Assembly (NCBI GenBank): GCA_964403585.1
Contig: CAYOFQ010000001.1
Coordinates: 12,456 to 76,455, forward strand
From: an uncultured Gammaproteobacteria bacterium
Lineage (GTDB): Bacteria > Patescibacteriota > Microgenomatia > JALYQM01
DNA: 64,000 nucleotides
Direction of reading: 5' to 3'
Below the pieces are notes generated by a model that was not told the DNA's origin, ran no database searches, and saw nothing but the letters and a program-made list of their open reading frames with translations. Shown in pieces: positions 1 to 64,000 of this stretch. The position numbers were made by a program, and so were the translations under genes. The stretch's first letter is position 1, and every line of letters begins with the position of its first letter.

Positions 1-1640
1 CGCAAAGCAAGCAACTGGACGGCGGTATCCACCCGGGGCCTATAAGCAGCTGCCCGCTCCCAAAGTACTTCCTGAACATGCTGCTCTTGAGCTTGCCGCA
101 TCATCCGGTTACGCCGACCGGTAAGTTCAGGGAGGCATAAATCCCATCCGCAATCCACATATGGACAGCACGTCCCCATCTCTTTTTTATAGACAAATCC
201 CCGTCCGCAACCACCCCGCGAATAAGGACATATAATCCAGGCACCTTCCTTTTTCTCTCCGGGGGTGACACTTACTGCTATCGCTTCAGACTCACTAAGC
301 GCTGCTAAGCTCGCAACCACACTCCCCATAACCTGGCACACACTCCCCTTACTTCTCCCGTCAACTGCCTGACCATACGACCTCCGGGCTCTTTTTTCGT
401 CTGCAGCCGTTTTGACTTTCCCTTGCTTTTTATCGTTTTCAATCATTAAATCCTCATACCAGCGCTTGGCTTCATTTTCAAATCCATAGAGCGCCTGCCA
501 CAAGTCCTGCTCAGTTGCTCCTTCCTTGAGCAATTGGACAAAGTACTTTCGACTGTGTAACAAGGCGTTATGAAAACGGTCCACCAGCTCTTTGTCTTTA
601 AGCCGGGTTTCAATAAGCTCAATTTGTCGCCTCCAGGCTCCCCGGGTAAACCCCTTCATAAAAAACGCCTTTTTAAACAAAATCTCTTCTGTTTCTTCAA
701 CACACGCCTCCAACGCTTCAATTGAGTCTGCACTGAAGGTAGTTGAAAAAACTACGCTCATCAGATCTACATCACTCGGATTCCAGCGCATCGCATGGAT
801 ACGATGATAATGAGGGTCATCAGGATGAATGATATGCTTAGCCAACCGGCGATAATGTTCTCGGGTAAATTCGCCAATATGCGTCACCGCCCGAACCTCC
901 ACACAATTTTGATCCACTGCTTTGGCAGCATACTCATAAAGCAGGGTCCGCGTACCATAGCCCACTTTCTGTGCCGCAGCCGTCCTCCGGGGTGGTGCAC
1001 TGATCAGCACGTCCACCCTACCTTGCGCCTGCTCGTTAGAATCATTCAGTAAGGACAACCATCGGTCAAACATGTCGTTTGCAGTACGGAGGTAAATCCA
1101 GTCACGCAATTCCAGACTTTCCGGCATAACTTGAATTGCCCGCAGGTAACTAATGCGCACGTCTTCTCGTGACCATGCAGCGGCAAATGATTCCCCCTGG
1201 TGTTCCACAGCATCAAAAAACACCAACTTAGTTTCGCCCGTCTCCGGATGTCGCAGTACCTTGTGGCCAAACCGTGACGTACCACCGAGTACAAACTCTT
1301 CAGCCAAAGTACGCAAATTAGTCTCAACAATATTTTCAACTTCTTTAACACGGTTCCAATCCCCGGTAGTTGCTGCATATCGCATCGCATCTCGCATACG
1401 GACTTGTTCTGCTTTAACGTTACAAAATCGGGCAAAACCTTTTTTGGGCGGCGATACTTTTGGTTGTTCAATCGCTACCGCATTTAAATACTCCGCGGCA
1501 ACGCGTCGATAGGTCCGGATATCCCGCAAATCCACTCTGCTTGCTTCACGCAAAAAAGCAGCAAAACGCCGGTCAAATAGTCCTTGTTGCAATTGCTCAT
1601 GATCAACGGGAATTGTAGATTTGAATTGCTCGGAATCCAA
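1..1640 (-). CDS. Hypothetical protein with a central GNAT-like acetyltransferase motif and a Cys-rich C-terminal segment; partial, N-terminal ~545 aa, continues past the window start
   Basis: Manual reverse-complement translation gives one uninterrupted frame from about 1640 down to position 1. It is absent from the ORF track only because no stop lies in the window. It contains a GNAT motif-A-like stretch (RVDVLISAPPRRTAAAQKVGYGTRTLLYEYA) and a Cys-rich segment (ICPYSRGGCGRGF...CCPYVDCGWDLC). The only plausible start is TTG at 1640-1638, 4 nt after GAGGAGG; the first in-frame ATG is about 80 codons in. Confidence 0.5.
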   Translation of the reverse strand, partial: MDSEQFKSTIPVDHEQLQQGLFDRRFAAFLREASRVDLRDIRTYRRVAAEYLNAVAIEQPKVSPPKKGFARFCNVKAEQVRMRDAMRYAATTGDWNRVKEVENIVETNLRTLAEEFVLGGTSRFGHKVLRHPETGETKLVFFDAVEHQGESFAAAWSREDVRISYLRAIQVMPESLELRDWIYLRTANDMFDRWLSLLNDSNEQAQGRVDVLISAPPRRTAAAQKVGYGTRTLLYEYAAKAVDQNCVEVRAVTHIGEFTREHYRRLAKHIIHPDDPHYHRIHAMRWNPSDVDLMSVVFSTTFSADSIEALEACVEETEEILFKKAFFMKGFTRGAWRRQIELIETRLKDKELVDRFHNALLHSRKYFVQLLKEGATEQDLWQALYGFENEAKRWYEDLMIENDKKQGKVKTAADEKRARRSYGQAVDGRSKGSVCQVMGSVVASLAALSESEAIAVSVTPGEKKEGAWIICPYSRGGCGRGFVYKKEMGTCCPYVDCGWDLCLPELTGRRNRMMRQAQEQHVQEVLWERAAAYRPRVDTAVQLLAL

Positions 1641-1901
1641 AAAACCTCCTCAAGAATAATCACTCCCAAGAAGGCTACGTAAAATTAAGGAAATAAGAAA
1701 TATATTCCTGCTCGGGATGAATAACTTTTTGTCTGTTTTCTGACTTTACAGTAGCGGCACTGTCCCGGAATTCCACCGGAGTTACCAAAACAAAAAGAAT
1801 GTATATGCAAGGTATTAAATTTCTCGATTATTTGCAAGAAGAAATACCTGTCCAAAATTACCTATTTTTTTTAAACCAATTTTGATATAGTACAGATAGC
1901 T

Positions 1902-4900
1902 ATGAACCGTGATCTCGAGCGATTACAATACATTTTACAGCAACTCTCCCAAACCCTAGAAGAACTTCCTGCCGATGATTTTATCAAAACACGCAATGAT
2001 CGTCTTGCTATCTACCAGCAATTAAAAGACAAATACCCGGAACTGGTTAAAAGACTTGAAGACGAACCAAATGGCAGTAAAGCCTTTGAAAGAGGGGTCA
2101 TTGTCGACCTCATTTCAGCCATTGCAACCGATCTTAACAAACCGGTTTGGACAGCAATACCTACCAACCGCGACGAACTGATCAAAGAATATATCGATTC
2201 TCTCGAAGCATCACCAACCCAGAGCAGCGTTGCGCAATCCTACCAACGGGTAATGCAAGCTAGAAAACCCGGACAAACTTCTTTCCACCAGGCCTCCAAC
2301 GCGTTTGATGAAATCTACGATTCCACACAAAAGATAATCAATCCGGAAAACGTGCAATTCCCTGCCGATCATAGCGATCGTGCCCGTGATAATAAAGTAG
2401 TTGCGGATCAACTATCGACACGAATCGCCGAAATAGTTGCAGAAAACTCGTTTGGTGATCCGGAAGAACGTGCCGACACCATTGAAGAAGAAATTAACGA
2501 AGCCTATCGACAAATGTATAACGTCTCGGGCGTTACGAAAAGGCACCAGGAAGTTATTCGCCGTGAAGCGGAACGACTTGCCGCACTACCTGTTGAAACT
2601 CCGGAAATACCGTCATCAGGAAACGCCCTCACTGATGAAATCGCCAAAAAAATTGCCACTGTGACCATTGGTCAACAGGTTACTCCCGAACAAATTGCTG
2701 AAACTGCACAGGCAATAACTCCGCAAGTTCAGGCAGCAATAAATAATCCCGCAACCGACAAAACGCCTGATCAACAGGTTGCCGAAGTAATTCGCCAGGG
2801 GGTAGAGCAAACTATCGCTCCACTCGTTGATTCACCGGCAATAGATAAATACCTGCGTACAAGTACTAATTCATTTGTAGACATCCAGTCAGTTGAAAAC
2901 TTCCGTGAAGAACTTCCTCAAGCCGTCCAGCAAACTGCCTATCAGTCGGTGAACGAAGCGGTACAACAGCAACGCGGTATTTCCCCGGAAGCTGTTCAGG
3001 CGTATCAGGATCCGCAAGTCCAACAGGCACTCCAGCGCGCAATCGACACTACTGCTAATACCTTAAAAGTCGCTGCCAATCCTCGCGACAATGCCACCGC
3101 CATTCAGGAAGCCGCTCAGTCCATTATGGCCCAGGAAGTCTATACCTCACTCAAAGACGATCCCAGATACCAGCAGTGGAATCGGGATAAAGCCGGCTAT
3201 GAACAAGTAGCCCCCAGCCTTCAGGAATTAGTTACTATTGCCGCCGGAGGCATGGCCTCAGGATTCATGGATAAACAAGCCGAACATGCGGTCGCGCTAG
3301 CCCAGCGTGATGTAGCGGCCGCACCCCCGGTAGAAGCAGTTAGAAGCACCGCTCGCCAAATCGTCGATTCAGTTAAAGCATCACTTCCATCCGACATCAA
3401 TTTAAGCCGCGATGAAGAACAACAGTTATATAGCAAAGTAGTCAATACTATCGACGACAACACCTACCAGCTCCGGCCTTCCCCCGTCGAAACATTAAAA
3501 GAAAAAATTGCCACCGATATTGAAGAAGTAGTTATTAATGGTCCACAACGAGAAACCCTGGATTTGTCCGGTACACTGCAACAGATTGAACCTCAAATTG
3601 AACCGGCTCTTGGCAGATATAATTTTGAATTGACTAAAGCCGCCGCCGAAAAATCTCTTGACTATCTCGAAGCCCAAGCCAAAGCAGCTTTTCCAGCAGC
3701 CGAAACAGTTTCGATTAAAGCCGAGGACTTCCCTGCTCCACCGGCACCAACTCAGGAAGTTATTGTTACCGGTCGCGGCGAACGGGCAGCAGAAGTCTTT
3801 ACTCGCCCTGCGTCTTTGATTGTTAAGGAAGTTACACCAACGCTCCAGTTAGATGCCCAGGAACAAGCCGATCTCCAGGAACGATTAGAGCTGACGCTTA
3901 CCGGTATGGCTTCAGCGGGCAAAACCCGCCAGGAAATGCAGCAAAGAGTTGCCGAAATAATCGCCGAAAATCCTAAAGGAGTAGATTCGGACACTTTAGA
4001 CGCTGCTTTGAAACATGCCGATTTTATGGCCGAGGGTCAGGCCAAGGTTGGCCGCCGACAATTCAACAAAGTCATGGCCGGTCCGGAAGATGCCAGGGTT
4101 TACGACACCAACGCTGGCCAGGAACCTGCGACCAGTGAACTCGCCGGCAAATATGCCCAATCAATGTTAAATAATATCGATGGCGAATCCGCCAGTACGA
4201 AGTCAATTGTAGATGATGTTGCCAGAACACTGAAACTCGATAACCAGGAACGAAGAACACTCCAGGCACAGTTAGGGGCAGAGTTTAGCGGAATGGTAGC
4301 CGACGGTAGGACGCAACAGGAAATAAAAGAACGTGCTGCTGAAATTGTTTCTGCAATTCACGAAGAAAAATACAAAGAACTTAAAGAAAAAACAAAGCAA
4401 ACTAAGGAAGAAAAAGAGACATTAGAAAAAGCCGAAAAAGCCTTAAAAACAGCATTAGAGCAGGTAAATAATCAGGAACCGCCCGAAAGATCACGTCAAA
4501 TCGCAGGACAATTGATTGATTCGATGCAAAAGCAAGCCGCTTCAGGTGCATGGAAAGACGAACAAGCCCAACGCGAACTTGCTGCCTATGCTGCTCAACG
4601 TGAAGAGTTAATAAGAGCATTCGAAGTTGCCAAAATGAGTGGCGATGTGGCCGAAATGGATACTTTGCACAAGCTAATTATTGATAACGATCGTCACTTC
4701 ATTGCTTCCAACCAGAACACCATGCTTGCTTCCTACTATGACAGTGGTTCAGTCGAAAAGTATCAGAACGAACGCCTGCAAAAAATAGCTGCAGCTAAAG
4801 AAGCATATAAAGAACGCCAGGCAGAAATTCAGCAGCAAATGGACGAGAACCGTATCACAGCTCAGGAAGGCCTTGATGCTTTAAAAAGACTCCATAAAGA

Positions 4901-7900
4901 TAGCTCTGGTGAAATAACCCAAAACTTAATCGAATTGCAAATGCAATTGGATTCACAAGCCATCAAGAAATCCGACGAAGAAAAAATTCTGGCATTACAA
5001 AGAGCATATATTGGATCCAGAGAAGACCAGCGTCGACCCGCAACATCAGGTGAACTAAATGTACTGAAGCGTGGTTTAGAGGAAACCAACTGGTACGACC
5101 GCGGAAATTTCTTAGCCTCAACCACCGATAACGCCACCAGATCAGTTGAAAAACATGTCGGTGATATATTAGAAAAACTTGCTGAGCAGGACCCGTCAAT
5201 AAGATCCAGATTAGCCGGTACAGCATTCAGTGCTATTAAACGCGATACTGCCAGCGCGGTAATGCAGGATTTGGCCGCCACTACGAGTAAATCTGAAGTA
5301 CAGTTTTCTATTCTTTCTACACTAAAAACTACACTTGAGGATAAAGTTACCGAACTTACCGGAAAAAAGGTTAAACTTGATCCGGGATCCACTGCCGGTG
5401 ATCTCTTAGCCAATTCGGCGTCAAAACTCGCCGGAGATAAAAAAGTCCAGGCAGCCGCCGCCATGCAATCAATCATGCCTATCGTCCCCCATATGACCGA
5501 CGAAGTTGAAGAAGGCGATTTATATGGACACCGTGAAGCCATGCGCGAAATGATGGCTCAGGATTACGAAAAAGGCGTTCGTGACATTCAAAAAAATCTT
5601 GATCGGGAGATTAAAAGAGGATTACGAAAATACCGAAAAGCAGCCAGTACTCCCCCACCGGATTCTTCATCAGGAGTAATCATCACCGAAAGAGGAGAAA
5701 AAGCCTCGCAAAGTTTCGACCGAGCAGCAGCATTAATCGTTAAAGAAATAAATCCTACTTTAAACCTCGATATAAGCACTCAATACGAACTTCGTGAACA
5801 AATTGAGCTTTCATTAGTTGGCATGGCTTCAGCAGGAAAATCTCGCGCCGAGATGCGCGCCAAAGTACAAGAATTAGTAACTAAATACGCTGGCAACGTC
5901 TCAGACGATGTCCTAACTGCAGCATTAAAACACGCGGATTTTATGGCCGAAGGCCAAACCAGAGCAGGTCGACGGTTATTTAAAAAAGCCATGGCTGGTC
6001 CGGAAAACCCGCAATCATATGGCAATGATCTCCGCGATCAGGCCATCCAGGGAAGTTTTGACCAGACCGCCAATCGTCTCGCCAGCAAAGCCGCTAAAAC
6101 ATTTTCCATGGATGCTTATGATGAAGGCGAACTAAGACGACAAATATCTGACATGCTTGTCACCATGGCCCGTCAGGGTAAAACACAAGCAGAAATGCAA
6201 AGCAGCATCTCAAACTTGATCCAGCAGACCATTAGCACCACTGAAGGCGGTAAATTCCTCGCCGAAAGAGAACGGGAAAGCAAAATTGTCACCGGTAATC
6301 AGGCAATCTATCTTAGCCGAAAACAAAAGAGAGATCAGTTCTATCGTGAAGATGCCTCCATGTCAATTGCATCCCTTCTCGAAGCTGTACGTTCTGCAAA
6401 TCCAAACATCACTGATGACCAACTCAATGCCATTGCTGAAAACACCATTACCAACACGATGGGTGGACTTAAAATCGTCCCTATTCAAGCCAAAAAAGAT
6501 AATGGCGACCTGATGTTTGATAAAGATGGTCAGCCGGTTTATGTGACCAACGGGAAAGATGCTGATGGCAATGACCTGATTGAATATAAACTGGAAGAAG
6601 GCAGTAGTGTTTTCGGTGTCAACGGTATCATGGGCCTCTCAAAAACCCAGCTCCGTATGATGGCGAAAATGTCCCCTGCCGAACAACTGGAATACCTTTC
6701 CAAATTTGATGAGCTGCGACGACAGCAAATATTTAGCTCTTTATCCATCTCCTTAAAACACGAATTAATGCAATTTGGAGTGTGGACTCCTCAAATGGAG
6801 AAAAAACTCAACAGTCTACGCTTGAAAGATTTTTACGACCGCGACCAACAAGAAAGTTATATTAATAGCGCCATCGCCGATGCTCAAAACAAAGTTGGTC
6901 GACCATTAACCAATTCGGAAATTGCCCAAATCCGAGCAGAAATGAGCGCTAAATTAAATAAGAAGATGTCCGTTCAGGATGCTATCGCCTTCCACATGGA
7001 GCGCGGGTATTCCCTTGACCACTTTGTTAAACAATTCCGCGAAGATACGTTAAGGAAAATGCGCAACAACCGCGAAGATGAAGCATCCTTCTATGACTTA
7101 TCTCGAGCAAGAAACTCATTTAGTAATAATATCAACACCATTGAAGCATTACTCGATCCAAGATTTGCCCAGAAATATGCCCGCCGCAAAGTAAGAGCGT
7201 ATAAACGGGATGCTCAAAAATTCATACTTGGCGCCGTTGGAATCGATAAAGACTCTTCCTGGACTGCCTGGTTTGGCAGTATGGTAAACGGCACCTTTCA
7301 GCAAAAAATGATTGGCCATGAAAAAAATCTCGCCGCACTCTCTAAAAAATACAAAATGGATGTGGCTCAAATTGCCAAAACTGGAATCAAACCGAAAAAT
7401 ATATCGTTATTTAAGAGTTTAGAATTAGACCGAGCTATTCGCTCCCAACGCGGCTTAGACGCCATCAAAAAAGCCCGCGAAGCCAACCCGCGACTCGCAT
7501 TCCTCTTCGATAAACGCGCGCAACGCATGCAAAGTAATAAATATGAATTTTCTGCCGAATTGTTCGAAACCCTCCTCCACGGTTCAGCAGGAATTAAAGC
7601 GCTTCCTGGAGTTGTCTCCAGTAGATTAATGAATGCAACCATCAACAAAATACTTACCGAGGGCAAAGGTTTCCGTAACTTTTTTGTCTACGATCGCAAA
7701 AGCAGGCAAATTCTCTTTACTCCCTATGAAGAACTAAAAATGAAGCGCGATGAAGCAGTGAAACAGCTCAAGGAAGCAGCGTGGAATTCACGGCCAATGA
7801 TGTATGCGCGCGAACAGGGAGATAAAGTTAAAGAATACGCTAAAGATCAATTTAAGAAATATGTTTGGGATTCAAAGCCGGTCAAAGCAGTTAGAAATCG

Positions 7901-10544
7901 TGTCAAAATGGCCGTTGCCAAAGTGGCCGGTAATGCCGTAGTTAAAGGTATACAAAGTTTAGCTACTAAAATAGCCGCTCGACTAACCCTAGAAGGTATT
8001 CTTGCTGTACTCCCTACCGGTGTAACCCAGGTTGCCGCTTTAATATTGGCAATCGACACAGCTTTAAGTTCAATACCAATTGTTAATATTATCTATGGTG
8101 CTATAAAATTCGTTGTACTTACACCTTTACGCTGGCTTTGGAAGTTAATCAAGATCATCGCCGCCATCGAAGCGTTACTGGCACTCTACGCGATATATCG
8201 CCTTGCGATGTTTGCTGTTCAATTATTGCATGCCGTTGCATCGGTGGCCGCTATTGGAGGCGCCGCTGGAACAATAACAGGATTTCTTTTAGGTGGAGTC
8301 CCCGGCGCATTTCTCGGCGGTATTATTGGCTGGGGCGCTGGTGCAATCGCCGGCACTGTCTTCCAGGCAGGAAAATTCTTATTCGGCAAATTAACTGGAG
8401 CACTCCAGGGAGGCGTTGCTATTGGAACCGGCGGAGCACTCGGTGCTCTTATGCCGGGATGGTTAAGTGGTTTCCTTTCAGGTGGCGTATCCGCACTTTC
8501 CTTTGGATTATTCAGTGTCCCGGCAGCCTTACTTAACGTTGCCGTTGCCTCAACCAGTGCTATCGCCGGATGGCTCACTTCCATGGGTGCGGCACAAGCA
8601 CTCGCAGTAGTATCCACGGGAGCCGCTATCGGCTTAACTGCACTTTTCAGCCCTGCATATATCACTGCCGTGATGGAATCGCTGCGTAAACCACTGGATA
8701 AAGCAGTGGGCGAATTAGCTACTTTCTCTTATCCCCTGCAGGTGACCAAAATCGCAGATAAAACTAAAGTTAACCAAAACGGTGAACAAATTAAATATAC
8801 GATCACGGTCAGTGGTCCTGCTTGTAGCCCAACTCTAACAGTAACAGATAAATTACCGGATACCCTCACCTTTGATCCATCTGTTCCACCTTCATTTGGA
8901 ACTCCACTCGATCCGTTAGTAGACAGCATCACACCACCAACTGGGCCAGACGCCAATAATACCTTAACCTGGACAATTAAATTGAAGCCTACAGCCGGCG
9001 AGTCCTGTAATGCTGCCCAAATAGATACCGGAGCAAACATCAGTATTCTGGACCCCAATAAGAACTTAGTCAGCTTGGCAGATATGCAGGCATTATTAGC
9101 AGCCTATCCAGGTGGATCATTCAAACCAATGAAGGATACCGCCCAATACTTTATTGATGGACAACAAAAATATGGAATTAATCCTCTCTTTGTTGCCGGA
9201 ATCGCCGCCTTCGAATCAACCATGGGAATCGGTGGAATTGGACGCCCTCCAAATCAGGCAGGTACCTCCGGTTGTTATAATGCCACCAACCTGAAATCAC
9301 CTAACACAAATATTCCTCAAAAATATGGCGGCACACGAGACTGTACCAACCCGGATTTCTGGAGATTCCCCAGCTATGAAGCCAACCTGGCCGCAACCTA
9401 CGAATGGATCCAAACCTATCATGTAAATAAAGGTGAAACCGATGTTGATTCCATCATGGCTCGGTATCAGGGCACGGATGACTTACGTAACACCGAAGTA
9501 GCCATCATTAAATGTACTATGAAAACTAAACGAGTTTGTTCTGATGGATCTGGCGGTGGTGGTGGCACTACTGCCCCAACCTTTACCGCAACCTTAACCT
9601 TTGCCGGCATCGCCAATGCACCAAAGTCAGGCAATGGACCAAATGGTGATGGCTGTATCGTCAATACAGTTACAGCACAGCTCGGAAGCTCAGGCGATGT
9701 ACTTACCTCAACAGGTGGAGCAACTACTGCTGTCGGTCCGGCAAAATGTAATGAATTACAATCATTACCTCAGGGAACCATTGCCGAAGCCAAAGCGTTT
9801 ATGTGTTCCCATCCAACTATCAAAATATGTCCAACAGTCGGTACTAAATACCCGCCTAACTCAGACTGGACACGTGAGCAACTTGAAGCATTGTGGACTG
9901 TTGCGCAAAAAGTCTATCAGGCTGAACCGTATCGCAGCTACGCTGTTGGAAACTATGGAATCGAAGTACAACGCAGCCGCTGCTACATCTACTTTAGTGC
10001 AGTGAACTGTCCTCCAACCGGTGCCGACGGAAAATCCGATAATACACAGGGGTTCAATCAAGGTGTTGATGCCAGCTTCGCAACAATGCAATTCTCAGCA
10101 GGCGTCACACCGAAAGTAGTATTAATTATGAACGGCATCGGTAGCATTAACGGGAACAACGACATACTACAATACCTTTATGCCCACGAAATTGCCCACT
10201 CCGCACAAAAAGGTACCGCCAGTGGCGGTATCGGTGACCGCACCAGAAATCCAGCCAACCAACCGGTACTGGCTCTGAACGAAGTTGTCAGCTTATACGG
10301 AGCACCTACAACCTATTGTATCTCTACTGGTGGACGTTTGCGCTGCGGAAGTGGCCTTCCCTTTGAAAATAACGCTGACGCAATCTCCTACTACATGACC
10401 AACGGTGAGGTTGGCGGTAACTATCGCGCCTGGACCGGTAACACCAACAATTTGAAAACTGATCATCCAAACACCTATAATGCTCTCATGAATGGTTTCT
10501 TTGCTACCGGAGCAAGTGGAGGTCCGCAAGAATATGGCCCTTAA
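1902..10544 (+). CDS. Giant 2880-aa multidomain surface/membrane protein: ~2000-aa charged helical region with internal repeats, glycine-zipper TM region, DUF11-like domain, FlgJ-like glucosaminidase domain, poly-Gly linker, Cys-containing C-terminal domain with HExxH
   Basis: A single open frame of 8.6 kb. Motifs read in the translation: GxxxG-rich hydrophobic block (AIGGAAGTITGFLLGGVPGAFLGGIIGWGAGAIAG...), a DUF11-like stretch (GEQIKYTITVSGPACSPTLTVTDKLPDTLTF), a glucosaminidase-like stretch (QKYGINPLFVAGIAAFESTMG ... FPSYEANLAATYEWI), and HEIAH near the C-terminus. Confidence 0.85.
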   Translation: MNRDLERLQYILQQLSQTLEELPADDFIKTRNDRLAIYQQLKDKYPELVKRLEDEPNGSKAFERGVIVDLISAIATDLNKPVWTAIPTNRDELIKEYIDSLEASPTQSSVAQSYQRVMQARKPGQTSFHQASNAFDEIYDSTQKIINPENVQFPADHSDRARDNKVVADQLSTRIAEIVAENSFGDPEERADTIEEEINEAYRQMYNVSGVTKRHQEVIRREAERLAALPVETPEIPSSGNALTDEIAKKIATVTIGQQVTPEQIAETAQAITPQVQAAINNPATDKTPDQQVAEVIRQGVEQTIAPLVDSPAIDKYLRTSTNSFVDIQSVENFREELPQAVQQTAYQSVNEAVQQQRGISPEAVQAYQDPQVQQALQRAIDTTANTLKVAANPRDNATAIQEAAQSIMAQEVYTSLKDDPRYQQWNRDKAGYEQVAPSLQELVTIAAGGMASGFMDKQAEHAVALAQRDVAAAPPVEAVRSTARQIVDSVKASLPSDINLSRDEEQQLYSKVVNTIDDNTYQLRPSPVETLKEKIATDIEEVVINGPQRETLDLSGTLQQIEPQIEPALGRYNFELTKAAAEKSLDYLEAQAKAAFPAAETVSIKAEDFPAPPAPTQEVIVTGRGERAAEVFTRPASLIVKEVTPTLQLDAQEQADLQERLELTLTGMASAGKTRQEMQQRVAEIIAENPKGVDSDTLDAALKHADFMAEGQAKVGRRQFNKVMAGPEDARVYDTNAGQEPATSELAGKYAQSMLNNIDGESASTKSIVDDVARTLKLDNQERRTLQAQLGAEFSGMVADGRTQQEIKERAAEIVSAIHEEKYKELKEKTKQTKEEKETLEKAEKALKTALEQVNNQEPPERSRQIAGQLIDSMQKQAASGAWKDEQAQRELAAYAAQREELIRAFEVAKMSGDVAEMDTLHKLIIDNDRHFIASNQNTMLASYYDSGSVEKYQNERLQKIAAAKEAYKERQAEIQQQMDENRITAQEGLDALKRLHKDSSGEITQNLIELQMQLDSQAIKKSDEEKILALQRAYIGSREDQRRPATSGELNVLKRGLEETNWYDRGNFLASTTDNATRSVEKHVGDILEKLAEQDPSIRSRLAGTAFSAIKRDTASAVMQDLAATTSKSEVQFSILSTLKTTLEDKVTELTGKKVKLDPGSTAGDLLANSASKLAGDKKVQAAAAMQSIMPIVPHMTDEVEEGDLYGHREAMREMMAQDYEKGVRDIQKNLDREIKRGLRKYRKAASTPPPDSSSGVIITERGEKASQSFDRAAALIVKEINPTLNLDISTQYELREQIELSLVGMASAGKSRAEMRAKVQELVTKYAGNVSDDVLTAALKHADFMAEGQTRAGRRLFKKAMAGPENPQSYGNDLRDQAIQGSFDQTANRLASKAAKTFSMDAYDEGELRRQISDMLVTMARQGKTQAEMQSSISNLIQQTISTTEGGKFLAERERESKIVTGNQAIYLSRKQKRDQFYREDASMSIASLLEAVRSANPNITDDQLNAIAENTITNTMGGLKIVPIQAKKDNGDLMFDKDGQPVYVTNGKDADGNDLIEYKLEEGSSVFGVNGIMGLSKTQLRMMAKMSPAEQLEYLSKFDELRRQQIFSSLSISLKHELMQFGVWTPQMEKKLNSLRLKDFYDRDQQESYINSAIADAQNKVGRPLTNSEIAQIRAEMSAKLNKKMSVQDAIAFHMERGYSLDHFVKQFREDTLRKMRNNREDEASFYDLSRARNSFSNNINTIEALLDPRFAQKYARRKVRAYKRDAQKFILGAVGIDKDSSWTAWFGSMVNGTFQQKMIGHEKNLAALSKKYKMDVAQIAKTGIKPKNISLFKSLELDRAIRSQRGLDAIKKAREANPRLAFLFDKRAQRMQSNKYEFSAELFETLLHGSAGIKALPGVVSSRLMNATINKILTEGKGFRNFFVYDRKSRQILFTPYEELKMKRDEAVKQLKEAAWNSRPMMYAREQGDKVKEYAKDQFKKYVWDSKPVKAVRNRVKMAVAKVAGNAVVKGIQSLATKIAARLTLEGILAVLPTGVTQVAALILAIDTALSSIPIVNIIYGAIKFVVLTPLRWLWKLIKIIAAIEALLALYAIYRLAMFAVQLLHAVASVAAIGGAAGTITGFLLGGVPGAFLGGIIGWGAGAIAGTVFQAGKFLFGKLTGALQGGVAIGTGGALGALMPGWLSGFLSGGVSALSFGLFSVPAALLNVAVASTSAIAGWLTSMGAAQALAVVSTGAAIGLTALFSPAYITAVMESLRKPLDKAVGELATFSYPLQVTKIADKTKVNQNGEQIKYTITVSGPACSPTLTVTDKLPDTLTFDPSVPPSFGTPLDPLVDSITPPTGPDANNTLTWTIKLKPTAGESCNAAQIDTGANISILDPNKNLVSLADMQALLAAYPGGSFKPMKDTAQYFIDGQQKYGINPLFVAGIAAFESTMGIGGIGRPPNQAGTSGCYNATNLKSPNTNIPQKYGGTRDCTNPDFWRFPSYEANLAATYEWIQTYHVNKGETDVDSIMARYQGTDDLRNTEVAIIKCTMKTKRVCSDGSGGGGGTTAPTFTATLTFAGIANAPKSGNGPNGDGCIVNTVTAQLGSSGDVLTSTGGATTAVGPAKCNELQSLPQGTIAEAKAFMCSHPTIKICPTVGTKYPPNSDWTREQLEALWTVAQKVYQAEPYRSYAVGNYGIEVQRSRCYIYFSAVNCPPTGADGKSDNTQGFNQGVDASFATMQFSAGVTPKVVLIMNGIGSINGNNDILQYLYAHEIAHSAQKGTASGGIGDRTRNPANQPVLALNEVVSLYGAPTTYCISTGGRLRCGSGLPFENNADAISYYMTNGEVGGNYRAWTGNTNNLKTDHPNTYNALMNGFFATGASGGPQEYGP
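3757..4107 (+). repeat. Intragenic ~115-aa repeat unit, copy 1, inside the giant gene (SLIVKEV..LTGMASAGKTRQEM..LKHADFMAEGQAKVGRRQF..AGPED)
   Basis: Protein-level and ~75% nucleotide-level similarity to copy 2 at 5674-6023. Shorter versions of the GM(A/V)xxG(K/R)TxxE(M/I) motif also occur near 4270-4350 and 6130-6230. Confidence 0.7.
5674..6023 (+). repeat. Intragenic ~115-aa repeat unit, copy 2, inside the giant gene
   Basis: ALIVKEINPTLNLD..LVGMASAGKSRAEM..LKHADFMAEGQTRAGRRLF..AGPEN aligns with copy 1. Confidence 0.7.
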
Positions 10545-11175
10545 TAATCTTCGCCAACTGCAACAATATCGGAATACCCTTGTTTTAGGAGTAATATTAC
10601 TCGGTATTGGCATCGTTGCAGCCATCATCTACTTTGATAACCCCCAGCCGGCCGAAACCCCACTCTCTCCAAAACCACAGCTGGTTATCAAAGATAACCC
10701 AACCGAATTACAAGTTGATTGGTCTAAAGTCAAACTGGGAATGTCTCAGGAGTCTATCGAAAAACTAATTGGTAAGCCAAGTGCTGTAAATGAAAACAAC
10801 GGCGCAAAATTTATAGTCTACGTAGCCAATCCTAAAACACCGTTAGCAACTCATGTCATAACACTCAAGAACAATAAAGCAGTGGCCATCAAACGCAATG
10901 TCGACAGTCACAACCAGATCATTACCCGCGAGCAGTATGAAAGAAAATTCGGCAATGCTGAAGTCATTCGGGAACAAAGTGGAAATGAAGTCGAGGCATT
11001 ATATGCGTATAAAATTGCCGACAACGAATATCTGTTGATTGAAGTAGATACACAAAACAACCAGGTGTACAACATTTTAGATGTCGTTGGTGAAGAATAC
11101 GAAAACATCAAGAAAGAAGAGAAATTGGCTAAGGAACAGAGCCAACCGGAAGAACGCGGATTTGAAGCCTTTTAA
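10534..11175 (+). CDS. Hypothetical membrane-anchored protein with a single N-terminal TM helix
   Basis: The ORF track gives 10492-11175. The likely start is ATG 10534 (MALNNLRQ...), preceded by GGAGG, and overlaps the giant gene stop by 11 nt. The TM helix is LVLGVILLGIGIVAAIIYF. Confidence 0.6.
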   Translation: MALNNLRQLQQYRNTLVLGVILLGIGIVAAIIYFDNPQPAETPLSPKPQLVIKDNPTELQVDWSKVKLGMSQESIEKLIGKPSAVNENNGAKFIVYVANPKTPLATHVITLKNNKAVAIKRNVDSHNQIITREQYERKFGNAEVIREQSGNEVEALYAYKIADNEYLLIEVDTQNNQVYNILDVVGEEYENIKKEEKLAKEQSQPEERGFEAF

Positions 11176-11495
11176 AGTATTCCCGACCAGTAACGAACTT
11201 TCTTAATAACCCCCTTACCGAGTATTTCGTGCAAACAAAATACCAGCTTACGCTCCTTCATCCGAACCTCATGCCCCCAAACGGAAGAAGCCACAGCTAA
11301 AGTGAGTACACCATCTTTAAAAGATTTCGCCCGTACATTTCCCACCGCTTTTTCACCAAGAATTTTTCCAATCTCCTTTTGCACAACCTCCACCACCCGC
11401 GCCGCATCCATAGCTGCCGGATCACCCGAACGTTCAGCAACTGCAGATAACAAATCTGAAACTTTAACAAAAGACATAGTAGGATTATACGTCAT
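11172..11495 (-). CDS. DUF721-family protein (small conserved protein usually found downstream of dnaN/recF)
   Basis: The C-terminal pattern DGVLTLAVASSVWGHEVRMKERKLVFCLHEILGKGVIKKVRYW matches the DUF721 consensus (dGtLtvevdspawaqeLs...I.frv). It sits downstream of dnaN and shares an overlapping TTAA stop with the upstream convergent gene. Confidence 0.65.
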   Translation of the reverse strand: MTYNPTMSFVKVSDLLSAVAERSGDPAAMDAARVVEVVQKEIGKILGEKAVGNVRAKSFKDGVLTLAVASSVWGHEVRMKERKLVFCLHEILGKGVIKKVRYWSGIL

Positions 11496-11539
11496 ATATA
11501 AATAACTTTTTTTAGTAAAATTAAGGATCTGCTGTTTGT

Positions 11540-11675
11540 TTTACGAAGCGAGGACTTCCGCTGAAGGGAGCCAAATCGCAATAAGCGACCGAATACTTAC
11601 ATTAAGAACAAAAAAGACAGAGAGCGAGAAGACGTAAACTACGAAAGACTGAGCATCCGCAGCGAGTAAAACGAA
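11540..11675. repeat. Intergenic repeat element, copy A (GCGAGGACTTCCGCTGAAGGGAGCC...GAGCATCCGCAGCGAG)
   Basis: Shares 5' and 3' conserved blocks with the copies at 14690-14845, 35195-35400 and 50365-50480. Confidence 0.6.
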
Positions 11676-11692
11676 TACAGATCCTACTAAGT

Positions 11693-12817
11693 TTAATCCA
11701 CCAGCACCGGCATAATCACATGCAGATATTCCGATACCTCAGGTATTCGCCAAACACCCGGCTGATTCGAACCATTCATCTCAAAAACTACATCCGAACT
11801 CTTTATTTTTCCCAAAAATTCCAATAAATAACGACTATTGAAAGCAATCGTATTTGCGCTGCCTTCAATAGTTCCATTTACTTCACCGCTAAATTCTCCA
11901 ACCTGCTCAGTGGCGCTGGAAAGGCGCACCACACCGGCCGAAGGATCTATTACGGTTTTTAGTATCGATGCACCGCTACGGGCAAATAAAGAGGCTGTAC
12001 GGACAGTTCTAAGTAACTCATCCGATTTAAAAATTACCCGGGTAGCATAACTTTTAGGAATAATTTTATTGTACGGAGGAAAAGTACCTTCCAGAATTCT
12101 GGTCATAAACAAATTACCGTCAGGGAGTTTAAAAATTAACTGAGTACCTTCTTTAGACAAACCGCATTCAATATTTCCCGCATTTTCCCCGCTATATTCC
12201 CGCAACACTTTTCCTACCTCATTCAGGACTTTAGCACCTAATACTACTGCAAAATTCTTATCCAGAACCTCGGAACTGAATTTTTCCACCGACAAACGAA
12301 AACCGTCAGTAGCAGCCATCTCCATTTGACCGCTTTCAACACGTAAGGAAATACCGGTTAAAATCGCCCGGGCCTCATCACTACTCGCGGCAAAGGACAC
12401 TCTGTCGATCGCATCAACCAGCTGTCTTGTCGGCAAAGTATAGCGAGTCGGTTGCATATCAAAGGAAAGTTCCGGATATTCCTCAGAAAAAATACCGGTA
12501 AAATCAGACTTTGTCTTACCTTCAACAATTTTCAAAAGTTGTTCGGTAGTTTCGATAACTAATACACCTGCCGGCAAATTAAGAACAAAATCGGTAAGAA
12601 GCTTTGCTGGAGCAACAAAGAAACCGTCTTCACCACCGTTAACTTCCAGAACAACCCGTAACGCAACTTCCGTATTATTTCCAATCAGAGTTAACTTATT
12701 TCCTTCAAGATCCATCAATACCCCGGATAAAACGGGCAACGTAGTCCGCGTAGCAATACCACGGCCCACCAAACTTAAAGCTCGGGCAAATTGGTCCTGT
12801 TGTACTGAAAATTTCAT
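11693..12817 (-). CDS. dnaN: DNA polymerase III beta sliding clamp
   Basis: MKFSVQQDQFARALSLVGRGIA..TLPVLSGVLM... is a typical DnaN N-terminus. Length is 374 aa and the gene lies just downstream of dnaA/oriC. Confidence 0.9.
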   Translation of the reverse strand: MKFSVQQDQFARALSLVGRGIATRTTLPVLSGVLMDLEGNKLTLIGNNTEVALRVVLEVNGGEDGFFVAPAKLLTDFVLNLPAGVLVIETTEQLLKIVEGKTKSDFTGIFSEEYPELSFDMQPTRYTLPTRQLVDAIDRVSFAASSDEARAILTGISLRVESGQMEMAATDGFRLSVEKFSSEVLDKNFAVVLGAKVLNEVGKVLREYSGENAGNIECGLSKEGTQLIFKLPDGNLFMTRILEGTFPPYNKIIPKSYATRVIFKSDELLRTVRTASLFARSGASILKTVIDPSAGVVRLSSATEQVGEFSGEVNGTIEGSANTIAFNSRYLLEFLGKIKSSDVVFEMNGSNQPGVWRIPEVSEYLHVIMPVLVD

Positions 12818-13205
12818 TTACCTCCTCACTTTCTATTATTATGAGAGTTTTCTCATTTAAAGAGAATTTATACGTGTGTAGGTGATACTACACTAAGTGC
12901 TACCAATTGTAAATTTTCTTCTCTTCTGTCTATTATCTTTATTTCTTATATATAAATATATAGTATTCTTAGTAATATACTCTGTGTATATCTGCATAAC
13001 ACGGTTACAGTGAAGCTAGCTTTTTTGTGGAATTAGCCGTTAATCCAACTGTAATAGTCTATCTCCTCTACTCTATCCTATATCATACGTAGTACTTTCG
13101 GATTATATTAGCCTTGATAACTTATACTATTTTGTGGATATCTTTGTGGATTACTTTTTTATTCTGTGGATAACCTACTTTTACTTATCCACACATGACT
13201 AAAAG
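12818..13205. other. Chromosomal replication origin (oriC): AT-rich unwinding region plus a cluster of DnaA boxes between dnaA and dnaN
   Basis: AT-rich stretch at ~12890-12990 (ttatatataaatatatagtattcttagtaatatactctg). DnaA-box-like 9-mers: tgtggaatt ~13027, ttgtggata 13132, tgtggatta 13146, tgtggataa 13165, ttatccaca 13185, ttatccaga 13206, and tgtggataa 13261 just inside the dnaA 3' end. Confidence 0.8.
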
Positions 13206-14657
13206 TTATCCAGATAGCTCCTGTTTTATCAACTGTATTTCACGACGGATTTGTTCATTTGTGGATAACGCCAATTCTATCTGCTTCACTCCATGCATGA
13301 CGGTAGTATGGTCTCTTCCGCCCAGTAACTCCCCTACTCTCTCGAGTGGTAAGCCCATTTCGGAATTAAGAAGATACATGGCAATCTGCCGTGGTATTAC
13401 CAGGTTCTTAGTTCGACGGGTTCCCAGCAGATCAGACTTCTTAATAGCGAAGTGATGGTGGATAACTTGCAAAACACGTTGTGGATTAATGGCATTCCCG
13501 AGGCTGACCGATTGAGTGGACTCTTCACCCCAGGCGGTCCGGACATTTTCCAGTGTCCCGATCCAGCCGTTCGTCTTTAATTTTGAAATTATTTGAAACA
13601 ATTTACCTTGTAATTCTCTGGTATTACTGCTGATACGTGACGCTAAGAAATCTACGGCATTCGGCTCTATATGTTCACCCATATCCTGACATTTAGTCTG
13701 AATAATTGCCACCCGCATTTCATAATCCGGCAAACCTACGTCGACCATCATTCCGCCTTTAAACCGCGAGGACAATCGTTCTTCCAGTTGCGGAATTTCC
13801 TCCGGCGTTCTATCCGAAGTCATGAGCACATGCCCGCCGCGCCCGACAATGTCATTAAATGTATGGAAAAACTCTTCCTGAGTACTGTCTTTCCCGGCTA
13901 TAAACTGAATATCATCTACCAGAATAATGTCACAGGAGCGGTAGCGCTCTCTAAACTTGTCCGTGGATTTAGTTGAAATACTATATATATATTCATTAGT
14001 AAATTTTTCAGATGAAAAATAAAGGATCTTCTTATTTGGGAATTTAGACAACACCGCATTCCCGACTGCCATCATCAAGTGGGTTTTGCCTAACCCAACC
14101 CCGCCATATATAAAAAGCGGATTGTATCCCTTACCCGGATTTTGCGCGACCGCCTGAGAGGCCGCATACGCCACGTTATTACTTTTGCCGACTATAAAGT
14201 TGTCGAAAACCAGATTAGGATTGAGCCCATTAAAAACACTCCCTCCCCCACTCCCTGCCGAAGTAGATACGGAATTTTGACGAACCGGAGGTGCAATATC
14301 ATCAATCTGCATGGTCGTATCTGCATAAACCTCTTCATTCTGCTGTACAAATAGCGGAGCCTGAACCCTATCCTGCTCCGGCCTGGTTCGGGCAGAATCC
14401 TTTATCTTTGCCTCCACAAACACCAGCTCTACTTCCTCAGGATAATATTCCTCAATCATTGAAGGAATCATCCCTTTAAATTTTTTCGTCAGTTCCTGTG
14501 CCGAGAATAAGCTCGACACCCCAATCGTCCAGGTATTACCGTCAACCGACACTACATCGGTATTATGAAAGTGCAATTTATACACCCCCACCGACAAGGC
14601 ACCCTTAATATCTTTTAATACTTTTTTCCAGATAGACTGTGCTTCTTCGAGAGTCAT
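13206..14657 (-). CDS. dnaA: Chromosomal replication initiator protein DnaA
   Basis: Walker A GGVGLGKTHLMMAVGN, an AAA+ domain, and a C-terminal DNA-binding helix-turn-helix region. Classic dnaA-dnaN context. Confidence 0.92.
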   Translation of the reverse strand: MTLEEAQSIWKKVLKDIKGALSVGVYKLHFHNTDVVSVDGNTWTIGVSSLFSAQELTKKFKGMIPSMIEEYYPEEVELVFVEAKIKDSARTRPEQDRVQAPLFVQQNEEVYADTTMQIDDIAPPVRQNSVSTSAGSGGGSVFNGLNPNLVFDNFIVGKSNNVAYAASQAVAQNPGKGYNPLFIYGGVGLGKTHLMMAVGNAVLSKFPNKKILYFSSEKFTNEYIYSISTKSTDKFRERYRSCDIILVDDIQFIAGKDSTQEEFFHTFNDIVGRGGHVLMTSDRTPEEIPQLEERLSSRFKGGMMVDVGLPDYEMRVAIIQTKCQDMGEHIEPNAVDFLASRISSNTRELQGKLFQIISKLKTNGWIGTLENVRTAWGEESTQSVSLGNAINPQRVLQVIHHHFAIKKSDLLGTRRTKNLVIPRQIAMYLLNSEMGLPLERVGELLGGRDHTTVMHGVKQIELALSTNEQIRREIQLIKQELSG

Positions 14658-14689
14658 AAACTTTATTTCATAAAGTGTGCGAATTATTT

Positions 14690-14845
14690 GATTTGCGCAG
14701 CGAGGACTATCCGCCTGTTGAGCCGGAGTCGAGTAGTTGCGTAACGAGCGAAGGCGAAATTACAAACCTTACGACTAGTAATAGTTCGAGAGCGCAACTG
14801 CTGGATAAAAGCACAGCCCGAGCATCCGCAGCAAGCAAATCAAAT
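14690..14845. repeat. Intergenic repeat element, copy B (GCGCAGCGAGGACTATCCGCC...CCGAGCATCCGCAGCAAG), in the rpmH-dnaA intergenic region
   Basis: Same conserved end blocks as copies A, C and D. Confidence 0.55.
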
Positions 14846-15050
14846 TAGAGCACAACGTAAAGGAAGGCTAATACCAAGATATTAACGTCTTATCCCCAAC
14901 AATACAAGACCAAAAATGAGTCTAAAACCTATAGTTTTTCCACAAAAAAAACACATTATCAACATCGAAAACAACGCCCTGTAGGCACAAAAACTGTGAA
15001 GCGAACACACTAATTGACACAATATCAAAATATACAGTATAATCCCCGTT

Positions 15051-15194
15051 ATGAAACGTACCTGGCAACCAAAAAAGACCAAAAGACTCCGTAAACACGG
15101 CTTTTTATCTCGCATGGCAACCCGCCTCGGAAGAAAAGTATTAGCACGTCGCCGCACCAAAGGCCGAGTAAAACTCACAGTTTCTGCTAAATAA
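15051..15194 (+). CDS. rpmH: 50S ribosomal protein L34
   Basis: Manual translation gives [47 protein letters not shown] (47 aa). It is below the 60-aa cutoff of the ORF track and canonically precedes rnpA. Confidence 0.9.
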
Positions 15195-15238
15195 TACCCA
15201 CTTCTCCTGGTTTAAGCGAAATAAGATATAATATACCC

Positions 15239-15595
15239 ATGTTACCTAAAAGCAATAGGCTGAATATCCGTACATATTTTGGTGAGATTCGCGGCACCGG
15301 TAAGAAGCTAAGCTCACCCTACTTTTCTTTTTATTATCGCCTTTCAGAATCGGGATCAACTCCGCAAATTAGCTGTGTAATATCAAAAAAGGTTGCCAAG
15401 TCCGCCGTCAAAAGAAACCGAATGAGACGACTCCTGAATACAGCCGCTAAATCACACTTGGACAAAATTAACCCGTCTTTGCAGGGGTTATTTTTCGTAT
15501 ATAAAGATTTCTCACACCTTAAAAGTCAGGACCTCTCCGAAGTAATTAAAAACGTCTTAGACTCAGGAGGTCTACTGGACCACCATCATGATTAA
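15239..15595 (+). CDS. rnpA: Ribonuclease P protein component
   Basis: Small basic protein ([12 protein letters not shown]...[10 protein letters not shown]) in the rpmH-rnpA-yidD-yidC order. Confidence 0.8.
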
Positions 15596-15794
15596 GTTGT
15601 ATCAGAGATTCATCTCTCCCCTACTCCATCAAATCTTCCCCACCTCTGTAAGTGGATGCAGATTTTATCCCAGTTGCTCCGAATATACCCACCTCGCCAT
15701 CGAAAAATACGGATTACTGCACGGCACGTATAAAGGAATTCTGAGATTTTTACGCTGTAACCCCTTCTTTAAAGGCGGCATCGACTATCCATAG
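15588..15794 (+). CDS. yidD: Membrane protein insertion efficiency factor YidD
   Basis: LYQRFISP...[14 protein letters not shown] is the conserved YidD motif. Overlaps the rnpA stop. Confidence 0.85.
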
Positions 15795-15836
15795 CGCCTT
15801 GTCCTGTCGCCCCTGCCACTGATATAATCCACCCAT

Positions 15837-16601
15837 ATGTGGAATTTACTTGATGTACCGTATCAGATAATCTTTCAAAGCCTTATATATTTATATTCCG
15901 TTCTCTTTGAGAATTTTGGATTGGCAATTATTGCACTGACAGTCCTTATCCGGGCCCTGCTTCTCCCTTTCACCCTTCCTGCTACCCGAACACAGAAAAA
16001 AATGGTGGAGCTTAAACCAAAACTTGACGAGTTAAAAGCCCAGCATGGGCATGACAAAAGAAAATTATCCGAAGAACAACTAAAACTCTACCAGGAGCAC
16101 GGAGTAAATCCGCTTGGCGGATGCTTACCTCAAATAGTACAAATTGTCCTTCTCATCGTCTTGTATCAGGTATTCATCACTTTCCTTGACCCAACCAAAG
16201 GCCACAAGCCCCCTATGATTAACGGCAATCCGGTACATACTGCTTTTCTCTGGTGGGATCTGGCTAAAAAAGACCAGTTCTATGTGCTTCCTGTTCTGGC
16301 CGGCATTACCCAATTCATTATGTCCAAGATGATGCTTCCGAATACCAAACTGGAAATCAAAAAGAACGACTCCAAAGCTGAGAAAAAGGAAAAAGAAGAC
16401 ATTGCCGATGTCATGCAGGAAGTCCAGGGTCAGATGGTCTATATGATGCCGGTAATGACTGTCTTTTTCAGCTTAAACTTCCCTTCCGGGTTGGCGTTGT
16501 ACTGGATCGTCGGCAACATTTGTTCTATCGTCCAGCAATATTTCATCACCGGCTGGGGTAGCTTGCCTGACCTCTTAAAATGGTTTAAAAACTCCAAATA
16601 A
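15837..16601 (+). CDS. yidC: Membrane protein insertase YidC (short form)
   Basis: LLLPFTL...Q.KM..L.P....LK....D...L..E...LY.EHGVNPLGGCLP.L.Q matches the YidC/Oxa1 core, followed by several TM helices. Confidence 0.85.
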   Translation: MWNLLDVPYQIIFQSLIYLYSVLFENFGLAIIALTVLIRALLLPFTLPATRTQKKMVELKPKLDELKAQHGHDKRKLSEEQLKLYQEHGVNPLGGCLPQIVQIVLLIVLYQVFITFLDPTKGHKPPMINGNPVHTAFLWWDLAKKDQFYVLPVLAGITQFIMSKMMLPNTKLEIKKNDSKAEKKEKEDIADVMQEVQGQMVYMMPVMTVFFSLNFPSGLALYWIVGNICSIVQQYFITGWGSLPDLLKWFKNSK

Positions 16602-16674
16602 ATCCGCTTTACGGGTGAGCCTAACCAGTGTATAATCCCCTAAGTAAAATAAAAAAGTAAAGAAAAGAAATTGT

Positions 16675-17142
16675 ATGGATACAGTTCAAATCATTGGTAC
16701 TTCTACACAAGAGCTTCTTGCTCATCTTAAAATACCTGCCAAAGTGGCAGTTTCTGAATTTAAAGATGACAACGATAAAACAGGTTATAATGTTGAAATT
16801 TCCGGTGAAGACCTCGGAGTACTGATTGGGTATCATGGCGAAACCTTAAGCCACCTACAGCAGGTTCTAGCACTCGTAGTAAACAATAAGTTAGAAGAGT
16901 GGGTTCGTATCATCGTAGATATCGACGGCTGGAGACAACAGCGCAAAGAAGCGATCTCCTCACTTGTCCAGCAAGCAGTACAAAAAGTCCGATCGTCAGG
17001 ACAATCTCAGGTGTTACCTCCAATGTCTGCACACGAGCGACGCATAGTGCACACTGAAATAATTAACTATGACGATATGACATCTCATTCTGAAGGCGAA
17101 GGTCTTTCGCGAAAAGTCATCATCGAACGAAAAAGAGATTAA
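16675..17142 (+). CDS. jag: Jag/KhpB RNA-binding protein (KH + R3H domains)
   Basis: GEDLGVLIGYHGETLSHLQ (KH-like) and the R3H segment SAHERRIVHTEI. Canonical position after yidC. Confidence 0.75.
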   Translation: MDTVQIIGTSTQELLAHLKIPAKVAVSEFKDDNDKTGYNVEISGEDLGVLIGYHGETLSHLQQVLALVVNNKLEEWVRIIVDIDGWRQQRKEAISSLVQQAVQKVRSSGQSQVLPPMSAHERRIVHTEIINYDDMTSHSEGEGLSRKVIIERKRD

Positions 17143-17226
17143 TCCCCTGCCTCAAATTTTCATGTAGTGAATTTCTGACAGTTTTGTCAGGATTATGAAA
17201 ATAAATCTAAATGGTACAATGTCTTC

Positions 17227-18501
17227 ATGTCGACAATACGTAAAGTGACTTCCAACACCCTATGGCAGATAGCCGGCAAAGCAATTAATGTTATTAGCGG
17301 ACTAATTATAATTCGCTTGGTAACACAATACTTTGGCGAAGAAGGTACAGGCCTATATACGCTGGTCATTGGCTATATCGCGTTTTTCTTTATGCCTGTA
17401 GACTTCGGACTGAATGCGGTTGCAGTTAAACACCTCCTTGATGAGTCGCGCTCACCACAAAAAATATTCCGGAATTTACTTGGTCTGCGGCTAACTATTG
17501 GAACAGTCGTTACAGCAATTGCCTTACTAATATTGGTCATATTGCCCTACAATTCATTTAATAATACGGGATACTCACCTCAGGTAAAATTTGGTATTAC
17601 ACTACAGATTATAACCATTCTTGCACAGGCGATTCTCGCAACTTCCAACGCCTATTTTCAAGCTAATCACAAATACAAATACTCTTTCATCTCAAATGCA
17701 GCTGCTGCCCTGTTCAACACAATTCTGGTCGCATTCCTAATCATTTCAGGCTTCCCGCTTATATTCGCTATCGCAATCTTCAGCATCTCAGGCCTGATCG
17801 GCGCTGGAACCTCACTGTACCTCGTGAAGATAAAATTAAGGAATGTGTATCCTTTAAAAGAACCGGACTACTGGAAAGAATTATTTAGTCAAACCCTCCC
17901 GCTGACTATCTCAATTCTACTAAATCTTGTCTATTTTAGAAGCGATGCGCTAATCCAGCCTTTTTACAGGCAACTAGACGAAGTCGGACACTACAACGTA
18001 GCCTACAAAATATTCGAAGCAATGCTGGTTATTCCCAGCTACTTTGTTAACTCTCTCTACCCTGTCATGCTTGAAAAATTTAATCAGGGTGGAAATAAAT
18101 TTAAAGTGATTATACGCAAGTCTGCACTAAGTCTGGGAATGCTATCCTTATGTGCAAGCATCACCACCTACGCATTGGCACCGTACATGACGTTTCTATT
18201 ACTAAAGAGTTATGAGACTCAAACTATCCTTCTCTTAAGAATACTCTCCTCTGGTCTAATTTTCTTCTTCCTCTCCTCTATCGCAACCTGGGCCCTTATA
18301 ATAATTGGCAAACAAAAGTACCTTGCATATATATATGCCATAACCATGATTGTGAACATTTCTCTCAACCTGATTTTTATTCCACAATATGGTGCACTAG
18401 CCTCGGCGATAATTACCATCTCCACAGAGGCAATTGTCTTGATCTGCACAGCCTGGCTGCTCATGGCAAATAAAAATAATTTAACTACGGGGAAAGAATA
18501 A
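17227..18501 (+). CDS. MOP-superfamily (Wzx/MurJ-like) oligosaccharide/lipid-linked flippase
   Basis: 424 aa with about 12 predicted TM helices and a polysaccharide-biosynthesis-protein style N-terminus. The family call is from topology and general similarity only. Confidence 0.55.
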   Translation: MSTIRKVTSNTLWQIAGKAINVISGLIIIRLVTQYFGEEGTGLYTLVIGYIAFFFMPVDFGLNAVAVKHLLDESRSPQKIFRNLLGLRLTIGTVVTAIALLILVILPYNSFNNTGYSPQVKFGITLQIITILAQAILATSNAYFQANHKYKYSFISNAAAALFNTILVAFLIISGFPLIFAIAIFSISGLIGAGTSLYLVKIKLRNVYPLKEPDYWKELFSQTLPLTISILLNLVYFRSDALIQPFYRQLDEVGHYNVAYKIFEAMLVIPSYFVNSLYPVMLEKFNQGGNKFKVIIRKSALSLGMLSLCASITTYALAPYMTFLLLKSYETQTILLLRILSSGLIFFFLSSIATWALIIIGKQKYLAYIYAITMIVNISLNLIFIPQYGALASAIITISTEAIVLICTAWLLMANKNNLTTGKE

Positions 18502-18502
18502 A

Positions 18503-18925
18503 ATGCTTAACAGTGAAAAAGAATTAATTATAAACACTGACGGAGGTTCACGGGGCAATCCTGGCCAAGCGGCTATTGGTATTGTAATTAGAAATAGCGA
18601 CCGGGAAATTTTACACCAAATAGCTGAGACTATTGGCATCACTACCAACAATGTGGCTGAATATACTGCGGTTCGTGAGGCATTGAAATTTATAAAAAGC
18701 GAAACGTGTGAAGCTGTAGTGAGTTTTTTTCTCGATTCCGAACTGGTGGTTAGGCAACTAACTGGAATCTATAAAATCAAAGATCCTACGCTACGCAACT
18801 ATCTAATTGAAATAAAAGAACTTGAAAATTGCTTTCCAAAAGTCAGCTATACGCATGTCAAACGTGAATTCAATAAAGAAGCCGACGCTCTTGTAAATAA
18901 AGCCCTCGATGCAGAGACTGCTTGA
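18503..18925 (+). CDS. rnhA: Ribonuclease HI-like protein
   Basis: INTDGGSRGNPG (Asp), NNVAEYTAV (Glu), FLDSELVV (Asp) and EADALVNKA (Asp) reproduce the spacing of the RNase H DEDD catalytic residues. Ends with TGA. Confidence 0.7.
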   Translation: MLNSEKELIINTDGGSRGNPGQAAIGIVIRNSDREILHQIAETIGITTNNVAEYTAVREALKFIKSETCEAVVSFFLDSELVVRQLTGIYKIKDPTLRNYLIEIKELENCFPKVSYTHVKREFNKEADALVNKALDAETA

Positions 18926-18985
18926 CTCTCCCAAGCCTATCCAACTATGATAGAGACGTACCACTAGAGTATCGTATCTAATAGC

Positions 18986-21847
18986 ATGCCTGAATCAACT
19001 AAAACAAAAACGAAACCAAGCATTTCCCAAGCCCTTGTTATTGGTGGTGCCGGCTTTGTCGGTTCATATGTGTGCGAAAGTCTACTCGCGCAGAATCTCC
19101 AGGTCGTAGCCATTGATGACCTATCCAGTGGCAAAGAAGAGTACTTGGAGCCGCTGCTCAAAGATAAGAATTTTCAGTTTATAAAATTAGACATTGATCA
19201 ATCCCCCTTTCCCGAGTTCCCTAATGTGAAATACATATTTCACATCGGTGGCATCGAGTCATACATCAATGGTGTAGATCTTTCGCTAAAAACAATGCTG
19301 GTCAACTCCATCGGAACATATAATATTTTGGAACTCGCCCGTAAAAACAATGCCAGGCTTTTATTAGCTTCTTCACTGGATATCTACTCCGGCATCATGT
19401 CATCCTTAAATCTGAAAAACTACTTTGGTCAGAGCGACCGGGATATCAAAAGGTACACACATCATGAAGCAAAAAGATATGCAGAGGCATTAGTAACCGA
19501 GTATTACCGCAAGTATGAACTTGATGCGCGCATTGTGCGGGTCGCCGACGTATACGGACCACGCATGGACCTCAGCTCCGGGACAGAAATAGCACAGTTA
19601 TTCCAGGAGGCAATCACGAGCGACGCCCTGACTATTCATGGTGATGGCTTAAAAACACTCCACCCTACCTTCGTAACCGACGTAGTCGCAGGTATAACTA
19701 AAGCCATGTTTACTGAAGATACTTCAGGCAAAATATACAACATCACAGCGCACGAAGAAATCAACGTTTTAAACTTTGCATATACTATCCAAAAAAACTC
19801 TACCAAACCACTCAAAATTCAATTCACACAAGAGTATAAAGAAGTTAAATTTCCATTGCACCCTACCGAGATCCAACAGACTGAAAGTGAATTAGCATGG
19901 AACGCCAAAACTAAGCTGCCGGAAGGAGTAACACTAACACTTGAGTACTTCTTCCTACGCGCTGCTAAAGAAAAACCTGAGAAGAAAAAGGCTGCTGCGG
20001 TCGAAAAGACCCCCGCCTTAGCGCCAACAGAAAATCCGGACTCATCCAAAACAATTCTTCTCGAAAATATGAGCAGTAAAGAAGTTAAACCTATCCCTCG
20101 CTCTGCTGAGTTAAGCAATAAAGTTACTAAGGATATTAAAGGTAATGAACCGAAGGCAACGGGTGAAGAGAAAACTAATCACCCTATAAATAAATGGAAC
20201 GCCTTAATTTTAGCGACCAGCCTCTTTGTCGTTTTAACCCTTTTTATCTTCCCTATGCTCGCTCTCTATTCTACCAACGACAAATCGGTAGCCGCGACCC
20301 AGGAAGCTCTTTCACAGGAGAGCCTCGAATCGGCTATCAATGCGCAGGAAAACCTGTACTATGGTAATGTGCAGTATGACAACCTTGAATGGTTTTTTAA
20401 TACTATTCAAAAACGCAGTGCCTTTGAAAACACCAGGGCATCCCTTCAGGCCCTAGATAAAATTAACATCGCAGTTGCTGTGCAAAGTAAGTTACGTTCA
20501 ACAGTATACGGAACCGTCAATGCGCTTGTAAACGGCAAGGCCACGACTGCGCAAATCGAATCTTCAAAGCAACAGTTAACCACCAGCTTTATCAGCATCC
20601 AAAATGCCGTAATTGAAAATGAAACAGTGAAGCAAAAGCTTGCCGAAGCCGATTCCGAGGTTCTCCTTTCACAAGCTACGACTGGGAAACTCAACGAAAT
20701 ACTAATGCGGGCGGAACCCCTTTTAAAGAAATATGAGCAGCAATCTTCACTAATGCAAAACGTAGTGCAGTTCCTCTCCCCTGCTCAGAGTAAAGCATAT
20801 TTAGTAATCTTCCAGGACACCCTGTACCCCAACAAACTTGACGCTAAAGTTCTTGGCTATGCCTATGTACAACTTGGCAAAAACGGAATCGCCAAAGTTA
20901 ACTTGCAGCAATACCAGTATAAAAATGACAAAGCCAACAGTACGGAAGTAATAAAAGATATCTTGGATCAGAGCAAAACTAACGGCTGGTTACCGCTCAG
21001 TGCTATATTCATGGGAAATACTACCACGCTTGAAGACCTGGTTATAGCCGAAGGATCTCTAACCGTTTCTACCCTCGCTCAGATAGTTTCTGCCAATGAT
21101 ATTGAGCAAAAACTTCTGGAAAACCGTGCTAACAACGAGTTTCAATACTTAATCTGGAAAGAGATATTCACTTCAATTCCTTCGCTATCTAACGATAAAT
21201 TATCTAAAGTTGGAACTGCTCTTTATAACGGCATCCTCCACGAAGACATCAAAATGTTAACACAGGACGACAAGGGCACGGTTACTTTTCCCGTTTGCGA
21301 TACAAACCGGATACTTCAACGGGACTTTGTTAACAGCGATGACCAGCTCTATCCAAATAAAACCAACGGAAACCCCTACTGTGTTGTACTTCAGGAACGG
21401 CAAATTTCTGTGCAGACAACGAAAAATTTGCAGAAAAGCATCGAACTTACTGCCGATGAAAAAGATCAGGACAACTATAAATTCAAACTCACCTACACAA
21501 TTAAAAACAACAGCAAAACTACATTTAACGGCGACGTGGAACTATCTTTTCCCGGCACTCCACAGCTAACCAATTTACAATTAGTTTTCCCGTTGTCACT
21601 GGACAAAGCTAAATCTGAAAAGAAAGACAACAATACGTCATATACAGTCAATGTCAACATTGAGCCAGGTACACAAAAAGAATTGGTCATCGAATGGACT
21701 TCTAAAAAGTCCGATGGGGACATCAACAAGTCCGGCATCTACCTGGCCAAGCCATACGGAACCGCCATCGATAAGTCTTCAATTACAATAAACAGACAGA
21801 AACCGGCAACTGCAGTTGGTCAAAATTCAGACCTGTACCTCAATTAA
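18986..21847 (+). CDS. Fusion protein: N-terminal NAD-dependent epimerase/dehydratase-like Rossmann domain (~330 aa), single TM helix, ~530-aa extracytoplasmic domain of unknown function
   Basis: GGAGFVGSYVCESL is a GxxGxxG NAD-binding motif. The catalytic YxxxK looks degenerate (YTHHEAKRYAEAL). TM helix ALILATSLFVVLTLFIFPMLALY at about aa 405. The C-terminal region is Asn/Lys/Thr-rich and uncharacterised. Confidence 0.65.
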   Translation: MPESTKTKTKPSISQALVIGGAGFVGSYVCESLLAQNLQVVAIDDLSSGKEEYLEPLLKDKNFQFIKLDIDQSPFPEFPNVKYIFHIGGIESYINGVDLSLKTMLVNSIGTYNILELARKNNARLLLASSLDIYSGIMSSLNLKNYFGQSDRDIKRYTHHEAKRYAEALVTEYYRKYELDARIVRVADVYGPRMDLSSGTEIAQLFQEAITSDALTIHGDGLKTLHPTFVTDVVAGITKAMFTEDTSGKIYNITAHEEINVLNFAYTIQKNSTKPLKIQFTQEYKEVKFPLHPTEIQQTESELAWNAKTKLPEGVTLTLEYFFLRAAKEKPEKKKAAAVEKTPALAPTENPDSSKTILLENMSSKEVKPIPRSAELSNKVTKDIKGNEPKATGEEKTNHPINKWNALILATSLFVVLTLFIFPMLALYSTNDKSVAATQEALSQESLESAINAQENLYYGNVQYDNLEWFFNTIQKRSAFENTRASLQALDKINIAVAVQSKLRSTVYGTVNALVNGKATTAQIESSKQQLTTSFISIQNAVIENETVKQKLAEADSEVLLSQATTGKLNEILMRAEPLLKKYEQQSSLMQNVVQFLSPAQSKAYLVIFQDTLYPNKLDAKVLGYAYVQLGKNGIAKVNLQQYQYKNDKANSTEVIKDILDQSKTNGWLPLSAIFMGNTTTLEDLVIAEGSLTVSTLAQIVSANDIEQKLLENRANNEFQYLIWKEIFTSIPSLSNDKLSKVGTALYNGILHEDIKMLTQDDKGTVTFPVCDTNRILQRDFVNSDDQLYPNKTNGNPYCVVLQERQISVQTTKNLQKSIELTADEKDQDNYKFKLTYTIKNNSKTTFNGDVELSFPGTPQLTNLQLVFPLSLDKAKSEKKDNNTSYTVNVNIEPGTQKELVIEWTSKKSDGDINKSGIYLAKPYGTAIDKSSITINRQKPATAVGQNSDLYLN

Positions 21848-21922
21848 CCTACTTGACCACTCCCCTAACCTCATAGTATACCTATTAAACTTAACATATA
21901 CCTACCCAAAAGGAGTTTTTGT

Positions 21923-22585
21923 ATGCCCGCAAGACAAGTTATTCACGCTACTAAACGCGATGTGTTTGGTAAGCGCATTAGTTCCCACCGCAACCAGGGG
22001 CATGTACCCGCAAATATCTATGCCAGGGATACCGAATCAATTGCTATCTGGTTCGATGAAAAAGAACTTCGTACTATTTTAAAAGATGTCAGTGAGTCCA
22101 CACTTATTGATCTCTCCCTCGAAGGTGAGTCCAAAACCAGACCGGTTATCCTCCGCCATATCGAAGAAAATATGTTTAAACCCCAGGTTATTCATGTCGA
22201 TGTCCAGCAGGTCAACTTGAAAGAAAAAATGGTTATTAATATTCCTGTCGAGGTGACCGGTGAAGCACAAATTATCGTTGACGGCCTCGGCTTACTGGAA
22301 ACACCAACTACCGAAGTTGAAGTCGAAGCTTTACCAACCGATCTTCCGGAGTCTTTTACTATCGACATTTCCCCTCTTACTGAAATCGGTCAACACATCT
22401 TAGTTAAAGACTTAAAAGCCCCCAAAGGCGTGGAAATCCTCTCTGACCCTGAAGCAATCCTTGCTGTGGTCACCGAACCGGCTAAGGAAGAAGAAGCCGC
22501 ACCTGCTGATGAAGCTGCAGCAGTAGATGCCGTTGAAACAACTGAGGAAGGGAAATCTGAAGAGTCTGAAGAAGCAGCTGAGTAA
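21923..22585 (+). CDS. rplY: 50S ribosomal protein L25 / general stress protein Ctc
   Basis: The MPARQVIHATKRDVFGKRISSHRNQGHVPANIYA... N-terminus is typical of bL25, with a long acidic C-terminal tail as in Ctc-type L25. Confidence 0.8.
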   Translation: MPARQVIHATKRDVFGKRISSHRNQGHVPANIYARDTESIAIWFDEKELRTILKDVSESTLIDLSLEGESKTRPVILRHIEENMFKPQVIHVDVQQVNLKEKMVINIPVEVTGEAQIIVDGLGLLETPTTEVEVEALPTDLPESFTIDISPLTEIGQHILVKDLKAPKGVEILSDPEAILAVVTEPAKEEEAAPADEAAAVDAVETTEEGKSEESEEAAE

Positions 22586-22602
22586 CAAAAATGTAAATAT
22601 AT

Positions 22603-22640
22603 TAAAAGAGGCTACCGGCAAGGTAGTCTCTTTTTTATTG
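22603..22640. terminator. Bidirectional intrinsic terminator between rplY and the convergent hypothetical gene
   Basis: aaaagaGGCTACCggcaaGGTAGTCTCttttttatt: a GC-rich stem followed by a T-run. Confidence 0.6.
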
Positions 22641-23276
22641 GCCGAGCAAGTTAAGCACTTTCTCCCCTTGCAAAAACTGAGGATCCATATTAACAGCTTC
22701 TTGTACAAGTACCCGCGCGTGAGCATCATCAAATAGCATATACGATTTTTGACCTAATCGGTAAAGAACATCGCGGTAATCCGGATGGGTCTTAGAGATG
22801 TCATTCCAGTGATTGTACTCCCCTATAGTTGTATGAAAAACGATTTTACGTGCGGAAATACTTTCTTCGAGAGTACGAAGTGCAGACAACTCCTCTTGAG
22901 TCGGCACCAGCACCTCCTGGGCAACATGCAAAAATGCCACTTCATGTTGCGCCTCCTCTAACCTGTTCTTAACGGTCAAAGACTCCAGATATAAAAGATG
23001 TGATCGATAAGATTTCGGCGAAGTTACTAGGTCATCCGAGAAACTGTTCGCTGTGGTAGAAACAGGGAAAAAGATTCGTATTTGTACGAGGGCGAAAAAT
23101 ATAATACAGCTATATAGCAACGTATGAAATACATACGCCGCCGTATTCCCGGGCTTAAAAGGCAGTGCGGGAATCGATCGGAAAAAATGCGGGAATTGAA
23201 AAGGGGGCTTTGATACCTCAGGCTCGGAATTAGTGCTTTCACGCTTCACAAAATATCGTTTATTGAACTGAGCCAT
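22635..23276 (-). CDS. Hypothetical membrane-anchored protein
   Basis: Open frame with one TM segment (LLYSCIIFFALVQIRIFF). No recognisable motif. Confidence 0.45.
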   Translation of the reverse strand: MAQFNKRYFVKRESTNSEPEVSKPPFQFPHFFRSIPALPFKPGNTAAYVFHTLLYSCIIFFALVQIRIFFPVSTTANSFSDDLVTSPKSYRSHLLYLESLTVKNRLEEAQHEVAFLHVAQEVLVPTQEELSALRTLEESISARKIVFHTTIGEYNHWNDISKTHPDYRDVLYRLGQKSYMLFDDAHARVLVQEAVNMDPQFLQGEKVLNLLGQ

Positions 23277-23283
23277 ATACCGA

Positions 23284-23856
23284 TTATAACTTCTTTACCT
23301 GATACACACTATGGCCATTACGCTTTTTTATTTCCCGCATCCTCAGTTCGTTCTGGCTACCAACTCGCGGCACTAAATGATTCAGCGCCGTGACAACGAC
23401 CAGCCATAAACTACCGCCGGGACGAAGCATCGAGTAGGGGGTTAAGATAAAATCGCGGGTAATTGCTTCATCACCAATTTTTGCCGGTACATTAGATACT
23501 ATCAAATCAAAAGTCCGGCCATCAACCGACTCTGTTCCGACGCTGCCTAATATTTCCACATTCTCCACGCGGTTCTTAACTGCGTTATTTATAGCATAAC
23601 GAATCGCCAGTAAATCTTTATCCAGCATCGTAACTGTGGCCTTGGGAAACTTTTTAGCCAAAATTATCCCGATCGGACCATACCCACAGCCAATATCCAG
23701 AATCGAAGCAGGGGAGTTCTCAAAAGTCATTGCTCGAAGCAAACAGTCAGTCCCGTGATCCATCTCATATGTCGAAAACAAGGTATTACCGACATCAAAT
23801 GTGAAATTTTCACCGGAGTAACGGTATTGAATTTCTTTTTTAAAATAAGGATCCAT
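23284..23856 (-). CDS. Class I SAM-dependent methyltransferase (small-domain, RsmC/RlmG-like family)
   Basis: LDIGCGYGPIG is the SAM-binding motif I, followed by DLIVSNVP (motif IV-like). The substrate is unknown. Confidence 0.65.
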   Translation of the reverse strand: MDPYFKKEIQYRYSGENFTFDVGNTLFSTYEMDHGTDCLLRAMTFENSPASILDIGCGYGPIGIILAKKFPKATVTMLDKDLLAIRYAINNAVKNRVENVEILGSVGTESVDGRTFDLIVSNVPAKIGDEAITRDFILTPYSMLRPGGSLWLVVVTALNHLVPRVGSQNELRMREIKKRNGHSVYQVKKL

Positions 23857-23858
23857 AA

Positions 23859-24491
23859 TCAGCGCGAGAATGCAATGTCGATCCGCAAGGGATCTAATGA
23901 TGCCAAATGAAAAATATAATCTGGCGTTATTATACCAGAATAAGGCTCTCCAAGCGAGTATTGTGCCTCATAATAGATTTTCCATATAAGCTGCGAACAG
24001 TACGCGACAGTATCGTCCAATGCATTCCGTGTAAAACCAAATTTCAGATGGGGAGAGCTAGCATATTTATTGACGAGAGATATGACATCATTTATAGTTG
24101 AGACTTCGGCGGCTGGCCGTAGCACAATCCAATCTTCCATTTCCTTGGAAACCCACTGTGTAGCCGCTTTATGGGAGAGAGAGATTTCATTAGCCTTGTT
24201 TGTATCGAACCCTTTAGCTTCAAGTATCAGATCATTTCCCATATAAAGCGCTGCATGCGTAAAATGGAGATTGTAAACCCGTGAAGGAATCGCTGTAGAG
24301 TCTGTGAGTTCTCGCTTAAGGAGAATATCTCCGGCATGTAAGTCGCATGCGGAAATCATCGACGAAGTACAGCCATCACGGGCAAATCGTATCCTCGAAT
24401 TATGGTCGGCTTTTTGCAAAGAATAAACAGATGGAGAGAATATACAAGCAGCTGAGATAAAAACTAATATCACAACTAAGACTATTTTCAT
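23859..24491 (-). CDS. Secreted permuted papain-fold enzyme of the YiiX/DUF830 (peptidase C92) family
   Basis: N-terminal signal/TM, then GDILL...HAALYMG..LILEA...YCSQLIWKIYYEA, matching the conserved Cys/His arrangement of YiiX-like proteins. Confidence 0.55.
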   Translation of the reverse strand: MKIVLVVILVFISAACIFSPSVYSLQKADHNSRIRFARDGCTSSMISACDLHAGDILLKRELTDSTAIPSRVYNLHFTHAALYMGNDLILEAKGFDTNKANEISLSHKAATQWVSKEMEDWIVLRPAAEVSTINDVISLVNKYASSPHLKFGFTRNALDDTVAYCSQLIWKIYYEAQYSLGEPYSGIITPDYIFHLASLDPLRIDIAFSR

Positions 24492-25021
24492 TTAGCTGTG
24501 TATCGCATTCGCTTTATTCTACGAGTTTCTAGCCAGAAACTTATTCCAAATAATATCAATGCATTTAACGCTATTACTAAATATGCGAACAAATTATTAT
24601 CAGTCGGATCTAAATCGAGAGCAACTAACGCAAACATAGTAGGGGAGGTGGGCATCACGAGGGCTAAGCCACAGAGTTTTTCGGTACAGTGTAAAGCATA
24701 ATACGCTACATCTATAGCCCAAATAAGATAACCAGCCGTTAATGTAATAGGAAACGTCAGAATCCATTCAGGAGGGGATTTTAAGTATTTAAGAGTCAAA
24801 TAATAGAGTATAAAGGCGTTAAGAGCAAATATGAGAAAATAACCAAAGAATAAAAGAATACTTAATTGGCTAAAGACGGAGGTTAAAGCTACCCAGGGAT
24901 ACAATGGTATAAATAATAGGTTACTATTACTCGAGGAACCATTCGTATGAAGGCAAAACCAGGTGAGGAGTGAATATAAAGCAACAATACCACTTGAAGG
25001 GCGCAGAAAGTTTTTATTCAT
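24488..25021 (-). CDS. Hypothetical integral membrane protein (4-5 TM)
   Basis: Hydrophobic throughout and translationally coupled to the upstream gene. Confidence 0.45.
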   Translation of the reverse strand: MNKNFLRPSSGIVALYSLLTWFCLHTNGSSSNSNLLFIPLYPWVALTSVFSQLSILLFFGYFLIFALNAFILYYLTLKYLKSPPEWILTFPITLTAGYLIWAIDVAYYALHCTEKLCGLALVMPTSPTMFALVALDLDPTDNNLFAYLVIALNALILFGISFWLETRRIKRMRYTAK

Positions 25022-25059
25022 AGTATGAAGATGGTATTCTCAACACGAGTAATTGACAA

Positions 25060-25095
25060 CTATATAAAAAAAGCCCGGTTCCCCGAGCTTTTCCT
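25060..25095 (-). terminator. Intrinsic terminator downstream of valS
   Basis: Minus-strand read aaaGCTCGGggaaCCGGGCttttttt: a hairpin followed by a T7 run. Confidence 0.5.
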
Positions 25096-25114
25096 ATTTA
25101 AGCCCTGGTAATAA

Positions 25115-27403
25115 CTACTCGCTTACCGAAATACTTTTTCCTTCGTGTGGCAGACGCTGCCAGATCTCTTCCGTAATAAACGGCATAAATGGGTGCATCA
25201 TCTCCATAGAAGCCTTTAAAACGAATTCCAGGACGCCCTGGGTAGTCTCTCGTTTGTCTTTCGCATATTCTATATATATGTCACAAAACTCATGCCAGTA
25301 AAACTCATACAGCGCCACAGCCGCGTCGGAGAAACGGTATCGTTCAATAGCTTCTTTAACCAGCTTTAATAAAGAATTCAATTTTTCCAGAATCTCTCTG
25401 TCTTCATCACTCTTGGCAAGTTTCTCCAACGCAATTTCGCACTGACTCTCACCGGATAAAAATACATTTGAAGCAAACAACTCTGTGTGAGATTCTAACC
25501 CGACAAAAGTTTTTCCGGCTTTCTTTTCTTCTTCTGCTTTAAAGTCCATTACAAATCGTGCCGAGTTCCATATTTTATTCGTGAAATTTCGATACCCCTT
25601 TACTTTAGCTTCACCAAGCGGCACATCATTACCTAAGGCCGATCCGGCAATCAATGAATAGCGGAACGCATCGGTACCATATTTCCCCGTTAGATCCAGC
25701 GGATTTACCACATTGCCCTTGGATTTACTCATCTTCTGTCCGCGCTCATCAACCACGCGGGAGTGGAGGAGCACCTGCTTAAACGGCACTTCACCGGTAA
25801 TATAAATACCAAGCATGATCATGCGCGAAACCCAGAACGGCAAAATATCCCACATCGTGTCCAATACCGAAGTAGGGTAGAGCTTTTTGTAATCCTCACC
25901 TTCGGGATATCCTAAAGTAACTAACGGCCACTGTCCGGAAGAAAACCACGTATCAAAAGTATCGGTCTCCGGAAGATACAAAGCCCCGTCAGTGGGTTTT
26001 TCGTCGGCAATCACAAACACTGCCGAATTATCTGCCGTAAGATTTTGCAAACCGGATTCAATTTCTTCAAAAGAATAATCTTTCATCACTTCATCAATAG
26101 TTCCATAAACTGTCTCTCCGGCCGAATTTAAAAACGTGACAAGCAATCCGGGGTTTTTTGCCACGTCATACCACGCCGGAATACGAATACCCCACACGAT
26201 TTGTCGTGAAATCGGCCAATCGCGAATATTTTCCAGCCAGCGATAAAACTCATCGGCAAATCGCTCCGGGTAAAAAGCAACGCGTCCTGCTTTAGCCGCT
26301 TCAATTCCTTTTTCAGCCAGTGGCTTCATTTTCAAAAACCAGTTTGGCAAAACCATCGGCTCAATATCCCGGCCGCATTTGTAACAAACTGAAACCCGGT
26401 GCGAATAGTTTTCATCAATTTTTTCAATGAATCCCTTCGCTTTCATATCTTCAATTACTTTTTTGCGAGCCTCATTAACTTTCATCCCGACATACGGTCC
26501 GGTCTTCTCATTTAATCGTCCCTTAAAATCTATAACCTGTTTTACTTCCAAACCATGTCGACGACCCATTTGAAAGTCATTGGGGTCATGTGCCGGAGTA
26601 ACTTTCACGGCACCGGTACCAAATTCCATATCCACAAAATCATCGGCAATAACCTTAATCTTGAATTTGCCAAGTAACCCTTCGGCTTCAATCTCTTGTC
26701 CTATATATTTCTGGTAACGCGGATCGTTCGGGTTAACTGCGATCGCCGTATCTCCAAACTTTGTCTCTGGACGAACAGTCGCTAACACAAACGGACCATA
26801 TTTCATGTACACAAGCGGATCGATACGGTCTTTGTACTCAACCTCAAGTTCCGAAAAAGAAGTCCCACAGTGTGTACAATAGTTAACAATATAATTATCA
26901 CGGTAAATAAGTCCGTCTTTATACATTTTCTCAAACGTCTCATAAACCGTTGTAATAACGTTTTTGTCCAAGGTAAATGTCTTGCGGGACCAATCCAAAG
27001 AAAACCCTAATTTCTTTAATTGTGTCTCAATTAATCCGGAATTATCCTCTACAAATTTATACACCGCAGCATACAAATCCTTACGGCTGAACTGAAAACG
27101 GGATTTGCCTTCCTTAGACAACTGTTTCTCAAATACATACTGCGTTTCAAATCCTGCATGATCGGTCCCGGGTACCCATACGGCATTTTCACCTAACATG
27201 CGATGGTAACGAATCAGAATATCCTGTACCACAAACATCGCATGCCCGGCGTGCAGCGAAGCATTAGCATTCGGGGGCGGTAAAAGAATTGAATAATTCT
27301 TCCGTCCTTCTCGCAGTGGAGTAGGGGAGTACAATTTCTCTTGATCCCAATAATTCAACCATTTTTCTTCAATGGCTGCAGGCTCGTACACTTTGTCCAT
27401 CAT
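25115..27403 (-). CDS. valS: Valine--tRNA ligase (short form)
   Basis: LPPPNANASLHAGHA is the ValRS-type HIGH region, GTDHAGFETQ follows, and KMSKSKGN is the KMSKS motif. The start was set at the ATG directly downstream of the AAAGGAG Shine-Dalgarno sequence (MMDKVYEP...). The 762-aa product lacks the usual long C-terminal coiled-coil extension. Confidence 0.85.
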   Translation of the reverse strand: MMDKVYEPAAIEEKWLNYWDQEKLYSPTPLREGRKNYSILLPPPNANASLHAGHAMFVVQDILIRYHRMLGENAVWVPGTDHAGFETQYVFEKQLSKEGKSRFQFSRKDLYAAVYKFVEDNSGLIETQLKKLGFSLDWSRKTFTLDKNVITTVYETFEKMYKDGLIYRDNYIVNYCTHCGTSFSELEVEYKDRIDPLVYMKYGPFVLATVRPETKFGDTAIAVNPNDPRYQKYIGQEIEAEGLLGKFKIKVIADDFVDMEFGTGAVKVTPAHDPNDFQMGRRHGLEVKQVIDFKGRLNEKTGPYVGMKVNEARKKVIEDMKAKGFIEKIDENYSHRVSVCYKCGRDIEPMVLPNWFLKMKPLAEKGIEAAKAGRVAFYPERFADEFYRWLENIRDWPISRQIVWGIRIPAWYDVAKNPGLLVTFLNSAGETVYGTIDEVMKDYSFEEIESGLQNLTADNSAVFVIADEKPTDGALYLPETDTFDTWFSSGQWPLVTLGYPEGEDYKKLYPTSVLDTMWDILPFWVSRMIMLGIYITGEVPFKQVLLHSRVVDERGQKMSKSKGNVVNPLDLTGKYGTDAFRYSLIAGSALGNDVPLGEAKVKGYRNFTNKIWNSARFVMDFKAEEEKKAGKTFVGLESHTELFASNVFLSGESQCEIALEKLAKSDEDREILEKLNSLLKLVKEAIERYRFSDAAVALYEFYWHEFCDIYIEYAKDKRETTQGVLEFVLKASMEMMHPFMPFITEEIWQRLPHEGKSISVSE

Positions 27404-27586
27404 AGGAACTCCTTTCAAGTGGTGCGTTCAGGACCGTTGGCGCAGTGCCAAACCAAATCCCTCGAGCGAACGCGGAAAGCTATTAAGATACCCGTATTTT
27501 ACAACAAATAGCAGTATCCGCCTAGAGACAGTTGGCGTGAGTGGGGAAATACGCTAGAATTGAACTACAGTAAGGAGGAAATAAGT

Positions 27587-28300
27587 ATGGAACAATCTCC
27601 GGGTGCATCGGGCGAGCCGCCCAAACCGCTATCATTGGTTGAGGAAGTTAAAACCGAAGTTGAAGATCGGAAACTACTCACCACTGAAAAAATCGGCGAA
27701 CAAGACAATGTCTACGATTACCCGCCATTTAACATTGTATTTAAACGTCTCCTTGATAAACCGTTCCCGGGCAGTGGTCGCACAATTCGAGCAGAAATAG
27801 AAGAAAAATTAGCCTTAGGTATTTCCGTTTCAGCGCGGGAATCCTTACCGGACCAGTCCGGGGATCGGGCGCTCGATGTTGTCAGGCTCTTAACTACCGA
27901 TACCATTAAAGATATGCCGGGAGAAATGGACGAGCCCGGGATTCAGGAAGGAAATGCTAAAATCCTCCGGTTTAAAGGGCGATTGAGGAGTAGTATCAAA
28001 GACAAGCCAATGTTTAGAACTATGGGAAATCGACCGGATGGACTGGCATCATTTATTGCTCAGGAAGTATTAAGAGAAACACATGTCGTCGCTCCATACG
28101 CGATACAATACCTTAAAAGCGTCGATTTTAAAGGTGGATATACTAGCTCTGGGTATCCGAGACCCGATCAGGTTACCAGAATGCCGGCCTCAAATTATTA
28201 TTTCTGGGAAGCAGACACATTAGGTCGAGAGAAAAAATTAGCTAACCTGGATGCCTCCGCTGCGACCGAAGGCATGGGGTACGATCAAAAGAAGTGGTAA
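27587..28300 (+). CDS. Hypothetical protein
   Basis: The ORF track gives 27560. The AAGGAGG Shine-Dalgarno sequence lies inside that extension, so the start is more likely ATG 27587 (MEQSPGAS...). No known motif. Confidence 0.5.
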   Translation: MEQSPGASGEPPKPLSLVEEVKTEVEDRKLLTTEKIGEQDNVYDYPPFNIVFKRLLDKPFPGSGRTIRAEIEEKLALGISVSARESLPDQSGDRALDVVRLLTTDTIKDMPGEMDEPGIQEGNAKILRFKGRLRSSIKDKPMFRTMGNRPDGLASFIAQEVLRETHVVAPYAIQYLKSVDFKGGYTSSGYPRPDQVTRMPASNYYFWEADTLGREKKLANLDASAATEGMGYDQKKW

Positions 28301-28304
28301 ATAG

Positions 28305-30101
28305 TTAGTTATCTTTAGTTCCAACCATTACCACCCGTTGCCAGGCTTTATAATTACTCTTAAAAGTATCGGCAAGATGCTGTTGGCCGTCTTTCATCAC
28401 TTTTCTATTGAATACAACATTGGCACCCCATACAGCATGGTCAACCTCATTTTCCACTCCACGCTTTAATGTAGGATCATCAATTCGCAACTCAGGGGGT
28501 GGGGGAGTCTGGTTCGTTACCACCGGCTTACTTATCTCTACTGTTCTACCATCTTTAACACCGTACAAGTTAAATTCCGCCGACATAGCTTTAGTATCTA
28601 CTTTAGTCTGCAATAATAGATAATTTCCGGTATCATTCTGGAATTTAAAATCCCAGGAAGGGAAGTACACTGCCGCATCAATACCGGGAGCTGAATTCTG
28701 CTCGTAATAATAAACACGGTAAGCATGTTGATGACGCTCTTTAATCGGTAATCCGGCATTTAATACTGCTCGGAATAGTGTCGTCGAAACTTGACATAAA
28801 CCCCCACCTACGCCCGGAACAGTACGACCATTGAGAATAACAAACGCATCCTGGTATCCGGTGGATTTCTCAACTTCGCCCACAACTTTATACATTGAAA
28901 AAGTTTCGCCCGGTGCAATGAGCACCCCATTTAACTTACTGGAAGCCAGGCTTAGGTTATGAATACGTCCTGAAGGAGATCCCTTAAATCGCGAAGTACC
29001 TTGTCCCACTAACTCCTTTATTCCATAATTATTTACTGCGGCAGTAGTAATTGCCGCCTCTTTTGTTTTTACGGGAATATCTATTTCAGCTGGCTTCGTA
29101 GGGTCAAACGCCCGGACAGAAATTTCATTTGTCAATGCTTCAGTATTCAGAGCAAGTCCGGGTTGTGCCGGCTCGAATACGGTCACACGCTCGCCTTCCA
29201 GTTGAAACTTGGCTTCAATAGGTTCACGGTTCATGAGATTCGCTATCTCGGCAGTATAGGAAGCCACCTTATAATCGGTAACAACAACATCCACTCCGGT
29301 ATCCGACTTCTTCAAATCAAGCAGTGAGAACAGCTGATCTCTATTTAAATTCCAGGTGCTACCGGGCAAATAAGTAGACTTAAGTGTAAGTGGACGGGCT
29401 AATGCTACTTGAGCTTTCTGTAATGCCTGCTGACTATTCTCAATAGATATATCCGGTTTCTTATCCGCCATCGGCAGATCAAACGTTGGAGTATCTGACC
29501 GGAAGGCTAGATAGGATTCAAAGTCGCGCAAAGCCGTATCTCGATTAGCTACATACCCGATCTGAGATTGAGATAAATATACTCCTTCTTTGGTCATTCC
29601 TAATTCCGAATTCACAACCGGCTTTTCCAGCGGACGTATTGCATCAGCTAATCTCGAGTCAAAAGTAATTTTATCGTACGCATAAATAGGGGAGAGATTA
29701 ACACCTCCTCGCAATGCCCGTCCGGCATTTCTGAATCTATTATTTAAATCTCCGGAATGACCGATACTGAAAGCAGCATCGGCCGTTTTCTCAATATCAT
29801 AACTGGTATAATAACCAACCTTGCCAAGAGATATCTGAGGTGCACCATTCGAAGGGGTAAACTGTACTGTATGCGCTTCACGGTTTTGAAATTCCTTCCG
29901 GAGTAAAGCTATAGACTCGTCCCGGGATTTTCCGGACAAATCTACTGAACCGATATGTACACCCGGAAGCACTCGATTAGAATAAAAAAGAATCGGGAGT
30001 CCAAGAGCCAAAATAGGCAGACCAATAAAAAAACTGATCAATACAATGACCTGCCATTTCGGCATTTTTTGAAAAAATTTAAAAAAAGATTTCTTTTTCA
30101 T
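28305..30101 (-). CDS. VanW-family protein (N-terminal TM anchor, YoaR-like)
   Basis: GETFSMYKVVG...GY.DAFVILNG...GVGGGLCQVSTTLFRAVLNAGLPIKERHQHAYRVYYY...GIDAAVYFPSWDFKFQNDT is the conserved VanW core. Confidence 0.8.
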   Translation of the reverse strand: MKKKSFFKFFQKMPKWQVIVLISFFIGLPILALGLPILFYSNRVLPGVHIGSVDLSGKSRDESIALLRKEFQNREAHTVQFTPSNGAPQISLGKVGYYTSYDIEKTADAAFSIGHSGDLNNRFRNAGRALRGGVNLSPIYAYDKITFDSRLADAIRPLEKPVVNSELGMTKEGVYLSQSQIGYVANRDTALRDFESYLAFRSDTPTFDLPMADKKPDISIENSQQALQKAQVALARPLTLKSTYLPGSTWNLNRDQLFSLLDLKKSDTGVDVVVTDYKVASYTAEIANLMNREPIEAKFQLEGERVTVFEPAQPGLALNTEALTNEISVRAFDPTKPAEIDIPVKTKEAAITTAAVNNYGIKELVGQGTSRFKGSPSGRIHNLSLASSKLNGVLIAPGETFSMYKVVGEVEKSTGYQDAFVILNGRTVPGVGGGLCQVSTTLFRAVLNAGLPIKERHQHAYRVYYYEQNSAPGIDAAVYFPSWDFKFQNDTGNYLLLQTKVDTKAMSAEFNLYGVKDGRTVEISKPVVTNQTPPPPELRIDDPTLKRGVENEVDHAVWGANVVFNRKVMKDGQQHLADTFKSNYKAWQRVVMVGTKDN

Positions 30102-30190
30102 GGAGTTGTGATATTGTACAGGAAAATGCTAACAAACTCAATTAAGAAAACGATCTATCAAAAAGGAGATACCTTACTATATAATAGTAA

Positions 30191-31450
30191 GTGATGAGAA
30201 AAATCTGGTACTTGCTACCTGTATCAATAATGGTTTTTGTCCTCACGGCCTGTACAAACAACCAGCCTGCGAACGAAAAAGTCTCACTTAATTATTGGAG
30301 TGTTTTTGAACCACAGGAAAATATACAGGAGCTTATTAACGAGTTCCAGACCAAAAACCCCAATATAACCATCAACTATACGCGGAAAAGTTTGAAGGAC
30401 TATCGGCAACAGGTCGAAGCAAGAGCCGGACAAACTAACGGGCCGGATATTTTTCGTTACCATAACTCCTGGATACCCCAGATGAAAGGCTATCTTACCG
30501 AGACTCCTCAGGCCATTACCGACGGCTTAAATTATGATCAGACCTTTTATCCGGTTGTAAGTAGAGATCTTAAGGCCAATCGTGGGTATTTTGGTATTCC
30601 TTTAATGTATGACGGTCTTGTCTTGTACTATAATAAAGACTTGTTTGAACGCGCCGGAATTCTTAAGCCGCCAACAGAGTGGGGACAAATAATTGATACT
30701 GCCCAGCAGTTAAAGTCACCCAAGAATGGACCCTTGGATACTGCTGGATTAGCCATGGGAACCACCACCAATGTTGATTACTGGTCAGATATTTTTACGC
30801 TCCTCATGTACCAGAACAATGCTAATTTAACCGATCCGCTATTAACTCGCGAAAATACGGAAACTGCCATTAATTTTTACAAACAACAGGCCAACGATAC
30901 CGGTGTATGGAATGCCGCATTCCCAAGTTCTACAGAAACCTTCGCTCAGGGAAAAGTAGCCATGATCTTCGGAGTGTCCTGGACAGCATTCGAAATACAG
31001 CAAAAAAATCCCTCTCTTCAGTTTGCAACTGTCCCCGTGCCACAACTCCCCGGTAGTAAGGTCGGGGTTGCCAGTTATTGGGTGGAAGGAGTAGCCAACA
31101 ATATCTCCAAGGGAAAGCAAGACGCCGCCTGGAAATTTTTGTCATACTTGGCTCAAAAAGAAAATATGCAAAAGATGCACGCACTTCAGGCAAAAAATAG
31201 ACTATTTGGCGAGCCGTACTCCCGTCAGGACCTCTCCCTGGAATTACAGAACAATCAATACCTTTCTGCTGTATTAGAAACAGCACCTGAAGCACAATCC
31301 TTTTATATGGCCGACCGAACCTTCGGCGGAGGACTGAATGACGAGTTGAAAGATAACTACGCCAAACTGTTGCAAAATCCAGGACAAATCGCCGAACTCG
31401 ATTCTGCTATACAAAGTACCTTAAGTAAATATGGAGTGCCGCTGCAATAG
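30191..31450 (+). CDS. ABC transporter substrate-binding lipoprotein (family 1, sugar-type)
   Basis: The lipobox LTAC follows the signal peptide. Overall SBP-1 pattern (YW..F.P....LI.EFQ..NPNI.I). No permease or ATPase genes are adjacent. Confidence 0.6.
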   Translation: MMRKIWYLLPVSIMVFVLTACTNNQPANEKVSLNYWSVFEPQENIQELINEFQTKNPNITINYTRKSLKDYRQQVEARAGQTNGPDIFRYHNSWIPQMKGYLTETPQAITDGLNYDQTFYPVVSRDLKANRGYFGIPLMYDGLVLYYNKDLFERAGILKPPTEWGQIIDTAQQLKSPKNGPLDTAGLAMGTTTNVDYWSDIFTLLMYQNNANLTDPLLTRENTETAINFYKQQANDTGVWNAAFPSSTETFAQGKVAMIFGVSWTAFEIQQKNPSLQFATVPVPQLPGSKVGVASYWVEGVANNISKGKQDAAWKFLSYLAQKENMQKMHALQAKNRLFGEPYSRQDLSLELQNNQYLSAVLETAPEAQSFYMADRTFGGGLNDELKDNYAKLLQNPGQIAELDSAIQSTLSKYGVPLQ

Positions 31451-31564
31451 CCGAGACTCGCACCAGAACAGGAAGGTACTTCAACGGGGATGGATTCCCG
31501 GTGCCCAATCCCCATTGGCCATAATAGCAGGTACACCTCTTGACACCCGCCCGCATTTTTGACA

Positions 31565-31593
31565 AAATATCACTCGTAAGATGTAAGTGCTAA
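31565..31593. promoter_or_regulatory. CIRCE-like inverted repeat (HrcA operator) upstream of groES
   Basis: ttatCACTC-gtaagatgt-aAGTGCTAA has 9-nt spacing and matches the TTAGCACTC-N9-GAGTGCTAA consensus on the right arm and partly on the left. Confidence 0.5.
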
Positions 31594-31658
31594 ATGCATT
31601 TATTTTTCTATCGTTTCCATTATTTCGGTAATAAAAAGTACACAAGGAGGATTTTGTT

Positions 31659-31961
31659 ATGGCGCTTAAGTTTCAGCCAACACGCGGACGCATCGTCGTC
31701 AAACCATTAAAAAAAGATGATGTATCTAAAGGAGGAATATACCTTCCGGATACAGCTAATAAAGAAAAACCTCAGGAAGGTGAAGTTCTTGCGGTCGGAT
31801 CAGATGCCGTATCCAACAGCGGTGAAAAAATCACCTCTCCCGCTAAAGTTGGCGACGTCGTTCTCTTCGCCAAATGGGGTGGAGAAGAGTATAAAGACGA
31901 TGACGGGGTAGAGTATAAGTTTATTAAATTTGATGACGTCATAGCGGTTGCATCTAAATAA
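31659..31961 (+). CDS. groES: Co-chaperonin GroES
   Basis: MALKFQPTRGRIVVKPLKKDDVSKGGIYLPDTA...GEVLAVG. Confidence 0.92.
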   Translation: MALKFQPTRGRIVVKPLKKDDVSKGGIYLPDTANKEKPQEGEVLAVGSDAVSNSGEKITSPAKVGDVVLFAKWGGEEYKDDDGVEYKFIKFDDVIAVASK

Positions 31962-32044
31962 CCAACCGCGCAGATCCCGGAGCATGCCTAGTGCGAACGG
32001 GATGATCGCTAGTAAATAATTTAGTCACAGGAGGTTTAATTAAT

Positions 32045-33685
32045 ATGGCAGCAAAACAAATGAAATTTAAGGACGATGCGCAGGCATCGCTCCTTAAGGG
32101 AATTAATACACTTACCGACGCTGTTGCAACAACACTCGGCCCACGCGGTCGCAACGTTGCAATAGACAAAAAATGGGGAGCACCAACCGTACTGCACGAT
32201 GGTGTTTCGGTAGCTAAGGAAATTGAATTAAAAGATCCGTATGAAAATATGGGCGCACAGTTATTAAAAGAAGCCGCATCCAAAACAGCCGATGTCGCCG
32301 GAGACGGGACTACCACCGCAACCGTATTGGCCCAGGCAGTTGTTACTTCCGGTCTTAAGGCAATGGCCGCCGGAGCTAACCCGATGATGATCCGTACCGG
32401 TTTACAAAAAGGTACCCAGATGATTGTCGACGAACTCATGAAAATGCGCCGAGAAGTCTCCGGCAACGCCGTAGAGCAGGTCGCCACCATCTCGGCAGCT
32501 GATAACGAAATCGGTAAATTAATCGCCGAAGCGTTGAATAAAGTTGGGAAAGATGGCGTTATTACCGTAGAAGAATCCAAAGGCTTGGATCTTACTCTGG
32601 AATATAAGGAAGGTATGCTCTTCGATAAAGGCTATTCTTCAGCCTATTTCGTTACCGACACTGGCCGCATGGAATCCACTATTCAGGATACATATATTCT
32701 TATCACAGACAAGAAAATATCGGCGATGTCCGACTTACTCCCGTTCCTCGAGCAGTTCGTAAAGGTTTCCAAAAACCTCGTTATCATCGCTGACGATGTT
32801 GATGGAGAAGCCCTCGCCACACTTATCGTCAACAAGATCAAAGGCACCTTTAACGCGCTTGTAGTTAAAGCCCCGGGATTCGGTGACCGCCGCAAGGCTA
32901 TGCTCGCCGACATCGCTACCTTAACCGGAGCCACAGTAATTACTGAGGACCTCGGCCGTAAATTAGAATCTGCACGTATGGAAGACCTCGGACGGGCTGA
33001 CCGCGTAACAGCTTCCAAAGACGAAACAGTAATTGTTGGCGGAAAAGGCAAGCAGGCAGATATCGAAGCTCGCGTTGCTCAGATCAAACAGGAAATCAGT
33101 AACACAACCTCCGACTTTGATAAAGAAAAGCTCCAGGAACGTCTCGCCAAGTTAACCGGTGGCGTCGCTGTTATTCAGGTCGGTGCACCAACCGAAGTCG
33201 CACTCAAAGAAAAGAAAGAGCGCGTCATTGATGCTGTCGCTGCAACCAAAGCCGCTGTTGAAGAAGGTATTGTTCCGGGTGGAGAAGTAGCACTCTTAAA
33301 GGCTGCTAAGGTTCTTGAGAACGTAAAAGGCGCTTCCGACGACGAACAGATCGGATATAACATCCTGAAGGATGCTCTCAAACAGCCGTTCACCAGACTC
33401 TTGGAGAACGCCGGTGAAGACGCTGGATGGGCGCTCCGCGAAGTTTTAAAGAGCAACGAAGCCAACTACGGCTACAATGTCGTCAGTCAGAAATTTGTTG
33501 ACCTTGTCGCTGATGGAGTTATCGATCCGGTCAAAGTAACTCGTTCAGCTCTGCAGAACGCAGTTTCAGTTGCCGAATTAATTCTCACCACCGAAGTCCT
33601 CATCACCGAAGTACCGGAAGAAAAACCGGCAATGCCAATGGGTGGACCAGGCGGCATGGGTGGTATGGGCGGAATGGATTACTAA
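32045..33685 (+). CDS. groEL: Chaperonin GroEL
   Basis: [12 protein letters not shown]... start, ATP-binding [11 protein letters not shown], and a C-terminal GGM repeat ([12 protein letters not shown]). Confidence 0.95.
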
Positions 33686-33760
33686 TCCGATCGAACATAA
33701 TCTAAGTAGAAGAGCTCGAGTAATCGGGCTCTTCTTGTAATAGTGATATAATGCCCTGAA

Positions 33761-34720
33761 ATGAGCGAAACCAGAGTCCTCCTCGCCACCGACCTTACCT
33801 TTGCCCGCCCGCACCCTGCGGATAACCCGGCAGGCGGAATTCTCCGTATGGTTCGGGATTATGCCCGCCGCAGCGTCACTGGGCTCCACAACTACGCTAA
33901 AAGTCTAGGGGCCGATGGTGCGTATTATATGGCCAACAGAGGCTCGGTAAGCGGCTGGCAGCTACGACTCGGAATACTCAACGAAACAGGTACCAATTCC
34001 TTGGAACAGGGAGCAGTATTACAATCCTGGCTGGGCGAAAAACTCCGCATTCTTAACCCGAACGCCGAAATCGATGTCTTTTATGAAATGAAACAATGGG
34101 AGCAGCAAACAAAGCAGAAATACCCATACCTAGTGCTCGGAATGTACCGCCACAAAGACAATGAACTTACTTGGTTAAAGCGACTTCGCGGCAGATCCCC
34201 GCATATCCCCATAACCTGGCAATATACGCCGGATACACTACAACTACTGCAGAGCTTTAATGAACTTGATCAGGACAATACCATGCAGATAACACCTGAA
34301 GTTTGGGGTCAACTGCAAGTCCAGGGTAATGGAAGTATTGATCACAGGCTGCTTCGGGAACATCGCTTGCGCTTATGCTATCATGTCCCAACCACGCGCA
34401 AAGCAGTAAAAACTACCGTAGACTGGAAAGCCATCCGGCAAAATCCGGGGATCATCAGAGCATTCGAAGGCACCTTTGGCCGGGAAGATATCGGCAACGA
34501 CGCCACCGCAGAAGTACGGGATATCCAGGCCTACATCGACGGCCAGGACATTGGCATGGTGCAACAACTGGAACGCCTGAAGCAGTCCGGTGTAAAATTA
34601 CGGAGAATAATAGTTGGCGTACCACTGGCGGCACTTTCTCAGGCACTTGGTTCAAAAGAGAAAAGTGATCTCGAAGCAGGTTTAAAATTAATTATTAATC
34701 GCACCAGACATCTTACCTAA
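33761..34720 (+). CDS. Hypothetical protein (locally elevated GC), translationally coupled to ybaK-like gene
   Basis: 319-aa frame. The surrounding region has several overlapping long frames, consistent with GC-rich coding sequence. The stop is 1 nt before the next start. No motif recognised. Confidence 0.5.
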   Translation: MSETRVLLATDLTFARPHPADNPAGGILRMVRDYARRSVTGLHNYAKSLGADGAYYMANRGSVSGWQLRLGILNETGTNSLEQGAVLQSWLGEKLRILNPNAEIDVFYEMKQWEQQTKQKYPYLVLGMYRHKDNELTWLKRLRGRSPHIPITWQYTPDTLQLLQSFNELDQDNTMQITPEVWGQLQVQGNGSIDHRLLREHRLRLCYHVPTTRKAVKTTVDWKAIRQNPGIIRAFEGTFGREDIGNDATAEVRDIQAYIDGQDIGMVQQLERLKQSGVKLRRIIVGVPLAALSQALGSKEKSDLEAGLKLIINRTRHLT

Positions 34721-34721
34721 T

Positions 34722-35189
34722 ATGAGCGAAGTCTTTGAAAAAATAAAACAACTCCTTGATGCGCAAAAAGTTCAGTACACGCTTACTGAGCACGAACCCG
34801 TCCGAACTAGCATCGAGGCTGCCCAAATCAGGGGCGTCGATCTCTCCACCGGAGCCAAAGCCATGGTCGTCAAAGCCAATAATCAATACTATTTAATAGT
34901 CATACCCGCAGACCGTAAAATCGACTGGAAACTGGTAAAGTCACTTCTAAACACCAAAGAAATCCGTTTTGCTACTGAAGAAGAAGCCGAGCAGGTAACT
35001 CAAGTAAAAATGGGATCCGTTCCGCCGTTTGGCAACATTCTCGGATTACCAACCTACTTTGACCAGTTAATTCGCGACAAAGAAACCGTCCATTTTAACC
35101 CCGGCAGCCTCCGCCATTCTATCGGCATGAAAGCAGCAGATTTAATACGGCTGGTTAGCCCGACAATATCTTCCGTTTCTAAAGAATAA
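34722..35189 (+). CDS. YbaK/ProX-family aminoacyl-tRNA deacylase domain protein
   Basis: HEPVRTSIEAA......GAKAMVVKANNQYYLIVIPADRKIDWKLVK.LL......FATEEE....T....GSVPPFG matches the YbaK trans-editing domain pattern. Confidence 0.65.
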   Translation: MSEVFEKIKQLLDAQKVQYTLTEHEPVRTSIEAAQIRGVDLSTGAKAMVVKANNQYYLIVIPADRKIDWKLVKSLLNTKEIRFATEEEAEQVTQVKMGSVPPFGNILGLPTYFDQLIRDKETVHFNPGSLRHSIGMKAADLIRLVSPTISSVSKE

Positions 35190-35194
35190 GTAGT

Positions 35195-35400
35195 TACAGC
35201 GAGGTATTGTTCTTTTGCGAAGTCGAACTTCCGCCCTAGAACCAATTCGAAGAATTAAATTATTTCGCCGCGAGGACATCCGCTGGAGGGAGCCGAACAC
35301 GCAATAAGCGACCGAATGACAAGGTTACTAATGCACAGCGTAAGGGGGCAAGTTAACATTAAGGTGCACTGTCTGAGCTTCCGCAGCAAGAAATAATTTA
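35195..35400. repeat. Intergenic repeat element, copy C (tandem 5' block: TTTGCGAAGTCGAACTTCCGCCC... then GCCGCGAGGACATCCGCTGGAGGGAGCCGAACACGCAATAAGCGACCGAATGA...GAGCTTCCGCAGCAAG)
   Basis: The longest copy. Its internal part is about 85% identical to copy A over roughly 50 nt, and its first block resembles copy D. Confidence 0.6.
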
Positions 35401-35416
35401 ATCGAGAATTTTACAA

Positions 35417-36352
35417 TTACAAACCCTGCACCACACCGCGTGGGTTAAACGGCACATCATTTCGGTGGATTTCGAAGTGCAGGTGAGGACCTGACGAATG
35501 ACCGGTGGTTCCGACTAATCCCAATACAGTACCGGTACCAACCTGCTGGCCGGTAGAAACATTTATTTTACTCATGTGAGCATAAAGCGTCTGAACCCCA
35601 TTGGCGTGCTGTACATAAACTACATTTCCGTAACCCCACAAACTCCAACCGGCTGAAGTAACATAACCGTCAGCTACCGGATAAATCGGCGTACCTGAAT
35701 CGACGACCAGGTCCATACCGGGATGCCCCGCGCGGAAGTACGTCGAGATCTGTTTTAACGGTACTTTCAATGGGTTAAGATATACACCGTTAGAGGAAAC
35801 TGCCGGGGGAATAAAGTTCTCCGGGAGTTTTTGCGCAACACCGACCTTAGATAAATCCTGAGCCGCAACATATTTCTTTACCACAGGAGCCGGAGTAGGG
35901 GTAGGAGCTAACTCGGTAACGATCGGCATCATAGCCGCGCGAACTTCTGCCGACGCGGTAGCTGTAGCCGAAGGGCTTGCCTGAATTTCAACTACTGCTT
36001 CTTCGGCAAAGGCAATACCTTGCTGGTTGATTACTACATAATATTGACCATCAAACTGACGTAACATTGGCTGGTATAAGAAGAAGAGTACTGCTATTCC
36101 GGCAATCGAACCGCCGAAGAACATATGCAGATTCGAGTTAGTGATAATTAAACGACCGAGACGTGAGAACCAGTTAGTTCCAAAACGGGGATTCCACAAT
36201 CGCTGGACAAATCCAATAGACAGGAAAGATACCCTAATCTTCTTTAGAACGTAATTGAGTGCAAATACGATCAAAGAAAGAGGGAACGTTAAGATATAAA
36301 ACACACTCTTAACGATCGAATATAACTCCAAAAACAATTTCAACAGTACCAT
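35417..36352 (-). CDS. M23-family (LytM-like) metallo-endopeptidase with N-terminal TM anchor
   Basis: HPGMDL...D.G...YP.ADG.V and GTTGHSSGPHLHFEIH are the M23 HxxxD and HxH motifs. Confidence 0.8.
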   Translation of the reverse strand: MVLLKLFLELYSIVKSVFYILTFPLSLIVFALNYVLKKIRVSFLSIGFVQRLWNPRFGTNWFSRLGRLIITNSNLHMFFGGSIAGIAVLFFLYQPMLRQFDGQYYVVINQQGIAFAEEAVVEIQASPSATATASAEVRAAMMPIVTELAPTPTPAPVVKKYVAAQDLSKVGVAQKLPENFIPPAVSSNGVYLNPLKVPLKQISTYFRAGHPGMDLVVDSGTPIYPVADGYVTSAGWSLWGYGNVVYVQHANGVQTLYAHMSKINVSTGQQVGTGTVLGLVGTTGHSSGPHLHFEIHRNDVPFNPRGVVQGL

Positions 36353-36792
36353 AAAGGCTTCAACAACACACCGAATAAGACGGACAGAACGGGTTAACGG
36401 GTAGTCTTATTTAACAGAAAATCAGGGCAGGAAAAATGAGAAACGGACAGAATTTCTAGTGTATTGTGAAGATAAGCTAAAGAATCTTGTGTACAAATTG
36501 AGGCTAAATTACCTCAAAGAATACAACTTGCTCTTAATAAGTACAGGTAAAATCATATCAAATTAGATCACTCTTGTCAAACGAGATAGGGCAAAAAAAT
36601 ATAGCCGTAATGAGGCTAAATAAGTCTCATTTGCAGAGAAATTAGCCTCAAAATATAACATACAGATATAACGTTATTTGAGCTCATTAATAGCAATTGA
36701 CTCATGCTATTTTCCTTGGTAACCTGCTAACGTTTTAGAGGTTTATCGTAAATAGGTAACACCGAAGTATTATTCACCACAAAAAGGAATAT

Positions 36793-38403
36793 ATGAGGAA
36801 AAAAATACTTACCTTAAGTATAATTACAAGCATTATAATGCTACCGGTCATAATGCTCTACACCCAAACCCAAGCTGCCAACCCCAATGAAATTCTCCAA
36901 ACCAGCTGGAATAACTACAAAAACGCTATGATTGACCCTGACGGCGCCGTCAGACGACGTGATCAGGGGAATGACGTGGTATCCGAAGGCATTGCCTACA
37001 CTATGTTACGGGCCGTCTGGATCAACGACCAGGAAACCTTTGATAAAGTCTATGGTTTCGCTGAGAAAAAAATGTCGCGTCTCAATAACAGCAGCCTGGG
37101 AGATAATCTTTTGGCCTGGCTGTATCAGGGTAATAACGTAACCGACTGGGGAGCCGCTTCAGATGCCGACGAAGACTATGCCTTGGCGCTGGCTTTTGCT
37201 GAAAAGAAGTGGGGAAAGCCAAAATCAGGCAATCTTCCGGATTATCGGGAGAAATCGATCGCCGTCCAAAAGGACATCTTACGCCTCGAAACAGGCTGGG
37301 CAGGAGATAAAGTCTATCTGCAGCCGGGCACCTGGTATGCCTTTAAAGCACCAATTCCGGTTAACCCTTCATATTTAGCACCTGGACACTATAAAATTTT
37401 CAACCAGATGTCACCGGACCCGCGCTGGGAAAAACTTATTGAATCATCCTATGATATCCTCTGGAAGTCCTCAGGATCAATTGATGGTCAGATAGGGATT
37501 GGGTTACCCGCCGATTGGGTCAATGTTCAGGCGAATGGTAGCATCACTAAGGCTCCTAATTTGGGCATCGACTACAAGTACGACGCTATTCGAACCAGCA
37601 TGCGCGTAGCAATGGACTACGCCTGGTTTAACGATATGCGGGCCAAAAACTATCTAACTTTGTCCGGCGCTCGCAATTTCTTATTAAATACAATCAATAA
37701 CAAAGGCAAAATCGGTACCGAATACCAGCACGACGGAACACCAATTGGTGGCGAATATACCAACGCTGCTTCCTATGGAACTAATATCGGCTGGTTCATG
37801 CCGGAAAACTCAGACAAAGTCCAGCAGTTCTTAGGAATAATGCAGGACGAGTACCATAAAAACGGCAATAAATTTATGGCCGGTACCAATTATTATATGG
37901 AAAATCTTGCCTGGATGGGCTACGCTTTGGGAACCGGAAATATGCCCAATATCTACGGCGGCCAAACCAACGCTGGTGGCAATCCAACTATCATGGCAGC
38001 TATCGCCACACCCGAGAGAAACACCCCTAACCCGACAATTGTCGCAACCGTTACCCCCTCAGTTACACCGTCACCGTCTGTCCAACCGACAGCTACACCG
38101 GGCTCACAGCAACCAAGCACCGGGCAATGGCTGCAAATCTCTAATCCCAATGACAATCAGAATCTTAACGGCAAATTTACCATGAAGATTAAGAATAACT
38201 TACCAAACAATCAGGGTACCTGGTGGTCGGTAGATAGCGGAGGATGGGTTGGTATGCAAAACGTCGGCAATAATGAATGGGCCGGCGAAATAGATATTTC
38301 CGGATGGAATTGGAAGTCGGACCAAAACTACACCTTACACGGCTGGACCAAAGATCAGAACGGCAATCAGATCCATACGCAGGTAAATATACACAAACAA
38401 TAG
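36793..38403 (+). CDS. Secreted glycoside hydrolase family 8 enzyme with Pro/Thr linker and C-terminal ~110-aa domain (possible carbohydrate-binding module)
   Basis: ASDADEDYALALAFAEKKWGK fits the GH8 signature (A-[ST]-D-[AG]-D-x2-[IM]-A-x-[SA]-[LIVM]-x-A-x3-[FW]) with one conservative deviation. Signal peptide, a PT-rich linker TPNPTIVATVTPSVTPSPSVQPTATP, then a Trp/Asn-rich terminal domain. Confidence 0.7.
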   Translation: MRKKILTLSIITSIIMLPVIMLYTQTQAANPNEILQTSWNNYKNAMIDPDGAVRRRDQGNDVVSEGIAYTMLRAVWINDQETFDKVYGFAEKKMSRLNNSSLGDNLLAWLYQGNNVTDWGAASDADEDYALALAFAEKKWGKPKSGNLPDYREKSIAVQKDILRLETGWAGDKVYLQPGTWYAFKAPIPVNPSYLAPGHYKIFNQMSPDPRWEKLIESSYDILWKSSGSIDGQIGIGLPADWVNVQANGSITKAPNLGIDYKYDAIRTSMRVAMDYAWFNDMRAKNYLTLSGARNFLLNTINNKGKIGTEYQHDGTPIGGEYTNAASYGTNIGWFMPENSDKVQQFLGIMQDEYHKNGNKFMAGTNYYMENLAWMGYALGTGNMPNIYGGQTNAGGNPTIMAAIATPERNTPNPTIVATVTPSVTPSPSVQPTATPGSQQPSTGQWLQISNPNDNQNLNGKFTMKIKNNLPNNQGTWWSVDSGGWVGMQNVGNNEWAGEIDISGWNWKSDQNYTLHGWTKDQNGNQIHTQVNIHKQ

Positions 38404-38452
38404 TCTCGGGAAAAACAATGAGGAAGACAGGTGCTAAAACCACCTGTCTTTT

Positions 38453-39976
38453 TTATTTAACATCATATCGCAAGATATACGACCGCATCTCCAGACCGGG
38501 GGAAAAACGTTGAGTGGTATAAATCTCATAGTGCTCGTCCATATACTTGCGAATCTTACTCTCATAACCCTGATCATACGAAAGCACGACAAACACCCGC
38601 ATATACTGCTTTTTATATTCTTCTATCTGTTTTGCCAGGGCCTCATCCGAATAGGGAGGAATAGCCCCGCCTTTTTCATCATAACGGTTCCAATAGGGAA
38701 TAGTGTCAATTCGTGCCTGACCATTATATCCGTATTCAATCGGATATATTGTGAATGGAGCCGATACCGCAATAATATCCTTGGCGGTAGTATGTTGGCT
38801 AAGGTAGGCATCTACGCCGGCATAATCTTCCTTAACCGGAGTCGCAGCAGAAATATTCTGGTACCCTGAAAGGCCCAAGAGAATCAGCATAAAGCCGGTA
38901 ACTAAATATGTTGCAATACGTTTGGAGTATGAAAGCATCGACCACGACAAAATAAAGAACAGGGAAGGAGTAACGAGAATCAAATAGCGGGACAAAAATA
39001 TCGGCCGAATAAACGACACAAAGAACACTAAAATAATCGGCAGTACGGTGACAAATCCGAAATAGGCGATTCCTACCACCGGCAATCGTTTCCGTTTGGT
39101 AAAAAGCATAAACAGCATAATTAAAGATAACGGCCATAACGCGATAATAAAAGCCTGTACTGCCTGAGTCTGGAAACCGAACAGAAATTGTACAATTATC
39201 TGGAAAATATTAAAGCTGGTTGGTCGTGGAATAAGCGGCGAGGCATTACTTGCCGTACCGAGACTATAAACATAGGTAATCCAGGGCGTAAGGAATAAAA
39301 AGGATTCCAAAGCCAGGCCTAACCATTTCAGTGGAAATCCAATATACTTTCGCACCAGCTGCCAGAACGAAACCTCGCCAAATGCCGGGTCACGATATAC
39401 AGCAGATAACATACGGCCAAGTATAAACACACCTTGTGTAATTAATAAGAACAGGAAAAAATAGTGAGTATAAAGACCTAAAATAGCACTAACTAGATAG
39501 CCGAATTTTGAGGTCTTGCCTTCACTGCGAACCAGACGCAAAAAGTATAAATGATTCAAGCTGGTAACAAGCGTAAACAGAGTATACATGCGGGCTTCAT
39601 TGCTATACCACATCACAAACGGCGATAACGTAAACAGCGCCACAGTAAGATACGCTACACGCTTTGAACTCGACTCCCGGGCAAAGCGATACAATACCGG
39701 TAACGTAAGAATAAAAAACAGAAACGACAACGCCCGCACAACCATAATGTCGGTACCGAATAACTGCATCCAGAAATGAAGCAGAAGCGCATACAACGGA
39801 ACGTGCACATCCTGAGCAATATAACTCAGTAATGCCGGAATAGATTTCGTCGAGGCCCAGATCGACTGCGATTCATCCAACCGGATCGACTGCGAATAAA
39901 GAGTAATCAACGAAAGCGTGCACGCTGCGAGTATTAAAACCACAAAGCTGATATCTAATAATTTCTCTCTCTTCAT
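38453..39976 (-). CDS. Polytopic membrane glycosyltransferase of the GT39/GT83 (PMT/ArnT-like, GT-C fold) type
   Basis: 507 aa with more than 10 TM helices and DE-containing first loop (LDESQSIWAS) typical of GT-C enzymes. The family assignment is from topology only. Confidence 0.5.
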   Translation of the reverse strand: MKREKLLDISFVVLILAACTLSLITLYSQSIRLDESQSIWASTKSIPALLSYIAQDVHVPLYALLLHFWMQLFGTDIMVVRALSFLFFILTLPVLYRFARESSSKRVAYLTVALFTLSPFVMWYSNEARMYTLFTLVTSLNHLYFLRLVRSEGKTSKFGYLVSAILGLYTHYFFLFLLITQGVFILGRMLSAVYRDPAFGEVSFWQLVRKYIGFPLKWLGLALESFLFLTPWITYVYSLGTASNASPLIPRPTSFNIFQIIVQFLFGFQTQAVQAFIIALWPLSLIMLFMLFTKRKRLPVVGIAYFGFVTVLPIILVFFVSFIRPIFLSRYLILVTPSLFFILSWSMLSYSKRIATYLVTGFMLILLGLSGYQNISAATPVKEDYAGVDAYLSQHTTAKDIIAVSAPFTIYPIEYGYNGQARIDTIPYWNRYDEKGGAIPPYSDEALAKQIEEYKKQYMRVFVVLSYDQGYESKIRKYMDEHYEIYTTQRFSPGLEMRSYILRYDVK

Positions 39977-39977
39977 A

Positions 39978-41543
39978 CTATTTCTCCGAAGCTGCTAACT
40001 CAGATTTTCCGTATCCAAAACTAAATAAACGGGCGAACAGACCTTTCCAGTCATATGCTGCCTGAATAAAGGGAATAAACATAATTACGTTAAATAAGCC
40101 CCACGTAATGTTGGTTATCACCGACGGAGTAAGCCCTTCCCGGCGGATACCAATTACTGCACAGGCGACAATGATAACTACATACATTAGGTGCGGATAA
40201 GCGAGGAATAAAAAGTTACCTTCCTGAGCTTGTTTTGGCGTAACGGCAAATCCCATCTTCTGTTTTAACAATATGGATTTGATTGCCTGCAATTGTAAAG
40301 GCCAGGAAGACATTGAGAATGACAGTCCACGGAATGTTACAGAATTACCTGAGGCAATGTACAACGTATAAAGGTTCAGGAACATAAAAGGCAGGAAGAA
40401 GAATGCAAAGGAAGTGGTAGTCCCTTCCACCGGCTGGATACCGGTAGCCAGAGAAATTATCGGGATCAGTGCATCCACCACAATAATAACACCGTTAAAG
40501 TAATACAGCGCCGAGGAAAGGTACTGCATCTTCTGGCCCCAGGACATATTTTTCTTGAAGAGCGGATTGAATCCGAAGAGAACCTCTAAGGAACCACGAG
40601 CCCAGCGAAGTTGCTGCTTACAGTAGGAAAGCAAGTCTTCAGGCGCGAAACCCTCAGCCAGGACTTCCGGTACATAGTAGGATTTCCATCCGTTCTGGTG
40701 AATAAAGAACGATGTTAAGAAATCTTCGGCAATATTGTCTTCACACATACCACCAACTTGTTCCAGGGCAGTTCTCCGGATCGCCACATTAGTGCCACAG
40801 ATAAATGCTGCATTACTTTTTTCTTTACCGGCCATAATTGGACCGAAGAATAATTCCTGTTGTTCCCATGCTCCACCGGCAACCTGATTCACATCATGAT
40901 TGAGGTAATACTGGGGTGTCTGTACAAATCCCACCTGCTTGTCTTTGAAATACGGTACAACTTTTTGCAAAAAGTCTTCGTGTGGAGCCATATCCGCATC
41001 GAATATAACGATAATGGAGCCCTGAGTCTGTTTAAGTGTGTTATTAATATTTCCGGCTTTCGCCCCACCTGGAGTTTTACGGGTGATACAAAAGACACCA
41101 ATCTCTTCAGCCATCCGCTCGTATTCCTGCCAGTTTGGTTTCTTGGCAACATAACCGTCATTAAGGATATAGACTTTATGATTTGAATACTTCATCCGCT
41201 TTGCAGCCAATGCCGTACTACGGACAATCTCTACCGGTTCACCGGCACAGGGGATATAGATATCTACAGAAGGTTGTCTACCCCGTAATGCAAACTCACG
41301 GGCTGCTTGCTCTCTCTGCTGGCCGGTAAGCGTATATTTAGAATCAGCTGGCCAAACAGTGAACCAGAAGCAAAATGCCATTATGATGTGATAAACCTCA
41401 CCGATTACCAGCAACCAGTAGAAAACCGGATGTCCCACATGACTTAAGTCCATCCACCACGAAAAATAAATAATCGCCATAACTACATTGAAGATAATTA
41501 ACGTTCTATTTACTCTTCCGGTTGGTATTCGTGCTTTGTTCAT
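39978..41543 (-). CDS. Processive family-2 beta-glycosyltransferase (cellulose-synthase/BcsA-like catalytic subunit, no PilZ domain)
   Basis: Conserved D,D,D residues, FICGTNVAIRRTAL (matching FFCGS..RR.AL), TEDFLTSFFIHQNGWKS (TED motif) and QQLRWARG (QxxRW) are all present and in the correct order. Flanking TM helices. Confidence 0.8.
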   Translation of the reverse strand: MNKARIPTGRVNRTLIIFNVVMAIIYFSWWMDLSHVGHPVFYWLLVIGEVYHIIMAFCFWFTVWPADSKYTLTGQQREQAAREFALRGRQPSVDIYIPCAGEPVEIVRSTALAAKRMKYSNHKVYILNDGYVAKKPNWQEYERMAEEIGVFCITRKTPGGAKAGNINNTLKQTQGSIIVIFDADMAPHEDFLQKVVPYFKDKQVGFVQTPQYYLNHDVNQVAGGAWEQQELFFGPIMAGKEKSNAAFICGTNVAIRRTALEQVGGMCEDNIAEDFLTSFFIHQNGWKSYYVPEVLAEGFAPEDLLSYCKQQLRWARGSLEVLFGFNPLFKKNMSWGQKMQYLSSALYYFNGVIIVVDALIPIISLATGIQPVEGTTTSFAFFFLPFMFLNLYTLYIASGNSVTFRGLSFSMSSWPLQLQAIKSILLKQKMGFAVTPKQAQEGNFLFLAYPHLMYVVIIVACAVIGIRREGLTPSVITNITWGLFNVIMFIPFIQAAYDWKGLFARLFSFGYGKSELAASEK

Positions 41544-41557
41544 ACATTAGTCCTTTC

Positions 41558-42733
41558 TTAGTACGCCACCAATCGCTCATTGTATAAAGCTGCACCAAAC
41601 CACAGCCAGTTTTGCTCGTAGTAGGGTAGGGTGTCTTTAAATTGTGTTTTGTCGGTAGAATAAAGATCTAAAATCTTCTCCTGGTAAACCTTATCGGCAG
41701 ATTGTGGATCAATGATCTTAAAATAACCAATTGCTGTGGCATACATAGTCGGATTCTCATAATCTTCCAGAACCGTGCCGTCGTGGGAATAAGAACTGGC
41801 AAGTTTATATCCGGACTTCTTATACAGTTGGGAAAATATTTGTAGCGAAGACAAATACTCATAAGCGCGCGCATCACGGTTCCACTGGTAATCTAAAGCA
41901 ATTCTCCAAGGGATACGCATTGCATCATACGAGTAATTTGTTTTAAGGTTTGGTAGCGGAGCAGCTTTAAGCGCGCCGTTTGATTTTTCGATTGCTACCC
42001 AGTCCGGGGGAAGTCCGATACTCTTTGCCGTATCAAGTGGTTGCTTGGAGCTTTCATTAAGTAATTCATAAGCCGGACCGATTAAACTGTTCCAGTCATG
42101 CTCCGTATCTACTGTCGCGAAAATTCTCCAGGCATACGGTGCAAAGTACGAAGGATTAACCACAACCGATTCTGAAGACTGAGCCCAGTTCCCGGCAGTA
42201 AGATATCGTTTATTCTGCACAACAGCAGTTTCTTTCTCCCACATGGCACCGAGAATCTGTTTTGCTTGAGCAAGATATTCTTCATTACTCCAGCGTCGTC
42301 CGGCGAGTATCAACGCCAAGGCGATATCCGAATCTGCATCACTTGCTGAATTTATGCCGCCATCCGGTAAGAAACCGTATTTGTTCTCACCTAACTTACC
42401 CCACTTCCATCCGAACAGCCAATCGTCCTTATGCTGCATGTTATTTTTAGTGAACACCCATACTTTATCGAAAGTAGCACGGTCATCACTCCACACCGCG
42501 CGGAGTAATGCATAACTTTGGCCTTCTGATGTAGTAATGTTATCCTGGGTATCATCGAGAATACGGCCATCTTCGGATAAGAAATTTACTTTGTATTTTT
42601 CCCAGGAAGACTGGAGCAACGTGTATGGGGAAAATGTCCGTGTGTAGGCACTATATCGGCTGTTTGAGTAGAGCACAAAACCAATAACTCCAATACCAAG
42701 CAATAATAGTAGTAAGCCAATATATTTTTTCAT
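41558..42733 (-). CDS. Secreted glycoside hydrolase family 8 endoglucanase (BcsZ-like)
   Basis: ASDADSDIALALILAGRRW is an exact-class match to the GH8 signature. N-terminal signal/TM. Immediately upstream of, and 14 nt from, the BcsA-like gene. Confidence 0.8.
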   Translation of the reverse strand: MKKYIGLLLLLLGIGVIGFVLYSNSRYSAYTRTFSPYTLLQSSWEKYKVNFLSEDGRILDDTQDNITTSEGQSYALLRAVWSDDRATFDKVWVFTKNNMQHKDDWLFGWKWGKLGENKYGFLPDGGINSASDADSDIALALILAGRRWSNEEYLAQAKQILGAMWEKETAVVQNKRYLTAGNWAQSSESVVVNPSYFAPYAWRIFATVDTEHDWNSLIGPAYELLNESSKQPLDTAKSIGLPPDWVAIEKSNGALKAAPLPNLKTNYSYDAMRIPWRIALDYQWNRDARAYEYLSSLQIFSQLYKKSGYKLASSYSHDGTVLEDYENPTMYATAIGYFKIIDPQSADKVYQEKILDLYSTDKTQFKDTLPYYEQNWLWFGAALYNERLVAY

Positions 42734-42736
42734 AAG

Positions 42737-43432
42737 CTAAAATAATTCGGTAATAAGTTGGGATGCGCCGCGAATACGTGTAGAAACGTTCTGTAATGGT
42801 CTAGGATACATCATAAGTAATCCAATTATAGAAAACGTAAAACCTGAACTTAGAAGAATTTTAGTACTCGACTGAGATAAGCCATGCGGATGGTAATAAT
42901 CACGGTCCTTATCCTGAACCAGGAACGAAAGTGGCGAGTCGAGAAGTGTGTTGTATGCATTATCTCCAATATCCTGGATGATTGGCTTGGATTTTTTAGT
43001 TTCAGTATTTAAGATTCTTTCAATCGTGACCTTCGGTGAAGCCGTGGGAGTGGGCGACGGACTCGTAGAAGGACTCACCGAAGGAGCTGGTGTCGAAGTC
43101 GCGGGAGTAACACCGCCTACCTGAGGAGCAGAACTTGGCGTTGCTGATGCCACAGGACTGGCTACTACCGAAGCCGACGGTGCAACGGTACCAGCCGGAG
43201 TCACACTTGGAATAGGTGAGGGGCTTGTAACAGGAGTAACTGTTGGTTGAACGGAAGGCGCGGCACTTGCAGTCGGTGCGACGGTAGGTGCTGGTGAAGC
43301 AGTTGGCTCAACAGTCGCTACTGGCGTCGGGCTTCCCGGCAATTGAACAGTTATATCCACTGCATAAGATCGAGTGCTTGAAACACCGAAGAGAACAACC
43401 AGAATTGGAACGAAGAGTACTTTCTTTACCAT
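42737..43432 (-). CDS. Secreted Pro/Thr/Ser/Ala/Val-rich low-complexity protein with C-terminal hydrophobic segment
   Basis: Signal peptide, about 140 aa of (P/T/S/A/V) repeats, then a globular tail with TM-like FTFSIIGLLMMY. Confidence 0.5.
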   Translation of the reverse strand: MVKKVLFVPILVVLFGVSSTRSYAVDITVQLPGSPTPVATVEPTASPAPTVAPTASAAPSVQPTVTPVTSPSPIPSVTPAGTVAPSASVVASPVASATPSSAPQVGGVTPATSTPAPSVSPSTSPSPTPTASPKVTIERILNTETKKSKPIIQDIGDNAYNTLLDSPLSFLVQDKDRDYYHPHGLSQSSTKILLSSGFTFSIIGLLMMYPRPLQNVSTRIRGASQLITELF

Positions 43433-43653
43433 ACAAAATATCCGTGTAAATAACCTTCATATTATATTCCGAATAACACTATAAGTCAACCTATAGTATA
43501 TTGTAGTGTATATTTCATGCTATCTATGAGAATAGAATTAATTATACTATAAAATAAATTGATAGTCCAGCTATAATATTTAGGATAGAAATAATCTCCT
43601 TGCTACATATAGAAGTTAAGTGATGAAAGGAGAAAAGATGCGGACAATAACTT

Positions 43654-44874
43654 TTATGGATACCAATCCTTGATTCGTGTTCTGAGAATATCTTCGGTCA
43701 TTGGGTAGGGGGCAATTCCTAAACTCTGGAAACCAACATTCAGCAACTCCGCAGCGGCCATGTCCCGCTTTAATATACCTTCTGCACCGAGAACGACTGC
43801 CACAACTTGCTTACCGTTCCGTGTTGCCGAAGCCACCGTAGTATGCCCGGCATCACCGGTATTACCAATTTTTACACCATTAGCACCGGGATACGTATTT
43901 ATAAGCATATTCCAGTTCGGTAAGCGAATCGCCTGGTGGCGGGTATTTGCAGCAAGGTACCCGTCTTTGCGTGCGACGATACCTGCAAGTTCCGGATAAT
44001 GGGTCATAGCGTAGTGCGCAATAACCGCCAGATCTTCACAATTAGAATAGTGCTCCGGTCCATCATAACCTTGCGGATTCTGAAAATGTGTATTCTTCAG
44101 ACCCAGGAACTTTGCCTTCTCATTCATTGCCGCGACAAATAAATCGGTATTACCACCGTATTTTTTACCAATCTCTTCGGCGAGAACCGCCATTGCATCA
44201 TTTCCGGATGTTAATAACCCGCCTTGTATGAGTTCACGGGTGGTGAGTATATCTCCGGCTCGTACACCAATTACTGTTGGTTCAACCTGAGTAGCCGGCG
44301 TCTCCACAGTAAACTCCTCATCCAGACTAGCCAGGTCCATTGCAACCATCGACGTCATGATTTTAGTAGTCGAAGCGATCGGCATCCGCTGGGAAGCATT
44401 CTGTGCATAGTAAACTTCTCCTGTTTCAAAATTGATCGATAAAGCCGCTTTGGTAGTTAGGGCATCTTTCAACAAACCGGGTCCGCCACCAACGGCTTGC
44501 TGAGGACGCGTCTCTGAAACTTTCCAGGGGTCCGGTGAAGTTTTTAAGAACGGAATGACTTGACTAAGCAGGCGCTGAGAAGGGGAAACGGTGGCGGCTA
44601 TTGCTTGCGCCGAGTCGGTCGAAGTGCTCTCACTAATCGAGGCGTTGAGAAGCTCAGGTTGACGGAGTGTCGAAAGACCGACACCAACTCCAAGTGCAAT
44701 CACACCGAAGCCAAAAATATAGGATGAAAATAATGAGCGTTTAGGTTTTTGAATGTATTCTGCGCGTGTAATTTTGGGGGGACGATAAGAATAATATGTC
44801 CGCATCAGATAGCTCCTTGCATGAAATGTACAAAAACTATAACAACGTATGCTATAGTAATCAATTTCAAACAA
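43654..44874 (-). CDS. dacA: D-alanyl-D-alanine carboxypeptidase (peptidase S11, PBP5/6-like)
   Basis: IASTTKIMT (SxxK), LLTSGNDAM (SxN) and KTG-like VKIGNTGDAG. The start is probably the internal Met (MRTYYS, ~44805) rather than the extended track start. Confidence 0.75.
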   Translation of the reverse strand: MFEIDYYSIRCYSFCTFHARSYLMRTYYSYRPPKITRAEYIQKPKRSLFSSYIFGFGVIALGVGVGLSTLRQPELLNASISESTSTDSAQAIAATVSPSQRLLSQVIPFLKTSPDPWKVSETRPQQAVGGGPGLLKDALTTKAALSINFETGEVYYAQNASQRMPIASTTKIMTSMVAMDLASLDEEFTVETPATQVEPTVIGVRAGDILTTRELIQGGLLTSGNDAMAVLAEEIGKKYGGNTDLFVAAMNEKAKFLGLKNTHFQNPQGYDGPEHYSNCEDLAVIAHYAMTHYPELAGIVARKDGYLAANTRHQAIRLPNWNMLINTYPGANGVKIGNTGDAGHTTVASATRNGKQVVAVVLGAEGILKRDMAAAELLNVGFQSLGIAPYPMTEDILRTRIKDWYP

Positions 44875-44997
44875 AGCAATAAATATATGTTATATTGCAA
44901 ATATAACAATCGAGCGTGTAGCTGGCTAAAATAGCTGAGTAAGAAAACTTTTCACACAAACTACAAAAAAATGCTGATTGATGTATAATTGTATCTT

Positions 44998-45840
44998 ATG
45001 AAACGTGAAGTCATAAAAGAACAGTTTGTACCACTTGCGCTTACCTGGGTAATTTTGGGAGCCCTCATCGGACTGTATTATTTGGAAATTAAATTCCTCA
45101 ACCTCTTTACTAAAGATCAAATCTCTACAGGTATAAATTTCGCTGATGTCACTATTGGACTGACCATTTATCTAAAAACGTCCATCGACTTTGCCATCTT
45201 TATGGGCAACTTAATGAAGTCCAATCCCGGCTGGAAAAATCGCATCGCCATTGAAGGGGGTACCGCGTTAGGTAATGCTCTTGGAACCTTTGCCATTTTA
45301 CTAATGTGGGACTTCTTCAAAGAAATTGCCTGGCTGCTTTTCATAATGATCTTCATAGCGTCTCTGGTGCTATTCAGATTAGCTAAAGATGGAATCGAAC
45401 ACGCCAAAGCCGAAGAAGAGAACAACTCCGATACCTTTAAGAAATTAGTGAGACATACCGAAAAGTTTGTCAGCTATATTAATAAGTTTATCGACCCCAT
45501 TTTGGACAAACTGATGCCCCATGCCAGTATGAAGACAAAACGCAATCTTACCTGGACCAGTCTCTTCATGTTTTCATTCTCAGTACCGTTCATCTTAGGA
45601 CTGGATGATTTCGCAGGCTATGTCCCGTTGTTTAATATTATTAATGTCTTTGGCTTCGGCATCGGTGTTATGCTTGGCCACACTATTTTAAACATTCTGC
45701 TTTTCTTATCGCCATCCCGAACTATCGCCTTAGTGAAAAACCCGCTTATTTCCTATTTGGGAAGTCTGGCTTTTATTGCTTTGGCTATCTGGGGTCTGTA
45801 CGAAGCTTTTCATACCTTAATCGAAGCATACCTTCATTAA
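44998..45840 (+). CDS. Hypothetical integral membrane protein (~7 TM)
   Basis: The ORF track starts at TTG 44989. ATG 44998 (MKREVIKEQF) was chosen instead. Hydrophobic throughout. Confidence 0.5.
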   Translation: MKREVIKEQFVPLALTWVILGALIGLYYLEIKFLNLFTKDQISTGINFADVTIGLTIYLKTSIDFAIFMGNLMKSNPGWKNRIAIEGGTALGNALGTFAILLMWDFFKEIAWLLFIMIFIASLVLFRLAKDGIEHAKAEEENNSDTFKKLVRHTEKFVSYINKFIDPILDKLMPHASMKTKRNLTWTSLFMFSFSVPFILGLDDFAGYVPLFNIINVFGFGIGVMLGHTILNILLFLSPSRTIALVKNPLISYLGSLAFIALAIWGLYEAFHTLIEAYLH

Positions 45841-45945
45841 GTGCGCGCTAAGATATCTCTTGACAGCGCTGTTTCCATGGTCCAAACTAATCGCATCACA
45901 CCTCTGTAACACACTAATTCTAACAACACACAACGCAGAAAGGAG

Positions 45946-46590
45946 GTGATACTTACGTACAGACTCATCCTTAGTTTCCTTACCATCGCGATAGTTTTTA
46001 CTGCCGCGACCGGTACTACCTACGCCTATTTCACGAGTTCGCAATCGTTTGCTGGAAATTTAATCTCTACAGGCAGCTTGAATTTTCAGGGGACCATGAC
46101 CGATATAACCGGGCTCCAGGAGTATTCGATTATTGAAAATAATTTTGCCCCCGGAATGACTGCCACCCGTTGTATCTTTATTCACAATTCAGGAACGTTA
46201 CCGGGACGGTTTAAAATATATCGCGGCACCGATTCGGGTGATACAACCACGCTTGGCCCAACACTCCAGGTGACGGCAACGTTATCACCTAACTCGGGAG
46301 CATGTTCTTCGCTAACGCCTCCGGGCTTTGCCAATTTAAACAGATATACGGTCACTCCCGTTACTTTGACTATTGGAATGACTGACCAGTCGTTTAAGTC
46401 GCTATCCGCTACACCAGTAAAAATTCCTAAAACAGCTGCTACCATACAGCCGGGACAATTTGCGGTGTATCGGCTGGAGATAACCTTACCGAGTACTACC
46501 ACCGCCGCAGTTAGTTCCGCCAGCTATACAGCCAATTTAGAAGTCTTCGGCATGCAAGCCGAAGGCTCTGGTACTGACTCGGATTGGTAA
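45946..46590 (+). CDS. TasA/camelysin-family secreted protein with SipW-cognate signal peptide
   Basis: N-terminus LILSFLTIAIVFTAATGTTYAYFTSSQSFAGNLISTGSLNF matches the TasA-type G-T-x-A-x-F-[ST/ND]...F-x-SG-L-L signal/cleavage region. Only a GTG start is in frame and it overlaps the AGGAGG Shine-Dalgarno sequence, so the exact start is uncertain. Confidence 0.65.
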   Translation: MILTYRLILSFLTIAIVFTAATGTTYAYFTSSQSFAGNLISTGSLNFQGTMTDITGLQEYSIIENNFAPGMTATRCIFIHNSGTLPGRFKIYRGTDSGDTTTLGPTLQVTATLSPNSGACSSLTPPGFANLNRYTVTPVTLTIGMTDQSFKSLSATPVKIPKTAATIQPGQFAVYRLEITLPSTTTAAVSSASYTANLEVFGMQAEGSGTDSDW

Positions 46591-46679
46591 AGAAAGAAAC
46601 AGCGTAGAGCAGCCTACGCTGATACTTATATGAAACAATTTTTTTTTCGATATATAAATGTAGTTCTGTAACATTCTTA

Positions 46680-47156
46680 ATGATCGCGGCATTGTTGGGC
46701 ACACTTTCCGTTGCCCGAAAAATAAATCCGGATCTGCCGCTTAAAGTACTTTCAGTTGTCTCGGGTTCCATGGAGCCTGCCATCCCGGTCGGAAGCGGAG
46801 TAGTGGTACTTTCTCAACCGTCATACTTCGACAATGACATCATTACGTTTAAATTCTCTGGTAATTTAGTAACACATCGAATAATTTTCGCCGGAAATTA
46901 TTTTTTAACGAAAGGGGATGCCAATCGATCTATCGATCCTGAGACAGTCGAGAAAGAGCAAATAGTCGGCAAGGTAATTCTACACATTCCGTATCTGGGG
47001 TATTTACAGGAGTCGACTAAGCATTTATCCGGCCTGGTTCTATTTATCATTATTCCATCATGCCTGATCATCATTCACGAAATAATTATTAGTATCAAGC
47101 TAATTAAAAGTTATCGGTTCCGTTTCCTGTCTCGCCGCAACTCCCGAAGTTCCTGA
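46680..47156 (+). CDS. sipW: Type I signal peptidase, archaeal/eukaryal-type (S26B; SipW-like)
   Basis: VVSGSMEP (Ser box), GDIITFK, LVTHRII (His box) and LTKGDANRSIDP (box D). Confidence 0.8.
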   Translation: MIAALLGTLSVARKINPDLPLKVLSVVSGSMEPAIPVGSGVVVLSQPSYFDNDIITFKFSGNLVTHRIIFAGNYFLTKGDANRSIDPETVEKEQIVGKVILHIPYLGYLQESTKHLSGLVLFIIIPSCLIIIHEIIISIKLIKSYRFRFLSRRNSRSS

Positions 47157-49390
47157 TCCATATCCCGCTGCATTTCCGCCAAGCGCTGACTAAGATCATT
47201 GGTCTGATTTATCGGTACGAAAGAGGGAGTCGCGAAAGGACGATTAGTCGAGTCACCGGCAACATTCGGCTGAAGTACACTTGGATCAGTCAGACCCATT
47301 CCTGCCTGTAAGTCCTGAACCTGCTTTCGTACCGAATTACAATTGGATTCGACACTTCCGGCGATATAAACTTCTCGCGCCGAATTAAATTCATAAAAAA
47401 GTTTTTCTTGACCATTATCATTAACCCGTTTCTCCACCAGGGAACACATTTCTCCCTCGATCACTCCTGGTGGACGGGCAAATTGCTCAAAGCCCGTATC
47501 TTTAAGAGTTCCTTCCATAATATCTTTCCAGATCGGAGCCGCTCCTAAAGAGCCCGCAACACTATCCATCTCCGTGTTGTCGTTATTCCCAACCCACACC
47601 CCAACCACCAGCGACGGAGTATACCCAATCGTCCAGGCGTCCCTGTATTCATCGGTAGTACCTGTTTTGACAGCAGCCGGTCTGCCGCTCGGCAACTTTA
47701 GTGAAGTCGATCCAAACACCTCTTGTCGTGCCGTATTATCCGACAAAATATTAGTTGTAATATAAACGGCTCCTTCATTTGCTACACGCTGTGGTTCATG
47801 TTCATGTATATATATCGTTTGCCCGTATTTATCGACAATTTTTTCAATGGCATATGCCTGGTTATAAATTCCGGTGTTGGCCAACGTCGCATATCCTGTG
47901 GTCATCTCCAGTGGTGTAACTTCACCACCACCAAGTACCAGACTTAATCCGTAATTCGACGGTTCACCTAAACTTTTTACACCCAGTGATTTAGCGTAAT
48001 TAAGTCCGTCTTCAACTCCAACCATCTTCATCGTTTGCACAGCCGGCAAGTTTAGAGAATTTGCTAACGCTCGCCGCGTCGTAACTTTTCCGCGGAACTT
48101 TCCGTCATAATTCTTCGGCTTATAATTACCACCAAAGTCAGTCGGGGTATCATCCAGTTGCGTTGCTGCAGTAATAAGTTTCCGTTCGATAGCTCGTGTA
48201 TAAATATAAGGCTTAAAAGAGGAACCCGGCTGTTGATTGGATAACGTAATATTCACCTTCCCATCGATAGCGTCATTATCCCAATCCGCCGAACCGACCA
48301 TTGCCATGATTGCACCGTTCTTTGGATTAAGCACCACAGCTGCACCATTGGTGACTTTATTTTTAGCTAAATTACGCACCTGTTTTGTCACTTCTTCTTG
48401 AGATAAATCCTGCACCCGCGAATCAAGAGTAGTAAACACACGGTAACCGAAACGCTCCAGAGAGTCTTCACCAAATTGATTAAGTATTCGTTGACGGATA
48501 TATAAAGAGAAGTGGGGATATTTACCTTGAACTATTTTTCGTTCTACGAAAGTTAATTTTTCTTTTGTTGCTTCTTCCATGTCCGTAGCAGTAATAAATT
48601 TCTCATCATGCATTCGTTGAAGAACAAATAATTGGCGCTTAATCGCCAGATCGGTATTGGTAGAGAGAGTGGAGGGAGCATTAGGTAAAGCTGCTAAAAA
48701 CGCTGCTTGAGCCAGAGATACTTTTTCAATCGGCACACCAAAGTACGCAAGCGATGCCTCACCAATCCCATACGCACCTCGACCATAATAGCTTGAGTTA
48801 AGGTACATCTCCAAAACCTGGTCCTTGCTATACCGTTTATCAACACCTACTGCTAACACCAGCTCCTTCAACTTTCGTGTATATGATTTTGAACGGTCAT
48901 CAAGCAGAGCATTTTTTACCAACTGTTGCGTAATGGTTGAACCTCCATAGGCGTAGGCATTACTCTTCTGGAAATTCAGCGCAATCGAGCGGAATATACC
49001 GCCCCACGAAAAACCCTGGTGATCATAAAACTGGGCGTCTTCAACAGCCAGTGTGGCGTATTTCGCTACCCGCGGCACTGCGGTAATGGAGACATTCCCG
49101 ACCTCATGCGCGCCATCACTCTCGTAAATAATCTGGTTATTTTTATCGTAAATTATTAATCCCCGGAAATGGCGATTCAGAAGGCGATCCTTAGAAACCA
49201 GATCTTCTGCGTAAACTACATATGTTTGGAAGGCAAAAAGTAAACCGAAGGCCAGGAAAATAAGGCCAAAAAAGAAAAAGAGTGCAATATACACGCCACG
49301 CCGGCGCTTACTTTCAATTCGCTCCAGTAAGGTTACCGGTTCTTTATGAATGTGCAAAAAAGGAAAGCGGCGCGACACATGAATTTGCAT
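47111..49390 (-). CDS. Bifunctional class A penicillin-binding protein (GT51 transglycosylase + transpeptidase)
   Basis: EDAQFYDHQGFSWGG and RGAYG-like (GT51 motifs), SNQQPGSSFKP (SxxK), SLN, KTGTTDEY (KTG), with an N-terminal TM anchor. The 3' end overlaps sipW convergently by 46 nt. Confidence 0.85.
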   Translation of the reverse strand: MQIHVSRRFPFLHIHKEPVTLLERIESKRRRGVYIALFFFFGLIFLAFGLLFAFQTYVVYAEDLVSKDRLLNRHFRGLIIYDKNNQIIYESDGAHEVGNVSITAVPRVAKYATLAVEDAQFYDHQGFSWGGIFRSIALNFQKSNAYAYGGSTITQQLVKNALLDDRSKSYTRKLKELVLAVGVDKRYSKDQVLEMYLNSSYYGRGAYGIGEASLAYFGVPIEKVSLAQAAFLAALPNAPSTLSTNTDLAIKRQLFVLQRMHDEKFITATDMEEATKEKLTFVERKIVQGKYPHFSLYIRQRILNQFGEDSLERFGYRVFTTLDSRVQDLSQEEVTKQVRNLAKNKVTNGAAVVLNPKNGAIMAMVGSADWDNDAIDGKVNITLSNQQPGSSFKPYIYTRAIERKLITAATQLDDTPTDFGGNYKPKNYDGKFRGKVTTRRALANSLNLPAVQTMKMVGVEDGLNYAKSLGVKSLGEPSNYGLSLVLGGGEVTPLEMTTGYATLANTGIYNQAYAIEKIVDKYGQTIYIHEHEPQRVANEGAVYITTNILSDNTARQEVFGSTSLKLPSGRPAAVKTGTTDEYRDAWTIGYTPSLVVGVWVGNNDNTEMDSVAGSLGAAPIWKDIMEGTLKDTGFEQFARPPGVIEGEMCSLVEKRVNDNGQEKLFYEFNSAREVYIAGSVESNCNSVRKQVQDLQAGMGLTDPSVLQPNVAGDSTNRPFATPSFVPINQTNDLSQRLAEMQRDMDQELRELRRDRKRNR

Positions 49391-49455
49391 AATAATAGTA
49401 TACCATTAATATAACTTCAGGTACATATTCTTAGTAGTAAGGGAAAAACAAACCA

Positions 49456-50124
49456 CTAAATAATTTCTATAGTCTTCAGTACCTCATCTACTCCTGCCTT
49501 AAGTAGCGTATCGGAGGGGGATATGGAGATAATATAGAAGTAATTTTTAGTCGCAAACACAACCTCTCTATTCGCACTGGCTGCTGCTAAGTAAAGCCGT
49601 TCAATCCCGTCAAAGGAATCAACAGTACGGTTGTTTTCTTCTTTTACGGCAGTCGTCGACATCGCCTCTTTATAGAACTTCAGTCGGGTCTCTAAAAATT
49701 CAGTTAATTTCTGTTTTGAACTCTCTTTTTTGGCACGGGTAATAGTAAGAGCAACCACATCTTTGGTCAACTTATCGTCAGTCAGGGTTTTTGGATCATA
49801 ACTCGTAATCTTTATCTTCGCCGAGTCGGAAGCCGCAACATACCAGTTTGCCGGATATTCCAGTTTGATACTTAAATCATCATTGGAGAGCTTCTTCCAT
49901 TCTGCCGTCGCAGATAAAGGTGAAGCCGAAGCACTCGCCACAGGAGAGGAAGAAGCTACCAGCGAAGCACTCGGAGTCGCACTGACGATTACCGTATTCG
50001 AAGTTGTGCTCCGTGTTGGCATAGCCGTCGATCGCTCAATCAATAAGAACAACAATCCACCAGTTGAGCCAATTGCGACTAAAAATAAAACAATAACTAA
50101 CCACTTAGGAAGTAACATATACAA
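49456..50124 (-). CDS. Hypothetical membrane-anchored protein with Ser/Ala-rich linker
   Basis: N-terminal TM (WLVIVLFLVAIGSTGGLLFLL) followed by an S/A/T linker and a ~140-aa domain. Confidence 0.45.
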   Translation of the reverse strand: MYMLLPKWLVIVLFLVAIGSTGGLLFLLIERSTAMPTRSTTSNTVIVSATPSASLVASSSPVASASASPLSATAEWKKLSNDDLSIKLEYPANWYVAASDSAKIKITSYDPKTLTDDKLTKDVVALTITRAKKESSKQKLTEFLETRLKFYKEAMSTTAVKEENNRTVDSFDGIERLYLAAASANREVVFATKNYFYIISISPSDTLLKAGVDEVLKTIEII

Positions 50125-50364
50125 AGATATCTAAAAGATATCACGAGCAAAAATCGTGCGCAACTTGACAAATAAGCACAACAAACCTATACTTAGCCCT
50201 TAGTTAAGCAAAAAATATAGCGGGGTAGTGTAAAGTGCACGTGAGGCTCATAATCTCACAGACCCGGAGCGTTACCGGGCCCCGCAACACAGAAAATACC
50301 GATCTCGAAAAGGGGTCGGTATTTTGTTTTTTAATACGATGCCTGTTTGACTGTGAAACTTATT

Positions 50365-50480
50365 CGGCTTTGCGCAGGCGAACTTCCGCCCTGGGGTAAG
50401 TATACGCTGGGGATAAGTCCGTGGGGTGAATAGAGATTAAGAAAGATAAACTGGAGCATGTTCGGCTAGCAAAACGAATA
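50365..50480. repeat. Intergenic repeat element, copy D (TTTGCGCAGGCGAACTTCCGCCCTGGGG...CTGGAGCATGTTCGGCTAGCAAAACGAATAAG)
   Basis: The 5' block matches copy C's first block and copy B's start. The 3' block is degenerate relative to A and B. Confidence 0.5.
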
Positions 50481-50574
50481 AGTGAGCAGGTTATCTTAGG
50501 CAGCCAGGTAGTCATCAATATAAGAGAACTATAGATTTTCCTACACAAGTACGGTAAAATCGTAAAGACCAACT

Positions 50575-50646
50575 GGCAGGGTAGCTCAACGGTGGAGCAA
50601 TGGAATCATAACCCATCGGTTGTGGGTTCGAGTCCCACCCCTGCCA
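50575..50646 (+). tRNA. tRNA with CAT anticodon (Met, or Ile2 if lysidine-modified)
   Basis: Cloverleaf folded by hand: acceptor GGCAGGG/CCCTGCC, D arm GCTC..GAGC, anticodon stem ATGGA/CCCAT with one A-C mismatch, loop ATCATAA, T arm GTGGG-TTCGAGT-CCCAC, discriminator A. CCA is not encoded. Confidence 0.75.
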
Positions 50647-50885
50647 CACTAAGCATTGTGCAACACATGCCCCTGACCCGTAACCGCCCGAATCACCCCC
50701 CCGGCATCCCTTGTTCAACTAACTTCTCTCGTAAGCGCTGCATCTGCTTATTAATCGCCTGTAGAGAAAAATCGTCCTCCGAATCTTTCCACAAAATCTT
50801 CCCAAAACCTACGGCGTTTTATTCGAGGCTCAGAGCCGCGGTAATAGGGCATTGTAAGCGATAGGTAGTAGGGGATTTTTGTAAT

Positions 50886-51254
50886 CTATCCAAAAAACAA
50901 CTTCCACCAGTTTCCAACTTCACCAAACACAAACCCGCCATGCGAACTCTCATCAACCTCTATTTCAGGTAAAGTCACCGGCTTTTCCTTAGCAGGTGGG
51001 ACTATATATACAACATCACCCTCACGCGCAAATCCCAGTTTTTCGCGGGCAATTTTTTCAGCATAGGTATCTGTCTTCACAAACTCAAATTGAGCTTGCT
51101 TTTCCTCATAGCGTTTTGCTAGAATATCTCGCTGTATTTTGAACTCAGCTATACGCTTCTGAGACTGCAATATCGCCACAATTCGGCTAATACAGTTAAA
51201 GATCACGAATAACTCTATAATTACGATAGAAATTAACCAGAAAGTACGCCTCAT
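50886..51254 (-). CDS. ftsB: FtsB/DivIC-like septum formation initiator
   Basis: Single TM (FWLISIVIIELFVIF), a coiled coil, then ...AEKIAREKLGFAREGDVVYIV, the conserved FtsB/DivIC C-terminus. The start was set at the internal Met MRRTFW. Confidence 0.65.
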   Translation of the reverse strand: MRRTFWLISIVIIELFVIFNCISRIVAILQSQKRIAEFKIQRDILAKRYEEKQAQFEFVKTDTYAEKIAREKLGFAREGDVVYIVPPAKEKPVTLPEIEVDESSHGGFVFGEVGNWWKLFFG

Positions 51255-51386
51255 AAGCTTATAGTATATATTATTGACACAATAAATACTTAGGTGTATA
51301 CTCAGAATCCTGTACTTGCACAGAAACGGCAAAAACAGTTACAATGAAACTATAACATAGATTATAATTTAATTTGATATAAATAT

Positions 51387-52262
51387 ATGATTCCATTACA
51401 CGAAGCCCACTCCAAGTTTATTGGTCACCTTAATGATAAGAAACGTTCCAAGTCTACCGTTTTGGCCTACGGTAAAGATATTGAGCAATTGCTCCAGTAC
51501 CTCAAAGGGAGTGGCGTAACCCACGTTCACCATGTCAAAAAAGACGACATCGAAAAATTCATGAAGAAATTAACCGATGAAGGGTACACATCCAAGAGTA
51601 TATCCCGTAAAACCAACTCCACCAAGACCTTCTTTCGCTATCTCCAGATCAACGAGTTCATTTCAGATGATCCGGCCGCATTGGTAGCACATCCTTCATA
51701 CGAAACCAAAGCACCGCGTATCCTTTCCAAAACCGAATACCGCGCGCTTCGCGATTCAGCTAAGAACGATATCCGTATTTACACTATTATAGAACTGCTT
51801 CTTCAGACCGGAATTCGTATTGGAGAGCTTGCTAACTTAAAGATTGAAGACATCTCCTTTGGCGAAGAAAATATCCCCGGCGAAATTAGAGTAACCGAAG
51901 CCGGAAAAATGAATCGCTCCATCCCGCTTAATAAGTCCTCGGAAGCTGCCTTAAAGAAATATTTGGAAATTCGACCTCAAGTTAAAGAAAAAACATTATT
52001 TATTACTAAAACCGGACGACCATTACTGGTACGCAATATCCGCACCGCTATCGATAGATACTTCAAGCTTGCCGGTATTAAGAATGCCAAGGTCAATGAC
52101 CTCCGACACACCTTCGTAGCACATCACCTGAAAGCCGGAGCTAACTTAGTCTTAATTTCCAAACTCGCCGGACACAAACGCATTTCAACTACTGAAAAGT
52201 ATTTGGAATATATTCAGCCGGACGAAGAAACAACCGATAAAGTTAAATTAGAAGAACTCTAA
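51387..52262 (+). CDS. Tyrosine site-specific recombinase, XerC/XerD family
   Basis: N-terminal SAM-like domain with TVLAYGKDIEQLLQYL. Catalytic LRHTFVAHHLKAGANLVLISKLAGHKRISTTEKYLE contains the R...HxxR...Y signature. Confidence 0.8.
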   Translation: MIPLHEAHSKFIGHLNDKKRSKSTVLAYGKDIEQLLQYLKGSGVTHVHHVKKDDIEKFMKKLTDEGYTSKSISRKTNSTKTFFRYLQINEFISDDPAALVAHPSYETKAPRILSKTEYRALRDSAKNDIRIYTIIELLLQTGIRIGELANLKIEDISFGEENIPGEIRVTEAGKMNRSIPLNKSSEAALKKYLEIRPQVKEKTLFITKTGRPLLVRNIRTAIDRYFKLAGIKNAKVNDLRHTFVAHHLKAGANLVLISKLAGHKRISTTEKYLEYIQPDEETTDKVKLEEL

Positions 52263-52263
52263 A

Positions 52264-52818
52264 ATGATTCTCATTGCCGGACTCGGTAATCCCGAAAAAC
52301 AGTACGACAACACACGTCATAACATTGGTTTTATGGCCGCTGATCGTTTGCGCGCCGAGCTGGCACCAACCGAAAAATGGTCACCAAGTGCTAAGCTCCA
52401 CGGTGAAATTATTAAATCCGGAAATCTTATTTTGTTAAAACCAACCACATATATGAACCTGTCTGGCCGGGCGATCAAAGCTACGGCGCAGATGTATAAA
52501 ATAAATCCTGCCGATATTTGGATACTCCACGATGAATTGGATTTAGAATTCGGCAGAATTAAAATCCAGGTGGGTGGAGGAGCAGCGGGTCACAACGGGA
52601 TTAAATCCATTGTCGAAAGTATAGGCACACCGGAGTTTATCCGCTGGCGGGTCGGTATTGGTCGGCCGCCCGGAGAAATCCCCTCAGCAGACTACGTACT
52701 GGATAAATTTACCGTAAAAGAGGAACCGACTCTTCACGAAATTCTCAATCGGCTTACCGAATCGGTGAACTATGCACTTCAAAATACAGTTATTGCAACA
52801 ATGAACAAATATAACTAG
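52264..52818 (+). CDS. pth: Peptidyl-tRNA hydrolase
   Basis: MILIAGLGNPEKQYDNTRHNIGF... is the canonical Pth N-terminus with the catalytic His. Confidence 0.9.
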   Translation: MILIAGLGNPEKQYDNTRHNIGFMAADRLRAELAPTEKWSPSAKLHGEIIKSGNLILLKPTTYMNLSGRAIKATAQMYKINPADIWILHDELDLEFGRIKIQVGGGAAGHNGIKSIVESIGTPEFIRWRVGIGRPPGEIPSADYVLDKFTVKEEPTLHEILNRLTESVNYALQNTVIATMNKYN

Positions 52819-52827
52819 AATAACAGT

Positions 52828-53436
52828 ATGTACACCTTAAGTCGCAGATATAAGGTCTCACTCGTAATTCCGGTATTATTTCTAATTCAGTTAGCAATTA
52901 CTGCAATTGTGTCTTCACAGGTTACAGTTCGTGTCGGAGCCACCAGTCCTACAGTCTCTTCTTTAGGCACCGCCTTGTATCTTCTCGAAGTTATTGGAGT
53001 ATTTATACTCTCGGTACTGTTTCTTTCCTGTGAAACATTAATTAGAGTGTATATTACAGATAAAGATGCTCCGCAAAATCAGGCAATTGCCCAGGCCCTA
53101 AAGACTTCTTCTGGAAAAAATTGGCTATCGGTTCTTAATAGGGCCGAACTGGCCGAAGGTACGAATAAAGTAACTCATTCGGTGTTATTTCAGTTAATGG
53201 TCCTGGTGATGTGTTTTTATGCCTCGACCAGCTCTAACTCGGTATTAGGCAAAGGCCTGGCACTCTCTATAATGTTACAGACATTGGTGGATATGGCCAT
53301 CTTATTAAAAAATAAATATGATCTGTCTTCCTGGTTTTGGCAGATCAATGCCAGATTCCCCTTACAGGCACATCAGATATATTTTGGTGTAGTAACCTTT
53401 ATATATCTCCTCTGTGTAATATTCAGCTTAAGATAA
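52828..53436 (+). CDS. Hypothetical integral membrane protein
   Basis: Multiple hydrophobic helices. No motif recognised. Confidence 0.4.
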   Translation: MYTLSRRYKVSLVIPVLFLIQLAITAIVSSQVTVRVGATSPTVSSLGTALYLLEVIGVFILSVLFLSCETLIRVYITDKDAPQNQAIAQALKTSSGKNWLSVLNRAELAEGTNKVTHSVLFQLMVLVMCFYASTSSNSVLGKGLALSIMLQTLVDMAILLKNKYDLSSWFWQINARFPLQAHQIYFGVVTFIYLLCVIFSLR

Positions 53437-53448
53437 ATTTGAAAATAA

Positions 53449-54192
53449 TTATTCAGCCAATCTGGTAAAGACAAGCAGTCGTTTTGTGGTAAAGCCTGGA
53501 GGTTCACAGGTAACGAGTGTCATTGTTTTTCCATTGTGGTAGCGGAGAACACGGGTGTCTTTTGGATCGACAACTTCCATACCTTCAACAACATAAGTAT
53601 ACGTAGTGTCTCCCCAGTGAAGATTAACCGTATCCGTCGCATTAAGCGTGTCTAAAGTAGTAAAAATACTTAAATAATTCTTCGGATTATAAAAAGTAGG
53701 CAAAATACTATGACCGTAAATAATTGCATTGCCGTCAGTACCCGGATAAGCACTACCTTTATAATGGGCCAGCGACTTTAGCAACACGGGTTTATAAATA
53801 TCTTCATTGTTCGACAAAACATCAGTGGTAACGACAGCATCCTTAATCCCAAGTTTATTAATGCTGAGACCAAAAGTAGGGAAGATCACATCCGAGTCGC
53901 CTGCAGCATTTACAGAACCCGGATCGGTTACTTCATTTTTAGAGGTATTTGGATTCTGTGCAACAAACGCTGATGCCGGTACCGTATCAAGAACACGGAC
54001 AAGGCCTGGCTTATTCGCTATTTGGTTCTCTTTAAGTCCCCACAAATAGTAGTAGCCACCAACGTAACTGAAAAGCGAAAGACCAACAAATAAAAAGCTG
54101 GCACTAACCGCTTTACGACCCTTTTCGCGCATTACTTGATGTTGGATGAAAAGCGCCTCGGTATTGGCTTTTACGTACGAATAAGGACGCAT
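53449..54192 (-). CDS. Sortase-family transpeptidase
   Basis: N-terminal TM anchor, catalytic His region IIYGHSILPT, the TLVTCEPP (TLxTC) active-site Cys motif and a downstream Arg (TKRLLV). Confidence 0.75.
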   Translation of the reverse strand: MRPYSYVKANTEALFIQHQVMREKGRKAVSASFLFVGLSLFSYVGGYYYLWGLKENQIANKPGLVRVLDTVPASAFVAQNPNTSKNEVTDPGSVNAAGDSDVIFPTFGLSINKLGIKDAVVTTDVLSNNEDIYKPVLLKSLAHYKGSAYPGTDGNAIIYGHSILPTFYNPKNYLSIFTTLDTLNATDTVNLHWGDTTYTYVVEGMEVVDPKDTRVLRYHNGKTMTLVTCEPPGFTTKRLLVFTRLAE

Positions 54193-54290
54193 AGGCAGGA
54201 TAAAACAGAACTAATAGACATAGGATAGCAGGAATGTAAGGAGAGGACAAGCTGCTTGACAAGAAGCTCAATAAAATTCACACTGCAGTC

Positions 54291-54677
54291 ATGGAATTAG
54301 TGCTTGTTGTATTTACTTCCATTTATATAATTCCGTTGCTTCTTGGTGTAGGAATAACAGTCTATACACTAAAGTTAATACACTGGAAAAAGGACTATAT
54401 TGCAACAAGTATTCTCGGTGTTCTATGTACAATCCTGTTTGCACCGTTATTCCTGGTAAGCCAAATAACAGGACCATACACTCTTTTCGAAGCGGCGCAA
54501 CTTATCATTACGATAGTACCGCCTTTGGCTGCATTGGGAATAGTTGTTGGGACAATAGCAAGCTGGATTTTCAGGAATAGTGAACCATATACATTTCGCA
54601 GTATATATTACTCAGTACTAAGCACACTGTCACCGACAGTATTCGTAATAATTACACAATTAATGCAAGCAATTTGA
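54291..54677 (+). CDS. Hypothetical small membrane protein (4 TM)
   Basis: Hydrophobic ORF only. Confidence 0.4.
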   Translation: MELVLVVFTSIYIIPLLLGVGITVYTLKLIHWKKDYIATSILGVLCTILFAPLFLVSQITGPYTLFEAAQLIITIVPPLAALGIVVGTIASWIFRNSEPYTFRSIYYSVLSTLSPTVFVIITQLMQAI

Positions 54678-54705
54678 AGTAATTTGGTATAATGGTGCAA
54701 CCTGT

Positions 54706-55413
54706 ATGTCAGATAAGAGTATTCCTAATCATATCGCCATAATCCCCGACGGGAACCGTCGGTGGGCCAAAGAACGGGGCCTCCCAACTCTGGAAGGACA
54801 CAAAAAGGGCGCTGAAGCCTTTGTAGAGGTCGCTAAAGCTGCCCGTCAAAGAGGTGTGCATACACTAACCGGCTGGGCATTTTCAACAGAAAATTGGGAA
54901 AGAGACCTTGGCGAAGTACGCTATCTCATGGCTCTTTTCAAAGCCTTGATTGAACCAAACGAAAAATTAGCCCATCAAGATCAAGTACGCATCCGCATGT
55001 TAGGACGGCGAGACCGTTTACCCAAAGACCTGCTTAAAGAAATCGAGAGAGTCGAGGAGGATACATCACACTACACAAAATACGATCTTAATATATGTCT
55101 TGACTACGGCGGACAAAACGAGATAGTTCGAGCAATAAATAAGGCTTTAAAAGAGGGTAAAAAAGAAATAACGGAAAAAGAATTTGAACAGTATCTGGAT
55201 ACAGCTACTCAAAGCTATCCAAACCCAGACTTACTGATACGTACTTCAGGTGAACAGCGCACCTCGGGATTATTACCGTATCAACTGGTGTATGCCGAGC
55301 TCTATTTTGAACCCTCTCCGATGCCGGAGTTCAATATTGAAAAACTGGATAAAGCCTTGGAAGTCTATGCCAATCGGGACCGCCGGTTCGGCGGCAACTC
55401 GGCTAAGAAGTAG
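54706..55413 (+). CDS. uppS: Undecaprenyl-diphosphate synthase (cis-isoprenyl transferase)
   Basis: HIAIIPDGNRRWA and ...GWAFSTENW..R..EV..L are conserved UppS motifs. Confidence 0.9.
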   Translation: MSDKSIPNHIAIIPDGNRRWAKERGLPTLEGHKKGAEAFVEVAKAARQRGVHTLTGWAFSTENWERDLGEVRYLMALFKALIEPNEKLAHQDQVRIRMLGRRDRLPKDLLKEIERVEEDTSHYTKYDLNICLDYGGQNEIVRAINKALKEGKKEITEKEFEQYLDTATQSYPNPDLLIRTSGEQRTSGLLPYQLVYAELYFEPSPMPEFNIEKLDKALEVYANRDRRFGGNSAKK

Positions 55414-55471
55414 TAAAGACTCATATTTTGTATCTTGCAGTAAGCTTTAAAATAATTTATTAGATAAAGTA

Positions 55472-55900
55472 ATGGCTACAATCGCAGAAGCAAGTCTTGA
55501 TCTTCATACATATATAGTAAAGCCTGCTGGCGAGGATCAAAATCGGGAAGTTCAAAATAGCCGCTCTCGACAGGAAGACAAGGCTCAACGACGAAGAATG
55601 AGAAGCGCAGTAGAGCTAACCTTCTCTCATATATATAGTGCTGTCGCACCACATTTTAAACCGGAAAAAGTTGAACCGGTGCCGACCAACGCAATGATTT
55701 GTGCAGCCGAATATGTAACTGCCATCCGGGCACTACGAGCCATTCAAATATTTCACAGCCAGTATCGGACTGCAGCCGAAAGGGAGGCAGGAATGCCCAA
55801 TTTTACAGGGATCCTCAGTTACAGCACCCGCCCCGATTCACCGGGTAATTCCAACATGGAAGCGGAGGTCTTAGGCCTTGACTTATCCCGCATGAAATGA
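55472..55900 (+). CDS. Hypothetical protein
   Basis: 142-aa ORF with no recognisable motif. Confidence 0.35.
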   Translation: MATIAEASLDLHTYIVKPAGEDQNREVQNSRSRQEDKAQRRRMRSAVELTFSHIYSAVAPHFKPEKVEPVPTNAMICAAEYVTAIRALRAIQIFHSQYRTAAEREAGMPNFTGILSYSTRPDSPGNSNMEAEVLGLDLSRMK

Positions 55901-56142
55901 TATAACTACTTCACTGTTAAACAAGTCATGTTCGTACAATTTCAAGGGAAATCAATGACGAATTCTGCCTCAAAATATAGAAACAACCATAATTTTAACA
56001 CTATTCTATATTTTCCCTAAAAAACGAACACTCATATAAATAAGGTAAGTAAAGTTAGCAAAGGATAAGTGCAAAACCTTTGTTTTTTTGTGTGAATTTG
56101 AGGAAATAGCGTCCAGCACAAAAGTGCCCAAGATTGACCTGT

Positions 56143-56172
56143 TGCAAATTGAGTAACAAACAGGTAGAATCA
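56143..56172 (+). promoter_or_regulatory. Candidate sigma70-type promoter for the tRNA-Ala/23S/5S transcription unit
   Basis: TTGCAA-17 nt-TAGAAT about 90 nt upstream of tRNA-Ala. Confidence 0.35.
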
Positions 56173-56257
56173 AAAAACTTGAATCAAGCAAGTTCGAGGG
56201 GGCTGGAGGCGAAGACATACCTTAATGTCGAGCCGGAAGTCCTGAGTTATAGACGAA

Positions 56258-56330
56258 GGGCCGCTAGCTCATTTGGTAGAGCGCCTCGTTTGCACCGAGG
56301 AGGTGAGGAGTTCGAGCCTCCTGCGGTCCA
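56258..56330 (+). tRNA. tRNA-Ala (TGC)
   Basis: Acceptor GGGCCGC/GCGGTCC with a G3:U70 pair (the alanine identity element), D arm GCTC..GAGC, anticodon stem CCTCG/CGAGG, loop TTTGCAC, T arm AGGAG-TTCGAGC-CTCCT. Confidence 0.85.
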
Positions 56331-56664
56331 CACACCAGTAAGATGTCTTTATGATGGTGTCAGTGAGTATTTCGGTACTCGCCGCCATCATAAAGCTATC
56401 TTAAATTGACGACCATAGCCTTAACAGGGAGTCAAGCAGATAATAGCTTGCCACTGGTTACGAGCCAGTATTAGTACCTTAACAAGTGAATAGTGAAATA
56501 TATCTCAATTTAAATCTAACAAGGTTTTTTTGAGTGTAATTCCGCATCTGATTTTGTCGCAAGACAAAATCACTCAGACACGTAAGTGTCTGAGTACAAT
56601 GATCAATTTAATATTGATCACCTTTGAAGATAAAAAAATATAAAATGTAAATGTTAAAAACTAC

Positions 56665-59590
<2,926 letters not shown>

Positions 59591-59925
59591 ATTGCGAACG
59601 CATACCTATGTGCGGAGCAATTTACCCTGAGCTATAAGCGAAGGGTTAGCATTTACATTAATAGGACAAATCGGAATTACAAAATTGACTTTCAGGAGTC
59701 CGGAATCGGGAGAAACGAACATCCCGCAAGGGAAAATTCCATGGATCTTCCGGTTCCATACTTCTGTCTGCGTTCACTATTCACTTTTTAAGGTACTAAT
59801 AAGCCGAAAGCGAAGACACTTTGTCGAGCCTTAGGTCCTGAGCTATAAGCGAAGGAAAACATTAACATTAAAATCTCGAATGAGTAATCGAAAAATAGGG
59901 TAGGAAGTTCATACTTTATTTCTCG

Positions 59926-60026
59926 GTTATTCGAGCGACATGGTACCACCTCTTCCCATCCCGAACAGAGAAGTGAAACGTGTTAGCGGTGACGATACTG
60001 GGGTCGCAAGGCCCGGGGAAAATAAC
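59926..60026 (+). rRNA. rrf: 5S ribosomal RNA
   Basis: CCACCTCTTCCCATCCCGAACAGAGAAGTGAAACGTGTTAGCGGTGACGATACTGGGG is 5S loop B/C/helix IV-like. The ends are approximate. Confidence 0.75.
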
Positions 60027-60046
60027 TCATAGCCGGGATTAACATC

Positions 60047-60073
60047 AAAGCCACCTTAACGGGTGGCTTTTTT
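60047..60073 (+). terminator. Intrinsic terminator after 5S rRNA
   Basis: aaaGCCACCttaacGGGTGGCttttttgtg: a stem followed by a T6 run. Confidence 0.7.
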
Positions 60074-60121
60074 GTGATTTTAACCATGGTCTGATCGCAA
60101 AAAACCTTCTACACTGTTAGC

Positions 60122-62182
60122 GTGGAAGAAAATTCAAGCTATGTCCTGACCCCCATAGAGCTCTCCAAAATTCATTGGAAATCACAAGCTTTAGCTCATT
60201 TCATAATTGGCATACCAATGGGGACGTTAACGACACTTTTTTGGGGAATAAGTATCACTTCCGTTTTAGGAGGAATTGCAGTTTGGTATCTTTTCCTCTA
60301 TATCTTTATTTACTTTCCCTTATATGGAATTATTCCCATATTTACATTAAAGGCAATTCAGGGTACAAACAAAAAATTAGCAGCCAGACAATTCTCAAAA
60401 ATATCTAATCAGGAAGCAATTGAGTTAATCAAATTCCTTATCAGCCTACCAATCAAAACTATTCCCTATGTCATGATTCTGGAGGTTTCCGCCTTTATCG
60501 CTGGAGCATTCCTTTGGCAGCTTGGTTTTGTACCTGAGCTATTACCTTTAATTGATATGGCGACCATTGAAACAATAATCTTAGGATTTGTTGTAAGCTT
60601 AAGCGCTGCATTATTAAACTTTGCACTGATTGAAGACAAAGCAGGCAATTCCATTCAAGTATTATTACAAAAAAAGCCTCACCTGCGAAAAGCTAACTTG
60701 AGAAGATCCCACATCTCTCTGAGCAAAAAAATCTTCATCCTTATCACTATCACCAGCTTCATCGGAGTATTTTCAATTTTATTGTTCTTTACTTCATATT
60801 TAGTAATTACTAATCCCGAAAAAGTCGGGATTAATTTAATGTACATAACTGCCGTACTACTCTTTACCTTGTTATATATTATTGTACTAGCCCCCATAAT
60901 CTCAAAAAACGTAACAAGGCCCCTCAAGCTTCTTATCAGTTGGAGTGAAAAAGTAAGTAAAGGCGATCTGAAAAGCCGCATATTATACGTAACTGATGAT
61001 GAAATAGATGATTTAATTAGTGATTCAAACAATATGATTGAGCACCTCGAGAATACCGAACAAAAGTTAGTTGAAAGTATGGAGGAAATATCGAGCGATA
61101 AAGACATTATTACGACAGAAAGAAATAAACTCAGCACAATAATTTCGGAGATCGAAGAGGGCATTATCACTTTGGATTCAACCTTTAGCCTTATATTAAT
61201 TAATAAAATGGCACAGCAAATGATTGGAATAGAAGAACAATCCGCGCTCGGTGAAAATATTGACAAAATCCTCATCATTGCCGACGCCAGCGACGATCAA
61301 ACCGAGGTAAAAGAAGAGTTAAAGCGACTATATCAAGGCACTATAACGGATGTTTTTTCCAAAGGAAACTATAAAATCCTCAAAACCAACAAATACGTAA
61401 CTATCAAAGCACGGTATTTTACGAGCAATTTTGATCAAAAAGTATACTTTATTATAACAATCAGAGATGTAACAAATCTTATGGCTCTTGAAGAAATGAG
61501 GTTGGATTTTGTATCTATGGCGGCTCATGAACTGCGTACGCCTCTAACTTCTATTAGAGGATATGTGGATATGTTCATCGAAGACAATAAAAACAACCTT
61601 ACGCCGGAGGGGTTAACTGACTTAACTCGGGCCGGAGATTCCGCTAAGCGGCTTGCCGAATTAGTAGATAACCTGCTAAATGTAGCCAAAATCGAACGGG
61701 GCAGTTTTCAAATGAATAGAGAGCCGATTGACTGGGTGGAAACCGTACAAGTTATAACCGAGCAACTAAAGGTTAACTGTAAAAATAAGCGCATTAGCCT
61801 TGAATTTAAAAATCCGGGCGTTACAGTACCGCATGTTATGGCGGATAAACTACGAATAACCGAAGTACTTTCGAATTTAATCACCAACGCCATTAACTAT
61901 ACTCAGGAAGGGGGAGAAATTAAGGTGTGGATCGAGGCAAACGGTTCTCAAATTACCACCCACGTTAAAGACAATGGACCAGGTATCGCACCTGAATCCC
62001 AAAAATACCTTTTCACTAAATTCTTCCGAGCCAAAAGATCACTAGAACAGGGAGTACATGGCACGGGATTAGGATTATATATGTCCAAATCTATAGTTGA
62101 AATGCATAACGGCAAAATTTGGTTTAGTTCAGAAGTAGGAAAAGGATCAACTTTTAGTTTTTATCTTCCCGTTAGTTCCTAA
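60122..62182 (+). CDS. Sensor histidine kinase with polytopic N-terminal membrane domain (~8 TM), PAS-like region, HisKA and HATPase_c domains
   Basis: H-box MAAHELRTPLTSIRGY, N-box VLSNLITNAINYT, G-boxes DNGPGIAPE and GTGLGLYMSKSIVEMHNG. The GTG start in the track is uncertain. No response-regulator gene is adjacent. Confidence 0.8.
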   Translation: MEENSSYVLTPIELSKIHWKSQALAHFIIGIPMGTLTTLFWGISITSVLGGIAVWYLFLYIFIYFPLYGIIPIFTLKAIQGTNKKLAARQFSKISNQEAIELIKFLISLPIKTIPYVMILEVSAFIAGAFLWQLGFVPELLPLIDMATIETIILGFVVSLSAALLNFALIEDKAGNSIQVLLQKKPHLRKANLRRSHISLSKKIFILITITSFIGVFSILLFFTSYLVITNPEKVGINLMYITAVLLFTLLYIIVLAPIISKNVTRPLKLLISWSEKVSKGDLKSRILYVTDDEIDDLISDSNNMIEHLENTEQKLVESMEEISSDKDIITTERNKLSTIISEIEEGIITLDSTFSLILINKMAQQMIGIEEQSALGENIDKILIIADASDDQTEVKEELKRLYQGTITDVFSKGNYKILKTNKYVTIKARYFTSNFDQKVYFIITIRDVTNLMALEEMRLDFVSMAAHELRTPLTSIRGYVDMFIEDNKNNLTPEGLTDLTRAGDSAKRLAELVDNLLNVAKIERGSFQMNREPIDWVETVQVITEQLKVNCKNKRISLEFKNPGVTVPHVMADKLRITEVLSNLITNAINYTQEGGEIKVWIEANGSQITTHVKDNGPGIAPESQKYLFTKFFRAKRSLEQGVHGTGLGLYMSKSIVEMHNGKIWFSSEVGKGSTFSFYLPVSS

Positions 62183-62505
62183 CCAACATAGAATTTGCTC
62201 TATAACTATGTTATAACGGGGACAGTGTTAAGTTCTGAAAAGCTCCTAATCTCCGGAACTACTTCTCTCCGGAACGCTTCTGGTAAGTGGATTTATTGAC
62301 GTTAATAGGCCGGTGAGAAATGAATGGACAGGAATAAAGATCATTTCTGCAGGATATCTGCTATTGGAAGGGGGAATCAATGGTCCACGCAGAGTATTAG
62401 CTGAAGAAGAAAAAGTATATAAAAGATTACGCAAAATAGATCAAAATAAATCAGATTCTTTGCCACTTGCCCAAAAAGAATAGAACTCCTACGATATTCC
62501 TATCT

Positions 62506-63042
62506 ATGCCCAACTCAAATGCTAAAGGTTTCACGCTTATTGAATTGCTGGTTGTTATTGCCGTAGTCGGCGTATTGTCGGTAATCGTCCTTTTTGCAGT
62601 TAACCCTGGTGAAAATCTGAAAAAAAGCCGTGACTCGGTTCGTATCCAGGACATTACCAATATCCGTAAAGCTATTGATGCCGATATCGCCGACGGCGCA
62701 GCAGTCTCGCTACCGCTTGCCGCGTGCCCGTATAACACTCCCTGTAAATCCACCGCCTCAGAAACAAGAGACGCCGACGGAACGGGGTGGATTCCCGTCA
62801 ACATTCAGAAATATATCTCCGTCCTGCCGGTTGACCCTCGAAATGAGGCGGGCGGCGTCCGAAACTCTGCCGGCAATGCTGTAACTCTGTATTACTATTT
62901 CGCCTCAGACGGCCAAACCTACCGCCTCGCTACCTACCTGGAAAGCACCGCCAATGCCGCTAAAACCACCGGGGACGGCGGCACCGAGCCGGATATGCTC
63001 GAAGTCGGTACCAATTTAACGACCGATCTGGCCACCCCGTAG
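62506..63042 (+). CDS. Type IV pilin / pseudopilin (prepilin N-terminal cleavage-methylation domain)
   Basis: MPNSNAKG|FTLIELLVVIAVVGVLSVIV is the class-III signal with the G-1/F+1 cleavage site and Glu+5. A Cys pair (CPYNTPC) is consistent with a pilin disulfide loop. The ORF track start at 62467 is over-extended. Confidence 0.75.
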   Translation: MPNSNAKGFTLIELLVVIAVVGVLSVIVLFAVNPGENLKKSRDSVRIQDITNIRKAIDADIADGAAVSLPLAACPYNTPCKSTASETRDADGTGWIPVNIQKYISVLPVDPRNEAGGVRNSAGNAVTLYYYFASDGQTYRLATYLESTANAAKTTGDGGTEPDMLEVGTNLTTDLATP

Positions 63043-63114
63043 GCTTCCCAGTTGTAACATCAGGCTGGTTCTGCTAAAATCCTCTGTATCTATAAAAGAA
63101 AAGAGGTGACACAA

Positions 63115-64000
63115 ATGGCAAAAACAGCTACATCAGAGCCCCAGACAATGGACGAACTGATGAAGGAATTTGAAGGCAAACAATTGGGCGTCTTCAAAAG
63201 CCAGACTCTTGAAGGTAAGATCATTTCCATCAACCCGAAAGAGATGCTCGTAGATATTGGCGCTAAGTCTGAAGGAGTCGTCTCCGGACGCGAACTCGAC
63301 GCAGTACGCGAATATCTCAAAGACTACAAAGTCGGTGACCCTGTTACCGTAACCGTAGTTCAGCCTGAAAACGACATGGGACAAGTAATGTTGTCACTCC
63401 GTCAGGCATCAGGCGAAAAGCGCTGGCAGACCTTCTACGACAAATATGAATCCGAAGAAGCAGTTGAAGTCAAAGGTATCGAAGTCAACAAAGGCGGACT
63501 TATCGTTGAAACCGACGGCATTCGTGGCTTCATTCCGTCGTCTCAGTTCTCAGCACAGCATCTCGGTAAAATCAACGATTTGGTCGGCAAAATGATTACC
63601 GCTAAAGTGATCGAAGTCGACAAGAAATCTAACCGGCTCGTTCTCTCCGAAAAAGCAATGCACCAGGCCGAAAGCCAAACTGCAATGAATGAACTCGCCC
63701 CAGGGCAGGAATACGACGGTATTGTATCTTCAGTCTTGCCATTTGGTGTTTTCGTAAACATCAATGGCGCGGAAGGATTAGTACACGTCTCCGAAATATC
63801 CTGGGAGAAGGTAACCAACCCGGCCGACTATTACCGACAAGGCGACAAAGTTCGCGTGTCTGTATTATCGGTTGATCCGGATGCAGGCAAACTTAATCTT
63901 TCTATCAAACAACTCCAACCGAACCCATGGAAAGAATTAAGCGATAAATACTCAATCGGCGATAAAATTAAAGGTACCGTAACCAAGAGCTCAGCTTATG
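63115..64000 (+). CDS. rpsA: 30S ribosomal protein S1 (partial, continues beyond the window end)
   Basis: Manual translation from ATG 63115, after the AAGAGGTG Shine-Dalgarno sequence, gives an open frame to the window end with repeated S1 domains (GKIISINPKEMLVDIGAKSEG.V, GIEVNKGGLIVETDGIRGFIP, GIVSSVLPFGVFVNINGAEGLVHVSEIS). Absent from the ORF track because no stop lies in the window. Confidence 0.85.
   Translation, partial: MAKTATSEPQTMDELMKEFEGKQLGVFKSQTLEGKIISINPKEMLVDIGAKSEGVVSGRELDAVREYLKDYKVGDPVTVTVVQPENDMGQVMLSLRQASGEKRWQTFYDKYESEEAVEVKGIEVNKGGLIVETDGIRGFIPSSQFSAQHLGKINDLVGKMITAKVIEVDKKSNRLVLSEKAMHQAESQTAMNELAPGQEYDGIVSSVLPFGVFVNINGAEGLVHVSEISWEKVTNPADYYRQGDKVRVSVLSVDPDAGKLNLSIKQLQPNPWKELSDKYSIGDKIKGTVTKSSAY

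Follow-up and report, generated by a model that had tools for sequence, protein, structure and literature searches.

A two-gene locus for a TasA-like secreted protein and an ER-type signal peptidase in a bacterium related to the CPR

The window, which is the whole 64-kb stretch of DNA that was analysed, carried on the + strand a gene for a secreted protein of the TasA superfamily (Peptidase_M73-like, a 214-aa precursor, positions 45946–46590) followed directly by a gene for an ER/archaeal-type (S26B, SipW-like) signal peptidase I (a 158-aa ORF, positions 46680–47156). The pair is a divergent new member of the known TasA/signal-peptidase system, and it is probably a minimal TasA-type cassette, of two genes, for matrix or surface fibres, carried by a bacterium related to the CPR/Patescibacteria. 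GroEL similarity, from which alone the taxonomy used here was derived, placed the host near the CPR Microgenomates. Both ORFs are genuine genes, not products of chance, given the score of the fibre ORF against an HMM built from 34 relatives (201.7 bits), the curated NCBIfam cut-off passed by the peptidase and the synteny of the two genes. In this strain the reading frame of the peptidase gene was broken at a run of nine T. TasA homologues had already been recorded in the Patescibacteria, in one line of a survey (PMC9245690).

The TasA-like protein

The first-pass annotation, made from the sequence, had described a 214-aa protein with a TasA-type N-terminus. The ORF exists: it was present in the ORF list at 45946–46590, with a GTG start and an exact copy of AATGTTYAYFTSSQSFAGNLISTGSLNF. 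It is mis-annotated in public gene calls, the NCBI call starting at Met51 and thereby losing the signal peptide (P0001) and the Logan call giving an antisense ORF in its place. Because these calls truncate or miss the gene and the Pfam/TIGRFAM cut-offs are not reached, the annotation failure is systematic, and surveys therefore probably undercount the family. After cleavage, the protein would measure 187 aa (approximately 19.7 kDa), with 27% Ser/Thr, a pI of 5.2 and 5.9% Asp+Glu. N-glycosylation sequons were not found in it. A reading as a sortase substrate was ruled out by the absence of LPXTG from its sequence.

Against Peptidase_M73 (PF12389), the protein scored 16.9 bits (E=0.0058), below the gathering score of 22.5, with a match confined to residues 10–85. 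The SipW-cognate signal model TIGR04088 gave 13.6 bits (E=0.057), below the curated cut-off of 19 bits, the alignment covering residues 12–45 and model positions 2–34 of 34. The picture was different at the level of the family. The profile of the protein itself recovered 34 full-length relatives, 25 of which were matched by PF12389 (best E 4.3e-19) and 22 by TIGR04088 (best E 3e-12); the HMM search proposed by the first-pass annotation was thus positive for the family and below threshold for the single protein. The TasA equivalog matched 17 of the same 34 sequences and the BsaA family (TIGR04090) 19, and TIGR04090 did not match the window protein itself at E≤0.1. The exhaustive profile search returned 367 relatives at E≤1e-3. 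Membership of the TasA family holds at the superfamily level, by transitive homology, because most of the relatives pass PF12389 although the window protein alone does not.

Among solved TasA structures, the family profile matched 8aur at 2.4e-6 and 5of1 at 3.3e-6, with the blocks GTL...PGD...NxG and QG...ATQ in register. A jelly-roll/beta-sandwich fold like that of solved TasA was supported by two AF2 models (pLDDT 86.2 and 90.1) and by Foldseek, in which the TasA fibre 8aur_A ranked first in the PDB (E=3e-5 and 1.3e-6, probability 1.00) and was the only match with E<1e-3 for both models. The TM-scores to TasA were just 0.38–0.43, with a high rmsd. Further subunits of donor-strand filaments ranked lower among the matches.

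The precursor contained one hydrophobic segment (KD19 2.0, above threshold). A SipW-type signal peptide is predicted at residues 1–27 (positions 45946–46026, + strand), where the protein aligned with the 27-residue signal peptide of TasA and its TWA↓AF site. Conservation among the 34 relatives, with Ala27 (P1) and Phe29 (P2') kept in at least 90%, points to cleavage between A27 and Y28, at TYA↓YF, and the cleavage-site prediction called for in the first-pass annotation gave a site that aligns with that of TasA. The logic of the TasA site, with an aromatic P2 and a Phe P2', has been tied to SipW dependence (PMC10269814), and because of these two residues LepB-type peptidases of the ordinary kind cleave TasA poorly.

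The mature N-terminus YFTSSQSFAGNLISTGSLNF (positions 46027–46086, + strand) is a candidate for the donor strand and the next strand. In TasA, assembled by a donor-strand mechanism, the donor strand corresponds to residues 28–38 (PMC9674648). Mature residues 1–13 were the sole segment with pLDDT <50 in the mature AF2 model. Among the 34 relatives, N38 and G43 were nearly invariant, and the motif A↓xF..(S/T)....N...G.L was conserved. Its disorder in the monomer model is consistent with a donor strand.

The signal peptidase and its frame break

The next gene had been described as an archaeal/eukaryal-type signal peptidase I with SGSMEP, THR and TKGDAN boxes. The class was borne out by TIGR02228 (75.4 bits, cut-off 51.85) and Pfam S24 (29.1 bits, cut-off 23.3), and a profile built from 21 homologues matched human SEC11C at 2.5e-19 and SEC11A at 3.3e-18, versus E≥0.013 for LepB-type bacterial structures. 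All three boxes were present in the ORF and aligned with SGSMEP, HRV and TKGDNN of SEC11. The catalytic residues Ser30 (46767–46769), His66 (46875–46877) and Asp80 (46917–46919), as well as Asp86, were invariant in the 21 aligned sequences, so that the enzyme is of the Ser/His and not of the Lys type. A C-terminal TM segment was located at approximately 47028–47090, and the last 46 nt of the gene were shared with the PBP1A gene, which is convergent. The score of 75.4 bits did not reach the 190-bit cut-off of the Bacillus SipW equivalog (NF046067). Judged by its sequence class and its context, the peptidase is SipW-like and no orthologue of Bacillus SipW. The reading of the first-pass annotation was supported, since neither of the findings that it named as refuting, a lack of HMM support and a loss of the Ser/His catalytic residues, was made.

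In the orthologue alignment, the ancestral start of the peptidase gene was located at ATG 46630–46632 (+ strand, ATG AAA CAA, MKQ), which aligned with the ATG AAA CAG start of the orthologues; the protein P0005 begins with MKQHLQ. In the window this frame reached a stop after 13 codons. A T9 run at positions 46639–46647 (+ strand), found in the homopolymer scan, marked the frame break. It was the longest homopolymer of the 64 kb and read as a U_UUU_UUU slippery run in the frame of ATG 46630. The same T9 was present in three assemblies of one strain, the window and two Logan assemblies, each from its own SRA run, and a metagenome scan for T7–T11 variants of the region found none. One added T or a −1 shift would give a 175-aa protein (46630–47156, + strand, by frame comparison) with an N-terminal TM segment.

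The ORF from 46680 is thus an N-terminally truncated reading of the peptidase. An N-terminal signal-anchor helix, by which the catalytic domain is positioned outside the membrane, was present in 20/20 homologues. It was missing from the frame as read because of the T9 break: the KD19 maximum of the 158-aa form was 1.17 (threshold 1.6), compared with 1.92 for the 175-aa form and 2.19 for an orthologue. For lack of the anchor, the peptidase may have no activity in this strain. Neither an SD sequence nor a promoter was found before ATG 46680. Transcriptional slippage occurs at A/T runs of at least nine, and −1 frameshifting occurs on U_UUU_UUU. The T9 break is a candidate for slippage-dependent expression.

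Non-coding elements and gene neighbourhood

Upstream of the fibre gene, a candidate −35 box TTGACA (45860–45865, + strand) was invariant in four orthologous loci despite diverged flanks. A full promoter was not called there by the consensus scan, and for this reason we only infer a fibre-gene promoter. No SD match in the window was stronger than that of the invariant 14-mer AGAAAGGAGGTGAT (45937–45950, + strand), which is fully complementary to the 3' tail of canonical 16S rRNA, AUCACCUCCUUUCU. Because this extended Shine–Dalgarno sequence, invariant in the orthologues, includes the GTG at 45946 (spacing zero), it is uncertain where translation of the fibre gene starts, the invariant ACG at 45955 being the other candidate codon. 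A further leader box, ACACCTCTG (45898–45906, + strand), was invariant in all orthologues. Its CACCUCU can pair with the GGAGGUG of the SD/start in a 7-bp consensus stem, and we put forward an anti-SD function as a hypothesis only. The corresponding hairpin had no statistical support (folding z-score −0.73) and showed no covariation because nothing varies.

Between the two genes lay the hairpin CAGCGTAG-AGCAGC-CTACGCTG (46600–46621, + strand; centroid fold energy −12.8 kcal/mol), which occurred once in the window. Its 20-nt core was identical in orthologous loci, always after the stop codon of the fibre gene and ahead of the start of the peptidase gene. The sole substitution, A to G in locus L002, preserved pairing, as U.G, on the + strand only. 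The E-value search of 45780–46760, hairpin included, retrieved no Rfam family. The hairpin was not convincing as a terminator on the + strand, where there is no U-tract, or on the − strand, where a terminator-like call has a T-rich tail in this strain only, the tail being absent from the orthologues. One metagenome match to it (L011) was a chance match on an unrelated contig with neither a fibre nor a peptidase gene.

The two genes were syntenic in 4–6 other genomes, with coding DNA just 64–72% identical, approximately. A peptidase with SGSMxP, THR and TKGDAN lay directly 3' of the fibre gene in L001, L002, L004, L007, L008/L009 and L010, and its start was located 40–90 nt past the fibre gene in every related locus examined, as it was in the window. 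One species-representative genome (L007) with a related locus was found. The envelope genes named in the first-pass annotation were indeed neighbours: PBP1A (47111–49390, − strand), an S11 DacA-like carboxypeptidase (43654–44874, − strand) and a polytopic membrane protein (44989–45840, + strand). The conserved neighbourhood comprised a cellulose-synthase-like GT2, two GH8 glucanases, PMT_2, the DacA-like enzyme and PBP1A. The linkage to cellulose genes was limited to close relatives, the more distant L008 having another neighbourhood. Regex and HMM scans of six-frame ORFs found neither a TapA-like nucleator or anchor nor a TasA paralogue such as CalY in the 64 kb, so that the search for further TasA-like paralogues came out negative for the window.

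Some relatives have longer peptidases. The extension of the L002 peptidase resembled the signal/donor-strand motif (7.0–9.6 bits), a score reached by 8/5000 and 1/2000 shuffles, and was the best non-self ORF match (E=0.042). That of L008 showed no such resemblance, the two extensions were mutually dissimilar (E approximately 1–2) and TIGR04088 matched neither. A TapA-like module fused to the longer peptidases may be considered a weak lead from these sequences, not applicable to the window.

Proposed assembly, alternatives and known systems

We propose the following model. Gene 1 would give the 214-aa precursor with its 27-residue signal peptide and TYA↓YF site. Gene 2 would give a membrane-bound ER/archaeal-type signal peptidase I, with a Ser-His(-Asp) site, that cuts there after Sec export. 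The released subunit, a single jelly-roll/beta-sandwich domain, would expose the flexible N-terminal strand YFTSSQSFAGNLI, which, by analogy with TasA, would slot into the sheet of the adjoining subunit by donor-strand complementation, so that an extracellular filament could be built without ATP or chaperone. A fibre or adhesion role is suggested by homology, and, because the cassette lies in a conserved envelope/matrix neighbourhood, the fibres probably act together with beta-glucan in cell-surface, matrix or attachment functions. Slippage of RNA polymerase or of the ribosome on the T9 would be the one route to full-length anchored peptidase in this strain, and the level of the enzyme would then be low or switchable.

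A cassette in decay, in which the T9 break inactivates the peptidase, the precursor stays unprocessed or is cut by some other peptidase and fibres are not formed, seems to us rather unlikely. The break does put the catalytic domain out of frame with the conserved start codon and leaves a form with a KD19 maximum of 1.17 (against 1.6) where all 20 homologues have an N-terminal TM segment, with neither SD nor promoter ahead of ATG 46680. Against decay, the 158 codons past the break are stop-free and conserved, the catalytic residues are all invariant, and the fibre gene is intact together with its regulatory blocks. Moreover, the break sits in the longest homopolymer of the window, a classic slippage-prone run, where a slip of a single nucleotide gives a well-formed 175-aa enzyme.

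It is unlikely that the 214-aa protein is a secreted but non-polymerising TasA-fold protein, for instance an adhesin, a protease of the camelysin kind or some monomeric protein of the surface or cell wall. The historical name of the PF12389 family (metalloprotease), the modest TM-scores to the TasA fibre and the lack of a TapA-like nucleator in the window would fit such a protein. However, the N-terminal strand motif is kept and is disordered in the monomer model, as would suit a donor strand, and all structurally characterised members of the TasA superfamily form donor-strand filaments (PMC9674648; PMC9245690; bioRxiv 10.64898/2026.01.04.697558), some of them, as cited in PMC9245690 for CanA, by chaperone-free self-assembly. 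No metalloprotease site is evident, since HExxH is absent and the protein has one His only, and the metalloprotease reading was ruled out. A very unlikely alternative is that the peptidase serves a reduced genome as its general signal peptidase and adjoins the fibre gene by chance. CPR genomes are reduced, and a LepB-type SPase was not found among the window ORFs scanned (64 kb of a 1.57-Mb genome). Yet the peptidase follows the fibre gene in 6/6 related contexts, even where the wider neighbourhood differs, a housekeeping enzyme is unlikely to tolerate a frame break, and the substrate bears the aromatic P2/Phe P2' signature of SipW dependence (PMC10269814).

The fibre cassette that we favour is closest to TasA/SipW of B. 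subtilis (tapA-sipW-tasA). Common to both are a 27-aa signal peptide with a small P1, an aromatic P2 and a Phe P2', the blocks G-x-L, P-G-D-like, N-x-G and ...Q-G...A-T-Q, a jelly-roll fold for which the TasA fibre was the top PDB match, and an ER-type Ser/His peptidase alongside. The identity to TasA is approximately 15%, and mature TasA is longer (234 versus 187 aa), with insertions missing from the window protein. The order, fibre gene then peptidase, differs from tapA-sipW-tasA and from sipW-tasA-calY of B. cereus, and the window, unlike the Bacillus operons, has no TapA or CalY partner. Its peptidase is no SipW equivalog (75 versus 190 bits) and is frame-broken, and its host is CPR-like, whereas the Bacillus hosts are Firmicutes.

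CPR/Patescibacteria are mostly uncultured and often epibiotic, and surface filaments are central to their contact with hosts. To our knowledge, type IV pili are the only CPR surface filaments characterised besides Pam pili, which were added very recently. Pam pili are extracellular filaments of Saccharimonadia and Microgenomatia formed by donor-strand exchange, and the paper describing them does not mention TasA (bioRxiv 10.64898/2026.03.03.709456). Identity with them was ruled out by architecture, chaperones and gene context: Pam pilins combine a 9-strand sandwich with a truncated Ig-like CTD, a two-domain architecture unrelated to that of the window protein, and the Pam genes adjoin ATP synthase genes and include membrane-anchored PapD-like chaperones and no SipW-type peptidase (bioRxiv 10.64898/2026.03.03.709456). 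The present locus is a compact testable case, with one subunit gene, one peptidase gene and no TapA, and it could show whether the donor-strand mechanism of TasA works in CPR without a nucleator. A much fuller scheme is improbable, though worth stating: in a deep-branching CPR bacterium related to the Microgenomates, a second class of CPR filament, TasA-type and neither type IV nor Pam, would act with a cellulose-like glucan in attachment or in forming a matrix. Its peptidase would be gated by T9 slippage, by phase variation or as a programmed frameshift, the fibre mRNA would carry an invariant anti-SD/extended-SD switch, the invariant hairpin would set the subunit:peptidase ratio, and in some relatives (L002) a TapA-like donor-strand module fused to the peptidase might prime or anchor the fibre.

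Archaeal filaments of the TasA superfamily (AbpA bundling pili, AbpX, Tafi, Sulfolobus 0406 threads, CanA cannulae) also consist of single-domain beta-sandwich subunits polymerised by an N-terminal donor strand, often with a co-located SPase I. Their subunits match the window protein far less well than TasA does: AbpA, the thread subunit and CanA were weaker Foldseek matches, and AbpX a weak profile match (E=0.046). The calcium-dependent AbpX clade has a pI of approximately 4 and some 15% Asp/Glu; the window protein, with the values given above, is not acidic and is therefore unlike that clade. AbpX-associated SPases have 10 TM helices, as against 2 in the window peptidase. BsaA of Clostridium perfringens (TIGR04090, a SipW-dependent biofilm matrix protein), with which the window protein was compared by family profile alone, has intermolecular isopeptide bonds and an association with type IV pili, and it shares with the window family secretion through a SipW-type signal.

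A divergent TasA-superfamily protein

The open reading frames of the window included the two reported by the first-pass annotation, a TasA-like gene at 45946-46590 (+; 214 aa, GTG start, including AATGTTYAYFTSSQSFAGNLISTGSLNF) and a signal peptidase gene downstream at 46680-47156 (+; 158 aa, with SGSMEP, THR and TKGDAN boxes). Taken alone, the 214-aa protein scored below threshold with both the Peptidase_M73 model PF12389 (16.9 bits, threshold 22.5) and the SipW-cognate signal model TIGR04088 (13.6 bits, threshold 19). Among 5.8 billion proteins, a word-indexed search identified only three close relatives, one of them being NCBI's own call for this gene, which starts at Met51. An exhaustive HMMER search with the three-sequence profile retrieved 367 relatives at E<=1e-3, of which many were full-length (approximately 200-225 aa); from the 367, 34 were chosen for the alignment A3. 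Among the 34, PF12389 was matched by 25 (best 4e-19), TIGR04088 by 22, the BsaA family by 19 and the TasA equivalog NF046066 by 17. The HMM evidence asked of the first-pass reading was therefore below threshold for the single sequence and clear at the family level. The A3 profile matched the solved TasA chains 8aur (2.4e-6) and 5of1 (3.3e-6) over the GTL...NLxPGD...NxG block and the C-terminal QG...ATQ strand. Homology and fold support the TasA-like identity. The match to archaeal AbpX was weak (0.046).

The mature protein has 187 aa, a mass of 19.7 kDa, a pI of 5.2 and 27% Ser+Thr. Its two cysteines (76 and 120) were invariant within the close subfamily, and a sequence scan found neither N-x-S/T sequons nor an HExxH motif. 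A metalloprotease function is not plausible since the latter motif is lacking, and membership of the acidic calcium-dependent AbpX clade (bioRxiv 10.64898/2026.01.04.697558) was rejected on composition, given the pI of 5.2.

The precursor is predicted to be cut after Ala27, at TYA↓YF. This site, whose prediction the first-pass annotation had called for, was placed by alignment with TasA, which has a 27-residue signal peptide and the site TWA↓AF; Ala27 (P1) and Phe29 (P2') were conserved in at least 90% of the 34 relatives. Musik et al. showed that the TasA site is a poor substrate of LepB owing to its aromatic P2 and P2' Phe residues, which explains the need of TasA for SipW (PMC10269814). Both features are common to TasA and the window protein. 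The donor strand of the TasA fibre, which inserts into the following subunit, comprises residues 28-38 (PMC9674648). In the mature model of the window protein, the pLDDT fell below 50 only in the counterpart of this strand, YFTSSQSFAGNLI, as would be expected for a strand without an intramolecular partner, and the protein would polymerise by donor-strand exchange.

Translation start and conserved non-coding blocks

The NCBI model of the fibre gene starts at Met51 (164 aa) and misses the signal peptide, and the Logan annotation at the locus is an 87-aa antisense ORF. Owing to such gene calls, the family is probably undercounted in surveys.

Orthologous coding DNA was approximately 64-72% identical, whereas three non-coding blocks were invariant. 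The second of them, the extended Shine-Dalgarno (SD) sequence AGAAAGGAGGTGAT (45937-45950), is 14 nt long and perfectly complementary to the canonical 16S 3' tail. The sole canonical in-frame start, GTG 45946, lies inside it at zero spacing. Codon 4, the invariant ACG 45955, is ideally spaced at 8 nt past GGAGG, and in the alignment of 34 relatives it corresponds to the position at which wider-family members have their initiator Met. Two candidate starts thus remain, GTG 45946 and ACG 45955, and the hydrophobic core and cleavage site of the signal peptide are the same with either.

The leader box ACACCTCTG (45898-45906) is a possible anti-SD element as it can pair over 7 bp with GGAGGUG; the fold was not significant and showed zero covariation. 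The third block is a hairpin, CAGCGTAG-AGCAGC-CTACGCTG (46600-46621), located between the fibre and peptidase genes. It was present at the same position in all orthologous loci and as a single copy in the window, and its single substitution keeps the pairing, as U.G, only on the + strand. Neither this hairpin nor the leader box matched an Rfam family. A canonical terminator was rejected; possible roles of the hairpin are to adjust the ratio of subunit to peptidase or to stabilise the mRNA upstream of it.

An ER-type signal peptidase with a frame break

The peptidase scored 75.4 with TIGR02228, the archaeal-type signal peptidase I model (cut-off 51.85), and 75.4 with the Bacillus SipW equivalog model, whose cut-off is 190, and is thus not an orthologue of Bacillus SipW. 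Its profile matched human SEC11C (2.5e-19) and SEC11A (3.3e-18), and LepB-type enzymes only at E>=0.013. S30, H66, D80 and D86, with their flanking boxes, were invariant in an alignment of 21 homologues. These matches and the invariant Ser/His pair uphold the proposed archaeal/eukaryal type, and by sequence the protein is assigned as an S26B Ser/His enzyme. The fibre protein would be its specific substrate.

In 20/20 homologues the N-terminus consists of a basic stretch followed by a full hydrophobic anchor. The 158-aa ORF starts with 'MIAALLGTLSVA' only, and its maximum hydrophobicity (KD19 score) was 1.17, compared to 2.19 for the orthologue. The orthologue start ATG AAA CAG (MKQ...) has its aligned counterpart 50 nt upstream of this ORF, in ATG AAA CAA (46630). 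This start precedes a run of nine T (46639-46647), the longest homopolymer of the 64-kb window, and lies in a frame that differs from that of the catalytic ORF and stops after 13 codons. One additional T, or an equivalent -1 ribosomal shift on U_UUU_UUU, restores MKQFFFSIYKCSSVTFLMIAALLGTLSVARK... and a 175-aa peptidase whose N-terminal segment reaches 1.92 (KD19), above the threshold for a transmembrane segment.

Two Logan assemblies, built from separate SRA runs, have the T run unchanged. Both were 100% identical to the window across 1.7-2.5 kb and thus represent the same strain, so the frame break is reproducible within one strain. A/T tracts of at least 9 nt are sites at which RNA polymerase slips, and the heptamer U_UUU_UUU is slippery for -1 frameshifting. 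For these reasons, and with an intact and conserved downstream frame, production of the full-length peptidase at a low or switchable level appears more likely than a dead gene. Folding of the region showed no stimulatory structure at the usual distance.

The peptidases of two related loci, L002 (261 aa) and L008 (319 aa), are extended at the C-terminus (9170-9466 and 5220-5663, respectively) by a stretch that includes an additional hydrophobic segment and a tail rich in N, S, T and Q; no extension is present in the window peptidase. In L002, the hydrophobic segment is followed by PTYSYFTHTRSFLVNIKT, resembling TTYAFFTSTQTFAGNVIST, the cleavage-site/donor-strand motif of the cognate fibre protein. 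The motif scored 7.0-9.6 bits, reached by 8/5000 and 1/2000 shuffles (p ~0.002), and the extension was the best non-self ORF match (E=0.042). The L008 extension gave no such signal, TIGR04088 matched neither, and pairwise comparison found no similarity between the two, so that a TapA-like primer fused to the L002 peptidase is only a weak idea.

The cassette, its neighbourhood and its host

In every related locus (L001, L002, L004, L007, L008/L009 and L010), the gene directly 3' of the fibre gene encoded a peptidase with SGSMxP, THR and TKGDAN boxes, and L008 kept the pair despite a different wider neighbourhood. Homology, fold, catalytic residues and this conserved pairing bear out the SipW-TasA reading, and we infer the fibre function from it. 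The analysis supports a divergent member of the TasA superfamily, as framed in PMC9245690, PMC9674648 and bioRxiv 10.64898/2026.01.04.697558, that would work like the Bacillus TasA/SipW module. Co-location of such genes with a signal peptidase I gene is common (bioRxiv 10.64898/2026.01.04.697558). Compared to Bacillus, the fibre protein is strongly divergent, with sub-threshold HMM scores, and smaller; the order is subunit then peptidase, TapA and CalY partners are absent, the peptidase is frame-broken, and the neighbours are cellulose-type and peptidoglycan genes. Further TasA-like paralogues, which the first-pass annotation had proposed to seek, were not found in the 64-kb window, nor was a TapA-like ORF.

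The neighbours described initially were all present: a PBP1A-family enzyme (47111-49390, -; TIGR02074, 503.8 bits), an S11 DacA-like carboxypeptidase (43654-44874, -) and, upstream, a polytopic membrane protein with zero family matches (44989-45840, +). A cluster that is syntenic in four related genomes (36793-43432) lies immediately upstream of the DacA-like gene and comprises a cellulose-synthase-like GT2 (39978-41543; 521 aa, without PilZ domain; TIGR03030 279 bits, under cut-off), two GH8 endoglucanases (41558-42733 and 36793-38403), a PMT_2 glycosyltransferase and a Pro/Thr-rich secreted protein. In close relatives the entire block is conserved, in the order PMT_2, GT2, GH8, PT-rich protein, DacA, (membrane protein), fibre gene, peptidase, (MOSC), PBP1A. 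The cassette would have a matrix or attachment role.

The 3' ends of the peptidase ORF and the convergent PBP1A gene overlap by 46 nt (47111-47156). In relatives, the two genes are separated by a MOSC gene or by 13 nt, making the basic C-terminal tail of the window peptidase lineage-specific. A sortase gene (53449-54192, -) is syntenic in both L002 and L004. The fibre protein lacks an LPXTG motif and thus is not an obvious substrate.

The 23S and 5S rRNA, dnaA and dnaN genes show the window to be bacterial, and the contig of origin measures 1.57 Mb. GroEL matched only bacterium MAGs at 78-92%, and the closest named matches (~65-69%) were all Patescibacteria/CPR: Daviesbacteria, Gottesmanbacteria, Microgenomates group and CPR3. 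From this one marker we infer that the organism belongs to a deep, Microgenomates-related CPR lineage. Patescibacteria already figure in the list of phyla with homologues of PF12389 given by Wang et al. (PMC9245690), so a TasA homologue in CPR is not new; a literature search found no dedicated study. The CPR 'Pam' pili (2026) are also a donor-strand system but unrelated to this cassette.

Many genes have a TATAAT-like box 7-12 nt before the start codon and no SD (for example at 15837, 30191, 33761, 47111-49390 on the - strand, 51387 and 54706), which suggests frequent leaderless or very-short-leader mRNAs in this genome. The segment 56258-60038 holds tRNA-Ala, 23S and 5S genes; no 16S rRNA gene lies upstream, where a protein-coding ORF ends at 55900, and the rRNA operon appears unlinked. 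An AdoCbl-II riboswitch match (1726-1796, -; 41.4 bits, gathering score 36.5) adjoins a giant 2880-aa ORF (1902-10544, +), probably a huge surface protein, with DUF11 as its only Pfam match.
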